From: a virus
Lineage: Duplodnaviria; Caudoviricetes
Length of the DNA stretch: 61,539 nt
Reading direction: 5' to 3' (one strand)
IMG/VR virus record: IMGVR_UViG_3300036851_000313
Location: 1-61,539 of that record
This document shows positions 1-61,539 of the stretch, piece after piece (position 1 is the stretch's first letter; each line of letters opens with the position of its first letter). Made by a program: the position numbers and the translations under genes. Under the pieces are notes generated by a model. The model was given only the letters and a program-made list of their open reading frames with translations. It did not search any database and was not told the origin of the DNA.

Positions 1-127
1 CCGCGCCCTCGTCCAGCCCGAGAGGGCCGACGAGCCTGCTGCGCCCGTTGATCTGAGTAAGCCGCCGCCTGGTCCACCACAACCACCGTGGCCGCCCGAA
101 TGGAGGCCGAACGCATGAGGGACCGGG
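1..127. repeat. Terminal direct repeat (circularisation overlap), copy 1
   Basis: Bases 1-127 are identical to 61413-61539. Confidence 0.97.
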
Positions 128-165
128 CCGACGAGACACCCCGAGCCCGCAGGAGGTGAGCGGCC

Positions 166-408
166 GTGAGCGACATCAAACCCGGCGACCGGGTACGCAT
201 CCGAGACGCATACGGCCACTGGCGTGACGCCACGGCGCTCAGCGGCGAAGAAGACACCCACGACATCGACCCGAAGACCGGGAACCCGCGCAAGATCCAC
301 GACTTCCCCGTCGTCTGGGTACGCACCCGGCCCGGCGGCGACCCCGTGCCCTGGCCCGCCGAAGACGTGCAGCCCGCCGAACCCGCAGGAGGCGAGCCCG
401 ATGGCTGA
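166..408 (+). CDS. Hypothetical phage protein (SH3-like small domain)
   Basis: GTG start after AGGAGG; 80 aa; overlaps the next small ORF. Confidence 0.7.
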   Translation: MSDIKPGDRVRIRDAYGHWRDATALSGEEDTHDIDPKTGNPRKIHDFPVVWVRTRPGGDPVPWPAEDVQPAEPAGGEPDG

Positions 409-588
409 CCCGCAGTGCCCGAACGGGCACGGACGCATGCTGCTCCGCGACCCACCCGGCGGGCACACACGAGAGCAACGCTGGTGCGGCATCTGGTACG
501 ACTGCCCGCCCGGCCCGCCCGGCCATAGCTGCGAATCATCGGTACTGATCCCGTCTGCGGAACTACTACTCGCCCACGAGGATCAGCG

Positions 589-891
589 GTGACCACGCCC
601 GACGACCAGGCGGCCAGTGCGGTCGTGGATGCGCTCAACGCGTGCGAGACCTACCTGAACTGCGCACAGGACGGCACACCCTGCCAACTGTGCACCGAAG
701 ACGCCGCCCACGTAATCCTCACCGCCCTCCGCAAGCTCGGATGGGCGCCCGCCCACGACACAGCCGAACGGATAGCCCGGGCCATCGAAACCGCGGCCGG
801 ACCCGGCGCCGGGTTGGACAGCTTCGGCACCGGCATGCTCCGCGCCGCCCGCATCGCCCGCGAACACGGCCAGCCCCGGGGCCGCCCGTGA
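589..891 (+). CDS. Hypothetical phage protein
   Basis: GTGA-coupled start; 100 aa with a CxxC motif. Confidence 0.6.
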   Translation: MTTPDDQAASAVVDALNACETYLNCAQDGTPCQLCTEDAAHVILTALRKLGWAPAHDTAERIARAIETAAGPGAGLDSFGTGMLRAARIAREHGQPRGRP

Positions 892-1042
892 ACCGCGGAC
901 AGCACTGGCAGGCCGCCACCGACTGACCTACCCGGAGGAGAACAGACGTGGGATCATGGAGGGGCAACGGCGAGACCGCCCGGAGTTGGCACCTCCAGGC
1001 GGCCTCTGAGCCACTCCTCCACACGGCGAAGGAGGGCCTGAC

Positions 1043-1606
1043 GTGAGTTTGACACGTCCGCCCCATCACGGCGATTCCACCCCCGCAACCGGCGGCGGCG
1101 TCAGCGCCGTCCCGGTCACCTACCGCGACGTCCGGTTCCGATCCACCCTCGAAGCCGACTGGGCCGCCACCCTCGACACCCTCGGCATCACCACCTGGTC
1201 CTACGAACCCGAGGCCGTCCGGCTCCCCAGCGGCGAGCACTACCGCCCCGACTTCTGGCTACCCAAGCGCAACACCTGGCTCGAGGTGAAAGGCCCCCAC
1301 AACCTCGGCCTGCAGAAGACGATCGAGCTGTACCACCAGCTACGGATCGACCCGTGGGACCACCGCGACCCGTTCGTCGTCATCCTCCGCGCCCCCGAAC
1401 GCGGCAACGCCACCTACGAGGGCATCACCGACACCGCGGAGATCGTCTTCCGCCACTGCCACGGCTGCGGGCACTTCTCGTTCATCGACCTCGACACCGC
1501 CTGGGTGTGCCGGGTCTGCGGCCAGTGGGCCAAAGCCCACGTCTCACCCGACGCCACCGACCACGAAAGCGGCACCCTGCCGTTCACCCGAGCGGGGCGC
1601 CTATGA
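1043..1606 (+). CDS. PD-(D/E)XK-family nuclease-like protein
   Basis: Motifs FRSTLEADWA, YEPE, YRPDFWLP and WLEVKG; C-terminal CxxC pairs. Confidence 0.75.
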   Translation: MSLTRPPHHGDSTPATGGGVSAVPVTYRDVRFRSTLEADWAATLDTLGITTWSYEPEAVRLPSGEHYRPDFWLPKRNTWLEVKGPHNLGLQKTIELYHQLRIDPWDHRDPFVVILRAPERGNATYEGITDTAEIVFRHCHGCGHFSFIDLDTAWVCRVCGQWAKAHVSPDATDHESGTLPFTRAGRL

Positions 1607-4362
1607 CCACAACGGCGCAGCCCGCCTACGACCTCCTCCACACCGCCCTCGCCTGGCACGCGATAGGCGTCTGCATCGTCCCGGCCGCTGGTGACACCCC
1701 CGGTGCCAGCGACTCGAAACAGCCATGGCCGGACAGCCCCGTGTGGACGCCGTACAAAGCCGCCCGCCCCACCGAGGACCAACTCCACCGATGGTTCGGC
1801 GGCGACCGGTACAGCGGCCTCGGCGCCGTCTGCGGGCAGGTGTCCGGCAACCTTGAACTGCTCGAGTTCGAAGGGCGCGCCATCCAGGAAGGACTGCACA
1901 AGGAGATCGCCGACATCGCCGACGCCTCCGGGCTCGGCGACCTGTGGAAACGCATCACCCGCGGCTACTGCGAACGCAGCCCATCCGGCGGCATCCACCT
2001 GCTGTACCGGGTCGACGGCGAACCCGTGCCCGGCAACGCCCGCCTCGCGGTCCGCCCAGCCACCGACGACGAGCTCACCGACCAGGAACGCGCCGTCCTC
2101 GCCGCCAAACCCGGCAAGATGTTCACCCGCGTCCTCGTCGAGACCCGCGGCGAAGGCGGCTACGTCGTCGTCGCCCCATCCAACGGCGCCACCCACCCCA
2201 GCGGCCGGCCCTGGACACTCCTCGTCGGCGGACCCGGCACCCTGCCCACCATCACCGCCGACGAACACCGCGCCCTGCACGCCCTCTGCGCCATGGTCGA
2301 CCGGCGGCCGACAACACCCGCCCCGGCCGAGCCAGCCCGCAGAGACACCAGCGAGCCCGCCGGCGAACGTCCCGGCGACGACTTCAACGCCCGGGCGTCC
2401 TGGGACGACATCCTCACCCCGCACGGCTGGACCGTCGTCCACGGACACGGCCACTACCGGGTCTGGCGGCGTCCCGGCAAAGACAAGGGCGTCTCCGCCA
2501 CCACCGGGCGGAACGACGGCGACAACCTGTGGGTGTTCTCCACCTCCACCGAATTCGAAGCCGAGAAGCACTACAGCAAGTTCGCCGCCTACACGCTGCT
2601 CGAACACGGCGGCGACTACCGGGCCGCCGCGAAAGCGCTCCAAGGTGACGGCTACGGCGGACAACGGCGACCACAACCCCGGCCGGCATCCCACACCACC
2701 CCGCCATCCACACAGGATCCACAGGCTGAGGACGAAGACGCCGACCCGCCGCCGGCGCACCTCGCCCCGATCCCCACCTACCCCACCGACGCCATCCCCG
2801 GGCCGCTCAGCCACCTCATCCGGTCCGGAACCAGGGCGGGACTCCCGGCCGCCTACATCGCCGCCGGCGGGCTCGCCGCGCTCACCTACGCCGCGCTCGA
2901 CTGCCGCATCACCATCAATGACCGCTGGACCGAACCGGCGACCCTGTGGATCGCCGCGATAGGCGGCGCCGGCACCGCGAAGTCACCGGCCGTCAGATAC
3001 GGATGGCACCCCATCGACGCCCTTGAGACCCAACTCCGCGGATCATGGCAAGAGCAGCTCGAGTCCTGGGCCAGCCTGCCGAAGAAGGAACGCGGCCCCC
3101 AACCGGTCAACCCCGCCCGTCTCGTCTCCGACATCACCACCGAGGCACTGCTGCGCCGTCTCGCCGAAGGCCCCAAGACCGTCGTCGTCGACGAGCTCCG
3201 CGCATGGCTCGGCGGCATCGGCCGCTACGGCCTAGGCGGGGCCAGGCAGAAAGACCTCGGCACCTGGCTCGCCCTCTGGCAAGGCGACACCGCGTCATAC
3301 GACCGCGTCGGCGGCGACGTCTCGATCGTGGTCCCCCGCCCCGTCGTGCCCATCATCGGCACCCTGCAGATCGAGGACCAGCAACTACTGGGTGACGTCC
3401 GCTCCGGGTTCCGTTCCCGCTGGCTACCGCACCTCGGACCCGTCACCCTCGCCGGCGATGGCGACGACAACCACGGCGCATGCGCAGACTACGAGGCGGC
3501 ACTGACCCGGCTCGTCTACAGCAAACCGCGCGGCGAGCTGCGTCTCGCAGAAGGCGACGCCCGCCAAGCGTGGCGGGACGCGCGGGCACGGTGGCGAAGC
3601 GAGGCGCACGGCGCGTCCCCCGGCGTGCGCGCCGCGCTCGCCAAAGCCGACAAGCAGGCGCTGCGGATCGCGCTCGTCATCGCCATCAGCCTCGACGCGG
3701 CAGGTGACATCGTCCCCCTCGACGCCATAAACGCGGCCGTCGCGATAGTCGACTACGCCATGGGCTGCTGGCGTGCCATGCCCGAAGACGAGGCGCTCAC
3801 CCTCGACCGGACGGAGGAGAAGCTCATGCCCGCAGTCGAAGACCTCGCGGCCTGGCTTGAGCGGCGTGAGGACCGGCGGGCCAGCAGGCGGGAGATCCTC
3901 CTCGCCAAGCCGGCCGGGTTGCGGACGGCGCATCAGCTGACCGTGCTGATGAACAAGTACGAGGCCGTCTACCCGGGGTCGATACAAGAGGAGCGCACCG
4001 GCGCGCGAGGCCCTGCGGCGATCGTCGTGTACGCCCCCCGACGATCACCCGAAACTGTTGATGTCAATAGTTTGGGTGCCACTCATATCTCTCTCGCGCA
4101 TCAGCGACTGTCGAAAAACAGCAGGTCAGAGACTTACTCCCCAGAGAGAGATCATGAAAAAGAAACTGCTCCCGCGTCAGCAGTTCCAACAGTTCAGCAG
4201 TTAATCGACGGGCAGGAAACACCGCAGGTCACCCCACCACCAGACCCCGCAGACCACCCCCGCCAACAGTTGCAAACAGTTACCGCCGGCGCCTGCGAAT
4301 CCTGCGGCTGGCCCACCGACTCCACCGCCCACGCTGAGAACTGCGAGGTCGACTGGCCATGA
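1603..4362 (+). CDS. Bifunctional primase/polymerase (prim-pol) fused to a DUF3987/YfjI-like P-loop domain
   Basis: ATGA overlap with the upstream gene. N-terminal prim-pol motifs (SPSGGIHLLYR, ETRGEGGYVVVAPS); P-loop GGAGTAKS; Walker B-like VVVDEL. Confidence 0.82.
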   Translation: MTTTAQPAYDLLHTALAWHAIGVCIVPAAGDTPGASDSKQPWPDSPVWTPYKAARPTEDQLHRWFGGDRYSGLGAVCGQVSGNLELLEFEGRAIQEGLHKEIADIADASGLGDLWKRITRGYCERSPSGGIHLLYRVDGEPVPGNARLAVRPATDDELTDQERAVLAAKPGKMFTRVLVETRGEGGYVVVAPSNGATHPSGRPWTLLVGGPGTLPTITADEHRALHALCAMVDRRPTTPAPAEPARRDTSEPAGERPGDDFNARASWDDILTPHGWTVVHGHGHYRVWRRPGKDKGVSATTGRNDGDNLWVFSTSTEFEAEKHYSKFAAYTLLEHGGDYRAAAKALQGDGYGGQRRPQPRPASHTTPPSTQDPQAEDEDADPPPAHLAPIPTYPTDAIPGPLSHLIRSGTRAGLPAAYIAAGGLAALTYAALDCRITINDRWTEPATLWIAAIGGAGTAKSPAVRYGWHPIDALETQLRGSWQEQLESWASLPKKERGPQPVNPARLVSDITTEALLRRLAEGPKTVVVDELRAWLGGIGRYGLGGARQKDLGTWLALWQGDTASYDRVGGDVSIVVPRPVVPIIGTLQIEDQQLLGDVRSGFRSRWLPHLGPVTLAGDGDDNHGACADYEAALTRLVYSKPRGELRLAEGDARQAWRDARARWRSEAHGASPGVRAALAKADKQALRIALVIAISLDAAGDIVPLDAINAAVAIVDYAMGCWRAMPEDEALTLDRTEEKLMPAVEDLAAWLERREDRRASRREILLAKPAGLRTAHQLTVLMNKYEAVYPGSIQEERTGARGPAAIVVYAPRRSPETVDVNSLGATHISLAHQRLSKNSRSETYSPERDHEKETAPASAVPTVQQLIDGQETPQVTPPPDPADHPRQQLQTVTAGACESCGWPTDSTAHAENCEVDWP
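4051..4282. promoter_or_regulatory. Putative replication origin (AT-rich, AACAGTT/AACTGTT-type repeats)
   Basis: Locally AT-rich, with repeated aactgttg / ccaacagtt / aaacagtt motifs at the 3' end of the primase gene. Confidence 0.5.
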
Positions 4363-4970
4363 CCAACGACGCGAACGGTGCTGGCCGTGACCTGTGCGAC
4401 GCCGACGGCAACACCGGCCCCTGCCGCTTGCCGGCCGGCTGGGGCACCGACCACGTCGGCATCGGCCGTTGCAAGCTGCACGGCGGCTCGACCCGCACCC
4501 ATGTGGCCGCGGCGCGCCGCCGGGCGGCCGAGGTGTCCATCGCGGACTACCTCGCGGAGCGCAACCTGCCGGCCGACCAGCCGCCCGGCCTGGTGCTGGC
4601 CGAGCAGCTCGCGCGCTGGGTGGGGCAGGTGACGTATCTGCACGCGATCGTCGCGCACCTGCCGCCCGACGGGCTGAAGCAGGCCGACATGTCGGGGCGG
4701 TTCGAGAAGCCGGCGGTGTGGGTGGAGCTGCTGTGGCGGGCCGAGTCGGAGTTGCGGGCGACGGCGAAGGTGATGGACGACGCCCGGCTGGGGGACCGGA
4801 TGGTGGCGGTCGCGGAGCGGCAGGGCGACCGGCTGGCGGAGGCGCAGCGCTGGATCCTGGCCGAGTTGGGGCTGGATCCGGACGAGGAGGCGGTGCGGGC
4901 GGTGGTGGCGGCTGGTATCCGCCGGTTGTTCGGCGGTCAGGGTGAACTCGAGGCGGGAGGCGCAGCATGA
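4359..4970 (+). CDS. HGGxSTG-motif protein, putative terminase small subunit
   Basis: GWGTDHVGIGRCKLHGGST motif followed by a helical C-terminus. Confidence 0.6.
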   Translation: MTNDANGAGRDLCDADGNTGPCRLPAGWGTDHVGIGRCKLHGGSTRTHVAAARRRAAEVSIADYLAERNLPADQPPGLVLAEQLARWVGQVTYLHAIVAHLPPDGLKQADMSGRFEKPAVWVELLWRAESELRATAKVMDDARLGDRMVAVAERQGDRLAEAQRWILAELGLDPDEEAVRAVVAAGIRRLFGGQGELEAGGAA

Positions 4971-5626
4971 ACGGCGGGTCGTGGGTGGAGGGCGAGCACG
5001 AGATGCCGGACGGGTTCGTGCCGCCGTCAGCGTCGCTGTCACCGCTGGTGCATATCCCGGATCCTGACGGGGGTTCCCTCTGCGGGGAGCGTCACGCCTG
5101 GCTGGTGTTGTCCACTCGGCAGGCCGACCTCACCTGCCCGCGCTGCTTGGCGGGTCCGCCGATCCGGGTCATGTCGTCGCCGCCGACTGAGCCGGCGCAG
5201 CCGCCGTCGCTGGACCCGGACGCGGCGGACGAGCGGATCGTCGGCACCGAGTCGGGTGTGTGGATCGGCCCGGATCGGACGCTGAAGCTGCGGCCGGGCG
5301 ACCAGCCGCTGCCGGTCCGCAACGACCGGCGGGACATCCAGTCACAGGTGATCGCCGACATCGAGGCCCGGCGGGAGGTGGGGATCGCCCGGTACGGGAC
5401 CGCGTTGCAACCGCACAACGGGCGGGACGCGCTGCGGGACCTGTACGAGGAGCTGCTGGACGCCGTGATGTACGTGCGGCAGGTCATGGCCGAGCGGTCC
5501 GAGCCGATCCCGAGTGTCGAGCTGGCCGAGGCCCGCCGGGAGGCGCAGCGCCAGGCCGATCTCGCGGCCGAGCTGCAGCGGCAGGTGCGGGCACTGGAGC
5601 GGCAGCTTGAGCGGAGGTCGCCGTGA
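4967..5626 (+). CDS. Hypothetical protein with a MazG-like all-alpha NTP pyrophosphohydrolase domain
   Basis: ARREVGIARYGTALQPHNGRDALRDLYEELLDAVMY motif. Confidence 0.5.
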   Translation: MNGGSWVEGEHEMPDGFVPPSASLSPLVHIPDPDGGSLCGERHAWLVLSTRQADLTCPRCLAGPPIRVMSSPPTEPAQPPSLDPDAADERIVGTESGVWIGPDRTLKLRPGDQPLPVRNDRRDIQSQVIADIEARREVGIARYGTALQPHNGRDALRDLYEELLDAVMYVRQVMAERSEPIPSVELAEARREAQRQADLAAELQRQVRALERQLERRSP

Positions 5627-7421
5627 TCGGCTGGACGTACCTGGAGCGGGGCCGCCCGGTGACGGTGCTGGTGCGGTGGGGGCCGGGCGGGGGGCCGCGG
5701 AACGTGCTGGTCCGCCGCGCCGACGGCGAGTTGGTGGTGCGGCCGTTCCGTGGTTTGCGCAGGGTGCCGCCGTCCGCGCCCGCTGGGCTGGCCAGGAGTG
5801 CCGAAACTGCCCGGTCTGGTGTCAGGGGCGCGGGAGGGGGGTCGGGGGCCGCAGAGGGGCGCACAGCGGCTCACGATGACGGGGAGGTCGAGTCGTGACC
5901 GACCGTTGCGAGTTCACCGACCTGCCGGTCGACCAGTGCGCGCACTGCCTCGGTCTCGCCGCCGAACCGGAGCGGCTGGCCGAGGACCGCGCCGCGTACC
6001 TCGCGTCCGACCGGTGGACCCCGGCCCGGTTCCCCGGCCGGTGCGCCGCGTGCGGGGAGTGGACGATCGAGGAGGGCGACCCGATCCGGCTCGAAGAGGG
6101 GCTCGGCTGGTACGGGGCGTTGTGCTGCGACGACCCGGACGAGACGGGGTGACGGGCGTGATCTGCGCCAGGTGCGGCTACCACCGGGACGAGTGCGTGT
6201 GCCCGGACCCGGACTTCTACGACCCGGAGTGCCCGGGATGCGGCGCCGATGACGGCACGTGCTGGTGCTTCGACGAGTTCGAGGACGACGACTGGCGGCC
6301 AGCGCCGCGGTCGACGGTGACGTTGGACGTGCGCGGAGGTGTGCTGTGAGCGTTCACCGGTTCCTCGTCACGACGGCCCGCGCTGAGGCGCGCTTCGACA
6401 TGTGGGAGGCCACGGCCGGCTACGCGAACTGGCTGGAAGGCCGGGTCGCGGGCAAGGGCGGCACCCGGGAGACGTGGCTGGTGACCGTGTTCGACGTGCA
6501 CGCCCTGAACTTCCTCACCGCCGCACGACGGCTCGACACGGTCACGGTCGAGGAGATTCACGGCGCAGGGGACGACGAGCGATACGTGCTGCGCGTCGGC
6601 GAGCCGGGAACCGGGTGGGTCAAACCGTGACCGCCGTGACGTTCGTCGCCCCTGCGCGTGAGCCGTGGTCGGGGGCGCACCTGCTCGACACCGGCCGCGA
6701 CTGCGCGCTGCCCGGTGCCGGTGAGGGGCATCTGTCGGGGTGGACGGTGTGCGGGCGGGAACTCAGCCCGGGCGAGCTGTGGCGGGTCGTCGAGCCGGGG
6801 GACGCGCAGCCGGTGTGCGGCGGGTGCCGGGGCGTCGAGACGCAGGAGGGCATGTGGTGACCGTGGTCTGGCGGCCGCTGCCGCATCGCGACCGTGAGCC
6901 AGCGACGAGACGGAGGCGAGACCAGCCATGAACGACTGCCGCTGCGCCTGCCGGTCGGCCGTCGAAGGGGAGATCGCCCAACTCGATGCCCAAGCCGCGC
7001 ACATCAAGCTGAGCCCTACCCGTCAACCGGCGGCGCTCCGCGAAGCCCAGGTGCTTGAGGGACTAGCTCGGCGCTTCCGCCGTGCATTGGCCGACGCGGA
7101 CCTTATTGAGGCGGCCACAAGGGAAGGATCTGCTGCGTCCGGGGAGGCCGTGTCGTGACCGCCCGCCTGTTGCCCTTCCCGCTGCAACTCCAGCTGTGGG
7201 GGCACGCCGAGTGGGGGGTGTTCCGGCCGCTGGACCAGTGCTGGGAGGACGGGGCGACCTGGTCGTACGGCGGACACCGGCTGTGGGACGCAACGGCCGA
7301 CGACGTGCAGGCCGAGCTCGTGGTGCGCGACCCGGACGGCGCGGTGCCGGTGCAGTTGTGGCGGGCGCTGCCGTACGTGGCCCTGCCGCACGGGCACGCG
7401 CACCCCGGGGGCAGGCTGTGA
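5623..7421 (+). CDS. Run of small, translationally coupled hypothetical genes (e.g. 5623-5898, 5895-6152, 6928-7158, 7155-7421), several Cys-rich
   Basis: Consecutive GTGA stop/start overlaps typical of actinophage small-gene arrays. Confidence 0.6.
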
Positions 7422-8080
7422 GCGACTGCCCAGGAGTTTGCAACGCCGCGTTCCGGCGGGCGGAGAAGGCCCGCGCCGAGCACGGTGCCGAGCACGACCT
7501 GAAACCGCAGCCGGGCGCGCCGGTGTGGTGCCGTCGCTGCGCCACCATCGTCCGGGTGTGTCTGCACGAGCTGGACGACCTGGCGGCGATCCTCGAGGCC
7601 GAGGCCGCCGGGAAACGCGGGCAGGCCGGCGACAGGGTGTCCGGGTCCGCCGGGTCGCCCAGCCCGGCGCCGAAGGTCGACGACGCCGAGGAGATCGTCG
7701 CCACCCTGGAGGGCTGGGAGTCGGCGTGGCGCGACCGCCACGGCTGGCCTCAGAAGCCGCTCAGAGGCCGTAGCGGCACGAGGAGCATCGGGTGCGTGTC
7801 GTGGCTCGCCCGGCACCTGGACGGCATCCTGGCCGACCCTGACATGGCCCCCGACTTCGGGACGGAGGTGCTCAGGTTGCACCGGATGGCGCAGCGGGCG
7901 TCGTCCACGTCTCCGGACATGGTGCGGAAGCCGCTGCCGTGCCCACGCTGCGACCGACGTTCGCTGATCGCGAAGGGCGGCGCGAAGCACATCGAGTGCG
8001 AGGCGGAGGGCTGCGGCCGGTTGCTCACCTTGGACGAGTACGACGAGATGGTGGCCGCGACGGCGAGGGCGGTGTCGTGA
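7418..8080 (+). CDS. Hypothetical protein with Zn-ribbon motifs (possible transcriptional regulator)
   Basis: GTGA start; CxxC motifs at both ends (CPRCDRR...IECEAEGC). Confidence 0.55.
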   Translation: MSDCPGVCNAAFRRAEKARAEHGAEHDLKPQPGAPVWCRRCATIVRVCLHELDDLAAILEAEAAGKRGQAGDRVSGSAGSPSPAPKVDDAEEIVATLEGWESAWRDRHGWPQKPLRGRSGTRSIGCVSWLARHLDGILADPDMAPDFGTEVLRLHRMAQRASSTSPDMVRKPLPCPRCDRRSLIAKGGAKHIECEAEGCGRLLTLDEYDEMVAATARAVS

Positions 8081-8367
8081 ACGCGCCGCCGTACCGCGAT
8101 GGGCGAATCCACGTCATGGCGGACCGTTGCTCGACATGCGTGTTTCGACCGGGGAACCTCATGCATCTTCGGCCGGGCCGTCTCAAGGATCTCGTAGAGA
8201 CCAACCGTGCTCGCGACGTTGCGTTCGCCTGTCACCAGACGCTGTACGGGGGCGACATCGGCCAGGCGATCTGCCGCGGGTACTTCGATGCCTACGGGGA
8301 TGAGATCACTCCGCTTCGACTCGCCCGCGCATGGGACATGATCGTGTTTGATGCGGAGGTCGAGTGA
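8077..8367 (+). CDS. Hypothetical Cys-rich protein
   Basis: CSTCVFRPG...FACHQT...ICRG; GTGA coupling. Confidence 0.6.
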   Translation: MNAPPYRDGRIHVMADRCSTCVFRPGNLMHLRPGRLKDLVETNRARDVAFACHQTLYGGDIGQAICRGYFDAYGDEITPLRLARAWDMIVFDAEVE

Positions 8368-8627
8368 CCAACGCCCGCTTCTCCGACGTGCCGGATGTGG
8401 CCCGGTCGTGGCTGACCGTGGCCGAGGCGGCGGCATACACCGGCCGATCCGCCCGCACCGTGCAGGAGTGGATCCACGACGGGCGGCTGCGGACCATCGA
8501 CCTGGCCGGGCTGCGGCTGGTGCCCAAGAGCGACGCGCTGGACGTGGAGCGGGAGACGCGGCGGGCGATGCGGCGCGGCCGACCTGGTGCGAGACACGCC
8601 GGGAGCCGGGCGGAGGTCGCCTCTTGA
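8364..8627 (+). CDS. Helix-turn-helix DNA-binding protein (excisionase/HTH_17-like)
   Basis: WLTVAEAAAYTGRSARTVQEWIHDGRL motif. Confidence 0.8.
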   Translation: MTNARFSDVPDVARSWLTVAEAAAYTGRSARTVQEWIHDGRLRTIDLAGLRLVPKSDALDVERETRRAMRRGRPGARHAGSRAEVAS

Positions 8628-8675
8628 CGACCTTCCGCGTATCTTGGCCTCAGCATGGGTGATCTTCGCCCACGC

Positions 8676-8754
8676 GGCGGGGTGGAGGAGTTCGGTCGTC
8701 CTCATCGGGCCCATAACCCGAAGATCGCCAGTTCAAATCTGGTCCCCGCGACCA
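8676..8754 (+). tRNA. tRNA-Met(CAT), initiator (fMet) type
   Basis: Cloverleaf: acceptor GGCGGGG/CCCCGCG, D stem GAGG/CCTC, anticodon stem TCGGG/CCCGA with CAT, T arm GCCAG-TTCAAAT-CTGGT, encoded CCA. Initiator marks are a 1:72 mismatch, A11:U24 and three G:C anticodon-stem pairs. Confidence 0.93.
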
Positions 8755-8806
8755 GCCCCGGCCACCTCGACCCGGCCGGGGCTTCCGCACGCTTAGGAGG
8801 CCGTCG

Positions 8807-8917
8807 ATGTCCGAGCAGCCCGCCGAACCTGTCCAGCCCGAGCCCGACCCCGAGACGCAGCCTGAGCCCGCCGCCGATCCGGCGCCGGCCGAGGACGAGT
8901 CCGGGGCCGACGAGTAG
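8807..8917 (+). CDS. Small acidic Pro/Glu-rich peptide
   Basis: AGGAGG SD then ATG; MSEQPAEPVQPEPDPETQPEPAADPAPAEDESGADE*. Confidence 0.5.
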   Translation: MSEQPAEPVQPEPDPETQPEPAADPAPAEDESGADE

Positions 8918-8998
8918 CACGCTAGCTGTCTGGGGTCGGGGTTGTTCCCTACGCTGCCGGCCCCGGCCCCGGGCCCTTGACCGGGAGGCGGTGACCCG

Positions 8999-9364
8999 GT
9001 GTGGGAATACCGGGCCGCGCTCCTCGACGTGCTCGACGGGGACACGATCCGCGCGCTGGTCGACCTCGGCGGGCACGTCCGCGCCCAGTGGGACCTGCGC
9101 CTAGCTGACGTGACCGCCCCGGAGCTGCGGCAACCCGGCGGGGTGGAGTCGCTGGAGTACACGCGGGCGTGGATGGCCGAGCTCGCCTCGGTGCGCTGGC
9201 CGTTGCTGGTGCGGACGAGGGTGAACCGGAACCCGGAGCCGGAGGAGCTGCGGTCGTTCATCCGGTACGTCGCGGACGTGTACGACCTGCATTCGGCGCG
9301 GCACCTGAACGGGGAGCTGCGCGCGTTCCTGGTGCTGCACCCGGAGTGGGGGCCGGGGTCGTGA
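8999..9364 (+). CDS. Thermonuclease (SNase)-like nuclease
   Basis: VLDGDTIRALVDLG...LRLADVTAPE motif; GGGAGG SD. Confidence 0.7.
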   Translation: MWEYRAALLDVLDGDTIRALVDLGGHVRAQWDLRLADVTAPELRQPGGVESLEYTRAWMAELASVRWPLLVRTRVNRNPEPEELRSFIRYVADVYDLHSARHLNGELRAFLVLHPEWGPGS

Positions 9365-9426
9365 GGTCGCGCCGGCTGCTGCTGTTGGCGCACCGCCGCC
9401 ACGCCCGCGCGCTGTGAGGTGGACCG

Positions 9427-10911
9427 GTGTCGCTGGATCTGGCGTTCGAGTACGCGGCGCGGGCGTTTGAGCCGAAGACGCCGCGCCGGGCGGCGCCGCT
9501 CGCGGAGCTGGCCCGCATCCTCGACCCGCGGACCGTGCAGACCCCGGCGCTGGACCGGATCGACGCCGAGCTGGACCTGCTGTTGGACATCCCGGACGGC
9601 CGGCTGGTGATCTCCATGCCGCCGCAGGAGGGCAAGTCGGTGCGGGTGGCGAAGGTGTTCCCGGTGCGGGCGTTGCAGCAGGACCCGGACCGGCGGATCG
9701 TGGTCGCCTCCTACGGGCACGACCTGGCCCGCCGCAACGGCCGGTCGATCCGCGACGCCATCGTGGGGCATCCGGAGCTGGACCTGCGGGTGCGGATCGA
9801 CGTGGCGGCGCAGCACGAGTGGCAGGTCGCCGGGCACGACGGCGGGGTGTACGCGGCCGGTATCGGCACCGCGTTGACCGGCCGGCCGGCGGACCTGATG
9901 GTCATCGACGACCCGATCAAGGACCGCCGGGAGGCGGACTCGGAAACCTACCGGCAGAACGTGTGGGACTGGTGGCTGGAGGTCGCCTCCACCCGGCTAG
10001 CACCCGGCGCGCAGGTGGCGGTAGTCGCCACCCGCTGGCACGAGGACGACCCGATCGGCCGATTCCTGGCCGCAGAGGACAGGCACCTGTGGCGGGTGCT
10101 GAACATCCCGGCGCAGGCCGACCACCGGCCGGAGAACGGCGAGACGGACCCGCTAGGCCGGGAACCGGGCGAGTTCATGACCTCGGCCCGCGGCCGGACG
10201 GTCGCCCAGTGGGAGGCCATCAAGGTCCGGTCCGGGGCCAGGACGTGGGCCTCGCTGTACCAGGGCCGCCCGTCCCCGGCTGAGGGCGGCATCCTGAAGC
10301 GGGGCTGGTGGCGGAGGTTCGAACATCCGCTGTGGATCGACCGCGACGACGGGGCGCGGCTGATCCCGGGGCATGACCACGAGCTGGTGCAGTCGTGGGA
10401 CATGGCGTTCAAGGACACCAAGGGCTCCGACTTCGTGGTGGGGCAGGTGTGGATGCGCCGCGGCGTGGACGCCTACCTGCTGGACCAGGTGCGCGGCCGG
10501 ATGTCGTTCACGGACACGTGCGCGGCGGTGCGGTCGCTGTCGGCGCGGTGGCCGCAGGCGGTGCTGAAGCTGGTGGAGGACACGGCGAACGGCCCGGCGG
10601 TGATCAACGCGCTGGCGCGGACGGTGCCGGGCCTGGTGCCGGTGCAGCCGGACGGCAGCAAGCTGGCCCGGGCGTCGGCGGTGTCCCCGTTCGCGGAGGC
10701 GGGGAACGTGCATGTGCCGGCGGACGAGCTGGCGCCGTGGGTGGGCGAGTGGGTCGAGGAGCTGGCCGCGTTCCCCAACTCGGCGCACGACGACCAGGTG
10801 GACGCGTTCAGCCAGGCGATCAATCGGCTGCTGCTGAATCCGCTGCTGGAGGAGCAGATCGTGGAGGACGAGTCGCTGGACGACGCGTTCGCCTACATGG
10901 CCAGGTACTAA
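9427..10911 (+). CDS. terL: Terminase large subunit
   Basis: Walker A-like MPPQEGKS, Walker B VIDDPIK, TRWHEDD, nuclease motifs SWDMAF and HDDQVDA. Confidence 0.95.
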   Translation: MSLDLAFEYAARAFEPKTPRRAAPLAELARILDPRTVQTPALDRIDAELDLLLDIPDGRLVISMPPQEGKSVRVAKVFPVRALQQDPDRRIVVASYGHDLARRNGRSIRDAIVGHPELDLRVRIDVAAQHEWQVAGHDGGVYAAGIGTALTGRPADLMVIDDPIKDRREADSETYRQNVWDWWLEVASTRLAPGAQVAVVATRWHEDDPIGRFLAAEDRHLWRVLNIPAQADHRPENGETDPLGREPGEFMTSARGRTVAQWEAIKVRSGARTWASLYQGRPSPAEGGILKRGWWRRFEHPLWIDRDDGARLIPGHDHELVQSWDMAFKDTKGSDFVVGQVWMRRGVDAYLLDQVRGRMSFTDTCAAVRSLSARWPQAVLKLVEDTANGPAVINALARTVPGLVPVQPDGSKLARASAVSPFAEAGNVHVPADELAPWVGEWVEELAAFPNSAHDDQVDAFSQAINRLLLNPLLEEQIVEDESLDDAFAYMARY

Positions 10912-10929
10912 GCGGGAAGGCGGTGACCG

Positions 10930-12558
10930 GTGGCGGCTAACTCGACGGCGCTCGCGGAGTCCGCCGCCGCCCTCGGCAACGAGATCACGCATCTGTCGGA
11001 GGCGCTCGGGCAGGAACGCGAAACCAACGTGCTCCTCCTCGAAACCATCACCGAGCTGGAGCTCAGCATCGAGGATGCCGGGTGGCGGCGGCTGGCGGCC
11101 GAGGGTCAGGTCGAGTTCTCCCACGACGGGCTGCGGCGGATCGCCGCGTTGTGCCGGCTGATGGCCATCAAGTCGCCGGTCATCAAGCGCGGCTTGGCCC
11201 TGCGCCGGGTGTACGTGTGGGGTCTTGGGGTGCAGATCCAGGCCCGCGCGGACGGCTCCGACGGGCAGCAGGACGTCAACGGCGTCGTGCAGGAGTTCCT
11301 CGACGACCAGGGCAACCGTGAGGCGTTCACCGGTGAGCAGGCCCGCGAGGAGTGCGAGGGCGAGCTGGCCGAGACCGGCAACTTGTTCCTCGCCTGTTTC
11401 ACGTCGCCGCGCACCGGCCGGGTGCAGGTCCGCACGGTGCCGTTCGAGGAGATCGCGGACGTGATCTGCAACCCGGAGGACCGCGGCGAACGCTGGTTCT
11501 ACCAGCGGGTGTGGACCACCGTCGAGCTGGACGCGGCGACCGGTGTGACCCGGCAGCAGACCCGCACCGTGTACTACCCGGACCTGCACTACCGGCCCCG
11601 TCAGCGGCTTCCCCGGCAGATCAACGGGCACCCGGTGCAGTGGGACGCGCCGATGCTGCACGTGCGGGTCAACGGGCGGCGCGGCTGGAAGTTCGGCGTC
11701 CCGGACGCGTATGCGGCGATCGACTGGGCCCGGATGTACCGCGAGTTCCTCGAGGACTGGGCGCGGCTGGTCAAGGCGCTCAGCCGTTACGCGTGGCGCA
11801 CGACCGCGAAAGGCAGCAAGCAGGCCGCGGTGAAGAAGACCATCGCGACCGCGCCGGGCACGGACGCCACCGGGGCGCCGCTGCACGCCGGCGCGACCGC
11901 GATCATGGGCCCCGACCAGAGCCTCGAAGCCATACCCAAGAGCGGCGCGACGATCGACTCGGAATCGGGTCGGCCGCTGGCCGCGATGGTCGCCGCCGCG
12001 CTGGGCGTGCCGGTGACGATGCTGCTCGGAGACCCGGGCGTCACCGGCGCCAGGGCAACGGCCGAGACCCTCGACAGGCCGACGGAGCTCGAGGCCGGAA
12101 CACGCCGGGCGCTGTGGGCGGCCAAGCATGTGGCGCTGCTCGACTACGTGGTCGACCAGGCTGTGATCGCGGCGCAGGGCCCGCTGAAGGGCACCGTCGA
12201 GTGGGACGAGGCGGGTCGGCAGGTCGTGACCCTGGCGGACGACACCGAGCGCACGTTGGAGATCACGTGGCCTCCGCTGGACGAGGTCGACGTGTCGCTG
12301 CTGGTGAAGGCCATCAGTGAGGCTGACGCGACCGGGAAGATGCCGGACCTGGTGACCGCGCGGCTGCTGTTGCAGGCGCTCGGCGTCAGCGATGTGGACG
12401 AGATCCTTGACGAGATGACAGATGAGGACGGCGAGTTCGTCTCCCCCGACGCCTCTGCTGGCCAGGCGGCGGTGGACGCGTTCCGCCGCGGCGAGGACCC
12501 GGCTCGGCTTGTAGGCGACGGGGATGAGGAACCTGAGCCTGCCGAGGAGCAGGTGTGA
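10930..12558 (+). CDS. Portal protein
   Basis: 542 aa directly after the terminase; portal-like motifs (ETGNLFL, GVPVTMLLGDPG). Confidence 0.85.
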   Translation: MAANSTALAESAAALGNEITHLSEALGQERETNVLLLETITELELSIEDAGWRRLAAEGQVEFSHDGLRRIAALCRLMAIKSPVIKRGLALRRVYVWGLGVQIQARADGSDGQQDVNGVVQEFLDDQGNREAFTGEQAREECEGELAETGNLFLACFTSPRTGRVQVRTVPFEEIADVICNPEDRGERWFYQRVWTTVELDAATGVTRQQTRTVYYPDLHYRPRQRLPRQINGHPVQWDAPMLHVRVNGRRGWKFGVPDAYAAIDWARMYREFLEDWARLVKALSRYAWRTTAKGSKQAAVKKTIATAPGTDATGAPLHAGATAIMGPDQSLEAIPKSGATIDSESGRPLAAMVAAALGVPVTMLLGDPGVTGARATAETLDRPTELEAGTRRALWAAKHVALLDYVVDQAVIAAQGPLKGTVEWDEAGRQVVTLADDTERTLEITWPPLDEVDVSLLVKAISEADATGKMPDLVTARLLLQALGVSDVDEILDEMTDEDGEFVSPDASAGQAAVDAFRRGEDPARLVGDGDEEPEPAEEQV

Positions 12559-12764
12559 TGCGCCGGTTCACGCTGGTCCGCGAGGTCGACCCGTCCGGTG
12601 TGTCGGGTGTGGGCGTGGTGGCGTGCGGGGTGCAGTTCGACGACGGCACGGCGGTTGTGCGGTGGCTGGGGGACCGGCCGTCGACGGTGGTGTGGCAGTC
12701 GATCGAGGACGCGCTGGTCATTCATGGGCACGACGGGCTGACGCGCGCAGAATTTCTGGATTGA
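12555..12764 (+). CDS. Conserved small actinophage hypothetical protein
   Basis: DPSGVSGVGVVACGVQFDDG...IHGHDG motif; GTGA coupling. Confidence 0.65.
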   Translation: MMRRFTLVREVDPSGVSGVGVVACGVQFDDGTAVVRWLGDRPSTVVWQSIEDALVIHGHDGLTRAEFLD

Positions 12765-13038
12765 CGTGGGCGATGTGGCGGCGCTGGTGATCGTCGGGGT
12801 GGCGCTGCTGGTCGCTGCGGCGGCGTACTGGCGGGCGGGCCGGGGCGGCTGAGGCGATGCTGACGGTGCTGACGGTCGTCCTGGCGCTCGCGCTCGTCGC
12901 GGTCCTTGGATGGGTGCTGGCCGTGGTGGAGCGGCCGGACTGGCGCGATCGCGGCATGTACTTGGATCCGGACGTGCCGCCTCCGGTGCCGGTGGACGCG
13001 CCGCTCACGCAGCAGCCTCCGGTGGACTACGACGGCTG

Positions 13039-14094
13039 ATGGCGGTCACCAGGGAGACGCTGCGGCTGGCCCGGCGGCTGCGCATCGACCTGTCCCGGCA
13101 GGTGGATCAGCGGACCCGCGAGCTGGTACGGGCCTGGAGCAGGGCCTGGGACGAGGTGTCGGACTCGTGGGACGCGGCCGTGGCCGAGCTGCTGGCGGTG
13201 GGCGAGGGTTCCTGGCCGTCGCAGGCGCAGATCCTGCGGGTGTCCAGGGCGCAGCGGGCGCTCGCCGTCACGGCAGAGCAGCTGCGCGACCTGGCCCGGT
13301 TCACCGGGGTCACGGTCAGCGGTGACTTGGCGGGGATCGTGGGCGAGGCCGCGGCCATGCAGCCCCGGCTGATCGTGTCCCAGCTGCCGGTCGACAAGGC
13401 CGACGTGGCGAGCATGGTGGCCCGGTTCGACCGGGTCGACCCGCGCGCCCTGGAGGCGATCGTGGCGCGCACCACGCAGCAGATCACCGCCGCGACGTGG
13501 CCGATCTCGGTGGAAGCCTCGGAGGCGATGCGCCGCACTCTGATCCGCGGCGTCGCGGAGGGCCTGAACCCGCGGGCTGCGGCCCAGCTGATGCTGCGCC
13601 GGCTGGAGGGCGGCTTCAACGGCGGCCTGACCCGGGCGATGGTGATAGCCCGCACGGAGATGCTCGACGCGCACCGGCTCGCGGCGGCGCAGGCTCAGCT
13701 GGCGAACCACCAGGTGATGGCCGGGTGGACGTGGCTCAGTGCCTTATCGCCGAGAACCTGTCCGTCCTGCTGGAGCATGCACGGTTCGGTGCACCCGCTG
13801 ACGGAGCCCGGTCCGCTGGACCATCAGGCGGGCCGGTGTTCCCGAATGCCCGCAGTGAAGAGCTGGCGGCAGCTCGGTTTCCAGATCGACGAGCCGCCGT
13901 CGCTGCTACCCGACGCTAAGACGGTGTTCGACGCGCTGCCCGAGAAGGACCAGCTTCGCGTCATGGGGGCTCAGCGCCTTGAGCTGCTGCGGTCGGGTCG
14001 GGCCCGGTGGGAGGACTTGTCGCAGCGCCGGTACACCCCGGAGTGGCGGGCGTCGTTCGGTGTGAGACCCGTAGGCCAGCTAGTGAGTGCGTGA
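13039..14094 (+). CDS. MuF-like minor head protein
   Basis: RAMVIARTEM...WTWLSALSPRTCPSC...DHQAGRC motif. Confidence 0.85.
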   Translation: MAVTRETLRLARRLRIDLSRQVDQRTRELVRAWSRAWDEVSDSWDAAVAELLAVGEGSWPSQAQILRVSRAQRALAVTAEQLRDLARFTGVTVSGDLAGIVGEAAAMQPRLIVSQLPVDKADVASMVARFDRVDPRALEAIVARTTQQITAATWPISVEASEAMRRTLIRGVAEGLNPRAAAQLMLRRLEGGFNGGLTRAMVIARTEMLDAHRLAAAQAQLANHQVMAGWTWLSALSPRTCPSCWSMHGSVHPLTEPGPLDHQAGRCSRMPAVKSWRQLGFQIDEPPSLLPDAKTVFDALPEKDQLRVMGAQRLELLRSGRARWEDLSQRRYTPEWRASFGVRPVGQLVSA

Positions 14095-14104
14095 GGAGTG
14101 TGCT

Positions 14105-14584
14105 GTGGCGACGAAGAAGGACGACGAGAAGGCCACCGACCCCGGGACCGCCGCGTCGGTGTTGCGTGCGTCCGGTGAGGAACCGCGCGGCGACGATGTG
14201 GCCGCGGCGGGGGAGTCGAAGCCCACCGAGACCGCCGATGTGGCCGCGGCGGAAGACGAGGACGCGAAGCCGAAGCGGTCCCGGTCGAAGAAGCTGACCG
14301 TGCGTTCCACCCAGTTCGCGGAGAAGGCACGCAAGTTCGTCGCCGACACCCGCGAGGCGTTGGACGACCTGCTTGACGAGGCGCAGGCCGCCCGCTCCGA
14401 GGTGGAGCCGGAGCGCGACGAGTACGCGCTGATGCCGTCGGTGAACCGGGTCATCGGCTGGGAGGGTGACCTGCGGCGCGCGTTGGAGGGGTTGGACTCG
14501 CACGCGCAGGATCTGACCGTCGCGGTCGCCGACGTGGAGGCCGCCCGGTCGCAGGTGAAGGCAGCGGAGAAAGCCGAGTCCTGA
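14105..14584 (+). CDS. Hypothetical acidic coiled-coil protein
   Basis: GAGGAG SD, GTG start, open frame. Confidence 0.6.
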   Translation: MATKKDDEKATDPGTAASVLRASGEEPRGDDVAAAGESKPTETADVAAAEDEDAKPKRSRSKKLTVRSTQFAEKARKFVADTREALDDLLDEAQAARSEVEPERDEYALMPSVNRVIGWEGDLRRALEGLDSHAQDLTVAVADVEAARSQVKAAEKAES

Positions 14585-14736
14585 TGGACGTGGTGACGCT
14601 GCTGCTGCTCCTAGCAGCGGCGGTCTGCTTCACGTTGGCCGCGTTCGGCGTGTCCGCGCGGGTCAACTTCATCGCGCTGGGGTTGCTGTTCTGGGTGTTG
14701 GTGCCGTTGCTCGGAGCTGCGCTGGCGGTCGGCTAG
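14584..14736 (+). CDS. Small two-TM membrane protein
   Basis: TGATG overlap; MDVVTLLLLLAAAVCFTLAAFGVSARVNFIALGLLFWVLVPLLGAALAVG*. Confidence 0.55.
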   Translation: MDVVTLLLLLAAAVCFTLAAFGVSARVNFIALGLLFWVLVPLLGAALAVG

Positions 14737-14994
14737 ACCGTCTCGGGATGCACCCCGCCGGGTGGGACGAGTAGCACGCACCCGGTGAGTTCGCACACGT
14801 ATTCGGCGTGGCCGCCGCCGTGGTCGAGGGTGACGACGGCGAGACGCCACATGTGCTCGCAGCCGGTGTCGTCGTCAGCGGCCACGGCTCTTGACGATCA
14901 CGATCCCGACCGTACCTAGCGCATTGAACGCGAGTGCGAGGAGCGCCAGCGCGAGCGTCCAGTCCATCCGTTGATTGTCGCACCGGGAGGCCGG

Positions 14995-16860
14995 ATGCCC
15001 TGGGATGTGGTGCGTGGCGGTGGCACATGCCGGGCCGACCAGTGGGCTGTGGTGCGGCGCGGCGGGAAGACCGTGGGCTGCCACGACAGCGAGCAATCCG
15101 CGAAACGGCAGCTCGCAGCCTTGAATGTCAACGTGAGGGAGTCCGGTGTGCCGAAGATCACCACGACTGCGGCGTCACCGGTCGAGACGCTGATCGAGCA
15201 GGCCCGCGAGACCGGGCTGCTCGATGAGGCGAAGTACTCGGCGCAGCAGCTTCGCGACCTGCTCGCCAAGGGCCACGCGATCAAGAACGATGCGGGTGAC
15301 CCGTCGTACCCGATCGACGACGAGGAAGACCTCGGCCGCGCGATCCGCGCCGTGGGGCGGGGCGGTGCTGGGCACAACCGGATCCGCAAGTACATCGCCG
15401 GCCGGGCCCGGGCGATGGGCAAGTCGGACGCGGTCCCCGACTCGTGGGGGAAGAGCGGCGGGCTGAAGGAGTCTGCGCTCGCGGAGACCACCCCGCTCGC
15501 GGAGGCGGTGCGCGGCACCCCGACCGGGCGGCGCATGCAGATCCAGATCGCGTCACCTGGGTGGGGGTCGAGCGGCTACTACTCCGAGACCGTGCTGAAG
15601 CAGGCCGCCGCCGACGCCGTATTCGGCAAGGATTTGCCGCTCTACGTGGACCACCAGACCATCTCCGAGTCGCAGGACCGGATCCACGGCGAACGGTCCG
15701 TGAAGGACCTCGCGGCCCGGTTTGTCGAGGACGCCCGCTGGGATGGCACCGGCCTGGTCGCCGAGGTGGAGGTCACCAACCCGGCGTGGCGCCCGGTCCT
15801 CGCCGAGATGCGGGACCACGTCGGAGTGTCGATGCGCGCCATCGGTCAGGCCGAGATGGGCGAGGCCGAGGGCCGCGAGGGTCTCCTCGTGCAGTCCATC
15901 GACCGCGCGCTTAGTGTCGATTTCGTCGCGGAGGCCGGGCGGGGCGGGAAGGTGCTGGCGCTGCTCGAATCGACGCGGACCGAGCTGGCGGAGGCCCGGA
16001 ACGTGGGCGGATGGCTGGAGGCCCGGCTGCACACCGCGTTCACCGAACTCACGGACGGCATGTACGGCGACGGCCGGCTGACCCGCGAGGAACGCATCAG
16101 CCTCAGCTCCGGGATCGGGGATGCCCTGGCCGCGTTCACGGCCCGGGTCGAGGCGGACGCGCCGCAGCTGTACGAGCGGGATCCGTGGGCCGACCCGGCG
16201 CCGGTCGCTGCAGCGATGGAAGAGACGAGCAAGGGCGGAGCACCGCCAACCAACATCCCGAAGGAGGCTTCCGTGTCCGGAAGCAGCACCGGAGCGCCCC
16301 CCGAAGGTGGCGGCTCCACCACGACGACGCAGCAGCCGGTCGAGGTCACCGAGGCCGCAGCCCGCGTCGAGCAGCTCGAGAAGGACCTCACCGAGGCGCG
16401 GGCCGCGCTGGAGACCCGCTCCAACCACCAGGTGCGCGCCGCCGAGGCGGAGCGGCAGCTGACGGAGTCCCGGGGCGAGCTCGCGCGGCTGCGGGCCGCA
16501 GAGGTGGCCCGCACGCAGACCGCGGCCGCGTTGGCCGAGTCCGGTTTGCCGGAGCCGGCGTTCGCCCGGGTGACGGCCGCGGTGGTCGGGCACGAGGGCC
16601 GCGGGGTGCCGCTCACCGAATCCGCCACCGTGGACGCGGACAAGCTGAAGGCCGCGATCAAGGCCGCGGTCGACGCGGAACGCACCTACATCGCGTCGGT
16701 GGCCGAGTCCCTCGGCATGGGCGCGGTGCGAGGGCTCGGCGGCGACGGGAAGGGCGCGGAGCTGACCGAGGCCAAGTTCGAGGAAGGTATGGCTGCCCTG
16801 TACGAGGTGATCGGCATGGACGAGAAGACCGCCAAGATGGCGGCGCGAGGGAGGGCCTGA
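14995..16860 (+). CDS. Capsid maturation protease / scaffolding fusion
   Basis: GGGAGG SD; PGWGSSGYYS, YVDH, GVSMRA, SVDFVAEAGRGG motifs; coiled-coil C-terminus. Confidence 0.8.
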   Translation: MPWDVVRGGGTCRADQWAVVRRGGKTVGCHDSEQSAKRQLAALNVNVRESGVPKITTTAASPVETLIEQARETGLLDEAKYSAQQLRDLLAKGHAIKNDAGDPSYPIDDEEDLGRAIRAVGRGGAGHNRIRKYIAGRARAMGKSDAVPDSWGKSGGLKESALAETTPLAEAVRGTPTGRRMQIQIASPGWGSSGYYSETVLKQAAADAVFGKDLPLYVDHQTISESQDRIHGERSVKDLAARFVEDARWDGTGLVAEVEVTNPAWRPVLAEMRDHVGVSMRAIGQAEMGEAEGREGLLVQSIDRALSVDFVAEAGRGGKVLALLESTRTELAEARNVGGWLEARLHTAFTELTDGMYGDGRLTREERISLSSGIGDALAAFTARVEADAPQLYERDPWADPAPVAAAMEETSKGGAPPTNIPKEASVSGSSTGAPPEGGGSTTTTQQPVEVTEAAARVEQLEKDLTEARAALETRSNHQVRAAEAERQLTESRGELARLRAAEVARTQTAAALAESGLPEPAFARVTAAVVGHEGRGVPLTESATVDADKLKAAIKAAVDAERTYIASVAESLGMGAVRGLGGDGKGAELTEAKFEEGMAALYEVIGMDEKTAKMAARGRA

Positions 16861-16863
16861 GCG

Positions 16864-17220
16864 ATGGCCAAGAACCAGGTGTACGCGCCCACGAAGACCC
16901 GCCCGCTGACCTGCACCCAGCCGGCCACCCCAGCGTCCGGTGACCCCGTGCTGTGCGGGCAGATCCCCGGTGTCGCGCTCATCGCAGAGAATGCCGACGG
17001 CGATACCGTCTGCGCACTCGACGGCGCCTTCAACCTGTCGGTGCAGGGCGAAACCAACGCCGACGCCGGCAGCGCCGTCGCCAAGGGCGACATCCTCTAC
17101 TACGACTCCGCCGAGACCGTGAAGATTAACAAGGACACCACCGGTGTCCGGTTCGGCTACGCGCTCGGCACCGTCGGGTCCGGTGCCACCGCCACCATCC
17201 CCGTCGAAATCGGCTACTGA
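16864..17220 (+). CDS. Capsid decoration/cement protein (DUF2190-like)
   Basis: MAKN...SGDPV...GVAL motif just before the capsid gene. Confidence 0.8.
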   Translation: MAKNQVYAPTKTRPLTCTQPATPASGDPVLCGQIPGVALIAENADGDTVCALDGAFNLSVQGETNADAGSAVAKGDILYYDSAETVKINKDTTGVRFGYALGTVGSGATATIPVEIGY

Positions 17221-17234
17221 GGAGCGATCGAGAC

Positions 17235-18437
17235 ATGACTGCTACCGCAACTCTCGACGCCCTCGGCCTCGACAACCTCACCGAGGTCGGCTCGTGGAAG
17301 GCCGAAGACGCGTCCACGCAGGCGATCTACGGTGGGGAAGGCGTCAACCTGTCCGCCCGCCGCAAGCGCCGCGGCCCCGACCCGCACTACCAGCGGGACC
17401 TGCTCGAGGTCGCCAACCTGTACGCCAAGGTGCTCCAGGGCAACCGCCGCGCATCGGTGGACTTCGCCGAGGTCATGTCCACCTCGGACTTCGCCATCCT
17501 GTTCGCCGACATCGTGGACCGGCAGATGCTGGCCCGGTACGCGTCGGCACCGATCCAGTGGGACCGGATCGCGCGTCGCGGTCGAGTCCGGGACTTCCGC
17601 ACCGTCAAGCGGTTCACGTTGGACGGCGCTGAGGCGACCCTCGACGAAGTGAAGCAGCTCGCGCCGTACAAGGCCGCGGCGCTGACCGACGCGAAGTACG
17701 AGTACGCGGTCAAGAAGTACGGCCGTCGACTCCCGCAGTCGTGGGAGACGCAGGTCAACGACGACCTGGACGCGTTCCGGGACAACCCGGACCGGCTCGC
17801 CGGGGCTGCGCGGCGCTCGGAGGAGCGGTTCGCCACCGACCTGTACGCCGGCACCACCGGCCCCGACACGACGTTCTTCGCGAGCGGCAACAGCAACATC
17901 GTGACCGGCAACCCGGTCCTGTCGATCGCCGGGTTGCAGACCGCGTACCAGGTGCTGGCCGCGCAGCTCGACACCGACGGGAACCCGATCTTCGTCGAGG
18001 CTGTGACGCTGGTCGTGCCGCCCGCGTTGAAGGTGACGGCGAACAACATTCTCAACGCGATCCAGATCGAGACGGTGGAGCAGGGTGGCACCGCGAACCA
18101 GCGGCTGATCGCGCAGAACTGGATGAAGAACGACGTGTCGCTGCTGGTGAACCCGTGGCTGCCGATCATCTCGACGACGAACGGGAACACGTCGTGGTAC
18201 CTGTTCGCCTCTCCCGGTGTGGGTCGGCCGGCGATGGAGGTCGGTTTCCTGACCGGGCATGAGCAGCCAGAGTTGTTCATGAAGTCGCCGAACTCGATCC
18301 GGATCGGCGGTGGGCTGACTGCGCCAGAGGACGGGGACTTTGACACCGACGCCATCGACATGAAAGTGCGGCACGTTTTTGGGGGAACGTTGATGGAACC
18401 CAAGAGCGCCGTCGCGAGCAACGGAACCGGCTCCTGA
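17235..18437 (+). CDS. Major capsid protein (Mu gpT-like)
   Basis: STSDFAILF, KYGRRL, NDDLDAF, LVVPPAL, DFDTDAIDMKVRH motifs. Confidence 0.9.
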   Translation: MTATATLDALGLDNLTEVGSWKAEDASTQAIYGGEGVNLSARRKRRGPDPHYQRDLLEVANLYAKVLQGNRRASVDFAEVMSTSDFAILFADIVDRQMLARYASAPIQWDRIARRGRVRDFRTVKRFTLDGAEATLDEVKQLAPYKAAALTDAKYEYAVKKYGRRLPQSWETQVNDDLDAFRDNPDRLAGAARRSEERFATDLYAGTTGPDTTFFASGNSNIVTGNPVLSIAGLQTAYQVLAAQLDTDGNPIFVEAVTLVVPPALKVTANNILNAIQIETVEQGGTANQRLIAQNWMKNDVSLLVNPWLPIISTTNGNTSWYLFASPGVGRPAMEVGFLTGHEQPELFMKSPNSIRIGGGLTAPEDGDFDTDAIDMKVRHVFGGTLMEPKSAVASNGTGS

Positions 18438-18439
18438 TC

Positions 18440-19331
18440 GTGGCTGACCTGCCGTCTCCGGTGACGGTGAACGATCTGCTGGTGCGGGCCGTCTACGACC
18501 GGCTCGGGGAGCAGAACGACCTGCTGCGGGAGTTGCGCGACCGGTGGGCGGCCCCTCCGCCGGCACCGGCCGCGGAACCCGCGGCGGGCGAGGTGGAGCT
18601 GCTGGAGCCGTCCGCGCCGGGGAAGACACGGCCGGCCCAGCAGCCTCCACGTAAGCGCGCGGGTAAGACCGCGGACTGAGCGTCTTCTCGGGGCCCACAC
18701 GGAACGGTGCCACGACCATGTCAAATCCGTATCGCGACAAGCTGCTGTCGGTCGGCTACCTGTCCCGGGGCCGCACCCGCGCGAAAGTTCGTGAGGGCCG
18801 CCGCGGTGACGGAACCCGGGTCAAGGCGACCACCGACGAGCTGGGGAACACCACCACCGAACACGCCACCCGCGACGACCGGGTGGACGTGACCGTCCGT
18901 CCCCAGACTGTGCGTGCCACCAGGGACAGCAGCGGGAGACTGGAGAATATCGAATGAGCGACGACGGTCCCCGCAACTACGGGGACGCCATCAACCAGGC
19001 CCGGGAACTCGTCAACCAGGGCCGGCTCGTCGACCCCGACGAGCACTACCCGTATAAGCACGCCGATGTTTCGGCGCTGGTGGAGGAGAACCCGCCCGCC
19101 GGCCCGGACGGCCCTGACGACGACCGGGTCCGCATCCGGGACCTGATGTCGCAGGACATCGCGGACGCGTCTCGGGACTACATCGACGCGCAGGCCGCGT
19201 ATCTGCGCGATCCCGGCGACGCCACCCGCGGCGCCTACCACGATGCGCGGGACCGGTTGATCACCGCGAGGCAGGCGCATCGGGCGAATCGCCGCAGCGC
19301 GGCCGTGATCGGGTTCAGGGGGGCCGAGTAA
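18440..19331 (+). CDS. Three small hypothetical proteins (18440-18679, 18718-18957, 18954-19331)
   Basis: Co-oriented ORFs in the late operon. Confidence 0.55.
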
Positions 19332-19807
19332 TGGCCGTTACCGTGAGCGGGTTTTTCGTCCAGAACTTCATCGACGAGCTGGACGCCACCAACGTCGGCC
19401 TCGATCTCACGCTCACCACCCACAAGGTCGCGCTGCTCAGCAACGCAGCCACACCCAACTTCGACACCGACGTGACGTGGGCGGTCACCAACGAGGTGTC
19501 CGGCACCGGCTGGGCATCCGGCGGGATCCTGTTCTCCGCCGCCGCCGCCGGGGGCACGTCGCTCGCGCCGACGCTGACCATCAGCCCGGCCGGCACGATG
19601 ATGTGGGACATGAACGACGTGTCCGTGGCGTCCACGACGCTCACGAACGCCCGCGCAGCGCGGATGTACGCGGACGCGTTGACGACGCCGACGGCGGACG
19701 CCCTCATCCTCCTGATCAACTTCGGGGCGGACTACTCCACGAACAACGGCACCTTCGGGATCCAGTTCGCCGCTGCTGGTGTCGGCACCTGGGATCTCAC
19801 CCCGTAA
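19331..19807 (+). CDS. Virion fibre-associated structural protein
   Basis: HKVALL...NEVSGTGWASGG motif typical of phage fibre subunits. Confidence 0.6.
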   Translation: MAVTVSGFFVQNFIDELDATNVGLDLTLTTHKVALLSNAATPNFDTDVTWAVTNEVSGTGWASGGILFSAAAAGGTSLAPTLTISPAGTMMWDMNDVSVASTTLTNARAARMYADALTTPTADALILLINFGADYSTNNGTFGIQFAAAGVGTWDLTP

Positions 19808-19899
19808 CCGCATCGAAGTTAATGAAGCCACGCCTGCGCCCGTCCCGACAGCAATGACGACATCCACGTCTACGGCGACCGCCACGAGTTGCTCGTGAC

Positions 19900-20184
19900 A
19901 TGCCGTACTCGCAGGGAAACATCCGCATGTTCTGCCGCAACAGCGATGGAACCGAGGTTACGGCCACGGTCTTCTTCAAGACCCAGAACGGGAACATGGA
20001 GCAGATCGTCGTCACGAACGGATCGTCCACGCTGGTGCCGAAGGTGATCCTCCGTAAGGGCGACCTGTCGCAGTCGTTCGACATCACGCCGCTGCTCGGC
20101 CGGACGATCACGAAGGAAGAGATCAACCTGTTCGGCGTCATTCGCATCACGGAGTTCAACAGCCTTGAGATGTCCTGCGGGTGA
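19900..20184 (+). CDS. Hypothetical protein
   Basis: 94 aa ORF of somewhat lower GC. Confidence 0.55.
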   Translation: MPYSQGNIRMFCRNSDGTEVTATVFFKTQNGNMEQIVVTNGSSTLVPKVILRKGDLSQSFDITPLLGRTITKEEINLFGVIRITEFNSLEMSCG

Positions 20185-20187
20185 TCC

Positions 20188-21219
20188 ATGGCGATTGCCC
20201 AGGTCCAGAAGCAGACGGGCTCATCGGCTGACACGTCGTCCGTCTCTGCGACGTTCGGCGCGGGCCCGACGCAGAACAACCTGCTGGTCGCCGTCTATCA
20301 CAGTAAGGACCACTACCCGACCACGCCGACCGGCTGGACGAAAGCCGCCGAGATTGAGTCGTGGGGCGTCCTCACCTGTTTCTATAAGACGGCGGGCGCA
20401 GCTGAGTCGTCCACGGTCACGGTCAGCGACGGGACCGGGACCAGCTACCAGTCGCTGACGATCCTCGAGTACAGCGGCATCACCACCACCACACCGCTGG
20501 ACAAGACGGCCACGGCGAGCAGCGGCGGCAATGTCACCACCTCGCAGGCCACCGGCACCACGGCGACTACCGCGCAGGCGGACGAACTGCTGATCGCCGC
20601 AGTCGGTGTCGAGTACGGGGCTGGCATCGTCTTCAACAACGCGTGGACCAACTCGTTCACCCAGCAGAGCAACGTCACGGGGAACCTTCTCAACGAGGAG
20701 GGGTCTACGACAGCGCACCGGATCGTGGCGGCGACCGGTACCTTCACGACCACCGAGACGTGGCTTAACAACGCCCGCTCCGAGGGCCTGATCGCCACGT
20801 TCAAGGCGTCATCTGACGGCACGGGCGCCACCGTCACGGCGGCCACTGTCGCGACCGTTGCTGCGGTTCCGGCGGCGACGGTGCGGGCGGGGGCCGTCGC
20901 GACACCCTCGGCGGTCGCAGCAACCGCCGCCGTACCCGCCGCTGCCGTGCAAGCTGGGTCCACGCTGACCCCGTCGACAGTGGTCGCAGTCGCGACGGTG
21001 CCGACAGCGGTCGTGTGGGGCCCGCCGACCGGGCTCACCGCCACCCCCGTGACGGCCAGCCAGATCGACCTGTCGTGGAACGCGCACCCGATGGCCACCG
21101 CCTACGACATCGAACGCGACGGGGTTGTCATCGCCACCGACGTGGGCACCACCAGCTACCAGGACACCGGCCTGGCCGGGTCCACCACCTACGACTACCG
21201 GGTCCGTTCCGTGCGCTGA
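20188..21219 (+). CDS. Ser/Thr-rich virion protein with Ala/Val/Thr repeats and a C-terminal FnIII-like domain
   Basis: PTGLTAT...IDLSW...YDIERDG...YQDTGL...YDYRVRS signature. Confidence 0.7.
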   Translation: MAIAQVQKQTGSSADTSSVSATFGAGPTQNNLLVAVYHSKDHYPTTPTGWTKAAEIESWGVLTCFYKTAGAAESSTVTVSDGTGTSYQSLTILEYSGITTTTPLDKTATASSGGNVTTSQATGTTATTAQADELLIAAVGVEYGAGIVFNNAWTNSFTQQSNVTGNLLNEEGSTTAHRIVAATGTFTTTETWLNNARSEGLIATFKASSDGTGATVTAATVATVAAVPAATVRAGAVATPSAVAATAAVPAAAVQAGSTLTPSTVVAVATVPTAVVWGPPTGLTATPVTASQIDLSWNAHPMATAYDIERDGVVIATDVGTTSYQDTGLAGSTTYDYRVRSVR

Positions 21220-21233
21220 GATGAGGTTGGACA

Positions 21234-21632
21234 TTGGCCGAGCTGCAGCCGCGGTACCCCGCGTGGTCGCCGGACCGGCAGTTCGACCCGCAGGAGCCGG
21301 TGTACGCGGAACGGTTTTGCGCCTGCGGCGGCATCTTCCGGATGCGCGCCCGCGCCGGCGACATGGGCATGCATGTGGCGTCGTTTGAGCACCGGCACTG
21401 GCAGTCGAACGGCGGGTTCCCGGGGAAGACGTGCGCGCCCGCGACGAAGGCTGAGGCGCTGGCGGAGCACGACCGGTTGGCGTTCGCGTCGCGGCTCGAG
21501 GCGACCACGAAGGCGGCGCAGGCGGAGGGGTTGGAGGGTGGGGAGCTGGCGGCGCGGGTGCAGGAGTTCGTCGCCTCGTACCAGCCGCGGCAACGGCCGA
21601 ACTTCGACGTCAACGCGTCAGCGGAAGACTAG
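21234..21632 (+). CDS. Hypothetical protein
   Basis: GAGG SD and TTG start. Confidence 0.55.
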   Translation: MAELQPRYPAWSPDRQFDPQEPVYAERFCACGGIFRMRARAGDMGMHVASFEHRHWQSNGGFPGKTCAPATKAEALAEHDRLAFASRLEATTKAAQAEGLEGGELAARVQEFVASYQPRQRPNFDVNASAED

Positions 21633-21644
21633 GGGGCGGTCAAG

Positions 21645-22076
21645 ATCGCGAACGCCATCTACGACAAGGCCCGCAAATCGTTCGCTGACGGCAACTTCGC
21701 GTGGTTGACGCAGAAGACCAAGTGGTATCTGGTGGACGCTGCGGACTACACCGTGGACCTGGTGAACCACGAGTTCCTGTCGTCGATTGCCGCCGCCGGT
21801 CGCGAGGAGTCCGTGCAGGTCTCTACGACGGGCCGCACGTCGGACACGGGTGTGCTCGACCACGCGGACATCACGTTCACCGCTGCGGCCGGCGACCCGT
21901 GCGAGTACCTGATCTGCGTGAAGGCCGCTGTCGCGGACGCTGACGCGGACCTAGCGGACACGGCGCAGCGGCTCATCATCTTCATCGACACGGCGACCGG
22001 CCTACCGGTGACCCTCTCCGGCGGAAACGTCGTGGTCGCGTTCGACTCAGGCACCAACAAGATCGCGAAAATCTGA
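21645..22076 (+). CDS. Virion fibre-associated protein (probable ATC start)
   Basis: Frame is open from ATC at 21645: IANAIYDKARKSFADGNFAW...IDTATGLPVTLSGGNVVVAFDSGTNKIAKI. Confidence 0.6.
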   Translation: MANAIYDKARKSFADGNFAWLTQKTKWYLVDAADYTVDLVNHEFLSSIAAAGREESVQVSTTGRTSDTGVLDHADITFTAAAGDPCEYLICVKAAVADADADLADTAQRLIIFIDTATGLPVTLSGGNVVVAFDSGTNKIAKI

Positions 22077-22078
22077 CC

Positions 22079-22219
22079 TTGGAGGTGTCGCGGCGCGGGT
22101 TCCTCGGCATGGCCGCGGCGTTCCTGTTGCCGCTGCATCACCGTCCCGACCACAAGCCGGGCCCGTCGCCCACACCGACCGACGGCGTCTACGCGGACGT
22201 GTACTCCGACACGTACTGA
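22079..22219 (+). CDS. Micropeptide with a twin-arginine-like motif
   Basis: MEVSRRGFLGMAAAFLLPLHHRPDHKPGPSPTPTDGVYADVYSDTY* fills the intergenic gap. Confidence 0.45.
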   Translation: MEVSRRGFLGMAAAFLLPLHHRPDHKPGPSPTPTDGVYADVYSDTY

Positions 22220-22233
22220 GGGGTGGGTGACGG

Positions 22234-23502
22234 ATGGCGCTGCTGCCGACGAACGTCGCGGGCGGGCAGACCGGTCACCTCAGCCACAGCAACCAGGCGT
22301 ACAAGAAGCTCAACAACGCCTGGGTCGATGCGGTCGCCGACTTCGCGGCGGTCGGTGACGGCGCGGCCGACGACACCACGGCGGTGCAGAACGCGTTGAA
22401 CGCGACCCCGCAATACGGCACCTGCCTGATGGGTCGGCACAAGATCACCGCGACGTTGTCGCTGCCCCGCGCGATGCGGCTGCTGGGCACCGAACACGAC
22501 TCCGGCCTGTACGCGTCCGGCTCCAACTTCTGGTTCTTCGACCCCACCGGGTACGACTACCTGGAGGCCGAGAACCTCACGTTCGACGGGAACTACCCGA
22601 CCCGCACCTCCGGCACCGGGTTCGCCCTGTCCGGCTTCACCAACGTCACGTTCCGCAACTGCGCGTTCAAGAACATCCCCGAGCACGGCATCACCCTCAC
22701 GAACTGCCAGCACGTGCGGATCAAGGACTGCGTGTTCGACAACCTGAAAACCGCCGGGGTGTACGTGCTCGACCCCGGCGCCGGGAACACAAGCTCCGAC
22801 ATCTGGATCGAGGACAACTTCTTCAACAACTGCCAGGCCGGTCGCACCGCAGGGAACGCCGCGATCCAGACCTTCGGCACCGCCGTCGGCACAATCACCC
22901 GCCTGCACATCCTCCGGAACCGGATCAAAATCCCCGGCCTGGACGGGGTCGGGATCGGGCTGGACTACGCAGAGCACTCCGACATCGTCGGCAACAAGGT
23001 GGAGGGGGCGATCCCGCACAGCCCGGACGGCAACGGGGAGAACATCGTCGCCACCGGCCGGTTCAACAAGGTGCTCGACAACGAGGTGTGGAACGCGGGC
23101 GGCTCGTCGGGGATCATGACGTTCTGCCTCACCGGGAAACGCGACGGCGAGGGCACCATGATCCGGGGGAACCACTGCTGGGACTGCAACGGCGCCGGGA
23201 TCGTGGTCACCTCCTGGTCGGACAACCTGGCGTTGAAGGACTTCGACATCTCCCACAACCGCTGCTGGAACACCGGGGTGCGCACCGGCGGGGACGCGCA
23301 GGACCTCGGCTTCCAGGAGTATTGGGGCGCCGGGGTCACGACGGGTGTGACGTGGGCCGGTTCCCGGCTGGCGCACAACGACTTCCGTGGGAACACGAAC
23401 CCTTCCGGGTATCTGCTCGCCTCACCGTCGTCGGGGCTGCTGCGGGTCGCGAACATCCTCACCGGCACCACGATGGACTTCGCCACCGCCAGCATGACGT
23501 GA
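22234..23502 (+). CDS. Right-handed beta-helix (pectate-lyase-like) tailspike/depolymerase
   Basis: AVGDGAADDTTAVQNALN motif followed by Asn-ladder beta-helix repeats. Confidence 0.8.
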   Translation: MALLPTNVAGGQTGHLSHSNQAYKKLNNAWVDAVADFAAVGDGAADDTTAVQNALNATPQYGTCLMGRHKITATLSLPRAMRLLGTEHDSGLYASGSNFWFFDPTGYDYLEAENLTFDGNYPTRTSGTGFALSGFTNVTFRNCAFKNIPEHGITLTNCQHVRIKDCVFDNLKTAGVYVLDPGAGNTSSDIWIEDNFFNNCQAGRTAGNAAIQTFGTAVGTITRLHILRNRIKIPGLDGVGIGLDYAEHSDIVGNKVEGAIPHSPDGNGENIVATGRFNKVLDNEVWNAGGSSGIMTFCLTGKRDGEGTMIRGNHCWDCNGAGIVVTSWSDNLALKDFDISHNRCWNTGVRTGGDAQDLGFQEYWGAGVTTGVTWAGSRLAHNDFRGNTNPSGYLLASPSSGLLRVANILTGTTMDFATASMT

Positions 23503-23513
23503 GGTAAGTTGCC

Positions 23514-26500
23514 GTGGCCATCGCTCACGTCTCCTCGACGGGTTCGCCCTTAGCGAGTGCGATGGGCTCGACGTCGATGGCGATCGCCTACCCGACGGGT
23601 GTAGCCGCTGGTCGCTTGGCGATCATCCACGGGTCGGTCAAACTGTCCTCCTCGACGTGGGGTGCGGTCTCCGGGTGGACCCTGATCGGTGAGGCCACCG
23701 GCGGCACCGGTACGTCAGCAAACGACGCAGGCACTACCCGGGTCGGTTTGTGGGCGCGGGTGCTGGACGGCACCGAGACCGGTTCGGTGACGGTAACGAA
23801 TACCGGCGGGGTGTCCTGCGCCGGGGCGATGACGATCCTGTCGAACGCCACCGGCAGCTGGGATTACGCCACGTTCGTGACCGGGGCGGACACCACCCAC
23901 GGTGCAAACTGGTCAGCGACGTGCGGGGCGTGGGGCTCGGCGTTGGCCGCGAACGACTGGGTGTACGTGGCGAACTCCACCGACACCGACATCGCGCAGT
24001 CGATCACGGCGCCGGCTCTAACCCAGACCGGGGCCACGTTCGGGACGTTTACGCTGCGCAACCGGCGGCTGTCCACCACTGGCACCGACTCCGGCGCCTA
24101 CGCCTGGACCGCATCGGTCACCACCGGATCATCGAATGCACCGACCTGGACACACACGTCCACCACCTCAACATGTGGCGCCACCATCGTGGCGCGTATC
24201 CGCGAGGTCACCCCGCCGGTCAGCCCGAAGAGTATTACCAGCCCGAACACTCCGAATCAGCTTGTCGGGTTGGCGGGCTGGTACCGGGCTGGGTCCGGTG
24301 CCGGGGTCGCATCAAACGACCCGGTCGATCTGTGGCCGGACCAGTCAGGAAACAACCGGGACCTCGCCCAGACCGACACTACGAAACAACCCACTTACCA
24401 GACCGCGGTAGTCAACGGGAAACCGGTCATCCGGTTCGACGGCACCACCGACGTGCTGGTGGCGACGCGCACCTCCGAGACCACCATCTGGCTCACGATC
24501 GTGGCCAGGCGTCGCACCGCCACCGTCAACGGGGCACGGCTGCTGATGTTGCGTCCCGAGTTCGGCACCTCCGGGTTCGGCGGCCCCGAGGCCGGCTCGG
24601 TCTGGAACTGGTTCCTGAACGAAGACAGTACAGTGCGGGACCTGGGCGGCACGGTCACCAACTGGACCATCCTCACCGTCGTCCTCGCGTCCCCGTCGTC
24701 GGCGACGATCTGGCGGGACGGCGCGTTCGTCGCCACGTTCGACCCGATCGACCACTACACGTCCAACCCGGCGCTGGTGGTGGGTGCCGCGACCGACGCC
24801 GCACCGGTGGACCTGCCCGGTGATTATGACGTCGCCGAGATCTTTTACTACAACCGGGTCCCGGCCGAACGGGAACGCTCGGAGCTGCACTCGTACCTGC
24901 AGGACGAGTACGGCATCACCGTCGCCGACTACACGGCACAACTGGTCGGCCAGCCGACGATCACGACCACGGCACCTGCGGGGGCCATCACTTTCCCGGG
25001 CATCCCTGCGCCGGGCTCGTACGAGGACACGTACAGCGACACGTACGAGGCGGAGGTCAACCAGCCGACCGTCACCGGCGGCACGCAAACCGTCGTACTG
25101 CAGGGCCTAGGGATCCCGTCCGCGGAGGCGATCCCGGCACCGACGGTGACGGTGCCGCCGACCAGCCCGGCCCCGGCCACTGTGGCGGCAACGGCATCCG
25201 CTCCGGCGGTGACGGTCGCCGCGGGGGCGGTGCCGACCCCGACGACGGTCGCGGCGACAGCAGGGGTCCCAGCGGCGGCCGTCGTCGTCAGCGCTGCCGC
25301 GGCTCCGGCCACGGTCGCAGGAACTGCGGCCGTCTCGTCACCGACCGCAGCGGCGGGCGCGACCGCGACACCGGCCACCATCGCCGCCACCGCGACGGTG
25401 CCTGCCGTCACCATCCAGGCGGGAGCCGTCGCCACACCGGCGACGGTGGTAGTTGCGGCGGCGGTCCCGGCGCCGGTCGTCCAGGCGGGCAACGTTCCCG
25501 CGCCTACCACAGTGGCCGCGGCGGCCGCGATCCCCGCGGTCGCGGTCGAGACCGGCGCCACCTTGCTGGCCGCCGCGGTCGCCGCGGCCGCTTCGGTGCC
25601 AGCGGTTACGGTGGCCGCCGGTTCCGTCGTCACGCCGGACACGGTGGCCGCGTCGGTGACCGTTCCGGCGCCGACGGTCACCACCGGCGGCCGGGACGTG
25701 TCGGACTGGTCCCCGGTCGTCTCGGCCACCACCCAGGCGGGCACTCCGGCCCCCGCCACTGTCTCGGGTGTAATGGCTATCCCGGCCGTCACGGTGCAGG
25801 CCGGGGCGGTGGCGACCCCAACCACAGCGAGCGCGGTCGCAGCGATCCAGTCGGTCATACTCGAGGCCGGGGTCACGCTCGCCCCGGCCACGGTCGGCGC
25901 CGCGGCTGCGGTGCCGGCGCCCACGGTGGTCACGGGCAACGTGCCCGCCCCGGCTACGGTCACTGCGGTCGCGAGCGTCGGCGCGGCCACGGTCACCACG
26001 ACGGCGCTGGTCACCCCTGCGACGGTCGGGGCGGTCGCCTCGGTTCCCGCCGCGGCGGTCGCCGCGGGCGCGGTGTCAACACCGGCCACGGTCACAGCAA
26101 CAGCGGGCGTCCCTGCGGTCGGCGTGGTGGCGGGTGTCACCCTCGCCCCGGCCACGGTGGCGTCCACGTCCACCGTGCCCACCGTCACGGTCGTCACCGG
26201 GAACGCCCCCACCCCGCAGACCGTCACCGCCGTAACCACGGTCGGCGCGGCCACCGCCCAGACCGGTGCCACCGCCACCGCCGCGACTGTCACCAGCACA
26301 GCGGCCATACCGGCCCCGGCCGTGATCGCCGTGACCCAGGCGGCGCCGCCCACCGTCGCAGCCACAGCAAGCATCGCCACCCCGACCATCACGACCACCG
26401 CGGTGGTACTGCCCGGCACCGTCCAGGCGGTCGCTGCGGTCCCAGCCCCGGCGGTGACCATCGGGGCCACTGCGTCACCGGCCACAGTGGCTGGGACCGC

Positions 26501-26762
26501 CGCGGTGCCGACGCCGACGATGCGGCTTAGCGCGGAACCGGTCACGGTCACCGCCGTGGCTGCCGTATCGGCAACCCTGGTGCAGACCGGGGTGCTCCTG
26601 CTCGCCGCCACCGTCGCTGTCGTCGCCTCGGTTGGCGAACCCGTCGTTGTCGTGGCCGTTCCCGCTCGCGGCGCAGCGCGCCCGGTGAACCGCAGCGCTG
26701 TCACAACACCCGGCCGCAGCAGTATCACCGTCCTCGACCGCTCGGAGGTGAACCTGCGGTGA
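23514..26762 (+). CDS. Large fibre/adhesin: N-terminal Ser/Thr domain, LamG/concanavalin-like domain, long Ala/Val/Thr/Pro repeat stalk
   Basis: WPDQSGNNRDL...NGKPVIRFDG...DVAEIFYYNR LamG-like motifs; many PATVAA-type repeats. Confidence 0.72.
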   Translation: MAIAHVSSTGSPLASAMGSTSMAIAYPTGVAAGRLAIIHGSVKLSSSTWGAVSGWTLIGEATGGTGTSANDAGTTRVGLWARVLDGTETGSVTVTNTGGVSCAGAMTILSNATGSWDYATFVTGADTTHGANWSATCGAWGSALAANDWVYVANSTDTDIAQSITAPALTQTGATFGTFTLRNRRLSTTGTDSGAYAWTASVTTGSSNAPTWTHTSTTSTCGATIVARIREVTPPVSPKSITSPNTPNQLVGLAGWYRAGSGAGVASNDPVDLWPDQSGNNRDLAQTDTTKQPTYQTAVVNGKPVIRFDGTTDVLVATRTSETTIWLTIVARRRTATVNGARLLMLRPEFGTSGFGGPEAGSVWNWFLNEDSTVRDLGGTVTNWTILTVVLASPSSATIWRDGAFVATFDPIDHYTSNPALVVGAATDAAPVDLPGDYDVAEIFYYNRVPAERERSELHSYLQDEYGITVADYTAQLVGQPTITTTAPAGAITFPGIPAPGSYEDTYSDTYEAEVNQPTVTGGTQTVVLQGLGIPSAEAIPAPTVTVPPTSPAPATVAATASAPAVTVAAGAVPTPTTVAATAGVPAAAVVVSAAAAPATVAGTAAVSSPTAAAGATATPATIAATATVPAVTIQAGAVATPATVVVAAAVPAPVVQAGNVPAPTTVAAAAAIPAVAVETGATLLAAAVAAAASVPAVTVAAGSVVTPDTVAASVTVPAPTVTTGGRDVSDWSPVVSATTQAGTPAPATVSGVMAIPAVTVQAGAVATPTTASAVAAIQSVILEAGVTLAPATVGAAAAVPAPTVVTGNVPAPATVTAVASVGAATVTTTALVTPATVGAVASVPAAAVAAGAVSTPATVTATAGVPAVGVVAGVTLAPATVASTSTVPTVTVVTGNAPTPQTVTAVTTVGAATAQTGATATAATVTSTAAIPAPAVIAVTQAAPPTVAATASIATPTITTTAVVLPGTVQAVAAVPAPAVTIGATASPATVAGTAAVPTPTMRLSAEPVTVTAVAAVSATLVQTGVLLLAATVAVVASVGEPVVVVAVPARGAARPVNRSAVTTPGRSSITVLDRSEVNLR

Positions 26763-27433
26763 GCCCCGTCGTGTATTGGATCGACAAGACCGTCGTCATC
26801 GACTGGTCACTCAAGAAGCTCGACGGCACCGCCGCGGCCGGCGCCACCGTCACCGCGACGATGGTGAAACCGGACAACACCACCGCCGCCGGGGACATCC
26901 TCGAGGTCGGCCCCGCGGACGACGGTGGTCGGCTGTACCGCATCTCCTACGACCCGCTGGACGCCGGGTTGTGGGTGGCTCGGCTCAAGGCCACCGGCAC
27001 TGCGGACTCCGCGGACCAGGTCGACTTCTACGTCCGCCCCAATCTGCTCGGCGTCGCGGCGAACACGTACGACCCCGCGACGGACCGCGGATATGTGCGG
27101 TTGCTCATCCCGGACACCGACGTGCACGACCCGACCCGGGTCATCTTCACCGACGCCGAGATCGACGCGTTCCTGACCCGTCAAGCGTCCGATGTGCGGC
27201 TGGCCGCCGCGCAGGCGCTGGACACCATCGCCTCCGACGAGGCCCTCGTCTCCAAGAAGATCAAGACGCAGGATCTGTCCACCGACGGCCCGGCAGTGGC
27301 GAAGGAACTGCGGGAGCGCGCGTCGGAGCTGCGGCGGCAGGTCGCCGAGGGCGACGCCGACGATTCGGGCGGCTTCCACATCGTGGAGTACGACCCGTCA
27401 GCGTGGCTTACGGCTGCGGAGCTGGCGGAGTAG
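26759..27433 (+). CDS. Head-tail adaptor with an extra N-terminal Ig-like domain
   Basis: C-half VRLLIPDTD...IFTDAEIDAFL...AAAQALDTIA; beta-rich N-half. Confidence 0.7.
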   Translation: MSPVVYWIDKTVVIDWSLKKLDGTAAAGATVTATMVKPDNTTAAGDILEVGPADDGGRLYRISYDPLDAGLWVARLKATGTADSADQVDFYVRPNLLGVAANTYDPATDRGYVRLLIPDTDVHDPTRVIFTDAEIDAFLTRQASDVRLAAAQALDTIASDEALVSKKIKTQDLSTDGPAVAKELRERASELRRQVAEGDADDSGGFHIVEYDPSAWLTAAELAE

Positions 27434-27436
27434 CGC

Positions 27437-27856
27437 ATGCGCCGCGCCCACGTTCTGCACCCCGACTGGAGCTCGCACCACCGACCCACCGCGGCCGCCA
27501 CCATGTCGGCCACCTGCGACATCACCCGCGACGGCACCGGGGACGGCATCTTCGACCCCGCCACCGGCAAGACCACCCCGCCCCCGCGGGTTACCGTCGC
27601 CGCCGACGCGCCGTGCCGGGTGCAACGCTCCGCGTTCCCCGAACAGGCCAGAGCGCAGGCCGAGCAGGTCATCACCACCCGCACCTACCTCGTTGCCCTC
27701 CCGCACGACGTGCCCGAGCCGAAGGTCGACGACCTGGTGGAGATCACGGCCAGCGTGGACGCCGACCTGGTCGGCCGCAGCCTGCGCGTTCTCGACGTGC
27801 GGTACGCGTCCGAGCAGTGGCAGCGGGACCTGATCTGCCAGGACGACCTCGGCTGA
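27437..27856 (+). CDS. Head-tail stopper (DUF6093-like)
   Basis: Position plus TCDITR...FDPATG...PCRVQ motif. Confidence 0.7.
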   Translation: MRRAHVLHPDWSSHHRPTAAATMSATCDITRDGTGDGIFDPATGKTTPPPRVTVAADAPCRVQRSAFPEQARAQAEQVITTRTYLVALPHDVPEPKVDDLVEITASVDADLVGRSLRVLDVRYASEQWQRDLICQDDLG

Positions 27857-27870
27857 GAGGAGGAGGCGAC

Positions 27871-28230
27871 GTGGCCGCATTCGACATGGACGCCGCCGAG
27901 CTGCGGTCCCTCGCCGTCGACCTCGGCCGCGCCGCGCCAGCGGCGATCACACAGTCCCGGGTGATCGTGCAGAAGACCGGCCACGGTTTCGTCGCCGACG
28001 CGCAGGCGTTCGCCCCGGTCGACACCGGGTTCCTGCGCTCCAGCATCGGCGTCGACTTCCACGGCGACGGGCTCGGTTTCGACGCCGGGCCCACCGCCTC
28101 GTACGGACACTTCGTCGAGGGGGGCACCTCGCGGATGGCGCCGCAGCCGTACGTGCGGCCCGCCTGGGACCGCCGCGTCCCCCAAGCCGTCGAGGCGTTC
28201 GAGCAGATCGGCGGGCGGGTGCTGCCGTGA
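27871..28230 (+). CDS. HK97 gp10-like tail component
   Basis: APVDTGFLRSSI...YGHFVEGGTSRMAPQPYVRPA; GGAGGAGG SD. Confidence 0.85.
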   Translation: MAAFDMDAAELRSLAVDLGRAAPAAITQSRVIVQKTGHGFVADAQAFAPVDTGFLRSSIGVDFHGDGLGFDAGPTASYGHFVEGGTSRMAPQPYVRPAWDRRVPQAVEAFEQIGGRVLP

Positions 28231-28661
28231 CCGTCACCGCGGAGGCCCGCACCCACAAGGACGCCATCCTCGCCCTCATCGACGCCATCGCCGGCCTCAA
28301 CACCTACGACGCCGAGGTGCCGGAGACCCCGCCGCTCGACCCGGACGGACGGGTACACCCCTACGCGGTCATGTGGGGCGACATCGGCACCCGCGTCAAC
28401 TCGTCCCTCGCCCTGAACAGCGTCGACATGGACTGGCCGTTCCAGGTGACCTGCGCCGGCGGGGACATCGACCGGTGCCTGTGGGCCGTGGACAAGGTGT
28501 GCGCCGCGCTGGTCGACGTGTCCCCGACAGTGGCGGGCCGGTCGGTGTGGCCGATCCGGCAGGAGGCCGCCGGCCCCGACAAGCCGATCCGGGACGACCG
28601 GATACAGCCCCCGCGCTGGTACGTCCCGCTGCTGTTCCGCACCTACTCCACGCCCGCCTGA
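28227..28661 (+). CDS. Tail terminator
   Basis: Position plus PYAVMW...FQVTCAG motif. Confidence 0.65.
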   Translation: MTVTAEARTHKDAILALIDAIAGLNTYDAEVPETPPLDPDGRVHPYAVMWGDIGTRVNSSLALNSVDMDWPFQVTCAGGDIDRCLWAVDKVCAALVDVSPTVAGRSVWPIRQEAAGPDKPIRDDRIQPPRWYVPLLFRTYSTPA

Positions 28662-28730
28662 TCATCCGCCGCTCACGGCCGCCGACCTCGTCGCGCGGCC
28701 GTTCCCGTATGCCCCGACGAGGAGACTCGG

Positions 28731-29450
28731 ATGGCACTACTCGCCAAGCAGCAGATCGGCATCACCGGCGCGGCCGTCACCTACAGCGCCGCCGCCGCCT
28801 CAGACACGGTCGAACCGGACGACCGGGCGTTCTACCACGTGAAGGTCGGCACCACCGCCACCACCGTCACCGTCGTGGTGCCCGGCTCCCAGTACGGGCA
28901 GGCCCGGCCCGACGTCGCGGTCGGTCCGCTCACCAGCACGGACCGGTTCATCGGTCCTCTCATCGCGGATCTCGCCGACCCGGCCACCGGGCTCATCACC
29001 ATCCAGCACTCGCAGATCACCAGCGTGACCGGCGCCCTGATCCGGATCTGACAGGAGCGAGCTGAAATGCCGAACGAGTTCGTGAAGATGCGGAACCCGG
29101 CCAACGGCAGCGTCGATGAGATCCCTGCCGGGGCCGCCGACGCCTACGAACGTAAAGGATTCGAGCGGCTCACCGGCGCCCGCTCCTACGCGCAGGCCGA
29201 CCAGGAACGGGTCGAAGCCGAGCTCGCCGCCGAGGCCGAGCTGGCGCGCGCCGGGGATGCGGCCGAGGACATCGCCGAAACCGTCGATGAACGCACCGTC
29301 GATCAGGTGCTCGCCGACGTGGGCAACGACCCCGACCTCGCGCAGGCCGCGCTCACTGCGGAATGGGCCGGCCGGAACCGCTCCACCCTCACCGCCCAGC
29401 TCGAACACATCATCGCGGCCGGTCAGACCGGCGACACCGAGGAGGACTGA
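28731..29450 (+). CDS. Two hypothetical structural-region proteins (28731-29051, 29067-29450)
   Basis: Each has a clear SD (GAGGAG, AGGAG). Confidence 0.65.
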
Positions 29451-29453
29451 CCC

Positions 29454-29936
29454 GTGGCCGATCTCGTTTCCGACGGCAAGATCCGCGTGTATTGGGTGCC
29501 CGGCACCGGCGGCATCGCCAACAAGGCCGCCCCCACTGTCGCCGAACTCAACGCGGGGACGCGGCTCGATCAGACGATGACCCCCGACGGGCTCGACATC
29601 TCCTTCGCCACCGCCGAGGTCGACAACTCGGCGCTGTCGTCCACGTTCGACACCCGCAAGGCCGGGCGGCGCACCCCCACGATCGGGGTGACGGTGAAGG
29701 CGCAGGACGGCACCGACACCATCCTCGGGCTACTCACCTACCAGGCGGAGGGCTACCTCGCGGTGCGCCGCAACATCGACGCGTCCACGGCGTGGGCGTC
29801 GACGCAGAAGGCCGAGGTGTTCCCGGTGCAGTGCGGCATGCGGTCTAAGGCATACGGGCCGAACACAATCCAGCGTTTCACGGTCAACCTCTTCTGCACG
29901 GCTGATCCGGACGACAACGCCACCGTCGCCGCTTGA
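29454..29936 (+). CDS. Major tail protein
   Basis: APTVAELNAG...EVFPVQCG motif; precedes the chaperone and tape measure. Confidence 0.82.
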   Translation: MADLVSDGKIRVYWVPGTGGIANKAAPTVAELNAGTRLDQTMTPDGLDISFATAEVDNSALSSTFDTRKAGRRTPTIGVTVKAQDGTDTILGLLTYQAEGYLAVRRNIDASTAWASTQKAEVFPVQCGMRSKAYGPNTIQRFTVNLFCTADPDDNATVAA

Positions 29937-30024
29937 TCCACACCCACGAGTAGCGGGCCCGGTCACCCTAGCCGGGCCGGGCCCGCGCTTCATCTGTCGG
30001 CTAGGGCAACGGCTAGGAGACCCG

Positions 30025-30525
30025 ATGGACATCGACGCGGTCCTCGACGCGTACGAGCTGCCCGAGCACACCGTGCAGGTGTGCCTCAAGGGCTCCCTCG
30101 TCGCCGAATACGAGCAACTCGACCAGAGGCTGCAGACCGCCGACCGCGACGCCAGCAGCCTGTCCGCGCCCGCCGAGGCCGTCCAGATCGCGTGGCGCAT
30201 GCAGGAACTGCGGGAGCAGATGCTCGCCGCGTCCCGCACCTTCCGGTTCCGCGGCCTCGCCGGGGCCGCCTACTCGCAGCTGCTCGAAAGTCACAAGAAC
30301 GACAAGGGCGAGCTGTCCGAGGACACCTGGCCACCCGCCCTGATCGTCGCCTCCTGCGTCGACCCGGTGATGACCCAGGAGAAAGCGCAGGCGCTGCGCG
30401 GCAAGGTCACCGACCGGCAGTGGCAAGACCTGTACGACGCGGCGCTCGCCGTGAACCGGCAGTCGGTCAGCGTCCCTTTCAGCAATCTCGCCAGCGCCGT
30501 GCTCCGCACCTCGCCCGAGAACTAG
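30025..30525 (+). CDS. Tail assembly chaperone (G)
   Basis: AGGAG SD; lies between the major tail and tape measure genes. Confidence 0.8.
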   Translation: MDIDAVLDAYELPEHTVQVCLKGSLVAEYEQLDQRLQTADRDASSLSAPAEAVQIAWRMQELREQMLAASRTFRFRGLAGAAYSQLLESHKNDKGELSEDTWPPALIVASCVDPVMTQEKAQALRGKVTDRQWQDLYDAALAVNRQSVSVPFSNLASAVLRTSPEN

Positions 30526-30902
30526 AGGCGGCGGCCCGGTGGGGTGTCGCCCCGTCGCGCTGGCGAGGCCGCGAACCGCGCACCACGACCACCTACGAGT
30601 ACGACCCCGCTGGTCGGCTGGTCCGGGCCACGACGGCCCGCGAGGCGGAGTGGCTGGACGTCGACCGGGCCGAGACGGTCGCGTTCCTGCTCGAGGAACG
30701 GGGCCGCTGCCCCGGCTGCGGGCAGCCGCTGGACGAGTCCACGGCCGACGACGCGGAGGGCGCGTACACGGTGCCGGAGACGTGGTGCCACGCCTGCGCG
30801 GCGCACCGCCACGTCACGAAGGATCACGCAGGGGAGCCGGGCTACCTGTCGTGGGTCGAGCGGAAACCACGCGACGTCAACGCTCCGGCCAGCACTCCTT
30901 GA
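30474..30902 (+). CDS. Tail assembly chaperone -1 frameshift extension (GT)
   Basis: In-frame slippery heptamer C CCT TTC at 30474-30480; the -1 frame is open to 30902. Confidence 0.7.
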   Translation, partial: PFQQSRQRRAPHLARELEAAARWGVAPSRWRGREPRTTTTYEYDPAGRLVRATTAREAEWLDVDRAETVAFLLEERGRCPGCGQPLDESTADDAEGAYTVPETWCHACAAHRHVTKDHAGEPGYLSWVERKPRDVNAPASTP

Positions 30903-31074
30903 TCGCCTCGACGCCCACCTCGTCGACGGCGGTCAGGACGTCCTCGCTGGCGCGGAGATCCTGGCGGATCGACTCGCAGTTCTCCCGGAACTGGCGCTGC
31001 TCCCACCACTGATAGCCGCCGATGAGCCCACCCACGAGTACCAGCGCGGCGAGCACTACGACCAGTCGCCTCAT
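30877..31074 (-). CDS. Small membrane-anchored protein (antisense moron)
   Basis: GGGGGAGG SD; N-terminal hydrophobic helix; two Cys. Confidence 0.6.
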   Translation of the reverse strand: MRRLVVVLAALVLVGGLIGGYQWWEQRQFRENCESIRQDLRASEDVLTAVDEVGVEAIKECWPER

Positions 31075-31126
31075 CCGCCTCCCCCTTCAGCGATTCACGG
31101 TAGCCCAGAAGGGAGCGTGACGACCC

Positions 31127-34100
31127 GTGGTTGACAGATCCGTCAAGGTCACGCTCCGCGCCGACGTGGCCCCGTTCACGGCCGGGTTGAAGGGCGCGCA
31201 GCGGCAGACCGAATCCTTCTACGGGTCGATCAGCAAGGGCGAGGCGAAGGCCCGCGCCGCCTGGCAGATGCAGGCGCAGGCCGAGAAGGAGATGGCCGCC
31301 GACTTCCAGCAGCGGATGGCGAAACGGCACGAGGCCATGACCAAGGCCGGGGTGGCGCTGACCGCGTTCGGTGTCGCCACCGTCGGCGGGCTCGGCCTGG
31401 CCGCCAAGGCCGCCATCGACTGGGAGTCCGCGTGGGCTGGGGTGACCAAGACCGTGGACGGCTCGGCCACGCAGATGGCTGCGCTGGAGTCGGGGCTGCG
31501 TGACCTGGCGAAGGAGCTTCCCGCATCCCACGACCAGATCGCCGCCGTGGCGGAGGCGGCCGGGCAGCTCGGCATCAAACGTGAAGCCATCCTCGGGTTC
31601 ACCCGCACGATGGTGGCTCTCGGCGAGACCACGAACCTGACCGCCGATGAGGCCGCCACGGCGATGGCCCGGATCGCAAACATCATGGGCACCCCGCAGG
31701 CCGAGATCGACCGGCTCGGCGCCGCCCTGGTCGCGTTGGGCAATGATGGCGCGTCCACGGAGCGGGAGATCGTGGAGATGGCGCTGCGCATCGCTGGCGC
31801 CGGGAGGACCATCGGGTTGACCGAGGCGGACGTGTTGGCGTTCGCGAACGCGCTGTCGTCGGTGGGCATCGAGGCGGAGGCCGGCGGAACCGCGATCTCC
31901 CGGGTGATGGTCGACATCGCCCAGTCGGTGCGGCAGGGCGGGGACAAGCTGGAGCTGTTCGCCCGGGTCGCCGGCATGTCGGCCACCCAGTTCCAGGCCG
32001 CGTTCCAGCGGGACGCCGCCGGGGCGATCGTGTCATTCGTCGAAGGTCTCGGCCGCATCCAGGCCTCCGGCGGGGACACCTTCGGCGTATTGGAGCAGCT
32101 GGAGCTCGGGGAGATCCGGGTCCGGGACGCGCTGCTGCGCACGTCGGGCGCCGGGGATCTGCTGCGCAAGTCGCTGGATCTGGGCGCGCGGGCGTGGAAG
32201 GACAACACCGCGCTCGTGGAGGAGGCCAACAAGCGGTACGCGACTACCGCGGCCAGGTTGGCTATCGCGCGGAACCAGCTCAACGACTTCGCCATCGACA
32301 TCGGGGAGACGTTCCTGCCGGCGGTGGGCGGGGCCGCGGACCGGATGGGGTCGTGGCTGCAGGTGCTGCAGGGCCTGCCCGGCCCGGTGAAGGAGACCGG
32401 CTCGGTGGTCGGTGCGCTCGCCGGGGCAGCCTCGCTGGCTGGCGGTGCGTTCTTCCTGGCCGCCCCGAAGGTGGCCGCGTTCAAGGCGTCGATCGCCGAT
32501 CTGGGGCCGAAGGGGCAGATGTTCGCCCGCGGCCTGTCCGGTGCCGCCGGGATCCTGGGCGGGCCGTGGGGGATCGCCATCGCGGGCGGCATCACCGCGC
32601 TCGGCCTGTTCATCGACGCGAAGGCGAAGGCGGCGCAGGAGGTCCGCGAGTACACCCGCGCCCTGCAGGCCGACTCCGGGGCGCTGGGCGTCAACACCCG
32701 CGCCCTGGTCGCGCACAAGCTGGAGCAGGAGGGGTCGCTGGAGGTCGCGCAGCGGCTCGGCGTCGACCTGGCTACGCTCACCGAGGCGGTGCTCGGCAAT
32801 CGCAGCGCCTACGAGCAGGTGCGCGGGCAGCTCGAGGCGTACGCCCGGGCCGCCGCCGACGCCCAGTACATCGACTCGGGGCGGATCAACGACGCGCAGA
32901 CCCTGATGGACATGATCAACGGCCAGTCGGGGGCGGTGCGCGGCGCCGCCGAGTCATACAAGCGGGAGGCCGCCGCCGCCGGACAGTCCGCCGACGCGGT
33001 CGACGGGAGCGCCGCATCGGCCGGCAACGCCGCCGCCGAGACGGGGAAGCTCGGCGCCGCCGCGGACGCGACCACAAGCGAGCTGAAGGACGAGAAGTCC
33101 GCCGCCGACCGGCTCAAGGAGTCCATCGACGCGCTCACCGGGGCGCACCGGGCCGCGTACGGCGCCGAGATCAACTTCGAGGAGGCGCTGGACGGGGTCA
33201 CCGCATCGGTGAAGGAGAACGGGCGGAGTCTCGACATCCGCACCGAGAAGGGCCGCGCGAACGCCCGGGCGATCCTCGGCGCCGCGGAGGCGGCCAGCGA
33301 GCACGCGCAGAAGGTCGCCGACGAGACCGGGTCGCTGGAGAAGGGCCGGATCAAGCTCGCCCAGCACCGCGAGCAGCTGATCAGGCAGATGGTGCAGCTC
33401 GGCTACACCCGGGAGGCCGCGCAGAAGCACATCGACACGCTGTTGCGGGTCCCGAAAAGGGTGAACACGGACGTCACCGCGGATACGCGTCCGGCGGCGC
33501 GGGCCATCGCCGGATTCGAGGCCAACGTGAACGCGATGCTGCGCCGCGTCCGCGGCCCGCACAAGGTGACGGTCAGCGTGTCCGGGAACTTCGTGCAGCG
33601 CGCCGGGGGGCGGATCTTCGAGGCCGAGGGTGGGCTGGTCGACTACTACGCCGACGGCGGAACGCGGGAGCGGCACGTCGCGCAGATCGCGCCCGCCGGG
33701 GCGATGCGGGTGTGGGCCGAACCGGAGACCGGCGGGGAGGCGTACATCCCGCTCGCCCAGTCAAAACGGGGCCGGTCCGAACAGATCCTCGCCGAAACTG
33801 CCGGCCGGTTCGGGATGCGGGTGGTGCCGATGGCCGACGGCGCGATCCTGATGCGTCTTCTCGGGCAGCAGTCCGGGGTGTCCGGCCAGGACCGGGCGCT
33901 ACGGGAACTGGCGCTGCGCGCGCAGAAGGACTCCACGGCTGCGCTTGCCGGCGGCTACCGCGGTGGCCGCGGTGTGGAGCAGTGGCGCGGCGCCGGACTG
34001 CAGGCGCTGGCCGCCGCTGGGGCGCCGTCGTCGTGGATCGGGTCGCTGTTGCGGCGGATGAACCAGGAGTCGGGCGGGAACCCGCGGGCGGTGAACCTGT

Positions 34101-34543
34101 GGGACATCAACGCGCAGCGCGGCTACCCGAGCGTCGGCCTGATGCAGGTCATCCGGCCCACGTTCCAGGCGTACGCCGGCCGGTATCGCAACCGCGGCCC
34201 GTTCATGTACGGCACGTCCATCGACCCGCTGGCGAACATCTACTCGTCGATCAAGTACGCGAACGCCCGCTACGGCAGTGCGCCGCGCGGCTGGAACCGG
34301 GCGGGCGGGTACGACTCCGGCGGCCTCGCCCGCGGCGCCGGGTACATCCCGAAGCTCACCCCGGCCCCGGAGCGGGTGCTGTCCCCGGTGCAGACCGCGG
34401 CGTTCGAACGGCTCGTCGACGTCATGGTCAAGGGTGGCGGTCAGCCGATCCAGTTCGTGAACGAGGGCGTCATCGGCTCCCAGATGGAGCTGCAGAACTG
34501 GCTGGCCAAGTCGCTGGATAACCTGCGGCACCGGGGACGCTGA
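31127..34543 (+). CDS. Tape measure protein with a C-terminal lytic transglycosylase (SLT) domain
   Basis: TP901-type core (AIDWESAWAGVTKTV); ESGGNPRAVN...GLMQVI SLT motif. Confidence 0.93.
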   Translation: MVDRSVKVTLRADVAPFTAGLKGAQRQTESFYGSISKGEAKARAAWQMQAQAEKEMAADFQQRMAKRHEAMTKAGVALTAFGVATVGGLGLAAKAAIDWESAWAGVTKTVDGSATQMAALESGLRDLAKELPASHDQIAAVAEAAGQLGIKREAILGFTRTMVALGETTNLTADEAATAMARIANIMGTPQAEIDRLGAALVALGNDGASTEREIVEMALRIAGAGRTIGLTEADVLAFANALSSVGIEAEAGGTAISRVMVDIAQSVRQGGDKLELFARVAGMSATQFQAAFQRDAAGAIVSFVEGLGRIQASGGDTFGVLEQLELGEIRVRDALLRTSGAGDLLRKSLDLGARAWKDNTALVEEANKRYATTAARLAIARNQLNDFAIDIGETFLPAVGGAADRMGSWLQVLQGLPGPVKETGSVVGALAGAASLAGGAFFLAAPKVAAFKASIADLGPKGQMFARGLSGAAGILGGPWGIAIAGGITALGLFIDAKAKAAQEVREYTRALQADSGALGVNTRALVAHKLEQEGSLEVAQRLGVDLATLTEAVLGNRSAYEQVRGQLEAYARAAADAQYIDSGRINDAQTLMDMINGQSGAVRGAAESYKREAAAAGQSADAVDGSAASAGNAAAETGKLGAAADATTSELKDEKSAADRLKESIDALTGAHRAAYGAEINFEEALDGVTASVKENGRSLDIRTEKGRANARAILGAAEAASEHAQKVADETGSLEKGRIKLAQHREQLIRQMVQLGYTREAAQKHIDTLLRVPKRVNTDVTADTRPAARAIAGFEANVNAMLRRVRGPHKVTVSVSGNFVQRAGGRIFEAEGGLVDYYADGGTRERHVAQIAPAGAMRVWAEPETGGEAYIPLAQSKRGRSEQILAETAGRFGMRVVPMADGAILMRLLGQQSGVSGQDRALRELALRAQKDSTAALAGGYRGGRGVEQWRGAGLQALAAAGAPSSWIGSLLRRMNQESGGNPRAVNLWDINAQRGYPSVGLMQVIRPTFQAYAGRYRNRGPFMYGTSIDPLANIYSSIKYANARYGSAPRGWNRAGGYDSGGLARGAGYIPKLTPAPERVLSPVQTAAFERLVDVMVKGGGQPIQFVNEGVIGSQMELQNWLAKSLDNLRHRGR

Positions 34544-36003
34544 TGGCCGCCATCACCCATGACCTGCGCGTCGACTGGAGCAACAACGGCTCCTTCACCG
34601 ACGCCGAGGAGAACGTCACCGGCCGGGTGTGTGCCCGACCCGGCGTCACCGTCCAGTTCGGCCGCGACCAGTACCGCGCCCTGTCCCCGGTCGCCGCCGG
34701 GGAGATGCGGTTCGAGCTCGACAACGCCTCCCGCGAGTACAGCCCCGAGAACAGCGGCTCCCCGATCGGCGCGAACCTGAAACCGGGCCGCCCGGTCCGC
34801 CACCAGATCACCCACGACGCGATCACGTACGGGGTGTTCCGCGGCCACCTCGACGACTTCAACATCAACCCCGACACGAACGTGAAACGGGCGTGGTTCA
34901 CCTGCCTCGACGGGCTCGCGAAGCTCGTCAAGCCGAAGGTGTCCACCCCGCTGCACGAGGGCATCCGCACCGGCGCGGCGATCGGGCACGTCCTCGACGC
35001 CGCCGGGTGGCCGTCCGGGTCGCGGGACCTCGACATCGGCGCGACGATCATCCGGCACTGGTGGGAGGACGGCACCGCCGCCTACGAGGCGCTGCAGAAG
35101 GTGCTCGCGTCCGAAGGTTCCCCGGCGGTCGCCTACGTGGACCCGGCCACCGGCAACTTCATGTTCCGGGACCGGCACCACCGGCTGACCCGCGCGGCGT
35201 CCACCACCAGCCAGGCGACGTGGCGCGGCTCCGGCGCCGAACCGGTCATGTCCCCGCCGTTCGTGTACGAGCACGGGTACCGGGACATCGTCAACGACAT
35301 CGCCTTCGAGGTGGACGAGCGCAACGCCGACGGTGTCCTGACGAACGTGTGGGAGACCGACGACGTGATCACCGTCGCCGCGTCGTCATCCGTCATCCGG
35401 CACGTGCAGGCGTCGGACCCGTTCAAGGGCGCGGTCGCCCCGGTGGCCGACACCGACTTCACGGTCCTGTCCGGCTCCGTGTCGTCGGTGACCCTGTCCC
35501 GCACCTCCGGCCAGTCCACGATCATCACCGTGAATGCTGGCGCGTCGGGTGCGACCATCGGGGGGCTGCGGCTGCGCGCCTTCTCCGCGCCCGTGGTCCG
35601 CACCTACAAGATCACCGCGTCGGACGCGGCGTCGATCGCCGATCACGGCTCGGCGGCCCTGCCATCGGGGCTCGAGCCGGTGTGGGCTGGCCGGCACGAC
35701 GCGCAGGCCCTGGCCGACCTGTACGTGCTGCAACGCGCGCAGCGGGTGCCGATCGTCCGTACCCGCATGACCGGCGGCAACGACACCCGCATCGTGCAAT
35801 GCCTCACCCGGAAGATCTCCGACCGGGTCACGCTGGTCGAGACCGAGTCGGGGCTGAACGACGACTTCTTCGTCGAGCGCATCGAGCTCGGCACCGACGG
35901 GGTCGAGCTGACCGTCGACTTCGGGTTGGAGAAGGTGCCGACGCAGCCCGCCGTGTTCATTCTCGGCACCAGTGTTCTGAACACGGGGGTGCTCGGCTAC
36001 TGA
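34543..36003 (+). CDS. Minor tail / tail-tip protein
   Basis: TGATG overlap directly after the tape measure; 486 aa. Confidence 0.75.
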   Translation: MAAITHDLRVDWSNNGSFTDAEENVTGRVCARPGVTVQFGRDQYRALSPVAAGEMRFELDNASREYSPENSGSPIGANLKPGRPVRHQITHDAITYGVFRGHLDDFNINPDTNVKRAWFTCLDGLAKLVKPKVSTPLHEGIRTGAAIGHVLDAAGWPSGSRDLDIGATIIRHWWEDGTAAYEALQKVLASEGSPAVAYVDPATGNFMFRDRHHRLTRAASTTSQATWRGSGAEPVMSPPFVYEHGYRDIVNDIAFEVDERNADGVLTNVWETDDVITVAASSSVIRHVQASDPFKGAVAPVADTDFTVLSGSVSSVTLSRTSGQSTIITVNAGASGATIGGLRLRAFSAPVVRTYKITASDAASIADHGSAALPSGLEPVWAGRHDAQALADLYVLQRAQRVPIVRTRMTGGNDTRIVQCLTRKISDRVTLVETESGLNDDFFVERIELGTDGVELTVDFGLEKVPTQPAVFILGTSVLNTGVLGY

Positions 36004-36431
36004 TGAGCGAACTGCGCGCGGTCGCCTTCGTCTCGGCGGGCCGGTGGGTGGCGCGCTGCCCGCGCCCGTTCTGCTCGAACGCGGAGCAGTTCGGCGGCTG
36101 CCAGGACGGCTCTCCGGGTGGGCTCGGCGGCACCGCGTTCCGGTGCCGCGAGGAGTACGGCGGCTGCGGGCTGACCTGCCCGGCCGAGTGGCCGCCCAAC
36201 GTGGAGGACATCGAGTTCCTGCTCGCCCACCGGCCGGTGCCGGCCACCCGCAACTGGGCGCCGACCGAGACGCTGCACGACCTGCTGGCCGAGAACGCGG
36301 CGCACGGCATCCTGCCGATGGACCCGGCCGCGCTCGGGTCGGAGCGGCACGTGACGGCGATGCTCATCGAAGGGGACCGCATCGCCGGCCGCGAACTCCC
36401 GGCCGGTAGGCGTCTAGAGATCGGGGGCTGA
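36003..36431 (+). CDS. Hypothetical Cys-rich tail-region protein
   Basis: TGATG overlap; GRWVARCP...RNWAPTETLHDLLAEN. Confidence 0.6.
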   Translation: MSELRAVAFVSAGRWVARCPRPFCSNAEQFGGCQDGSPGGLGGTAFRCREEYGGCGLTCPAEWPPNVEDIEFLLAHRPVPATRNWAPTETLHDLLAENAAHGILPMDPAALGSERHVTAMLIEGDRIAGRELPAGRRLEIGG

Positions 36432-36432
36432 C

Positions 36433-36966
36433 GTGGCCTGGACCGCGCCGCCGATTTTCGTTTCCGGAAGCACGTTGACCGCGGCCCAGATGAACATCCT
36501 GTCCGACGACCTGCGGGAGACCGCCTCGGCGAAGGCCACCACGGCGGGCAGCTTCTTCGCCACCACCGCCGCGAACACCATCGCCGAACGCATCCCCACC
36601 ATCGCCTCGGTCCTCACCTCGCAGACCACCGGCAGCAACACCTACACCGACCTGGCGACGGTCGGCCCGCAGTTGACCGCCGCTACCGCTGCGACGGCGC
36701 TCATCATCATCACCATCCGGTCATCGAACAACACCGCCGCGTCCGGCTGCTTCATGGGGTACGAGATCAGCGGCGCCACGTCGCTGGCCGCCGACGACTC
36801 CCGCGCGCTGATCAACGCGAGTGGCACCAACTCGCTGTACATGAGCTGGGCGGTGCTTTCCGGTGGGCTCACCGCGGGCAGCAACACGTGGACGGTGAAG
36901 TACCGGGTCACCTCCGGTACCACCGGCACGTTCTCCGACCGCCGCCTCACGATCATCCCGTACTGA
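36433..36966 (+). CDS. Minor tail/fibre protein
   Basis: AWTAP...LTAAQMN N-terminal motif. Confidence 0.7.
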   Translation: MAWTAPPIFVSGSTLTAAQMNILSDDLRETASAKATTAGSFFATTAANTIAERIPTIASVLTSQTTGSNTYTDLATVGPQLTAATAATALIIITIRSSNNTAASGCFMGYEISGATSLAADDSRALINASGTNSLYMSWAVLSGGLTAGSNTWTVKYRVTSGTTGTFSDRRLTIIPY

Positions 36967-36985
36967 GCCGAGAGGGGGAACGGCC

Positions 36986-37252
36986 ATCGCCACCGTCAAG
37001 ACATACATGGGGCAGATGCGGCAGGTGCAGCGCCGCGTCGGGGTGAAAATGGGCTGCGACGTGGACCGGGCGCCGCAGCCGGTCCGGGTGGCGCTGGCCA
37101 CGGTGCTGTGCCTGATCGCGGTGCTGGTGAAGACCCTCGTTGACGCCGGGGTCATCACCGACGCCCAGTTGCAGGCCACCCTGACAGCGGCCCGCGACGA
37201 CTTCTACGACCCGGAACCCGCCGAACCGCCGCCGCCGCTCAACGAGCCCTGA
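36986..37252 (+). CDS. Hypothetical protein (probable ATC start; alternative ATG at 37007)
   Basis: GAGGGGG SD is well spaced for ATC at 36986. Confidence 0.55.
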   Translation: MATVKTYMGQMRQVQRRVGVKMGCDVDRAPQPVRVALATVLCLIAVLVKTLVDAGVITDAQLQATLTAARDDFYDPEPAEPPPPLNEP

Positions 37253-37298
37253 CACCGCGGCCCCGGTGTGACCCGGGTTCCCCTGAGCCGACTGGGCG

Positions 37299-38089
37299 GT
37301 GGGCATGGATGACCGGGTCCGCTACGCGATCATCGTCGTGATCACCGCCGCGTGGATCGTCAACTTCGCCGCCAAGTTCGTCATCCCCGGCTACGAGCCG
37401 TCCGTCGGCGTGGACGGCGTGTTCGGCGTCGTCGTCGGCTACCTGTTCCTGTCCGCGGACCGCGGCCGCCGCGATCGGGACGGCGGCGGATGAGCGCCGC
37501 AGTCCTCACCGAGCTGGTGAACTCGGCCGTCTGGTTCCTCGTCGGCATCGCCGCCGGGTACCTCGCCGGCCGGCTGCGCCGCGAGGTCCGCGAGATCCGG
37601 GAGGTCGTCGTGGACGACTCGGGTGAGCCGGGCAGGGCGGGTAGTCAAGGCGGCCCCGGTGGGCCGGGCGGGGTCGGCGGCACCGGGGGCACCGGCGGCG
37701 GTCACGGCGGCGTGGGCGGCCCGGGGGGCGTGGGCGGGCGCGGCGGGCGGGCAACCTCCCACTGGTGGGGGCAACGCGCCATCGGCGTGGTCGTGATCCT
37801 GCTGGCAATCGCCACTGTTGCGCAGGCCGTCGTGTTCGAACGGCAACAGGCCCGGCTCGCCGCCTGCCAGACCAGGTTCGTGGAGGACTTCACCGCCGCG
37901 CTGCGCACCCGCGCCCAGATCGGCGAGGAGGACCGGGCCAACCTCAACACGCTGATCCGCGACGTGATCACCGCCCAGCCGGGCAGGGCCCGCGACGTCC
38001 TCGCCGTCTACCTGCAACGCCAGGCGGAGCTGGAGGGGCAGCGTAAGGCCGTGCCCCTGCCGACGCTGCCGAGGGAATGCGGGCCGTGA
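37299..38089 (+). CDS. Two membrane proteins upstream of the lysin (37299-37493; 37490-38089 with a Gly-rich linker)
   Basis: Hydrophobic helices; ATGA coupling. Confidence 0.65.
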
Positions 38090-38835
38090 GGCACCGGAGG
38101 CTGTCGGGGCTGCGGGCCATCGGTGTCGTCGTCGTCGTCCTGTCTCTGCTCACCCTGTGGGTGGCGTGGCAGCAACGCGGCCAGGATGAACAGATCGCCG
38201 CGCTGTATACGGCGCTGCAACGGGAGCAGGCGGCCACCAGGGCGAAGGGCGACCGGCCGGTGGCACCGCCCGCCGAGCAGATCGCCCGCGACCCGCAGAT
38301 CGTCCCCGGCGCGCAAGGCCCACCCGGGATGCGCGGCGAGCCGGGACAACCGGGGGAGAGCATCGTCGGGCCGCCGGGACCGCCTGGGCCACCGATATCC
38401 GCCGCCCAGGTGCAGGCTGCGGTCGCCGCCTACTGCGCCCCGCGCGACGGGTGCCGCGGACCTGCCGGGGCCGGACCCAGCCCCGAACAGATCGCCGCCG
38501 CGGTCGCCACCTACTGCAACGCCCGCGGCGAATGTCGCGGAGCTGCCGGCACCGACGGGCGCGACGGCCGGGATGGAACCGACGGGGTTGACGGCGCGGA
38601 CGGCGTACCCGGGCCGCCACCCTCGGACGAGCAGGTCGCCGCGGCGGTCACGGCCTACTGCGACAGCCGCGGCCAGTGTCGCGGACCCCAAGGCGAACCC
38701 GGCGCCGATGGGCGCGACGGCCAACCTGGGCAGCCCCCGGCGAGCTGGACCTACCGCGACGAACTCGGCCGCGCCCACACCTGCGAGCGCGACGACCCGT
38801 TCGACCCCGACGCGCCCACCTACCAGTGCGACTGA
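38086..38835 (+). CDS. Membrane-anchored collagen-like protein
   Basis: N-terminal TM helix; G-X-Y runs; three AAVxxYC...CRG repeats. Confidence 0.75.
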   Translation: MRHRRLSGLRAIGVVVVVLSLLTLWVAWQQRGQDEQIAALYTALQREQAATRAKGDRPVAPPAEQIARDPQIVPGAQGPPGMRGEPGQPGESIVGPPGPPGPPISAAQVQAAVAAYCAPRDGCRGPAGAGPSPEQIAAAVATYCNARGECRGAAGTDGRDGRDGTDGVDGADGVPGPPPSDEQVAAAVTAYCDSRGQCRGPQGEPGADGRDGQPGQPPASWTYRDELGRAHTCERDDPFDPDAPTYQCD

Positions 38836-39024
38836 ACGCCGGAGGAGGACACGTGCCCGACCCCGACGACCCCACCGGCCTCGAGGCCGACGACAGCGAC
38901 GAGGCCACCCTCGAAGGCGACCTCGCCACGGTGGGCGACGACGAATACTTCGCCGCCCTGGAGGACATGCCGGCGCTGCTGGCCGAGGACGGCACCCAGC
39001 TCGACCCGGCGGAGGGGGTCCGCG

Positions 39025-39489
39025 ATGAGCGCCGCTGACGTCCGCCGGATGGAAGCGATCGTGGCCCGCATGAAACGGTTCGACGTGCGGATCCGCTACA
39101 TCGACGGCTGGCGCGACCGCGGCCGCCCCTACACCTTCACCCCGCGCGGCATCCTCGACCACCACGACGCCTCCTCCACCAACTCCGGCACCTGGGGGGC
39201 GCTCGGCATCATCGTCGCCGGCCGCACCGGCATCCCCGGCCCCCTCTCCCAGTTCCAGATCGCCCGCGGCGACGAGCCGCAGGTCGCCATCGTGGCCGCC
39301 GGGCGGGCCAACCACGCCGGCACCGGCGGTGGGCCCGGCAGGCTCCCGGCAGGCATCCCCAAGGACTCGGGCAACGCCTACCTGTTCGGCGCGGAGAAGG
39401 CCAACAACGGGGTTGGGGAGCCGTACAGCGCGGCGACCCTGTACGCGGCGAAGAGCCTGTTCGTGGCCGTTCTGGAGGTCGTGACGTGA
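39025..39489 (+). CDS. N-acetylmuramoyl-L-alanine amidase endolysin, N-terminal part
   Basis: ILDHHDAS, AAGRANHAG and GAEKAN Amidase_2-type motifs. Confidence 0.8.
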   Translation: MSAADVRRMEAIVARMKRFDVRIRYIDGWRDRGRPYTFTPRGILDHHDASSTNSGTWGALGIIVAGRTGIPGPLSQFQIARGDEPQVAIVAAGRANHAGTGGGPGRLPAGIPKDSGNAYLFGAEKANNGVGEPYSAATLYAAKSLFVAVLEVVT

Positions 39490-39908
39490 AGACCTCGATG
39501 CTGGCCGGTCACAAGGAATTCAGCGAGCCCGGCCGGAAGATCGATCCCCGCTACGACATGGACGACATGCGCGCCCAGGTGGAGGCGCACACCCGCAGCG
39601 AACCGCCGACACCGATCCCCCCGGAGGACGACATGCCGCTCACCCAGGCCGACGCCGACCTCGTGGCCCGCACCCTCCTGAACGCCAAGATCGGCTCCAA
39701 GGGAATCGTCGGGTGGACGGTCGCCCATTGCGTCGACGGCACCACCCGCACCGTCATGGAGGCCCGGGATCTCGCCAAGGCGCTGCCGACTGCGGACGCG
39801 ATCGCCGACGCCGTGATCGCGAAGCTCCAGGAAGGCAGCCCTGACCTAACCGCCATCAAGCAAGCCGTGAAGGACGCACTCCGCGAACTCGTCGGGCCGC
39901 AACCGTGA
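39486..39908 (+). CDS. Amidase endolysin, C-terminal part
   Basis: GHKE...RKIDP motif; own GGAGG SD and GTGA overlap. Confidence 0.75.
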   Translation: MKTSMLAGHKEFSEPGRKIDPRYDMDDMRAQVEAHTRSEPPTPIPPEDDMPLTQADADLVARTLLNAKIGSKGIVGWTVAHCVDGTTRTVMEARDLAKALPTADAIADAVIAKLQEGSPDLTAIKQAVKDALRELVGPQP

Positions 39909-40051
39909 TCGTTCTCGGCCTGGTCCTCGCCCTCGTCGGCTGGCTCACCGGCATCGGCCTGCTCACCACCATCGGCGTCGTGCTCGTGGTGGTCGGGCTG
40001 ATCCTCGCCCTGGTCGGCTCGGTCGGGCCCGTGAACGGCAGGTGGTATTGA
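39905..40051 (+). CDS. Small two-TM membrane protein
   Basis: VIVLGLVLALVGWLTGIGLLTTIGVVLVVVGLILALVGSVGPVNGRWY*. Confidence 0.6.
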   Translation: MIVLGLVLALVGWLTGIGLLTTIGVVLVVVGLILALVGSVGPVNGRWY

Positions 40052-40069
40052 TGCCCGCGAAGCCTGGCG

Positions 40070-40735
40070 TCACCGGCGCCGAGATCTGGTGCAGTTCTCT
40101 TGTCCTGTGACTAGCTCTAGATGGGCCGGATTGACGCAGCGCCGATGCGGGCAGGACGTACCACCGTGACAGGCCAGATCGAGACTATGGCACACATGGT
40201 CGAGTTCTAGATCATCTGGAATGGGCGCTACGAATAGTTCATAGATAACGCGGTGTGCCATCCTCTTCGCGCCACCCCAAACCACATTCGCGTAACCGTC
40301 GGGCCGAACCGATCTCCATTGCCAGCAGTCGTTACTCAGAACGGTGATCTTGTCAATCAAGCGCTCAGGCACATCGCCGATCAGCCTAAGCGTCTTGATC
40401 GGATCGCCGTGGGTCTTCCAGCGCCGGTAGTGTAGGTCGCACCAGCTGCGGGCTATATGGGGTCGCTCACAACCATCAATCGCACAGGTTCCTCGTGACC
40501 GCTCATGCGTCTTGAGTGGATCTCCATGCTTACGCCAACGTTCATAGTGCGTATCGCACCATCCGCGAGCATGAGCCAGTTGGACGCAGCCATCGATCTG
40601 GCACGGTTGGCGTTCTGGGCGTTTCGTCTTGAGCGGATCACCGGTTGCTAGCCACCGCTTGTAGTGGGTGTTGCACCATCCGCGGGCTAGATGAGGTTTC
40701 TCGCAGTCTTCGATGGCGCAGGTACGCTCATCCAC
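40070..40735 (-). CDS. HNH homing endonuclease with three N-terminal CxxxxC...CxxH repeats
   Basis: AHRVIY...LDHVC...CVNPAHL motif; lower GC; antisense to the lysis operon. Confidence 0.85.
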   Translation of the reverse strand: MDERTCAIEDCEKPHLARGWCNTHYKRWLATGDPLKTKRPERQPCQIDGCVQLAHARGWCDTHYERWRKHGDPLKTHERSRGTCAIDGCERPHIARSWCDLHYRRWKTHGDPIKTLRLIGDVPERLIDKITVLSNDCWQWRSVRPDGYANVVWGGAKRMAHRVIYELFVAPIPDDLELDHVCHSLDLACHGGTSCPHRRCVNPAHLELVTGQENCTRSRRR

Positions 40736-40836
40736 GTCGGTCTCCTCGCATGAGATCGGCCATGCCCCCGGGCCGTTACAGCGGTCGCGGGGGTCGCAAT
40801 ATCTGTGATCATTCTATCAAGTAATGAGGTGCGACT

Positions 40837-41211
40837 TTGTCTCCAAAACACCTCGTCAACCAGCCGTCTCCGGCCCCCACCCGCAAGATGACCGCCGTCG
40901 GCGGCACCGCCACCGCGGTCGCCCTGCTCGTGTGGGTCGCGCACCGCGGCCTCGGCCTGGACCTCGACCCCGAGCTCGCGGCGCTGATCGTCGGCGCGCT
41001 CGCCTCGGTGGCCGGCTACCTGGCGAAGGAACGCCGCGACCAGGACACTGCCGGGCAGAAGATGACGCTCGGCCGGCACCGCTACCCGCCACCCCCGCGC
41101 AGGCCACCCGACGACGCCGGGCTCACCACCGTCGAAATCCTGCTCATCATCATCGTGGTGATGCTGTTCGTCCTCGTCGCCGTTACCACCGGGGCACGAA
41201 TAGACGTGTGA
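40837..41211 (+). CDS. Holin-like protein with a C-terminal prepilin-like segment
   Basis: PTRKMTA...two TM helices...AGYL pattern, then DAGLTTVEILLIIIVV. Confidence 0.6.
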   Translation: MSPKHLVNQPSPAPTRKMTAVGGTATAVALLVWVAHRGLGLDLDPELAALIVGALASVAGYLAKERRDQDTAGQKMTLGRHRYPPPPRRPPDDAGLTTVEILLIIIVVMLFVLVAVTTGARIDV

Positions 41212-41359
41212 CCGATGCGCGCCCGCCACCGCGCACCCCACCGCGACCACCTGCTGTTCTGGCACCTGTTCGCCATCGCCGCCTGGGCGATCATCGGGCT
41301 GATCCTCGCCATCAGCGTCACCCGCGCCGGCTACTGACTAGAAACTAGAAACTAGACGT

Positions 41360-41398
41360 CCGCCCCGCTGTCCCTCCTCCGAGGGGACAGCGGGGCGG
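41360..41398. terminator. Hairpin terminator between convergent operons
   Basis: 15-bp stem ccgccccgctgtccc / gggacagcggggcgg. Confidence 0.75.
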
Positions 41399-41403
41399 CT
41401 TCG

Positions 41404-41676
41404 TCATGCCCGGGGACGGTTCACGGCATCGAGCGCCCGCGCCGCGACGATCGCCGGGTCGGCCATCACTCGCGCCCGCGCCTCATCCCGGACATCGGCC
41501 GGTAGGCGGTCGAAGGTGTCCTGGTAGCAGGTCCGCATCATCCGGTCCCGAATGTCCTCCGGCATCGCCACGAACACCGTCGGGTGCATCGCTCCGGCCA
41601 TGTCGCGGAGCAGGATCGCCGCCATCAGCAGCGCATACGCGGCGTCCACCAGATCGTTGCGTTCGATGTCGGTCAC
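41404..41676 (-). CDS. Hypothetical protein
   Basis: GTGA-coupled last gene of the leftward operon. Confidence 0.55.
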   Translation of the reverse strand: MTDIERNDLVDAAYALLMAAILLRDMAGAMHPTVFVAMPEDIRDRMMRTCYQDTFDRLPADVRDEARARVMADPAIVAARALDAVNRPRA

Positions 41677-41957
41677 GGCTTCCATTCCTCGCGGAAGTTT
41701 GGGTGGTCGGCGTGCCTCGCGGCGATTGACCTCAGCAGGACCCGGCCGGGCCTCACCGAGGCCGCGAGCGTCACACCGGCCCGCCCCGCCGCATACCGCG
41801 CTTTCATCGCCTGCCACGCGAGCGTCCCCGCGACCCGCCTGCGGGCCTCCTGCGCGTCCGGCGCGAACTCCGCGCCGCACAGCGCGAGGATGCGGCGCTC
41901 ATCGGCGGTCTCCTCCTCCGCGAGGCGGTCCCGCAGGAACTCCACCAGCTCGTTCAC
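41673..41957 (-). CDS. DUF6221-like protein (paralogue 1)
   Basis: LVEFLRDRLAE...HADHPNFREEWKP. Confidence 0.7.
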   Translation of the reverse strand: MNELVEFLRDRLAEEETADERRILALCGAEFAPDAQEARRRVAGTLAWQAMKARYAAGRAGVTLAASVRPGRVLLRSIAARHADHPNFREEWKP

Positions 41958-42310
41958 GGCTTCCACTCCTCGTTGTAATCGGGGTGGTCCGCGTACGGCA
42001 GGGCGAGGTTGATGACCGCAATGTGAAGACCTGAGCGAACGCACTGGGTGGACCAAGCCATGTCGTTCTTACCGGACGCGAGGAGAGAGTTGATCTCGCC
42101 GTCGAGCGCAATATAGGCGTCCACGATCCGCCGCTTCGCCTCGACCTCGCGCAGCACGTGGGCGGGGTCGTGGGCGGACACGAATGCTAGTTCGGCTGAC
42201 TCGGAGCCCCAGGGATACGACGGGTAAGAATCCACCTCGTTGATGCATGCCCTCGCCAGCCGCTCGCGCTCGCCAAGCCGCGCGGTGAGGAACTCCACCA
42301 GACCGCTCAC
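41954..42310 (-). CDS. DUF6221-like protein (paralogue 2)
   Basis: LVEFLTARL...HDPAHVLREVEAKRRIV...PYADHPDYNEEWKP. Confidence 0.75.
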   Translation of the reverse strand: MSGLVEFLTARLGERERLARACINEVDSYPSYPWGSESAELAFVSAHDPAHVLREVEAKRRIVDAYIALDGEINSLLASGKNDMAWSTQCVRSGLHIAVINLALPYADHPDYNEEWKP

Positions 42311-42713
42311 GGCACCTCCTCCGCCCACTGCTCCACCCACGTCGGCTTGTCCATGCCCCGGTCCGCCACATGCGGCCCGGCGTGGCCTAGCCGCAGATCG
42401 CAGCGGATGCCCAGCCGGTGCCGAGCCGGGCACCGGTCCCATGGCCACCGCGACCACCGCAGCCCAGACAGGTCGATCACCGGACCAGCCTCTCGCGTGC
42501 CTCGTCCGCGCGGGCGTAGTGTTCGCAGGGCCACGATACGAACCGGCGGCGGTTGGAGCAGGCCCAGCAGACAGCCTCCCGTCCGTCGCCTGCGAGGTCG
42601 ACGGGCCGGTGCGCGTCCATGACCAAACCGTTGAGCCAGACCGCGATGCTGTCCGGGTGCATCCTGCGCAGCATCTCGCGCAGAAGTTCCCAGAACAGGT
42701 TCAACCGGGTCAC
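42307..42713 (-). CDS. Two small hypothetical proteins (42307-42480, 42477-42713)
   Basis: GTGA-coupled ORFs. Confidence 0.55.
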
Positions 42714-43213
42714 CGGACCACCCTCCCACGCCCGTTATGCGCGACGTTGTGGATCGGCCGCTCCGCCCGGATCGCCGCCTCCTCGGCCGCATCCGCCGAC
42801 TCGCGGTCCGGGAACCACTCCGTGCGCCGCTGCACATCACCCTCCATGAACGCCCGCAGGTCCGCGTTGTGCTGCGCCTCCCGCCGCAACACGTCGTACG
42901 AGGTCCCGATATAGCCGGGCGGCCCGATCGGGGGGCAGGTGCAGGCCGGGTACCAGCGGTACAGCGCCCGCCGCCTGCTGCGGGATCTCAGCACCACCCG
43001 GCGGCGCTGACGCAGCCTCGCCGCCCGCCGCCGTGCGTGGACCCGCCGCAGCAGCCGCCACCACCGGCGCACACCCCGCCGCCCCGACCCGCTCGACACC
43101 AGCAGCGCCGCGGCTACCGCCCACGTAACCGGCTCCGTGAGCAGCGGGGCCAGCAGCGGCCACGCGGCGTCCAGCATCTCGACTAGCAGCGCCTCAAGCT
43201 CCCCGTCGGTCAC
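42710..43213 (-). CDS. GIY-YIG-like nuclease with a hydrophobic N-terminus
   Basis: ALYRWY...GYIGTS...RREAQH...AEEAAIRAERPIHN motif. Confidence 0.65.
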   Translation of the reverse strand: MTDGELEALLVEMLDAAWPLLAPLLTEPVTWAVAAALLVSSGSGRRGVRRWWRLLRRVHARRRAARLRQRRRVVLRSRSRRRALYRWYPACTCPPIGPPGYIGTSYDVLRREAQHNADLRAFMEGDVQRRTEWFPDRESADAAEEAAIRAERPIHNVAHNGRGRVVR

Positions 43214-44763
43214 GACGCCGCCCACCGGCCATGCCCCGTCTGCGCGGCCACCCCGTCGTCCCGCCACGACGCCAGGCGCCGCTCCACCGTCGCCCGCGAC
43301 AACCCCAACTCCTCGCCCGCGGCCACCAGGTCGGCGGTCTGCGCCCCGTCCTGGCCGGCTGAACGGAGCCGCTCCAGCAGCCGGTCATCCGCAGACGGCG
43401 ACGGCTCCACGACTGGGCCAGCGGTCGGCACGTCCGCGCCGCCGGGCCGGGCGTGCTCCGCGGCCGTCTCCCGGCGCTGCGCCTCCGACACCCAGAACGC
43501 CCGCGCCAGCCTCGGCCGCGACGACAACGCCGTCCGCGCGTGCAACAGCCCAGGCTTCGACGCGTCGAACCGCGACGTGTCCCACCCGTCATCCAGGGCA
43601 CCGTCGCCGAACACCACCACCGAGTGCGCCCGCTCCCGCACCCGCAGCCCGATCGTGTTCGCGAACTGCCCCCGCACCTGCGGATCCACCACCACCACCG
43701 TCGGATACTGCGTCGCCGCGTACACGAACACCCACGCCTCCCGGCCCATCAGAGCCAGCTGCGCCAACGCCTTCTTCGCCCGCCCCGAATCCTTCAACCG
43801 GGCCAGCTCGTCGATCACCACGATGACTGCCCGCTGCTCCGCGGTCGGCTTCCAGTCACCGGAGTCCATCGCCCGGTACCGGGCATCCATGTCCGCCACG
43901 GCCTTCTCCAGCATCACCACCGTGGACGACACCGAGTCGGCGAACTCGGCCGCCGCCGGCCGCCAGTCCCGCATCTGCGGGCTGCCCTTCAAATCGGCGA
44001 CCCGCACCTCCGCATCGGCGCAGTACAGCAGCGAGGCGATCAGCACATGCTCCACCCCAGTCTTGCCCGCATCAGTGGTACCGGCGATCATCGTGTGCCG
44101 GTGCAGCGGCACCAGCAGATCCCCGCCGTCCGCGTACACGCCCAGCGGCGCCGGATCCCGGACCGACCGAGCCTGCGGACCGGGCCACGACCTGATCCTC
44201 GCCAGCGGGTCCCGCAGCATCCGCCGCACGATCAGGAAACCGCCGGTACCGGTCCGCTGCACCGACACCGACCCGTCCCGGGCCCGCCACGTGTTCGTCA
44301 GCCGGTCCGCCAACTCGTCCAGGTTCCGCCCGGTCTTCCCCGGATACAGGGTGACCTTGACCGCCCACCCGTTGCGGTCCGCGCCGACCACCTTCGCGGT
44401 CGACCGCTCCAGCTCGGGGACGTACCGGGCGGTGCCGGTGTCCCAGTTCTGCGCCACCTCGCGGGCGCGCTGCCACGACTTGGCGGCCTCCTGCCGCGGC
44501 ACCACCGTGGCCTCGTACCAGCCGGTGACCGCCCGCCACCGGGCCGCACCCGGTACCGCCGGTACCGTCCACTGCCCGGACCAGCGGTCCCGGGCGCCGC
44601 GAACCACGGCCACGGCGGCACGACGGTGCCACCGCCACACCGCCCACCCGCCGCCGGTCCGCTCGCCCCGGTTCAGGAACACCACTACCGCGGCCAGGAC
44701 GACGCCGTACCAGCCGACCGCGATGAGCAGCCCGTACCACAGGCCCGCCGCGAAATCGGCCAA
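43210..44763 (-). CDS. traB: FtsK/SpoIIIE-family DNA translocase (TraB-like)
   Basis: N-terminal TM helix; Walker A AGTTDAGKT; Walker B VVIDE; ATQYP; C-terminal wHTH GLSRATVERRL...GHGRW. Confidence 0.8.
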   Translation of the reverse strand: MADFAAGLWYGLLIAVGWYGVVLAAVVVFLNRGERTGGGWAVWRWHRRAAVAVVRGARDRWSGQWTVPAVPGAARWRAVTGWYEATVVPRQEAAKSWQRAREVAQNWDTGTARYVPELERSTAKVVGADRNGWAVKVTLYPGKTGRNLDELADRLTNTWRARDGSVSVQRTGTGGFLIVRRMLRDPLARIRSWPGPQARSVRDPAPLGVYADGGDLLVPLHRHTMIAGTTDAGKTGVEHVLIASLLYCADAEVRVADLKGSPQMRDWRPAAAEFADSVSSTVVMLEKAVADMDARYRAMDSGDWKPTAEQRAVIVVIDELARLKDSGRAKKALAQLALMGREAWVFVYAATQYPTVVVVDPQVRGQFANTIGLRVRERAHSVVVFGDGALDDGWDTSRFDASKPGLLHARTALSSRPRLARAFWVSEAQRRETAAEHARPGGADVPTAGPVVEPSPSADDRLLERLRSAGQDGAQTADLVAAGEELGLSRATVERRLASWRDDGVAAQTGHGRWAAS

Positions 44764-44779
44764 CGCTCATTCCCCCCCG

Positions 44780-45070
44780 TCAGGAGCCGGGCTGCCAGCC
44801 CGCCGGGGCGTGCCCGGCCGGCACCCCCCACGCCTCCCACTGCTCGGACACCTCGGTGAAGCTGATCCCGCAGCCGCCGCAACCACTGTCCAGGGACGCG
44901 GTCATGTGCATGCACACCGGGTCACCGCTGCCGTTCATGCGCCCACTCCTTTGCTCGGCCACGAACGTGTCGACGTCTTTCTTGTTGCCGCTCTCATCAA
45001 CACCGCCGCGGTAGCCCTCGACTTCGCGAAGCTGCCGCAGTCGTTCGAAGCGCGGATCGCCATCGAACAT
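44780..45070 (-). CDS. Hypothetical protein
   Basis: TGATG-coupled in the transfer-like operon. Confidence 0.55.
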   Translation of the reverse strand: MFDGDPRFERLRQLREVEGYRGGVDESGNKKDVDTFVAEQRSGRMNGSGDPVCMHMTASLDSGCGGCGISFTEVSEQWEAWGVPAGHAPAGWQPGS

Positions 45071-45273
45071 CAGCGGATGCCGAACGAGGCCAGGAACGCC
45101 GCCGACATCGTGTCAGCCGACGCCACCACACCCTGCCCCAACGGGATCTGCGCCAGCAGCAAGCCCCACCCGCCGAGCAGGATCAACTCCCACGTCTTCG
45201 TCTTCTTCAGCTTCCAGGACACGAAGATCCCGGCGGACAGCGCCACCAGGACCACGGTCAGCGCGACAGACAT
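45070..45273 (-). CDS. Small membrane protein (spread/transfer-accessory-like)
   Basis: GAAGGGG SD; two hydrophobic helices. Confidence 0.6.
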   Translation of the reverse strand: MSVALTVVLVALSAGIFVSWKLKKTKTWELILLGGWGLLLAQIPLGQGVVASADTMSAAFLASFGIR

Positions 45274-45346
45274 GCGATCACCCCTTCAGTGACTCGCCGT
45301 GGCGGTGAAACCATCAAGATCGTGCGGCTCGCGCGCGCGCGTATGG

Positions 45347-45568
45347 CTACCTGTCTGAGGGATTGAGGGAACTGAGGGAACTCACGCACCGTTGACCCCT
45401 CTCGGCCTGCCGCCGCATCCACCTGAGCCGCATGTCGAGCAGGATGTCCCGCGAGCGCGGGCGCGACGGCTCCGTCAGCGTCAGGTAGTAGTCGATGATC
45501 CGCAGGGCGGTCTCGGGGTCGGTGCGTGGAGTGACCCCGATGGCGATCTCGGCCGTGTTCCTGGTCAT
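45347..45568 (-). CDS. Hypothetical protein
   Basis: GGAGGGAG SD; ATGA overlap. Confidence 0.55.
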   Translation of the reverse strand: MTRNTAEIAIGVTPRTDPETALRIIDYYLTLTEPSRPRSRDILLDMRLRWMRRQAERGQRCVSSLSSLNPSDR

Positions 45569-46392
45569 GGCGTGCTCCCTCCGTGTCCGTTACTTCCAGT
45601 CGCCTCGAGCTGGCGGCGTAGCTGCTGCGCGGTGGTCTTGCTGATCTGCAACTCCCGCGCCCACGTGGCGAGCGACTCGCCCTCGAGCCCGCGGGCCCGG
45701 ATCTCGGCGAGCCGTTCGGTGTCGCTGCGGGCTCGCCCGTTCGGCGCAACCCGCTTGGCCGGCCGCGTTCGTTTGGCAGGCTGGGGGCGGGTGCCGGCGG
45801 CGACCGGCGCCAACGCGGCGGACCCAACCCCCCCGGGGCCGCCCACCCCGCCGCCGGCACCCGCAGACGCCGAGTTCGTCGCGAGTTTGTGTTTAGGCTC
45901 CACTGATTTGTATTTAGGCTCCACAAACCCGGCGCGGCGGATCATGGACAGTAGCGTCTCCACCGACCACACGAACGCCACCGCCGGCCACGCCGCCACC
46001 ACCCTGGCCAGCACGTTCGGTTCGGCAGCCGCCACGTTCGCGCCCAGCGTGGCCACCGCCCCCAGCCCGAGCAGGCACCACGCCAACCGCGACGCCGGAC
46101 GGCCCGCCCGGGAGTCAGCCAGCAACCCCATCGACCCGGCCAGCACCGCACCGTCGACCGACAGGGGCAGCAGTACCGCCGACAGCGCCGACTCGCCGAC
46201 CCGTACCGCCACCTCGTGCGCGTGCTGGTACGACACCACCGCGGCGACCGCGGCCACCGTCAGGACACCGGCGACGGCGAGGCGGTGGGCGGTCCGGTCG
46301 GTATCGGCGTACCGGCCAGGGTCGGCCGGGGCGGGCGGCGGAACCGCATCGGTGAATCCGCCCGTACTCGCCGGCCGGCCCTGGGGTTCCAT
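45565..46392 (-). CDS. DUF2637 / SpdA-like membrane protein with a C-terminal HTH
   Basis: AAVVSYQH...LPLSVDG...ATLGANVA...VVAAWP motif; GAGGAGG SD. Confidence 0.8.
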   Translation of the reverse strand: MEPQGRPASTGGFTDAVPPPAPADPGRYADTDRTAHRLAVAGVLTVAAVAAVVSYQHAHEVAVRVGESALSAVLLPLSVDGAVLAGSMGLLADSRAGRPASRLAWCLLGLGAVATLGANVAAAEPNVLARVVAAWPAVAFVWSVETLLSMIRRAGFVEPKYKSVEPKHKLATNSASAGAGGGVGGPGGVGSAALAPVAAGTRPQPAKRTRPAKRVAPNGRARSDTERLAEIRARGLEGESLATWARELQISKTTAQQLRRQLEATGSNGHGGSTP

Positions 46393-46479
46393 CCGCCGCA
46401 CCTCCTCGTGTGCGATCCTGCGCGGTACTTCACCATACGCCGATACCGCAGTACCGCAACCACGGGTACCGTCATACGG
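46393..46479. promoter_or_regulatory. Divergent promoter/operator region between the DUF2637 and GntR genes
   Basis: Inverted repeat GCGGTACT (46422-46429) / AGTACCGC (46450-46457); -10-like TACCGT 7 nt before the GTG. Confidence 0.5.
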
Positions 46480-47238
46480 GTGAAGGACGACCCGCCCCGC
46501 GGCCACGGATACCGGCAGATCGCCGCCGACCTGCGCGCCGACATCATCGGCGGCAAATACCGGCCCGGCGACGAAATCCCCTCCTACCGGGAACTCGTCA
46601 AGACCTACGGCGTCGCCGACCTAACCGCCCGCCGCGCCACCGACGTCCTGAAAACCGAGGGCCTCGTCCACGCCGACCGGCAACGCCTCGTCGTCCGCGA
46701 CACTCACCCCCCCGTCACCATTTGGATGACCCATACCGACTCCGCCGGCCGCCGCCACGGCGCCTCCACCGACGCGTTCGTCACCGACCTGCGCGACCAG
46801 GGCCGCGAACCCTCCCAGACCATCGACGTGGCCATCGTCGCCGCCGACCACCTGATCGCCGACCGGCTCGAGCTCGACCCCGGAACCACCGTCGCCGCCC
46901 GCCGCCGCGTCCGGCACGCCGACGGGCAGCCCCTGGACGTCAACGACTCCTACTACCCGTACGAGCTGGTGCAGGGCACCGAGGTGCTCACCCCCGGCGA
47001 CGTGGGTCGCGGCATCGGCAACGTACTCCGCGAACTCGGCCACGAGCAGGTCCGCTTCGTCGACGAGATCACCACCCGCACCGCCGCCGACGACGAGCGC
47101 CGCCGCCTCGACGTGCCCGCCGGCACCCCCGTCATCGAACACGTCCGCACCGGGTATACCGCGGCCCGGCCCATCCGGGTCACGATCACGGTCGTGCCCG
47201 GGGACCGGGTGCGGCTGCTGTACGAGGTCGATGCGTGA
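46480..47238 (+). CDS. GntR/HutC-family regulator with a UTRA domain (KorSA/TraR-like)
   Basis: YRQIAADLRADI...YRPGDEIPS wHTH and UTRA C-terminus. Confidence 0.88.
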   Translation: MKDDPPRGHGYRQIAADLRADIIGGKYRPGDEIPSYRELVKTYGVADLTARRATDVLKTEGLVHADRQRLVVRDTHPPVTIWMTHTDSAGRRHGASTDAFVTDLRDQGREPSQTIDVAIVAADHLIADRLELDPGTTVAARRRVRHADGQPLDVNDSYYPYELVQGTEVLTPGDVGRGIGNVLRELGHEQVRFVDEITTRTAADDERRRLDVPAGTPVIEHVRTGYTAARPIRVTITVVPGDRVRLLYEVDA

Positions 47239-47537
47239 TGATGATGGATCACCCCTACTGGCAGGTGCCGCACGAGCCATGCCCCACGTGTGGCCGCACC
47301 TACGGCATCCCCGTAGACGTCCCGGGCAGGTGCGGGGTGTGCCTGACGGGGCTGAGCCTCGACGGCCGCCCGGTCCACCCCGTCCAGCGCGGCGGGCGCT
47401 GGGTGTCGCCGATCACCGGGGCGGAGTGCGCTCAGCTGCCCGATGGGACATGGACGATCCTGATCGCCTGGCCGGGTTGGTCGCGCGAGGATCAGGTCGC
47501 CGATTGCGCCGCTGCTCGGGCGCGAGGTGTGTGGTGA
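47235..47537 (+). CDS. Hypothetical Cys-rich protein
   Basis: GTGA-coupled; two CxxC motifs. Confidence 0.5.
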   Translation: MMMMDHPYWQVPHEPCPTCGRTYGIPVDVPGRCGVCLTGLSLDGRPVHPVQRGGRWVSPITGAECAQLPDGTWTILIAWPGWSREDQVADCAAARARGVW

Positions 47538-48061
47538 TCATCCGCCGGGCCGCAGCAGACGACCTGCCTGCCGTCACCGCACTGATCGGCGAAGCCGCCG
47601 CCTGGCTGGCCGGCCGCGGCGTCGACCAGTGGCGCACCCCACCCGGCCCGGACCGCATCGAGGTCAGCATCAAGGCCGGCGACGTGTGGATCCTCCGCCA
47701 CGCCGACACCCCCGCCGCCACCGTCACCCTGGACGACTACGGCGACCCCGAATTCTGGGAACCCCACGCCGCCGGCGACGCCCTCTTCATGCACCGCCTG
47801 GCCGTCGCCCGCACCCACACCGGCCGCGGCATCGGCGCCGCCCTCGTCGAATGGTGCGCCGAACAAGCGTGGCAGCGCGGCAAATGGTGGCTGCGCTGGG
47901 ACGCCTGGAAAACCAACCCCGGCCTACTCGCCTACTACCGCCGGCTCGGCGCCGAACACGTCCGCACCGTCGACCTCGCCCACCGCTCCTCCGGTGCGCT
48001 CTTCCAAGTCCCCGCCAGGCCGATGAGCGTCACCGCCCGCGCACTCATCCGCGAGGCGTGA
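47534..48061 (+). CDS. GNAT-family N-acetyltransferase
   Basis: HRLAVAR...GRGIGAAL...LRWDAW..NPGLLAYYRRLG. Confidence 0.88.
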   Translation: MIIRRAAADDLPAVTALIGEAAAWLAGRGVDQWRTPPGPDRIEVSIKAGDVWILRHADTPAATVTLDDYGDPEFWEPHAAGDALFMHRLAVARTHTGRGIGAALVEWCAEQAWQRGKWWLRWDAWKTNPGLLAYYRRLGAEHVRTVDLAHRSSGALFQVPARPMSVTARALIREA

Positions 48062-48581
48062 GCTGGCTCGGATGACGGCTTCTGATGATCTCCTCCAGCG
48101 CGACCCGATAGATCGACTTCAGCTCGCGGCGGCTTTCCGGCTGGATATGGTCGGTGGCCGCTTGCCACCATCCCGGTCTGCGCTCGCCGGTCTCCACCCA
48201 GGCCAAGGCGGCGGCCCGCTCCCCTGCCCGGAACTCCGGCATGTCGTGATGGCACGGGAAATGGCAGAGCGGCAGCACGTTGGACAGGTCGTTGTTGCGG
48301 GTATCGCAGAAGTCCTCGAGATGCGCCGCGTCGAGGAAGCGCTGGGCGAGCCGCCACGTCTTGCGTCGCCGCCGCTCCGCGTTCCAGTCGGGATGCTCCT
48401 CGCGGAGGGCTCCCACGTCGTCTATGGGCGGGAGCCATCCGCATCGGAAGCACGACGGCTCGCCGAGCCCGATGAACCGAAAGTAGGCGTCGGGCAGCTC
48501 GTCGGACGTGCGCCAGCGCACGGCGACGTCGTAGAGGCGAAACGTCTTCCGCGCTCCGGCGGGTGAGCCAGACATCTGCAT
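48045..48581 (-). CDS. HNH-like nuclease / hypothetical protein
   Basis: CFRCG...DAAHL...NDLSNVLPLCHFPCH. Confidence 0.6.
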   Translation of the reverse strand: MQMSGSPAGARKTFRLYDVAVRWRTSDELPDAYFRFIGLGEPSCFRCGWLPPIDDVGALREEHPDWNAERRRRKTWRLAQRFLDAAHLEDFCDTRNNDLSNVLPLCHFPCHHDMPEFRAGERAAALAWVETGERRPGWWQAATDHIQPESRRELKSIYRVALEEIIRSRHPSQLTPRG

Positions 48582-48658
48582 GATCCCCTTCGGGCGAACT
48601 GTTGGCGTCCGCGTAACGTCGCGTGCGCGAAGTTTCGGCAGAGCCTACACTACCCGCC

Positions 48659-50017
48659 GTGACGACGACCCAGAACGCAGCCATCTACGTGCGGATCAGC
48701 GACGACCGAGCGGGTGCCGGGCTCGGCGTCGCCCGGCAGGAGAAAGACTGCCGCGAGCTAGCGAAACGCCTCCGCTGGCACGTCACCGACGTCTACATCG
48801 ATAACGACGTCTCCGCCTACACCGGCAAACCCCGCCCCGAGTACGACCGGCTCCTCGAGGAGATCCGCGACGGCACCGTCACCCGCGTATTGGTCTGGCA
48901 CACCGATCGGCTGCACCGCAACAACCGCGAGCTCGAGGACGTCATCGACGCCGCCGAGCTGCACGGCACCGTCATCCACGGCTACAAGGCCGGCCCGCTG
49001 GACCTGTCCAACGCCTCCGGTCGGATGACCGCCCGGATCCACTGCGCCGTCGCCCGGGGCGAATCCGAACACAAGGCCGAACGGCAGAAGCGCAAGCACC
49101 TAGAGATCGCGCAGAAGGGCCGTCCCAACGGCGGGCTGCGGCCCTTCGGGTGGGACGAGGACAGGATCACCCTCCGCCCGACCGAGCACGCCATCATCCG
49201 CGAGGCCGCCCGCCGACTCCTCGCCGGCGAGTCGCTGCGAAGCGTCGCCGCAGACCTGAACGCCCGGGGCGTGGCGACCGTGACCGGCAAGCCGTGGTCC
49301 CCAACCGTGCTCCGCGCCATGCTCGCCCGCCCCCGCATCGCCGGGCTCCGCGAACACAACGGCCAGATCGTCGGCAAGGCGACGTGGCAGCCCGCGCTGC
49401 CCAAGACGACCTGGCAGGAACTCCGCGACTTCTTCGCCGACCCGGAACGCCATGTCGGCGCCAACACCCGCCGGTGGCTGCTCACCGGCATCGCCCAATG
49501 CCCCGCCGGGCACCGGCTCACCACCCGAATGGGCAACCGCAACCGGCCCGAGACGTCCCGCACCTCCTACGCCTGCCCGACCTGCCGCATCTACCGGGCA
49601 ACCGAACCGCTGGACGCGTACGTCACAGAGGCCGTGCTGCATCTCCTGCGACGGCTCACCATCGAGCCGACGCCGACCATCGATGACCGCCTGGCCGCGG
49701 AGATCGAGAGCGTGCAGACCCGGCTCGAGGAAGCGGACGACCTGTTCGCCAGCCTCACCATCAACAAGGAGCAGTACACCCGCATCAGCCGCAAACTGCG
49801 CGGCCGACTAGCGGAACTCGATCGGCGCGCCCTTCCGCCGCGACGACGCCGCCTCGTCAAGGGGCTCGCCAAGCCGGACAACCGGGCCGCGTGGGACGCG
49901 CTACCGCTGGACCGGAGACGCCGGGTCGTGGCCGAGCTGATGGACGTGATCGTGCACCCGGCCGGGGTCGGGCGACGGTCGTTCCGCCCAGAGACGGTGG
50001 AACTGCGCCCGCGCTAG
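48659..50017 (+). CDS. int: Large serine recombinase (integrase)
   Basis: AAIYVRISDDR catalytic Ser motif, DRLHR, recombinase domain, Zn-ribbon, coiled coil. Confidence 0.93.
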   Translation: MTTTQNAAIYVRISDDRAGAGLGVARQEKDCRELAKRLRWHVTDVYIDNDVSAYTGKPRPEYDRLLEEIRDGTVTRVLVWHTDRLHRNNRELEDVIDAAELHGTVIHGYKAGPLDLSNASGRMTARIHCAVARGESEHKAERQKRKHLEIAQKGRPNGGLRPFGWDEDRITLRPTEHAIIREAARRLLAGESLRSVAADLNARGVATVTGKPWSPTVLRAMLARPRIAGLREHNGQIVGKATWQPALPKTTWQELRDFFADPERHVGANTRRWLLTGIAQCPAGHRLTTRMGNRNRPETSRTSYACPTCRIYRATEPLDAYVTEAVLHLLRRLTIEPTPTIDDRLAAEIESVQTRLEEADDLFASLTINKEQYTRISRKLRGRLAELDRRALPPRRRRLVKGLAKPDNRAAWDALPLDRRRRVVAELMDVIVHPAGVGRRSFRPETVELRPR

Positions 50018-50302
50018 ATCCTGCGCAGCAGCCTCTCGAGAAGAGTCATCACCGGCCCAGCAACAACACCCTCACGAAACACCAGAATTTTCCCCGTCTC
50101 GCGGTGCACGAGTGCTACGGCGTCGCGGATCGGCGCGGTCGCCACCATCAACGGTCGGCCCTCCATCACAAAACGACCCAGCGAGAAGAGGGATGGCGGG
50201 CCTTGTCTCCGCTGACTCGCTGGACACGGCGTGTTTACGCCATCTCTACCGCGCGCTACCCCGTTGGCGTTACGACGTATGCGCAATTTTTACCGTCGGA
50301 GC

Positions 50303-50755
50303 CTATCCACCGTTGTTTGCCGGGCGGAGCCGACGCAGGATCGCCCGCAGCTCCCCGTGCAAATCGTTGATGGCGTCCAGCCTGTCGAACGCGTCATCCC
50401 ACGTGATCTCTTCGCCGAGCACGTCCGCGAGCGAGCGGCGCAACGCCTCCGGGTCAGTGATCTCCTCGTCGCCCACATGAACCACGTCGCCGCCACCGAT
50501 GTCCACCTCAGCTGGCACCGGCGACACCTGCCCGCCCTTGCGTAGCCGGTTCAGATCGCCGCTCGACCAGCGCAGCGCCGCCTCGATCGCCGCGCGTTTC
50601 CGCGCCTGCGGCCATCGTTTCCCGGATTCCAGGTTGCGGATCGTGCCAACGTCGACGCTGGCACTGTCGGCCAGCTCCTGCTGAGTCATGTCGAGCGCAC
50701 CGCGCCGATCGGCTACGAGGACGCCGACTTCCACGAGATCACGACCGTCCGCCAC
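50303..50755 (-). CDS. Immunity repressor (XRE HTH)
   Basis: MTQQELADSASVDVGTIRNLESG; divergent from the cro-like gene. Start is uncertain (50755 or 50767). Confidence 0.8.
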   Translation of the reverse strand: MADGRDLVEVGVLVADRRGALDMTQQELADSASVDVGTIRNLESGKRWPQARKRAAIEAALRWSSGDLNRLRKGGQVSPVPAEVDIGGGDVVHVGDEEITDPEALRRSLADVLGEEITWDDAFDRLDAINDLHGELRAILRRLRPANNGG

Positions 50756-50864
50756 GGCCCTCAGCATGACAGAAAAACCGGGAACTTCCACGGCTCTACC
50801 CGGTTGTGCGGCGAGCCGCGTTATGGTCCCTGACCTGCGACTTAATGATTCTTAACGTTTCTTC

Positions 50865-50893
50865 TTGACGACTTCGCTACTCTTCCCTACTGT
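50865..50893 (+). promoter_or_regulatory. Sigma70-type early promoter
   Basis: TTGACG-17 bp-TACTGT, 7 nt before the ATG at 50901. Confidence 0.65.
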
Positions 50894-50900
50894 TCACTAC

Positions 50901-51134
50901 ATGGCAGTAGCACGGCTCAACGGAGCCCGAGTCAGAGCGGTCCGGGAAGTGTTCAACATCACCCGAGCTGACCTCGCAAAAGCCGTCGACGTCACGGACG
51001 GCTACATCGGCCACATCGAGACCGGGCTCAAGCAGCCGTCCCCGGCTGTCGCCCGCCGCATCGTCGACCACCTCCTCATCGCCGTCGATGAGGGCCTCAT
51101 CACGTACGCCGCCACCGATGAGGCCGTGGCATGA
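50901..51134 (+). CDS. Cro-like XRE HTH protein
   Basis: ITRADLAKAVDVTDGYIGHIETGLKQPSP. Confidence 0.82.
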   Translation: MAVARLNGARVRAVREVFNITRADLAKAVDVTDGYIGHIETGLKQPSPAVARRIVDHLLIAVDEGLITYAATDEAVA

Positions 51135-53222
51135 ACCCGGACGACGTCGAGGAGGGACTGGCCGTGACCGTCACATCCGACCGCACCATCGCCGGCCGCT
51201 CCTGGCAGGGCGAGCAGGGAACCGTCTACTCCGCGTTCCTCCGCGGCCAGATCGACGACTGGGTGATTGTCCGCATCGGCGACACCGACATCGCTGTCCG
51301 CCCCGACGAAATCGAGCCCGCGTCGTGACCCCCGAGCAGCTCGACCGCATCCGCGCCGCCGCTCGCGCCGCGGTCGACGGCTGGCCGCCGCTGTCCGAGG
51401 CGCAGCAGCGACGGCTGCGGGTCCTCCTCCACGGCGCCGACGAATTGCCCGCCCCGACCGAGGCCGCGTCATGACCGCCGCCGATGTGACGGCCCGCGAG
51501 TCCGCGTGGATCGATGCGCAGCTCGCCGACGCCCCCGAGATCACCGAGGAACAGGCGCGGCTGCTGCGGCGCCTGTTCGACGACGCGCCCGCCGAGGCCG
51601 CGTCATGACGTACTGCCGAACCGTCCGAGGGGAGGGAACCCAAATGAGCAGACGAATGAAGTTCCTCACCGCCGCAGTAGTGGCGTTGGCCGCCGTGCTG
51701 GTCGTGTTCGGCCCGGCCATCGCTCGCGCCGCAGACCAGTCGTAGGCCACGCAAAAGGGCCGGTCCGCTTAGCCCGGACCGGCCCAACGCGGGACTCACC
51801 CGCACCGCAAGTACAGCACACGGAAGGGACTCACCGTGAACACCACACCCGCCGCCACCGCAGAGTCGATCGAGCTGGCGAAAGCCCAGCACCTGGCCAA
51901 GGCCATGGCGCGGCTGCACCCCGGACCGGGGCTGCACGGCGTCACCGCCGCCACGCCCACCCCGCCCCACCTGTACGACGTGGTCCGGGCCACACCCGCC
52001 GACCACGTCCTGTGCTGCTGCTGGCACGGCATCTGCGAGCACCCCGACGACATGCTGCACCACCTCGACGACCCCGGCCCGCACGCCCTCACCGACGACA
52101 CCGGGATCGCCGTCACGGCCGGGGGTGTGCGGTGACCGCTGCCCTGCTGGTCGCCACCGCCGCGCTGGCGCTCGTGCTGCTGGCCGACCGGCGGCGCCTC
52201 ACCCGCAAGCTGGCCGCGGTGCGCGCCGACCGAGACCAGACCGCCGCCCAACTCCTCCTGGTGGACGCCGCCCGCCGCGCCGCCCGCGCCGACAACGCGC
52301 GCCTGCGGCAGCTGCTGGCTGGCACCGAGGAGACCATGCGGATCGTCCACCGGCAGCTCGAGGCCCGCGCCCTGCCCTGCCTGTCCGGCCGGCCCCTCGT
52401 CCTCCTGCCGCACCCCGACCAGCAGACCGGCGGCGGTGAGGCGTCGTGACCGGCATCCGCCCCATCGCCGACTGCTGCTCCGAACAGACCACCTGCCCGG
52501 TCTGCCTGGACTGGCTGTGCCCCGACCACAGCGGCGACTTCGACCGCGGCGGCTTCGTCCACTGCGAGTACCACGAATGCCCGACGCATGGGGACTGCCA
52601 CGAGCAGGCGTGCGGACACCTCGCCTCGTGTGGGGGTGCGGCGTGACCGCCCCCACCGCGGAGACCCGCCGCGCCGCCCTCGACGCCATGACCGCCGACG
52701 AGTGCCGCATCGCCCTCGGCTACCTGCTCGACCGGCACCCCGACGCGTTCGACGCCGCCGCCAACACCATCGCACGGCGACGCCGCAACAGGGGAGACGA
52801 CGATGCCTGACCTCGACCACATCCTCGCCGACCACGCCACCCGCGCCGCCGCCGACCCGGTCGCCTACGAGAAGACCGAGCACGCCTGGGTGATCGAAGC
52901 GAATGGAGCTCACGACCCGGACGAGCTCAAGGCGCTCGTGGTGGCGCTTGAGCAGGAGGTGGCCAAGCTGCGCGCTGGTGTCGTCGGCCCCGCGCTGCGG
53001 GCCGACTTGGAGGACGTCGCCAAGACCGCCGAAGCCGTCCTGCACCGCGACTTCGAGGGCCGCGGCGACAGGCACTACCTGGAAGGCGTCCACGACGGCA
53101 TCGCCTGGGCGCTCGGCTGGAACGACCCCCCCGACCTGCCCGAACCGCTACCCAAATGCGCCGTCTGCCGCGACGAGCCGCCGGTCGGCAGGCGCTGCCC
53201 AGGATGCCGGGAGTGGTCCTGA
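51131..53222 (+). CDS. Array of small early hypothetical genes
   Basis: Coupled ORFs (e.g. 51131-51328, 51836-52135, 52446-52646, 52803-53222). Confidence 0.55.
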
Positions 53223-54163
53223 TGACCGTCACCACGCCGCGCAAACGCGCCGCCAAAAAGACCACGCCCACCGGCGCCGCCCGCATCCCCAAGCGCTCCC
53301 AGGGCTTCTACCGCGACCCCGAAACCGGGGAGAAACTCCGCTCCGTCACCACCATCATCAACCAGGGCGTCCCCAAGGAGGCGCTGATCTTCTGGGCCGG
53401 GAACATCGTCGCCCGCTCCGCCATCGACAACCTCCCCGACCTGGTTCGCGCCTCCATCGACGCCGCCAAACGCGAGGAGATGTACGACTACCTGCGGCGC
53501 GCCCACACCCGCAAGAAAGACGAGCGCGCCGACATCGGCTCCGCCGTCCACCGGCTCGTCGAAGCGCACATCCTCGACCAGCCCATGCCCGAGGAGCTTC
53601 TCGCCGACGAGGAGATGGCCCCGTTCCTCGAGCAGTTCCTGCTGTTCGTCGAGACGTGCGAGGTGACGTTCACCGCATCCGAGATGGTGGTCGCCAACCC
53701 CGGCGAAGGCTACGCCGGCACGTTGGACTACATGCTGCGCTCCCCGTTGATCGTGAAACAGATCAATGCTGCGCTCGGCAGTGACATCCCTATTGACCTC
53801 GACCTACTCGGGGACACCAAAACCGGGGGCGAGCTCCACGAGACCCTCTACGACGGCAAGTCCCCGAAGGGCGTGTACGGGGAGGCTGGGCTGCAGATGG
53901 CCGGGTACAAGCACGCCGCCGTCTGCTGGCTGCGCGACGGTTCCAAGGTGCCGATGCCGCCCACCGCCGACGTGGGGATCGTGCTGCACCTGCGCCCGGA
54001 CGGGTTCCGCGTCTACCCGGCGCTGTGCGGCGACGCCGAGTACCGGTACTTCCTGCACGCCAAGCAGGTCGCCGAATGGACCTCGCAGCACTCCAAGACC
54101 GTGCTCGGGCAGCCACTCGACCTGCCCGGCGTGACACCGCTGAGGAAGAAGGGGGCTGCGTAG
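53222..54163 (+). CDS. PD-(D/E)XK exonuclease (RecE/Cas4-like)
   Basis: SVTTII, GSAVH, YAGTLD, DTKTG, LQMAGY motifs. Confidence 0.85.
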   Translation: MTVTTPRKRAAKKTTPTGAARIPKRSQGFYRDPETGEKLRSVTTIINQGVPKEALIFWAGNIVARSAIDNLPDLVRASIDAAKREEMYDYLRRAHTRKKDERADIGSAVHRLVEAHILDQPMPEELLADEEMAPFLEQFLLFVETCEVTFTASEMVVANPGEGYAGTLDYMLRSPLIVKQINAALGSDIPIDLDLLGDTKTGGELHETLYDGKSPKGVYGEAGLQMAGYKHAAVCWLRDGSKVPMPPTADVGIVLHLRPDGFRVYPALCGDAEYRYFLHAKQVAEWTSQHSKTVLGQPLDLPGVTPLRKKGAA

Positions 54164-54166
54164 CCC

Positions 54167-55282
54167 ATGGCTGTCATCGACCTGCAACGCCGGATGCGCC
54201 AGCTCGGCGAGATCCGCATCGGGCACGTGGTGCCCACCTCCAACGGCAAGACCCGGCCGGAGAAGCTCGACCGGTTCCGGTTCACCAGCCCGTCCCAGGC
54301 CATCCTCGGCGACGTCGCGAAGGCGTACGGCGGCCAGGTGAAGGAGTGGGATCCGGCCAACGGCGGACCCCGCGAGTGGGAGGTGTACACAGACAGCCAC
54401 CGGCTGCCGGTCATCATCCCGCCGCTCGCCGTGACGCAATGGTACGAGCAGTACGCCGGGTCGAAATGCGTCAGGCGGTGCGACGGGCGCATCGAGCAGA
54501 AGTCCGACAAGCCGTGCCTGTGCGACCCGGAGCGCCGGAAGTGTTCGCTCACCACGCGGCTGAACGTGATGCTCCGCGACGTCCCGCCGATCGGCCACTG
54601 GCTGCTCACCTCCCGCGGCTACTACGCGGCGGTCGAGCTGCCGCCGGTCGCCGAGCTGCTCGCCAAGGGCGGCGGGCACGTCCCCGGCTGGCTGTCCGTC
54701 GAGGAGCGCCGCATCGTGCGGGAGAAGCCGGACGGCGGCACCGAGACCGTGCGGTTCATGGTGCCCACTTTGGACATCGATCTGGCACCGGCGCAGATCC
54801 TGTCCGGCGGTGTCGAGGCGGCGGCGCTGGGCGGCGGGGACCGGAAGGCACTTGAGCCGGGCGCCGGTCCGCGTGACTGGCAGGCGGAGATCGGGGGCGC
54901 GTCGTCGCGGGATGACCTGCTGCGGATCCGGCAGGAGGCCGCGAAGGCGGGCGTGCCGAACGGGGAGGAGTTCGATTCCTGGCTCGTCACTCGGATGGCC
55001 GAGATCAAGCAGCAGTCCGATCCGCCGCCGGCCGGGAATCTCGGCGCGCAGGCGGACCCGGAGGCGGACCGGATCGGCGTGTGGCAGCAGATCCTGGCCG
55101 CCGCCCCGCCCGGCTGGGGGCCGGCCGACTTGGAACGCGACTTCGCCGAACGCAACGGCGGCCTCGTGCCCGCCACCGCCGAACCCGCAGAACTGCAGGG
55201 CTACCTCGAGCAGCTCCGCGAGGGCGCGATCGCCGCCGAGACAGTCGAGGGCGAACTCGTTGACGAGAAGGTGCCGTTTTGA
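54167..55282 (+). CDS. Recombination directionality factor (gp3-like) family protein
   Basis: DLQRRMRQLGEIRIG...PEKLDRFRFTS...RRCDG...C..TTRLNVML. Confidence 0.7.
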   Translation: MAVIDLQRRMRQLGEIRIGHVVPTSNGKTRPEKLDRFRFTSPSQAILGDVAKAYGGQVKEWDPANGGPREWEVYTDSHRLPVIIPPLAVTQWYEQYAGSKCVRRCDGRIEQKSDKPCLCDPERRKCSLTTRLNVMLRDVPPIGHWLLTSRGYYAAVELPPVAELLAKGGGHVPGWLSVEERRIVREKPDGGTETVRFMVPTLDIDLAPAQILSGGVEAAALGGGDRKALEPGAGPRDWQAEIGGASSRDDLLRIRQEAAKAGVPNGEEFDSWLVTRMAEIKQQSDPPPAGNLGAQADPEADRIGVWQQILAAAPPGWGPADLERDFAERNGGLVPATAEPAELQGYLEQLREGAIAAETVEGELVDEKVPF

Positions 55283-56076
55283 GCGCCTGGCACGAGGGTC
55301 CGATGCTCGCGTACGACTGCGAGACCACCGGCATCCAGGTCGAGACCGACCGGATCGTCACCGCGTCCGCGGTCGAGCTGTCGCCCACCGACACCTCGCA
55401 GTGGCAGGTCGTCCGCGACACGTGGCTGATCGCGGTCGACGTGGATATCCCCGAGGCCGCCACCGCGATCCACGGGGTGACCACGGCGCATGCCCGCGAG
55501 CACGGCCAGCCCGCCGCCGGGGTGATCGACCGGGCCGCCGGGGAGCTCGCCCTGGCGCTCACCCACGGCGTGCCCGTGGTGGGTATGAACCTCAGCTTCG
55601 ATCTGACGCTGCTGGACCGGGAGTGCCGCCGGAACCGGGTGCCGACCCTCGCCGACCGGATGGACGGCCGGCCGGTCGCCCCGGTGCTGGACGTGCGGAT
55701 CCTGGACAAGCACGTCGACACCTTCCGCAAGGGTTCCCGGAAACTCGACGCCCTGTGTGAGACCTACGGGGTGCCGCACGATGGGGCGCACGACGCCTGC
55801 GAGGACGCGCTGGCCGCCGCCCGGGTGCTGTTCCGGATCGGGCAGATCGGTGCCGGCAAGCGCCGGGGGCGCATCCCGGAGGTGGAGCAGGCGTGCCGCA
55901 GGCTGGCCGCGCTGACCCTCGACCAGCTGCACGACCTGCAGGTCGAGTCGGCGGCGGAGCAGGCCCGCTCGTTCGCCGCCTATCGGGAACGCAGCGGGCA
56001 GCCGGTGCCGGACGACGTCGAGGGTGTGTGGCCGGTCCGCCCGCTGCCCGCAGTCGAGGGGGCGGCGTCGTGCTGA
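55279..56076 (+). CDS. DnaQ-like 3'-5' exonuclease
   Basis: DCETTG, MNLSFD, HDACEDA DEDDh motifs. Confidence 0.88.
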   Translation: MSAWHEGPMLAYDCETTGIQVETDRIVTASAVELSPTDTSQWQVVRDTWLIAVDVDIPEAATAIHGVTTAHAREHGQPAAGVIDRAAGELALALTHGVPVVGMNLSFDLTLLDRECRRNRVPTLADRMDGRPVAPVLDVRILDKHVDTFRKGSRKLDALCETYGVPHDGAHDACEDALAAARVLFRIGQIGAGKRRGRIPEVEQACRRLAALTLDQLHDLQVESAAEQARSFAAYRERSGQPVPDDVEGVWPVRPLPAVEGAASC

Positions 56077-56496
56077 CCCGCGAGCAGGCGGTGGAGCACC
56101 TCGCCTACGTGCAGACCGCGATCGCGTGTGTGGACGCCTGCGACTTCGACGGGCTTCAGGAGGTGCTGGACCTGCACGCCCTGTTCCGCCACGTCACCGA
56201 AACCGGGCCTGATGATCCTGCCGGGCCGGACCGGCTCGCGGAGATGCGCCGCTACGTCGGCGCGGCCCGCGTCTTCGCCCGCGCCGTCGACCAGGTCAGG
56301 TTGGAACGAATCCAGCAAGAAGTAGCGCCGTGACCCTCGGCTGTCCCTACTGCGATCACGTTGAGGTCGTCTCCCTCGAGGATCCCGACGCTTCCCTGTC
56401 TGACATGTCCAGTCACCTGATCTGGCGGCACAACAGCACAGACCCGGACGACCTCGCCCGGATCCGGGTCGACGGCGAATTGGAGGAGGAGTTGTC

Positions 56497-57899
56497 GTGA
56501 CCCGTCACCTGCCCGCGCTCGCGTTCGCCGCCGGCACCCTCACCGCCGGCTACGCGATCCACCACGCCCGCGTCCGCCCACTCGAACGGGAACTGCAAGC
56601 GGAACGCGCCCAGCGGCACCGCGACCTGCTCGCCCAGTACGGGCGGCGCATCCCCGGCCGGGTCCTGCCCATCAGGGGCACCACGTGAACGCCCTGCCGA
56701 CCTGGGACAAGATGTCCGAACTCGACCGCGGTGCCGTGCTGCTGCACCTGTGGAAACGCGAACGGGAAGGCGCCTCCTACGCCGTCTCCGACTATCCGGC
56801 CGAGTTCTTCAACGACCCGCAGCTGACCGCGCTCGGACCGGCGGACGCCTGCCGGCACGCCGTGTACGTGATCGGCTCCTACAGCCGCGCCTGCGACCTC
56901 CTCGGCGACGACGAGGTGGCCGCGCTGTATGAGCTGGCGCTCACCGCCGACCGAGACCGCGTCCTGACCAGATTGCGAGCCGAGTCGTGAGCGCCGAGAC
57001 GCCTGTCCCCATGTTGGGCGCCAGGCTCACCGGACGCTACGACGACGACCGCGCCTTCACCGTCGAAGGCTGCGTCAACTACGAGGTCGCCGTCACGTTG
57101 GGCGGTTCCGAGCCGCTGTTCGTGGACGCTCTCGACCTGCTCCGCGTCGTCTCCCACGTCGTCCTCGACCTCGTGTACGGGCCGAGTCCCACCGCCGATG
57201 ACGAGGTGCCGTCGTGAGAACCATCTGGAAGTACCAGCTGACGACGACAGACACGCAGACCATCAGCATGCCCGCCGGTGCCAGGATCCTGTGCGCGCAA
57301 CTCCAGCATGGGACCCCTAACCTGTGGGCCGAGGTCGACCCGGCCGCACCACCCGAACCGCGAACCATCCGCATCTACGGCACCGGCAACCCCGCCCCCG
57401 ACAAGCCCGGCCAGTACGTCGGCACCTACCAGCTCTACGACGGCGCGTTCGTCGGCCACGTCTACGACCGGACCGAGGTGCCGTCGTGAGCGCCGAGCTG
57501 CTGCGCGAGGCCGCCCGGCTGATGAGAGAACGGGCCGGGAAGGCGACACCCGGGCCGTGGCTCGCTAACGTCCTCGGCTCCGAGGGTTACGCCGTGACAA
57601 AGGATCGCGACCTGTCTGGACCCCCACGACGTCGCATCCGGGTGGCGCGCTGCGGCCACGAGGACTGGGACACCGACAAGCACAACGCCGAGCACATCGC
57701 CTCCTGGCACCCAGCCGTATCCCTCGACGTGGCCGACCTGCTGAAGCACGTGGACGGCCTTCCGCCGGTCAGCAATCGGGACTGCGTCTCGCTCGTGGGT
57801 CCAGATGAGCCGTGCGGCCAATGCCTCGCCTGCTCGGTGCATTGGCTGAGGAACGCGGCCACATCACTCGCCCGCGCCTACCTGGGCGGCATCACGTGA
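56497..57899 (+). CDS. Array of small hypothetical genes (56497-56688, 56685-56990, 56987-57217, 57214-57489, 57486-57899)
   Basis: GTGA-coupled. The last has an ATPGPW...NAEHIA (Ead/Ea22-like) motif. Confidence 0.6.
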
Positions 57900-58102
57900 G
57901 CGCCGACGCGGCCTACATGCGCGAATACCGCCGCCGCCACCCCGACTACGTGAGCAGGCAACGCGCCGACAACCGGGCCCGGCAACGCGCCTACACCCGG
58001 CTCGCCAGACGGCACCTCGCCGACTTCTGCCGACTCTACCTCGAAGAACGCCTCACCGAACACGCCCGGCTCGCCGCACAGGCAGCGGAGGGAACGACGT
58101 GA
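57896..58102 (+). CDS. Small basic protein, paralogue A
   Basis: SADAAYMREYRRRHPDYV...RLAAQAAEG. Confidence 0.65.
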   Translation: MSADAAYMREYRRRHPDYVSRQRADNRARQRAYTRLARRHLADFCRLYLEERLTEHARLAAQAAEGTT

Positions 58103-58986
58103 GCGACCACAGCGCCATCCAATGGACCGAGGCCACGTGGAATCCGGTCACCGGATGTTCCAAGGTCAGCCCCGGCTGCGACCACTGCTACGCCGAACGC
58201 CTCACCGAACGCTTCCACGGCAAAGGCTCGTTCGCTGAGGTCAAGCTGCACCCGGACCGGCTCGACCAGCCGCTGCGTTGGCGTCGCCCGCGCCGCGTGT
58301 TCGTCAACAGCATGAGCGACCTGTTCCACGAGTCGGTGCCCGACGACTACATCGCCCACACCTTCGCGATCATGGCCGCCACGCCGCGGCACACGTACCA
58401 GGTGCTCACGAAACGGCATGGTCGTATGCGGTCCCTGCTGTCCTCGCCGAAGTTCCAGGAGAAGACCGAGCCGTGGCGCGTCGTCGGCGACAACGTGGTG
58501 CCCGACCCAGGCTGGCCGTTGCCCAACGTCTGGCTCGGCGTGAGCGTGGAGGACCAGCATTGGGCGGACATCCGCATCCCCACGCTGCTCGACACCCCGG
58601 CCGCTATCCGGTTCCTATCCTGCGAACCGCTCCTCGGACCCGTCGATCTACGGAATCTGCGAGCCCGCAACGGGGCGCTCATCGACTGCCTCGCCGGTGA
58701 TGTGAAGGACCCACGCGACCAAGCGGTGTACGCCGCTTGTCCCGGCTCCATCGACTGGGTCATCATCGGCGGCGAGAGCGGACCCGGCGCGCGACCCATG
58801 GAACTCGACTGGGCCCGCCACCTCATCGAGCAGTGCGCCGCCGCCGATGTCGCTTGCTTCGTGAAGCAGCTCGGCTCCGTGTGGGCCCGCGGCCTGTACG
58901 GCGACAGCAAAGGCGGCCACTGGGACCTCTGGCCCGCCGACCTGCGGGTCCGCGATTACCCGCAGACCGTGGCGGTGGCGTCGTGA
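58099..58986 (+). CDS. Phage Gp37/Gp68 (DUF5131) radical-SAM-like protein
   Basis: WNPVTGCSKVSPGCDHCYA, FVNSMSDLFH, WVIIGGESG. Confidence 0.9.
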   Translation: MSDHSAIQWTEATWNPVTGCSKVSPGCDHCYAERLTERFHGKGSFAEVKLHPDRLDQPLRWRRPRRVFVNSMSDLFHESVPDDYIAHTFAIMAATPRHTYQVLTKRHGRMRSLLSSPKFQEKTEPWRVVGDNVVPDPGWPLPNVWLGVSVEDQHWADIRIPTLLDTPAAIRFLSCEPLLGPVDLRNLRARNGALIDCLAGDVKDPRDQAVYAACPGSIDWVIIGGESGPGARPMELDWARHLIEQCAAADVACFVKQLGSVWARGLYGDSKGGHWDLWPADLRVRDYPQTVAVAS

Positions 58987-59192
58987 GCGCCGACGCGGCC
59001 TACATGCGGACGTACCGCCGCCGTCATCCCGAATACGTACGCCAGCAGGTCGCCGACAACCGGGCCCGCCGCCGCGCCCTCGAACGACTGGCCCTCGCCC
59101 ACGGTGCCGAGTTCTGGCACCTGTACACCGAGGAACGCAACGCCGAACGCGCACGCCTCGCCGCACAAGCAGCGGAAGGGGCGACCGCATGA
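58983..59192 (+). CDS. Small basic protein, paralogue B
   Basis: SADAAYMRTYRRRHPEYV...RLAAQAAEG. Confidence 0.65.
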   Translation: MSADAAYMRTYRRRHPEYVRQQVADNRARRRALERLALAHGAEFWHLYTEERNAERARLAAQAAEGATA

Positions 59193-59331
59193 CCGCCCCG
59201 CCGCCCACCAGCCCGGCCCCGCCCGCGGAGACAACAACCACGGCGATCCCGCCGGCGGGGCCGAACAATCTCTCTCCCCCGGCAATCCCCCCGGCCGGGG
59301 GAGAGACCCCCACCATCATCGGCGGCGCGCT

Positions 59332-59697
59332 GTGAGCAGCCGGGAACGCGCCAAAGGCACAGCGTGGGAGAGCGCCGTCGTCCAATGCCTCCGCGCCGCC
59401 GGGTTCGTCCATGCCGAACGGCGCGCCCTGGCCGGCGGACGCGACCGCGGAGACGTCACGGGAGTTCCGGGTTTAGTTGTTGAGTGTAAGAACGGCGCCC
59501 GGCTCGACCTGCACACCTGGCTCGCCGAAGCCAAAGCCGAGGCCGCCAACGACGGCGCCCAATACGGGGTCGCCTGGGCCAAACGCAAAGGCAGACCGGC
59601 CGCCGCAGACGGCTACGTGTTCATGGACGGCGCCACCTTCACCGCCCTGCTCGCCGCCGCGTACGGCATCCACGACCAGTCGGAGGCCGCGTCGTGA
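59332..59697 (+). CDS. Holliday junction resolvase
   Basis: KGTAWES...AERR...DRGDV...VVECKN motif. Confidence 0.8.
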   Translation: MSSRERAKGTAWESAVVQCLRAAGFVHAERRALAGGRDRGDVTGVPGLVVECKNGARLDLHTWLAEAKAEAANDGAQYGVAWAKRKGRPAAADGYVFMDGATFTALLAAAYGIHDQSEAAS

Positions 59698-59878
59698 CCT
59701 TGTTCAACGAGCCCGACCGGCCGCCCCCGCGCCGGCCCCGCGACGCCGCCCCCGACCGCGAACCCGCCCGGCTCCACCACCTCTACCACCGCGGCACCTG
59801 CACCCGCTGCGGCGAGCCCTGGTCGATGGCCGGCCGCCGGGCGCCCTGCACACCCGCACCCGAAAGGACCGACACCCC

Positions 59879-60658
59879 GTGAACACCGTCACCGTCGGCA
59901 CCGCCGACCTCCGCCAGGCCCTCTCCTCGGTCGCCCCGCACGCCGACCCGGACCCCGACTTCCCGCCCCTGCACCGCATCCGACTCCAGGGCGACCAGGC
60001 CGGCATCAACCTGACCGTCACCGCCACCAACCGGTACACCGCCGGCCACGCCCTCGTCTCCGTCGAAGACGACAGCGCCGACGAGTACGCCGAGGAGCCG
60101 TTCCGCGTCGACATGTCCCCCACCAACGTCAAAGAGATCCTCACCCTGTTCAAAGGCAAGGCCGGCGCCGGCGACGAACCAGGCGACACCCTGCGCCTCG
60201 ACGTCGACGACAAGCACACCCGCGTCACCGACACCTCCGGGCTGTTCGAAGGCAAGGCGTTGACGCTGCCCCGCTGGCCCGACGAAACCAACTTCCCCGA
60301 CGTGCCCGGCCTCATCGCCCGCGCGCTCGCCCGCAACGACGACGGGCTGGCCGGCGTCACCATGACCATGACCGGCGACGGCGACCTGTTCCACGGCATG
60401 GCCGAAGCCCTCGCCCACAAGGGCCGCCTCGTCGCCGACGGCACCAAGGTCGCCCTGTTCGCCGCCGCCGCCAAAGCCTACGAACAGCCGCTGGTCATCG
60501 AACCCACCGGCGAAGGCAAGGCGCTCGTCATCTCCTGCGGCGAATCCTTCCTCGGCCTGCTCATGCCCATGCGCCAAGACGATGAGGGCGACGCCAGACA
60601 CGCCGCGTGGCGGGCCGCGTGGCTGCGCAGACTCCCAGAACTTGCCAGCACGCCATGA
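59879..60658 (+). CDS. DNA polymerase III beta-clamp-like protein
   Basis: LRQALSSV...ATNRY...FPDV...GLLMPMR motifs. Confidence 0.6.
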   Translation: MNTVTVGTADLRQALSSVAPHADPDPDFPPLHRIRLQGDQAGINLTVTATNRYTAGHALVSVEDDSADEYAEEPFRVDMSPTNVKEILTLFKGKAGAGDEPGDTLRLDVDDKHTRVTDTSGLFEGKALTLPRWPDETNFPDVPGLIARALARNDDGLAGVTMTMTGDGDLFHGMAEALAHKGRLVADGTKVALFAAAAKAYEQPLVIEPTGEGKALVISCGESFLGLLMPMRQDDEGDARHAAWRAAWLRRLPELASTP

Positions 60659-61530
60659 CCGAGAAGCCCACCTCCTACGTGCCCCGCTCGATGGGCGCAG
60701 AGTACGGCCACCACCTGGAAGGACCCGCCACGGCCGACCGGCTGCGCGACGACATCGCCACGGCGTTGTTCTATGAGCACGACGGCAAGCAGGTGTTCCG
60801 GTGGGCCGATGCGCGGGTGGAGATGGGCCAGGACTTTTACATCAGCGATGTCATCGACGCCGTCTACGCCGCCGTCCGGCCCCACATCGACAAACTGACT
60901 CAATCCCACACGCCGGATTTGGTCGACTGGCAGCTACGCATCACCAGGGCGCTGTGCCGAGACTGTGACTCCAGGGGCTTTCGGCTCAACGACGGGCTCC
61001 ATGGCGGCGGCCTGTGCGACCACGGCAGATGGTGGACCGAAGCAGGACGCATACTCGACGGCATCCGGCCCGAACTCGCACGATTGACGGCCGCCATCGA
61101 CGCGCTACGCGCCCGCGCCGAACAGGCCGAGGACCGGCTCGACGGGCAGGCGTGGGAAGACCTCACCGCCGAATGGGACGCGCTCCGCGGGCAGCTGGCC
61201 GACTCGGAAGACGCACTGGAGCGCGCCAAGACCGAGGCCCGCATAGCTATCGCCCAGCGGGACCGGTGGCGCGACGCGGCACGCGAGGCCGACCAGCACA
61301 TCCAGGCCGCGCGGGAGCTGTGCGACGAGGCTGTCGCCGAGCGCGGCGAGTACGAGCGGCTCGTACCGGGGGAATCGCCGCAGCCTGCACTCGTCAAGGC
61401 TGCGGACATCCACCGCGCCCTCGTCCAGCCCGAGAGGGCCGACGAGCCTGCTGCGCCCGTTGATCTGAGTAAGCCGCCGCCTGGTCCACCACAACCACCG
61501 TGGCCGCCCGAATGGAGGCCGAACGCATGA
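60655..61530 (+). CDS. Hypothetical coiled-coil protein
   Basis: ATGA-coupled ORF of 291 aa. Confidence 0.6.
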   Translation: MTEKPTSYVPRSMGAEYGHHLEGPATADRLRDDIATALFYEHDGKQVFRWADARVEMGQDFYISDVIDAVYAAVRPHIDKLTQSHTPDLVDWQLRITRALCRDCDSRGFRLNDGLHGGGLCDHGRWWTEAGRILDGIRPELARLTAAIDALRARAEQAEDRLDGQAWEDLTAEWDALRGQLADSEDALERAKTEARIAIAQRDRWRDAAREADQHIQAARELCDEAVAERGEYERLVPGESPQPALVKAADIHRALVQPERADEPAAPVDLSKPPPGPPQPPWPPEWRPNA

Positions 61531-61539
61531 GGGACCGGG
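61413..61539. repeat. Terminal direct repeat (circularisation overlap), copy 2
   Basis: Identical to 1-127. Confidence 0.97.

Follow-up and report, generated by a model that had tools for sequence, protein, structure and literature searches.

A TraB-type ATPase cassette in the genome of a temperate actinomycete phage and its possible role in DNA transfer

Organization of the cassette

The window analysed here is the whole 61,539-nt IMG/VR virus record IMGVR_UViG_3300036851_000313 (Caudoviricetes). At 42710-48061 it contains a cassette in which a leftward operon is divergent from genes for a GntR-UTRA regulator and a GNAT acetyltransferase, with a serine integrase gene adjoining. The operon encodes a DUF2637 membrane protein, three small ORFs, a 517-aa FtsK-like ATPase, and a weakly matching GIY-YIG nuclease; all the genes listed in the original prediction were found in place.

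The DUF2637 gene (45565..46392, minus strand; 275 aa) matched PF10935 at 58.6 bits (cut-off 22.8), and its start is likely the ATG at 46392, which is preceded by GAGGAGG. The protein has a conserved C-terminal helix-turn-helix (HTH) and an NG..G..TP tail. It had been described as SpdA-like, a designation that was not upheld: pIJ101 SpdA, SpdB, and KilB and the Spd ORFs of pSG5 give no DUF2637 match, and Spd does not occur in the source names of the DUF2637 homologues (best 120 of 379 listed). The window protein had no tblastn match among 50,697 phage records.

With regard to the small ORFs, those of 73 aa (45347..45568, minus strand) and 96 aa (44780..45070, minus strand; Cys-rich) are GC3 gene calls, neither of which matched any family in Pfam, PHROGs, NCBIfam, or PADLOC. 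The 67-aa membrane protein encoded between them (45070..45273, minus strand) had been predicted to span the membrane twice; its first hydrophobic stretch is strong and the second only moderate. It shares 39% identity with an ORF located between the DUF2637 and ATPase genes of G001, the closest relative of this phage. The GIY-YIG-like ORF (42710..43267, minus strand) scored 16.7 bits, below the Pfam cut-off of 22.6, and the nuclease call is backed by a PHROGs endonuclease match (phrog_16880, 2.5e-8); its G001 orthologue is 44% identical and scored 30.2 bits. The nuclease core follows an N-terminal part that is hydrophobic and Arg-rich, and the true start is probably internal. As predicted, the operon runs on into DUF6221 genes: at 41673..42713 (minus strand) the leftward gene string continues with DUF6221 paralogues (two ORFs, 89.5 and 36.7 bits) and small ORFs, which are absent from G001.

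The TraB-like ATPase

The ATPase gene (43210..44763, minus strand) matched PF01580 (32.2 bits, cut-off 24) and phrog_1358 (2.3e-25). Its product is comprised of an N-terminal hydrophobic helix (one membrane helix), a motor domain with Walker A (GTTDAGKTG, residues 228-236) and Walker B (VVIDE, 315-319) motifs, and a C-terminal winged HTH (wHTH). In the AF2 model (mean pLDDT 88), the three helices and beta-hairpin of the C-terminus reach a pLDDT of about 95, and a Foldseek search with this model returned an FtsK-like motor, with FtsK and TcpA as top matches.

In a maximum-likelihood (ML) tree of 57 rows, drawn without EccC, SpoIIIE, or TcpA outgroups, three chromosomal FtsK proteins separate with 100% SH-aLRT, and the window ATPase falls in a clade with pSG5 TraB, pMR2 TraB (basal), pIJ101 Tra, and two small-plasmid TraBs. 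BLASTP alignments with plasmid TraBs (62-94 bits) also include the pre-motor and C-terminal parts, whereas those with FtsK (58-60 bits) are confined to the motor core. These comparisons place the protein within the TraB radiation of plasmids and AICEs, apart from chromosomal FtsK; its domain order is that of TraB, in agreement with the type originally assigned. The assumed Streptomyces host, on the other hand, was not borne out, as the chromosomal proteins most closely related to the ATPase come from Dactylosporangium, Actinoplanes, Cryptosporangium, and Pseudonocardia; the closest of them adjoin integrases or a divergent GntR gene, which are AICE-like positions.

Regulator, divergent region and enriched motifs

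The GntR-UTRA (HutC-type) regulator gene (46480..47238, plus strand; GntR 52.5 bits, UTRA 82.6 bits) was inferred to start at GTG 46480. The protein shares 25-28% identity with pSG5 TraR and pIJ101 KorA, 36% with pZL12 gp080, and 34% with its pMLP1 counterpart. Its stop codon is overlapped, in the same direction, by the GNAT gene (47231..48061, plus strand; 41.4 bits), whose start is uncertain. The 87-nt divergent control region (46393..46479) contains the inverted repeat noticed earlier, with 8-nt arms GCGGTACT (46422-46429) and AGTACCGC (46450-46457), and a GGTACCG site at 46465.

The 8-bp palindrome CGGTACCG occurs four times in the genome, always within the ATPase gene (43874..44567; starts at 43874, 44244, 44551, and 44560) and in three reading frames. 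In an unbiased k-mer scan, 10 of the 15 genomic copies of CGGTACC were in the cassette, which makes up 6% of the genome (corrected P 1e-5); in G001 the corresponding count is 28 of 33 (6e-25). The phage G028 concentrates GTGGCCA instead (20/30 copies in its cassette, 3e-7). As a new finding, CGGTACCG is concentrated in the cassettes of both related phages, and G028 has a palindrome of its own. The copies of CGGTACCG are candidate cis-acting recognition sites, and GntR or the HTH of the DUF2637 protein could just as well be what reads this motif. The two ATPases end in different C-terminal domains, a wHTH in the window and a Cys-rich one in G001. G001 has six copies of GCGTCGCA within 140 bp at the stop codon of its ATPase gene, a position at which the 8-bp clt repeats are also found in plasmids. 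A tight cluster of this sort, made of direct 8-bp repeats, is lacking where the ATPase gene of the window ends (3′ end); the motif enriched there is a palindrome dispersed over approximately 700 bp of the gene.

The carrier phage and its relatives

The carrier is a temperate siphovirus, and its host a soil-dwelling actinomycete of high G+C. Its genome is that of a complete tailed phage, with genes from terminase to tape measure, a CI/Cro-like pair, and a gp3-like recombination directionality factor (RDF, 54167-55282); the IMG/VR class is direct terminal repeats (127 bp in the window), with a CheckV completeness of 100. Intact head, tail, and lysis genes had been claimed; those for head and tail were recognised by PHROGs, while the sole lysis domain found, Amidase_2, scored 23.2 bits against a cut-off of 26. 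The large serine integrase (48623..50017, plus strand) is supported by Pfam (serine recombinase, 91.8 and 47.7 bits) and PHROGs, and no tyrosine integrase was found in the window, as had been stated before. The phage has a switch of its own at 50303..51134, distinct from the cassette GntR: a divergent pair of HTH genes, one CI-like (50303-50791, minus strand) and the other Cro-like (50865-51134, plus strand).

G001 is a separate IMG/VR record whose TerL and portal proteins are 93% and 73% identical to those of the window. Its syntenic site holds the genes for GntR, DUF2637, the ATPase, and GIY-YIG as well as the small membrane ORF; searches of G001 for the integrase families PF00589 and PF00239 gave no match. 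In G028, a complete phage whose TerL and portal families differ from those of the window, a GntR-UTRA gene is divergent from an operon with DUF2637-like and FtsK-like ORFs, with a serine integrase adjoining. In short, the related phage keeps the cassette at the syntenic position, and a phage that is not related has it as well; the DUF2637 and GntR matches of G028 (as of pMLP1) are in part below the family cut-offs. In addition, the G167 prophage, which has a related structural module, carries a TraB-family gene among its early genes, 8 kb upstream of TerL; no GntR was seen there by BLAST.

The G+C content of the cassette is 0.72 (genome 0.70), and the longest exact direct repeat across its borders is 16 nt, where shuffled sequences gave 13 on average and 17 at most. 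Given the syntenic place in G001, border repeats at chance level, and genome-like G+C, the cassette is integral rather than nested, as the original prediction of a domesticated module had it. Read coverage agreed: depth in Logan contigs, which may derive from the source sample, is even (9-11 across 36-54 kb), and one contig, not independent of the source, spans 44262-48769 and so bridges the ATPase and integrase genes. It is very probable that this is an integral TraB-type cassette in a phage.

Comparison with plasmid, AICE and phage systems

The predicted plasmid/AICE-type module under GntR control was recovered in its kil-kor layout: the GntR gene is also divergent from the transfer operon in pIJ101, pSG5, and pZL12. 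As in pIJ101 (korA/tra/spdA/spdB), pSG5 and pSVH1 (traR/spd/traB), and pMR2, there is a single FtsK-like TraB, with the same membrane anchor, motor, and C-terminal DNA-recognition domain, and the divergent repressor and translationally coupled small membrane proteins of plasmid/AICE tra modules are also shared. In pMR2, p7 (S. albidoflavus), and a plasmid of Streptomyces sp. NBC_00138, traB is followed within its operon by a DUF2637 gene. However, the window has DUF2637 first and the ATPase later, the reverse of the plasmid modules; it adds a GIY-YIG nuclease, which was not annotated in six plasmid contexts inspected; and its cassette showed no similarity to named SpdA, SpdB, or KilB. Its dispersed palindrome differs from the tight direct-repeat array of plasmids, whose TraB systems are reported to use 8-bp recognition repeats, and its carrier is a 61-kb tailed phage rather than a 7-20 kb replicon.

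The idea of a conjugating phage has precedent and is less new than claimed. pZL12 ("Streptomyces phage ZL12", NC_013420, 90,435 bp; Zhong et al. 2010, J Bacteriol 192:3747) has been described as a conjugative plasmid-phage, and its transfer is reported to require the major tra gene and adjacent genes. Like the window, it is a Caudoviricetes record with a divergent GntR gene, next to which the leftward operon has a TraB-family ATPase gene as its last member (gp071, which matched the family profile at 1.8e-29). On the other hand, pZL12 is described as a plasmid with ParA/ParB, whereas a serine integrase, an RDF, and a CI/Cro pair are encoded in the window; the operon contents are unlike, no DUF2637 match was found in pZL12, and the ATPases show marginal BLAST likeness (27% over 90 aa, E 0.004). 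It was also reported by Thoma et al. (2015, PMC4447253) that the temperate actinophages phiC31 and VWB have SpdB2 homologues, which were already proposed to spread phage DNA. That precedent, as described there, concerns SpdB2 alone, while the window has an ATPase, a regulator, and a different membrane-protein family; phiC31 gave no DUF2637 match.

TraB-family genes are also found in Streptomyces phages such as the approximately 130-kb Karimacvirus group and the Woodruffvirus Xkcd426. The FtsK-like translocases of these and of Gilgamesh belong to the same TraB-like radiation (Gilgamesh 30% identical to the window ATPase; Xkcd426 gp78 sister to pIJ101 Tra), and no GntR or DUF2637 neighbour was annotated in the three contexts inspected.

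Possible function

The region may be a cassette for dsDNA translocation that is of plasmid/AICE origin and is repressed by GntR in the kil-kor manner, resident as an accessory module and serving transfer of phage DNA; the probability of this whole statement is put at about 0.5. Briefly, GntR would bind GTAC-containing repeats in the divergent region and keep the operon off. Upon derepression, a membrane-anchored hexameric ATPase, with DUF2637 and the small membrane proteins, would recognise CGGTACCG sites on circular phage DNA, excised or replicating, and pump it in double-stranded form across septal cross-walls or contacts between hyphae; the genome could then spread in the mycelium or to a neighbour independently of virions. 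Built into the genome of this actinomycete phage is a regulated DNA-pumping gene set of the type with which actinomycete plasmids pass between cells. It hints at a second way of spreading that needs no virions, but is no proof of one. Such virion-independent transfer is a putative function proposed tentatively, its odds falling slightly short of even. Counted against transfer were the missing integrase families of G001, the GIY-YIG partner conserved in both phages, the lack of a tight direct-repeat array in the window, and the differing ATPase C-termini. Prophage conjugation also seems unlikely in the Karimacvirus group and Xkcd426, which suggests a phage-specific use.

One such use, considered unlikely here, is that the ATPase serves the intracellular cycle in a mycelial, sporulating host by resolving or segregating phage DNA as it replicates, by taking the genome into spore compartments as a carrier state, or by interfering with FtsK-dependent host development, with no cell-to-cell transfer. 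Isolated Streptomyces phages commonly carry FtsK-like genes (86 phage records matched), and in published accounts these are treated as host-like genes for replication or development; the early-gene position without a detected GntR in the G167 prophage and the lack of an integrase match in G001 are also in its favour. It leaves unexplained, however, the kil-kor style control, the DUF2637 partner common to conjugative plasmids, and the leftward transcription of these genes outside the early and late operons, and the ATPase clade is that of conjugative TraBs, far from chromosomal FtsK.

An equally improbable reading is a prophage-expressed exclusion or defence module, in which the pump, a membrane GIY-YIG nuclease, and DUF2637 intercept or expel incoming phage or plasmid DNA and GntR controls a toxic operon. 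The interval from lysis genes to the integrase/CI region is the usual place of prophage-expressed accessory genes; the cassette lies in it, regulated apart from the CI/Cro pair, and GIY-YIG is conserved beside the ATPase in both phages while unannotated in the plasmid tra operons inspected. The ATPase also has weak PADLOC matches, to mad8 (37 bits) and SspH, but these reflect a generic FtsK-type ATPase, and none of the nine other proteins scanned matched any system component. Moreover, the ATPase is nested among conjugative TraBs, the motif borne by the cassette itself fits recognition of own DNA better than attack on foreign DNA, and G001 bears the cassette with no integrase match.

That an independent AICE sits nested in the phage contig, or was joined to it by mis-assembly, is highly improbable: the contig is a metagenome assembly and the closest chromosomal ATPase relatives are in AICE-like elements, but the same cassette occupies the same site in another IMG/VR record, border repeats, G+C, and the source-dependent depth and bridging contigs are unexceptional, and the sole integrase is paired with the phage gp3-like RDF.

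Genome of the window phage

The genome that carries the cassette is a single contig of 61,539 bases with a G+C content of about 70% and an exact terminal direct repeat of 127 bp (positions 1-127 and 61413-61539), giving a unique genome length of 61,412 bp. It is classified in IMG/VR as a virus with direct terminal repeats, and its CheckV completeness is 100. Genes were called via third-position G+C (GC3), and the ORFs were then scanned with PHROGs and Pfam. The PHROGs matches comprise the large terminase (TerL, 9427-10911), the portal (10930-12558), a head morphogenesis protein, a protease, the major capsid protein (MCP), a tail-spike-like protein, and a tape measure protein (TMP) of 1138 aa, while an amidase was matched weakly (23.2 bits, cut-off 26). 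The lysogeny and early genes include a large serine integrase (48623-50017), a divergent helix-turn-helix (HTH) pair resembling CI and Cro (50303-51134), a phiC31 gp3-like recombination directionality factor (RDF, 54167-55282), an exonuclease, and an early PrimPol-DUF3987 protein (1354-4362). No tyrosine integrase was found in the window, and its sole Rfam match is a single-copy tRNA-Met. Given this full tailed-phage and lysogeny/early gene set and the terminal repeat, the window is a complete temperate siphovirus-type genome from a soil metagenome, not a prophage region with host flanks. No near-identical DNA is present in phage records.

A promoter and terminator scan of 39.8-51.2 kb gave no promoter-like and one terminator-like site, which is not above shuffled sequences. 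Two minus-strand ORFs near the cassette were also observed. The stretch at 40052-40836 is low in G+C (58% vs. 70%), lacks a GC3 coding signal, and contains three tandem copies of about 95 nt, which on the minus strand read by eye as a repeated Cys/His-rich motif; it corresponds to the ORF at 40070-40735 (221 aa) and looks like a recently acquired gene. Between the GNAT and integrase genes lies a 178-aa ORF (48045-48581) with CxxC and H-rich motifs; it has no match in Pfam, PHROGs, NCBIfam, or PADLOC, and G001, the closest relative phage, lacks it.

Cassette genes and control region

Every element of the gene list proposed for the cassette (42710-48061) in the original prediction is present according to Pfam, PHROGs, and further scans. 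The leftward operon starts with a DUF2637 protein of 275 aa (58.6 bits), whose likely start is the ATG at 46392 after a GAGGAGG site. It is followed by a 73-aa ORF, a 67-aa hydrophobic protein, a 96-aa ORF, an FtsK/SpoIIIE ATPase of 517 aa (PF01580, 32.2 bits; phrog_1358, 2.3e-25), and a GIY-YIG-like ORF, and the gene string is continued leftward by DUF6221 paralogues. The GIY-YIG-like ORF scores below the Pfam cut-off (16.7 vs. 22.6 bits) and matches a PHROG endonuclease family at 2.5e-8; its G001 orthologue is above the Pfam cut-off (30.2 bits). The three small ORFs (73, 67, and 96 aa) have no match in Pfam, PHROGs, NCBIfam, or PADLOC. A complex prediction for the ATPase and the DUF2637 protein scored 0.00 (mark 0.32), which bears on neither side.

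On the opposite strand, the genes for a GntR-UTRA regulator and a GNAT protein start 87 nt from the DUF2637 gene, and this divergent spacer contains an 8-nt inverted repeat, GCGGTACT/AGTACCGC, with arms 20 nt apart. The regulator is 25-28% identical to pSG5 TraR and pIJ101 KorA, a level not above expectation inside the HutC subfamily. It had been likened to KorSA, which is described as a GntR repressor in passages of te Poele et al. 2008 (PMC2440964).

The ATPase as a TraB-family protein

The motor motifs of the ATPase are intact, with Walker A (GTTDAGKTG) at residues 228-236 and Walker B (VVIDE) at 315-319, and K234, D318, and E319 are invariant across 26 aligned relatives. These relatives share a common plan of N-terminal hydrophobic segments, a conserved pre-motor domain, the motor, and a C-terminal motif of the type G.SR.TVYRRL...G....GRW. 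By AlphaFold modelling (mean pLDDT 88), the protein has a membrane helix and an alpha/beta motor resembling that of FtsK, and at the C-terminus it ends in a winged HTH (wHTH) of three helices (458-468, 476-485, and 490-502) and a beta-hairpin (506-510 and 513-516) with a pLDDT of about 95. Membrane association would be provided by one strongly hydrophobic helix at residues ~2-32, while the relatives have longer N-termini and more hydrophobic segments. The closest structural matches are FtsK motor domains (Foldseek top match, E 3e-19) and the conjugation coupling protein TcpA. With the fold present and the motif conserved among relatives, the wHTH is predicted to read a clt sequence as in TraB. 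Positions 500-552 of the family profile (A1), an alignment of the ATPase relatives that here covers the wHTH, also match PDB 2lvs_A, a 105-aa 'putative uncharacterized protein' (E 1.2e-6).

A HMMER search against 1.84 billion representatives detected 2180 relatives at E ≤0.001 and 30 at E ≤1e-30; only one is close (72% identical), and the next ones are 33-41% identical. A maximum-likelihood tree of 57 rows was built from the proteins of the window and G001, five plasmid/AICE TraBs (pSG5, pIJ101, pMR2, p7 of S. albidoflavus, and the Streptomyces sp. NBC_00138 plasmid), a 131-kb Streptomyces 'plasmid' protein, proteins of the phages Gilgamesh, Xkcd426, and Enygma, three chromosomal FtsK proteins as outgroup, and 43 of the 128 representatives of at least 430 aa (the first 14 by E-value, then every fourth; shorter ones and P0003 were excluded). 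In this tree, which comes from a quick search, has several long branches, and is without EccC, SpoIIIE, and TcpA rows, chromosomal FtsK splits off at 100% SH-aLRT and all remaining rows form one clade. The TraBs of pSG5 and pMR2 branch at its base and pIJ101 Tra lies further in, and these bracket the window protein, which pairs with its 72% relative in a starred group of six rows. The proposed TraB assignment thus withstood comparison with chromosomal FtsK, as the ATPase did not group outside TraB in the 57 rows. BLASTP matches to plasmid TraBs (62-94 bits) reach the pre-motor and C-terminal parts, whereas those to FtsK (58-60 bits) cover the motor core only.

Relation to plasmids and AICEs

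The divergent arrangement of the window is the same as that in pIJ101, in which korA (GntR) is divergent from tra-spdA-spdB, and in pSG5, in which a GntR gene is divergent from a spd-traB string. In pMR2, p7 of S. albidoflavus, and the 18-kb NBC_00138 plasmid, traB is followed by one to three small ORFs and then a DUF2637 gene. The small and membrane proteins of the window operon, encoded together with the TraB-like ATPase gene, are Spd-like by position. On the other hand, the DUF2637 protein had been called SpdA-like, and this label was not supported: the pIJ101 and pSG5 Spd-type proteins show no significant BLASTP similarity to window proteins, DUF2637 has no match in pIJ101 SpdA, SpdB, and KilB or in four pSG5 ORFs, and no source name contains 'Spd' among the best 120 of 379 DUF2637 homologues. 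DUF2637 is also without a match in phiC31. A role of DUF2637 as a TraB companion is thus supported, in contrast to the SpdA-like label.

The closest chromosomal relatives of the ATPase are 31-35% identical over residues 132-517 and occur in Dactylosporangium, Actinoplanes, Cryptosporangium, and Pseudonocardia, not in Streptomyces. Among the six such loci inspected, one has a serine recombinase directly after the gene, one a tyrosine integrase followed by host genes, and one a divergent GntR-UTRA gene before it. These settings are AICE-like, and the suggested plasmid/AICE ancestry of the module is reasonable.

AICEs are about 9-24 kb in size. Published examples of 10.9-17.3 kb fit this range. 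An AICE is compact and virion-free, whereas the window is a 61.4-kb genome with TerL, portal, MCP, and TMP. Passages of te Poele et al. 2008 (PMC2440964) state that AICEs commonly have an integrase, a GntR/XRE regulator, and a TraB-type transfer gene. This set is also found in the window, where the integrase is shared with the phage and an RDF is added.

The best plasmid matches to the ATPase are in five Streptomyces 'plasmids' of 129.6-132.6 kb (PLSDB, e.g., NZ_CP108441.1). A protein of one such ~130-kb element groups with that of the 129-kb phage Gilgamesh at 100% support in the tree, and these 'plasmids' may be Gilgamesh-like phage-plasmids.

Occurrence in other phages

An IMG/VR portal search returned six related contigs. 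The closest, G001, measures 61,446 bp and has ends that overlap by 152 bp; DNA identity to the window is 75-89% in the structural genes, and TerL is 93% identical. At the syntenic site it encodes GntR-UTRA, DUF2637, a small membrane ORF (39% identical), a 520-aa FtsK-like ATPase (34% identical), and GIY-YIG, and the cassette proteins have diverged far more than the virion genes. G001 has no DUF6221 genes, GNAT, 178-aa ORF, or CI/Cro homologues, and the integrase families PF00589 and PF00239 have no match in it; it may be lytic or an extrachromosomal prophage. Since the cassette is syntenic there and an integrase match is missing, it goes along with this phage lineage whether or not the integrase does. 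None of the remaining four portal relatives, two of them at least 90% complete, has an ATPase match.

Single-protein locus scans with the ATPase returned nothing from contigs of either viruses or genomes. When seven aligned sequences were used for a degenerate scan, 30 IMG/VR contigs with distant FtsK-like genes were detected; among these and G001, DUF2637 was matched in four of 31 (two above the cut-off) and UTRA in two of 31. One of them, G028, is a tailed phage of 56,707 bp with direct terminal repeats and a completeness of 100, whose terminase and portal belong to families different from those of the window; the window TerL and TMP have no match in it. In its cassette region (40674-48527), a GntR-UTRA gene of the same PHROG as that of the window is divergent from an operon whose ORFs include an FtsK-like one and a DUF2637-like one below the threshold, and the operon end adjoins a serine integrase that is 42.5% identical to that of the window. 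A tblastn search with the DUF2637 protein gave a single weak match in plasmids and none in phages.

The window GntR also matches the Streptomyces plasmid-phage pZL12 ('Streptomyces phage ZL12') and Micromonospora phage pMLP1. In pZL12, as in the window, virion genes are combined with a TraB-type transfer operon divergent from a GntR gene: nine leftward genes, the last of which, gp071, has a match of 1.8e-29 to the TraB family profile. The two differ in maintenance. pZL12 is of the plasmid type (ParA/ParB, no integration), whereas the window has a serine integrase and RDF, and no ParA/ParB appeared among its ORFs scanned. The window phage is an integrating-phage counterpart of pZL12, with a new cis-motif observation that can be tested. 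pMLP1 was rejected as a further case; its GntR is related and it has a DUF2637-like ORF below the threshold, but no TraB was found there (PF01580 and family profile A1).

In 401 sampled Actinomycetes genomes, four encode a TerL 55-59% identical to that of the window, and no close prophage was found. One of these four, the 3.5-Mb actinomycete genome G167, contains a prophage with a related structural module (TerL 58%, portal 45%) and, 8 kb upstream of TerL among its early genes, a TraB-family gene encoding 667 aa (G167:C1:2278365-2280368). In addition, many isolated Streptomyces phages have TraB-family genes annotated 'FtsK-like DNA translocase', with 86 Streptomyces phage records matched; one so named, gp78 of Xkcd426 (Woodruffvirus), is sister to pIJ101 Tra at 100% SH-aLRT. 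The tree shows the 'FtsK-like' genes of many Streptomyces phages as members of the conjugative TraB radiation, not of host FtsK, a kinship that is not stated in the passages seen of phage papers on these genes.

A full-text search, mainly of open-access main texts, found neither a full GntR-DUF2637-TraB cassette described for an integrating tailed phage nor a cassette-specific palindrome. The DUF2637 literature in such a search, judged by title and abstract, contains nothing about phages.

A concentrated DNA motif

K-mers were counted in the cassette versus the rest of each genome, without a word chosen beforehand. In the window, where the cassette makes up 6% of the genome, it holds 17 of 42 copies of CGGTAC (corrected P 3e-7) and 10 of 15 copies of CGGTACC (1e-5). 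In G001, CGGTACC is concentrated more strongly (28/33, corrected P 6e-25), as is CCGGTACC (15/16), and copies occur in the control region and, in all frames, in the genes for GntR, DUF2637, and the ATPase. All four genomic copies of the palindrome CGGTACCG in the window are in the ATPase gene, within 700 bp and in three reading frames. G028 has a different palindrome, GTGGCCAC, with eight of ten genomic copies in the cassette, where GTGGCCA is also enriched (20 of 30 copies; corrected P 3e-7). Twelve same-size control regions of the window gave a corrected P above 0.01 in 11 cases; the twelfth (6e-5) is in a region with several k-mer clusters. The motif is kept while the cassette proteins of G001 and the window are only 31-45% identical, and is thus under selection at the DNA level.

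In plasmids, according to passages of Thoma et al. (PMC4447253), direct repeats of 8 bp in the clt region are what the cognate TraB recognises. These repeats form a cluster near traB, whereas CGGTACCG is a palindrome. A scan for clt-type 8-mer clusters (at least four copies in 300 bp) detected 10 in the window, compared with 0-3 in ten Markov shuffles; the GCGGACCG cluster in the ATPase gene is not distinctive among them because several sit in repetitive structural genes. At the ATPase stop codon of G001, GCGTCGCA occurs six times in 140 bp, and the same scan of small plasmids located 8-mer clusters either within the DUF2637 gene or directly downstream of traB. By analogy, the G001 and plasmid clusters would fit the published clt description. 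In pMR2, a cluster of the words GACCCGGA/CGGACCCG lies inside the DUF2637 gene (7035-7098), and 8-mer clusters likewise lie in this gene in p7 and in the NBC_00138 plasmid; all of them may be clt sites. In G001, the GCGTCGCA copies (20712-20851) overlap the odd N-terminus (MRRIMRRF...) of the called GIY-YIG ORF, which therefore probably starts later.

Candidate readers of CGGTACCG are the ATPase C-terminus, the DUF2637 C-terminal HTH, and GntR. The first differs between the phages: the window ATPase ends in a wHTH, the G001 ATPase in a Cys-rich tail. The second is the best-conserved piece of the cassette between the two (45% identity over 69 aa), and the GntR control region also has a GTAC core. 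In the G001 ATPase, encoded at 19181-20743, the tail that takes the place of the wHTH is zinc-finger-like.

Proposed function and alternatives

The best-supported reading is that a GntR-repressed TraB/DUF2637 pump of the kil-kor type would move the phage's own circular DNA as duplex. It is favoured by where the ATPase falls in the tree and how it is built, by an operon and a regulator that resemble those of plasmids, by the conservation of the cassette among phages, by the self-borne motif, and by the pZL12 precedent. Four observations stand against it: some Streptomyces phages for which conjugation of a prophage seems improbable have TraB-family genes as well, an integrase match is missing in G001, the GIY-YIG partner is without a counterpart in the plasmid operons inspected, and the window is without a tight direct-repeat array. 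In its widest form, integrating tailed phages of mycelial actinomycetes would form a continuum with AICEs, keeping a regulated TraB/DUF2637 pump and a cassette-specific 8-bp palindromic address (CGGTACCG in the window, GTGGCCAC in G028). The genome could thus travel as naked duplex through cross-walls or between hyphae, a second infection route without receptor or virion. This is a tentative proposal, to which we assign a probability of roughly one in three.

With regard to the alternatives, the ATPase might have an intracellular role of the kind that phage authors propose for FtsK-like genes in passages of their papers (replication, segregation, or sporulation); the tree places the window protein with TraB and apart from chromosomal FtsK. 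The cassette could also be a prophage exclusion or defence device that combines the pump with a membrane nuclease, but the PADLOC scan of the cassette gave generic ATPase matches only.

Should the duplex-DNA pump function the way it does in plasmids, a temperate phage would be able to spread in two ways, by virions and by conjugation-like pumping of duplex DNA, and the boundary between phages and AICEs would be blurred. This would bear on prophage colonisation of the multicellular mycelium, on host range (transfer being receptor-free), and on gene flow in antibiotic-producing actinomycetes, and the concentrated 8-bp palindromes offer a directly testable handle.

Residence of the cassette in the phage genome

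A nested or chimeric AICE is very unlikely and was rejected on account of the synteny in G001, border repeats at chance level, the G+C, and the even read depth. Exact repeats across the cassette borders reach at most 16 nt, inside the shuffle range, and the G+C of the cassette is similar to that of the genome; together with the G001 synteny, this bears out the proposal of a domesticated module rather than a nested element. No Nudix or Rep domain was found among the cassette ORFs scanned, and the sole replication protein seen in the window is the early PrimPol-DUF3987. In Logan contigs of a soil-metagenome run, which may be the source sample and is thus not independent of the window, 36-54 kb is covered without differences at an even depth of 9-11, and the module borders show no sign of the chimeric join that the original prediction had named as a possible objection. 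Short joints in these contigs (about 21 letters on the shorter side) were set aside as noise from other soil-metagenome organisms. One Logan contig spans 44262-48769, from the ATPase gene to the integrase.
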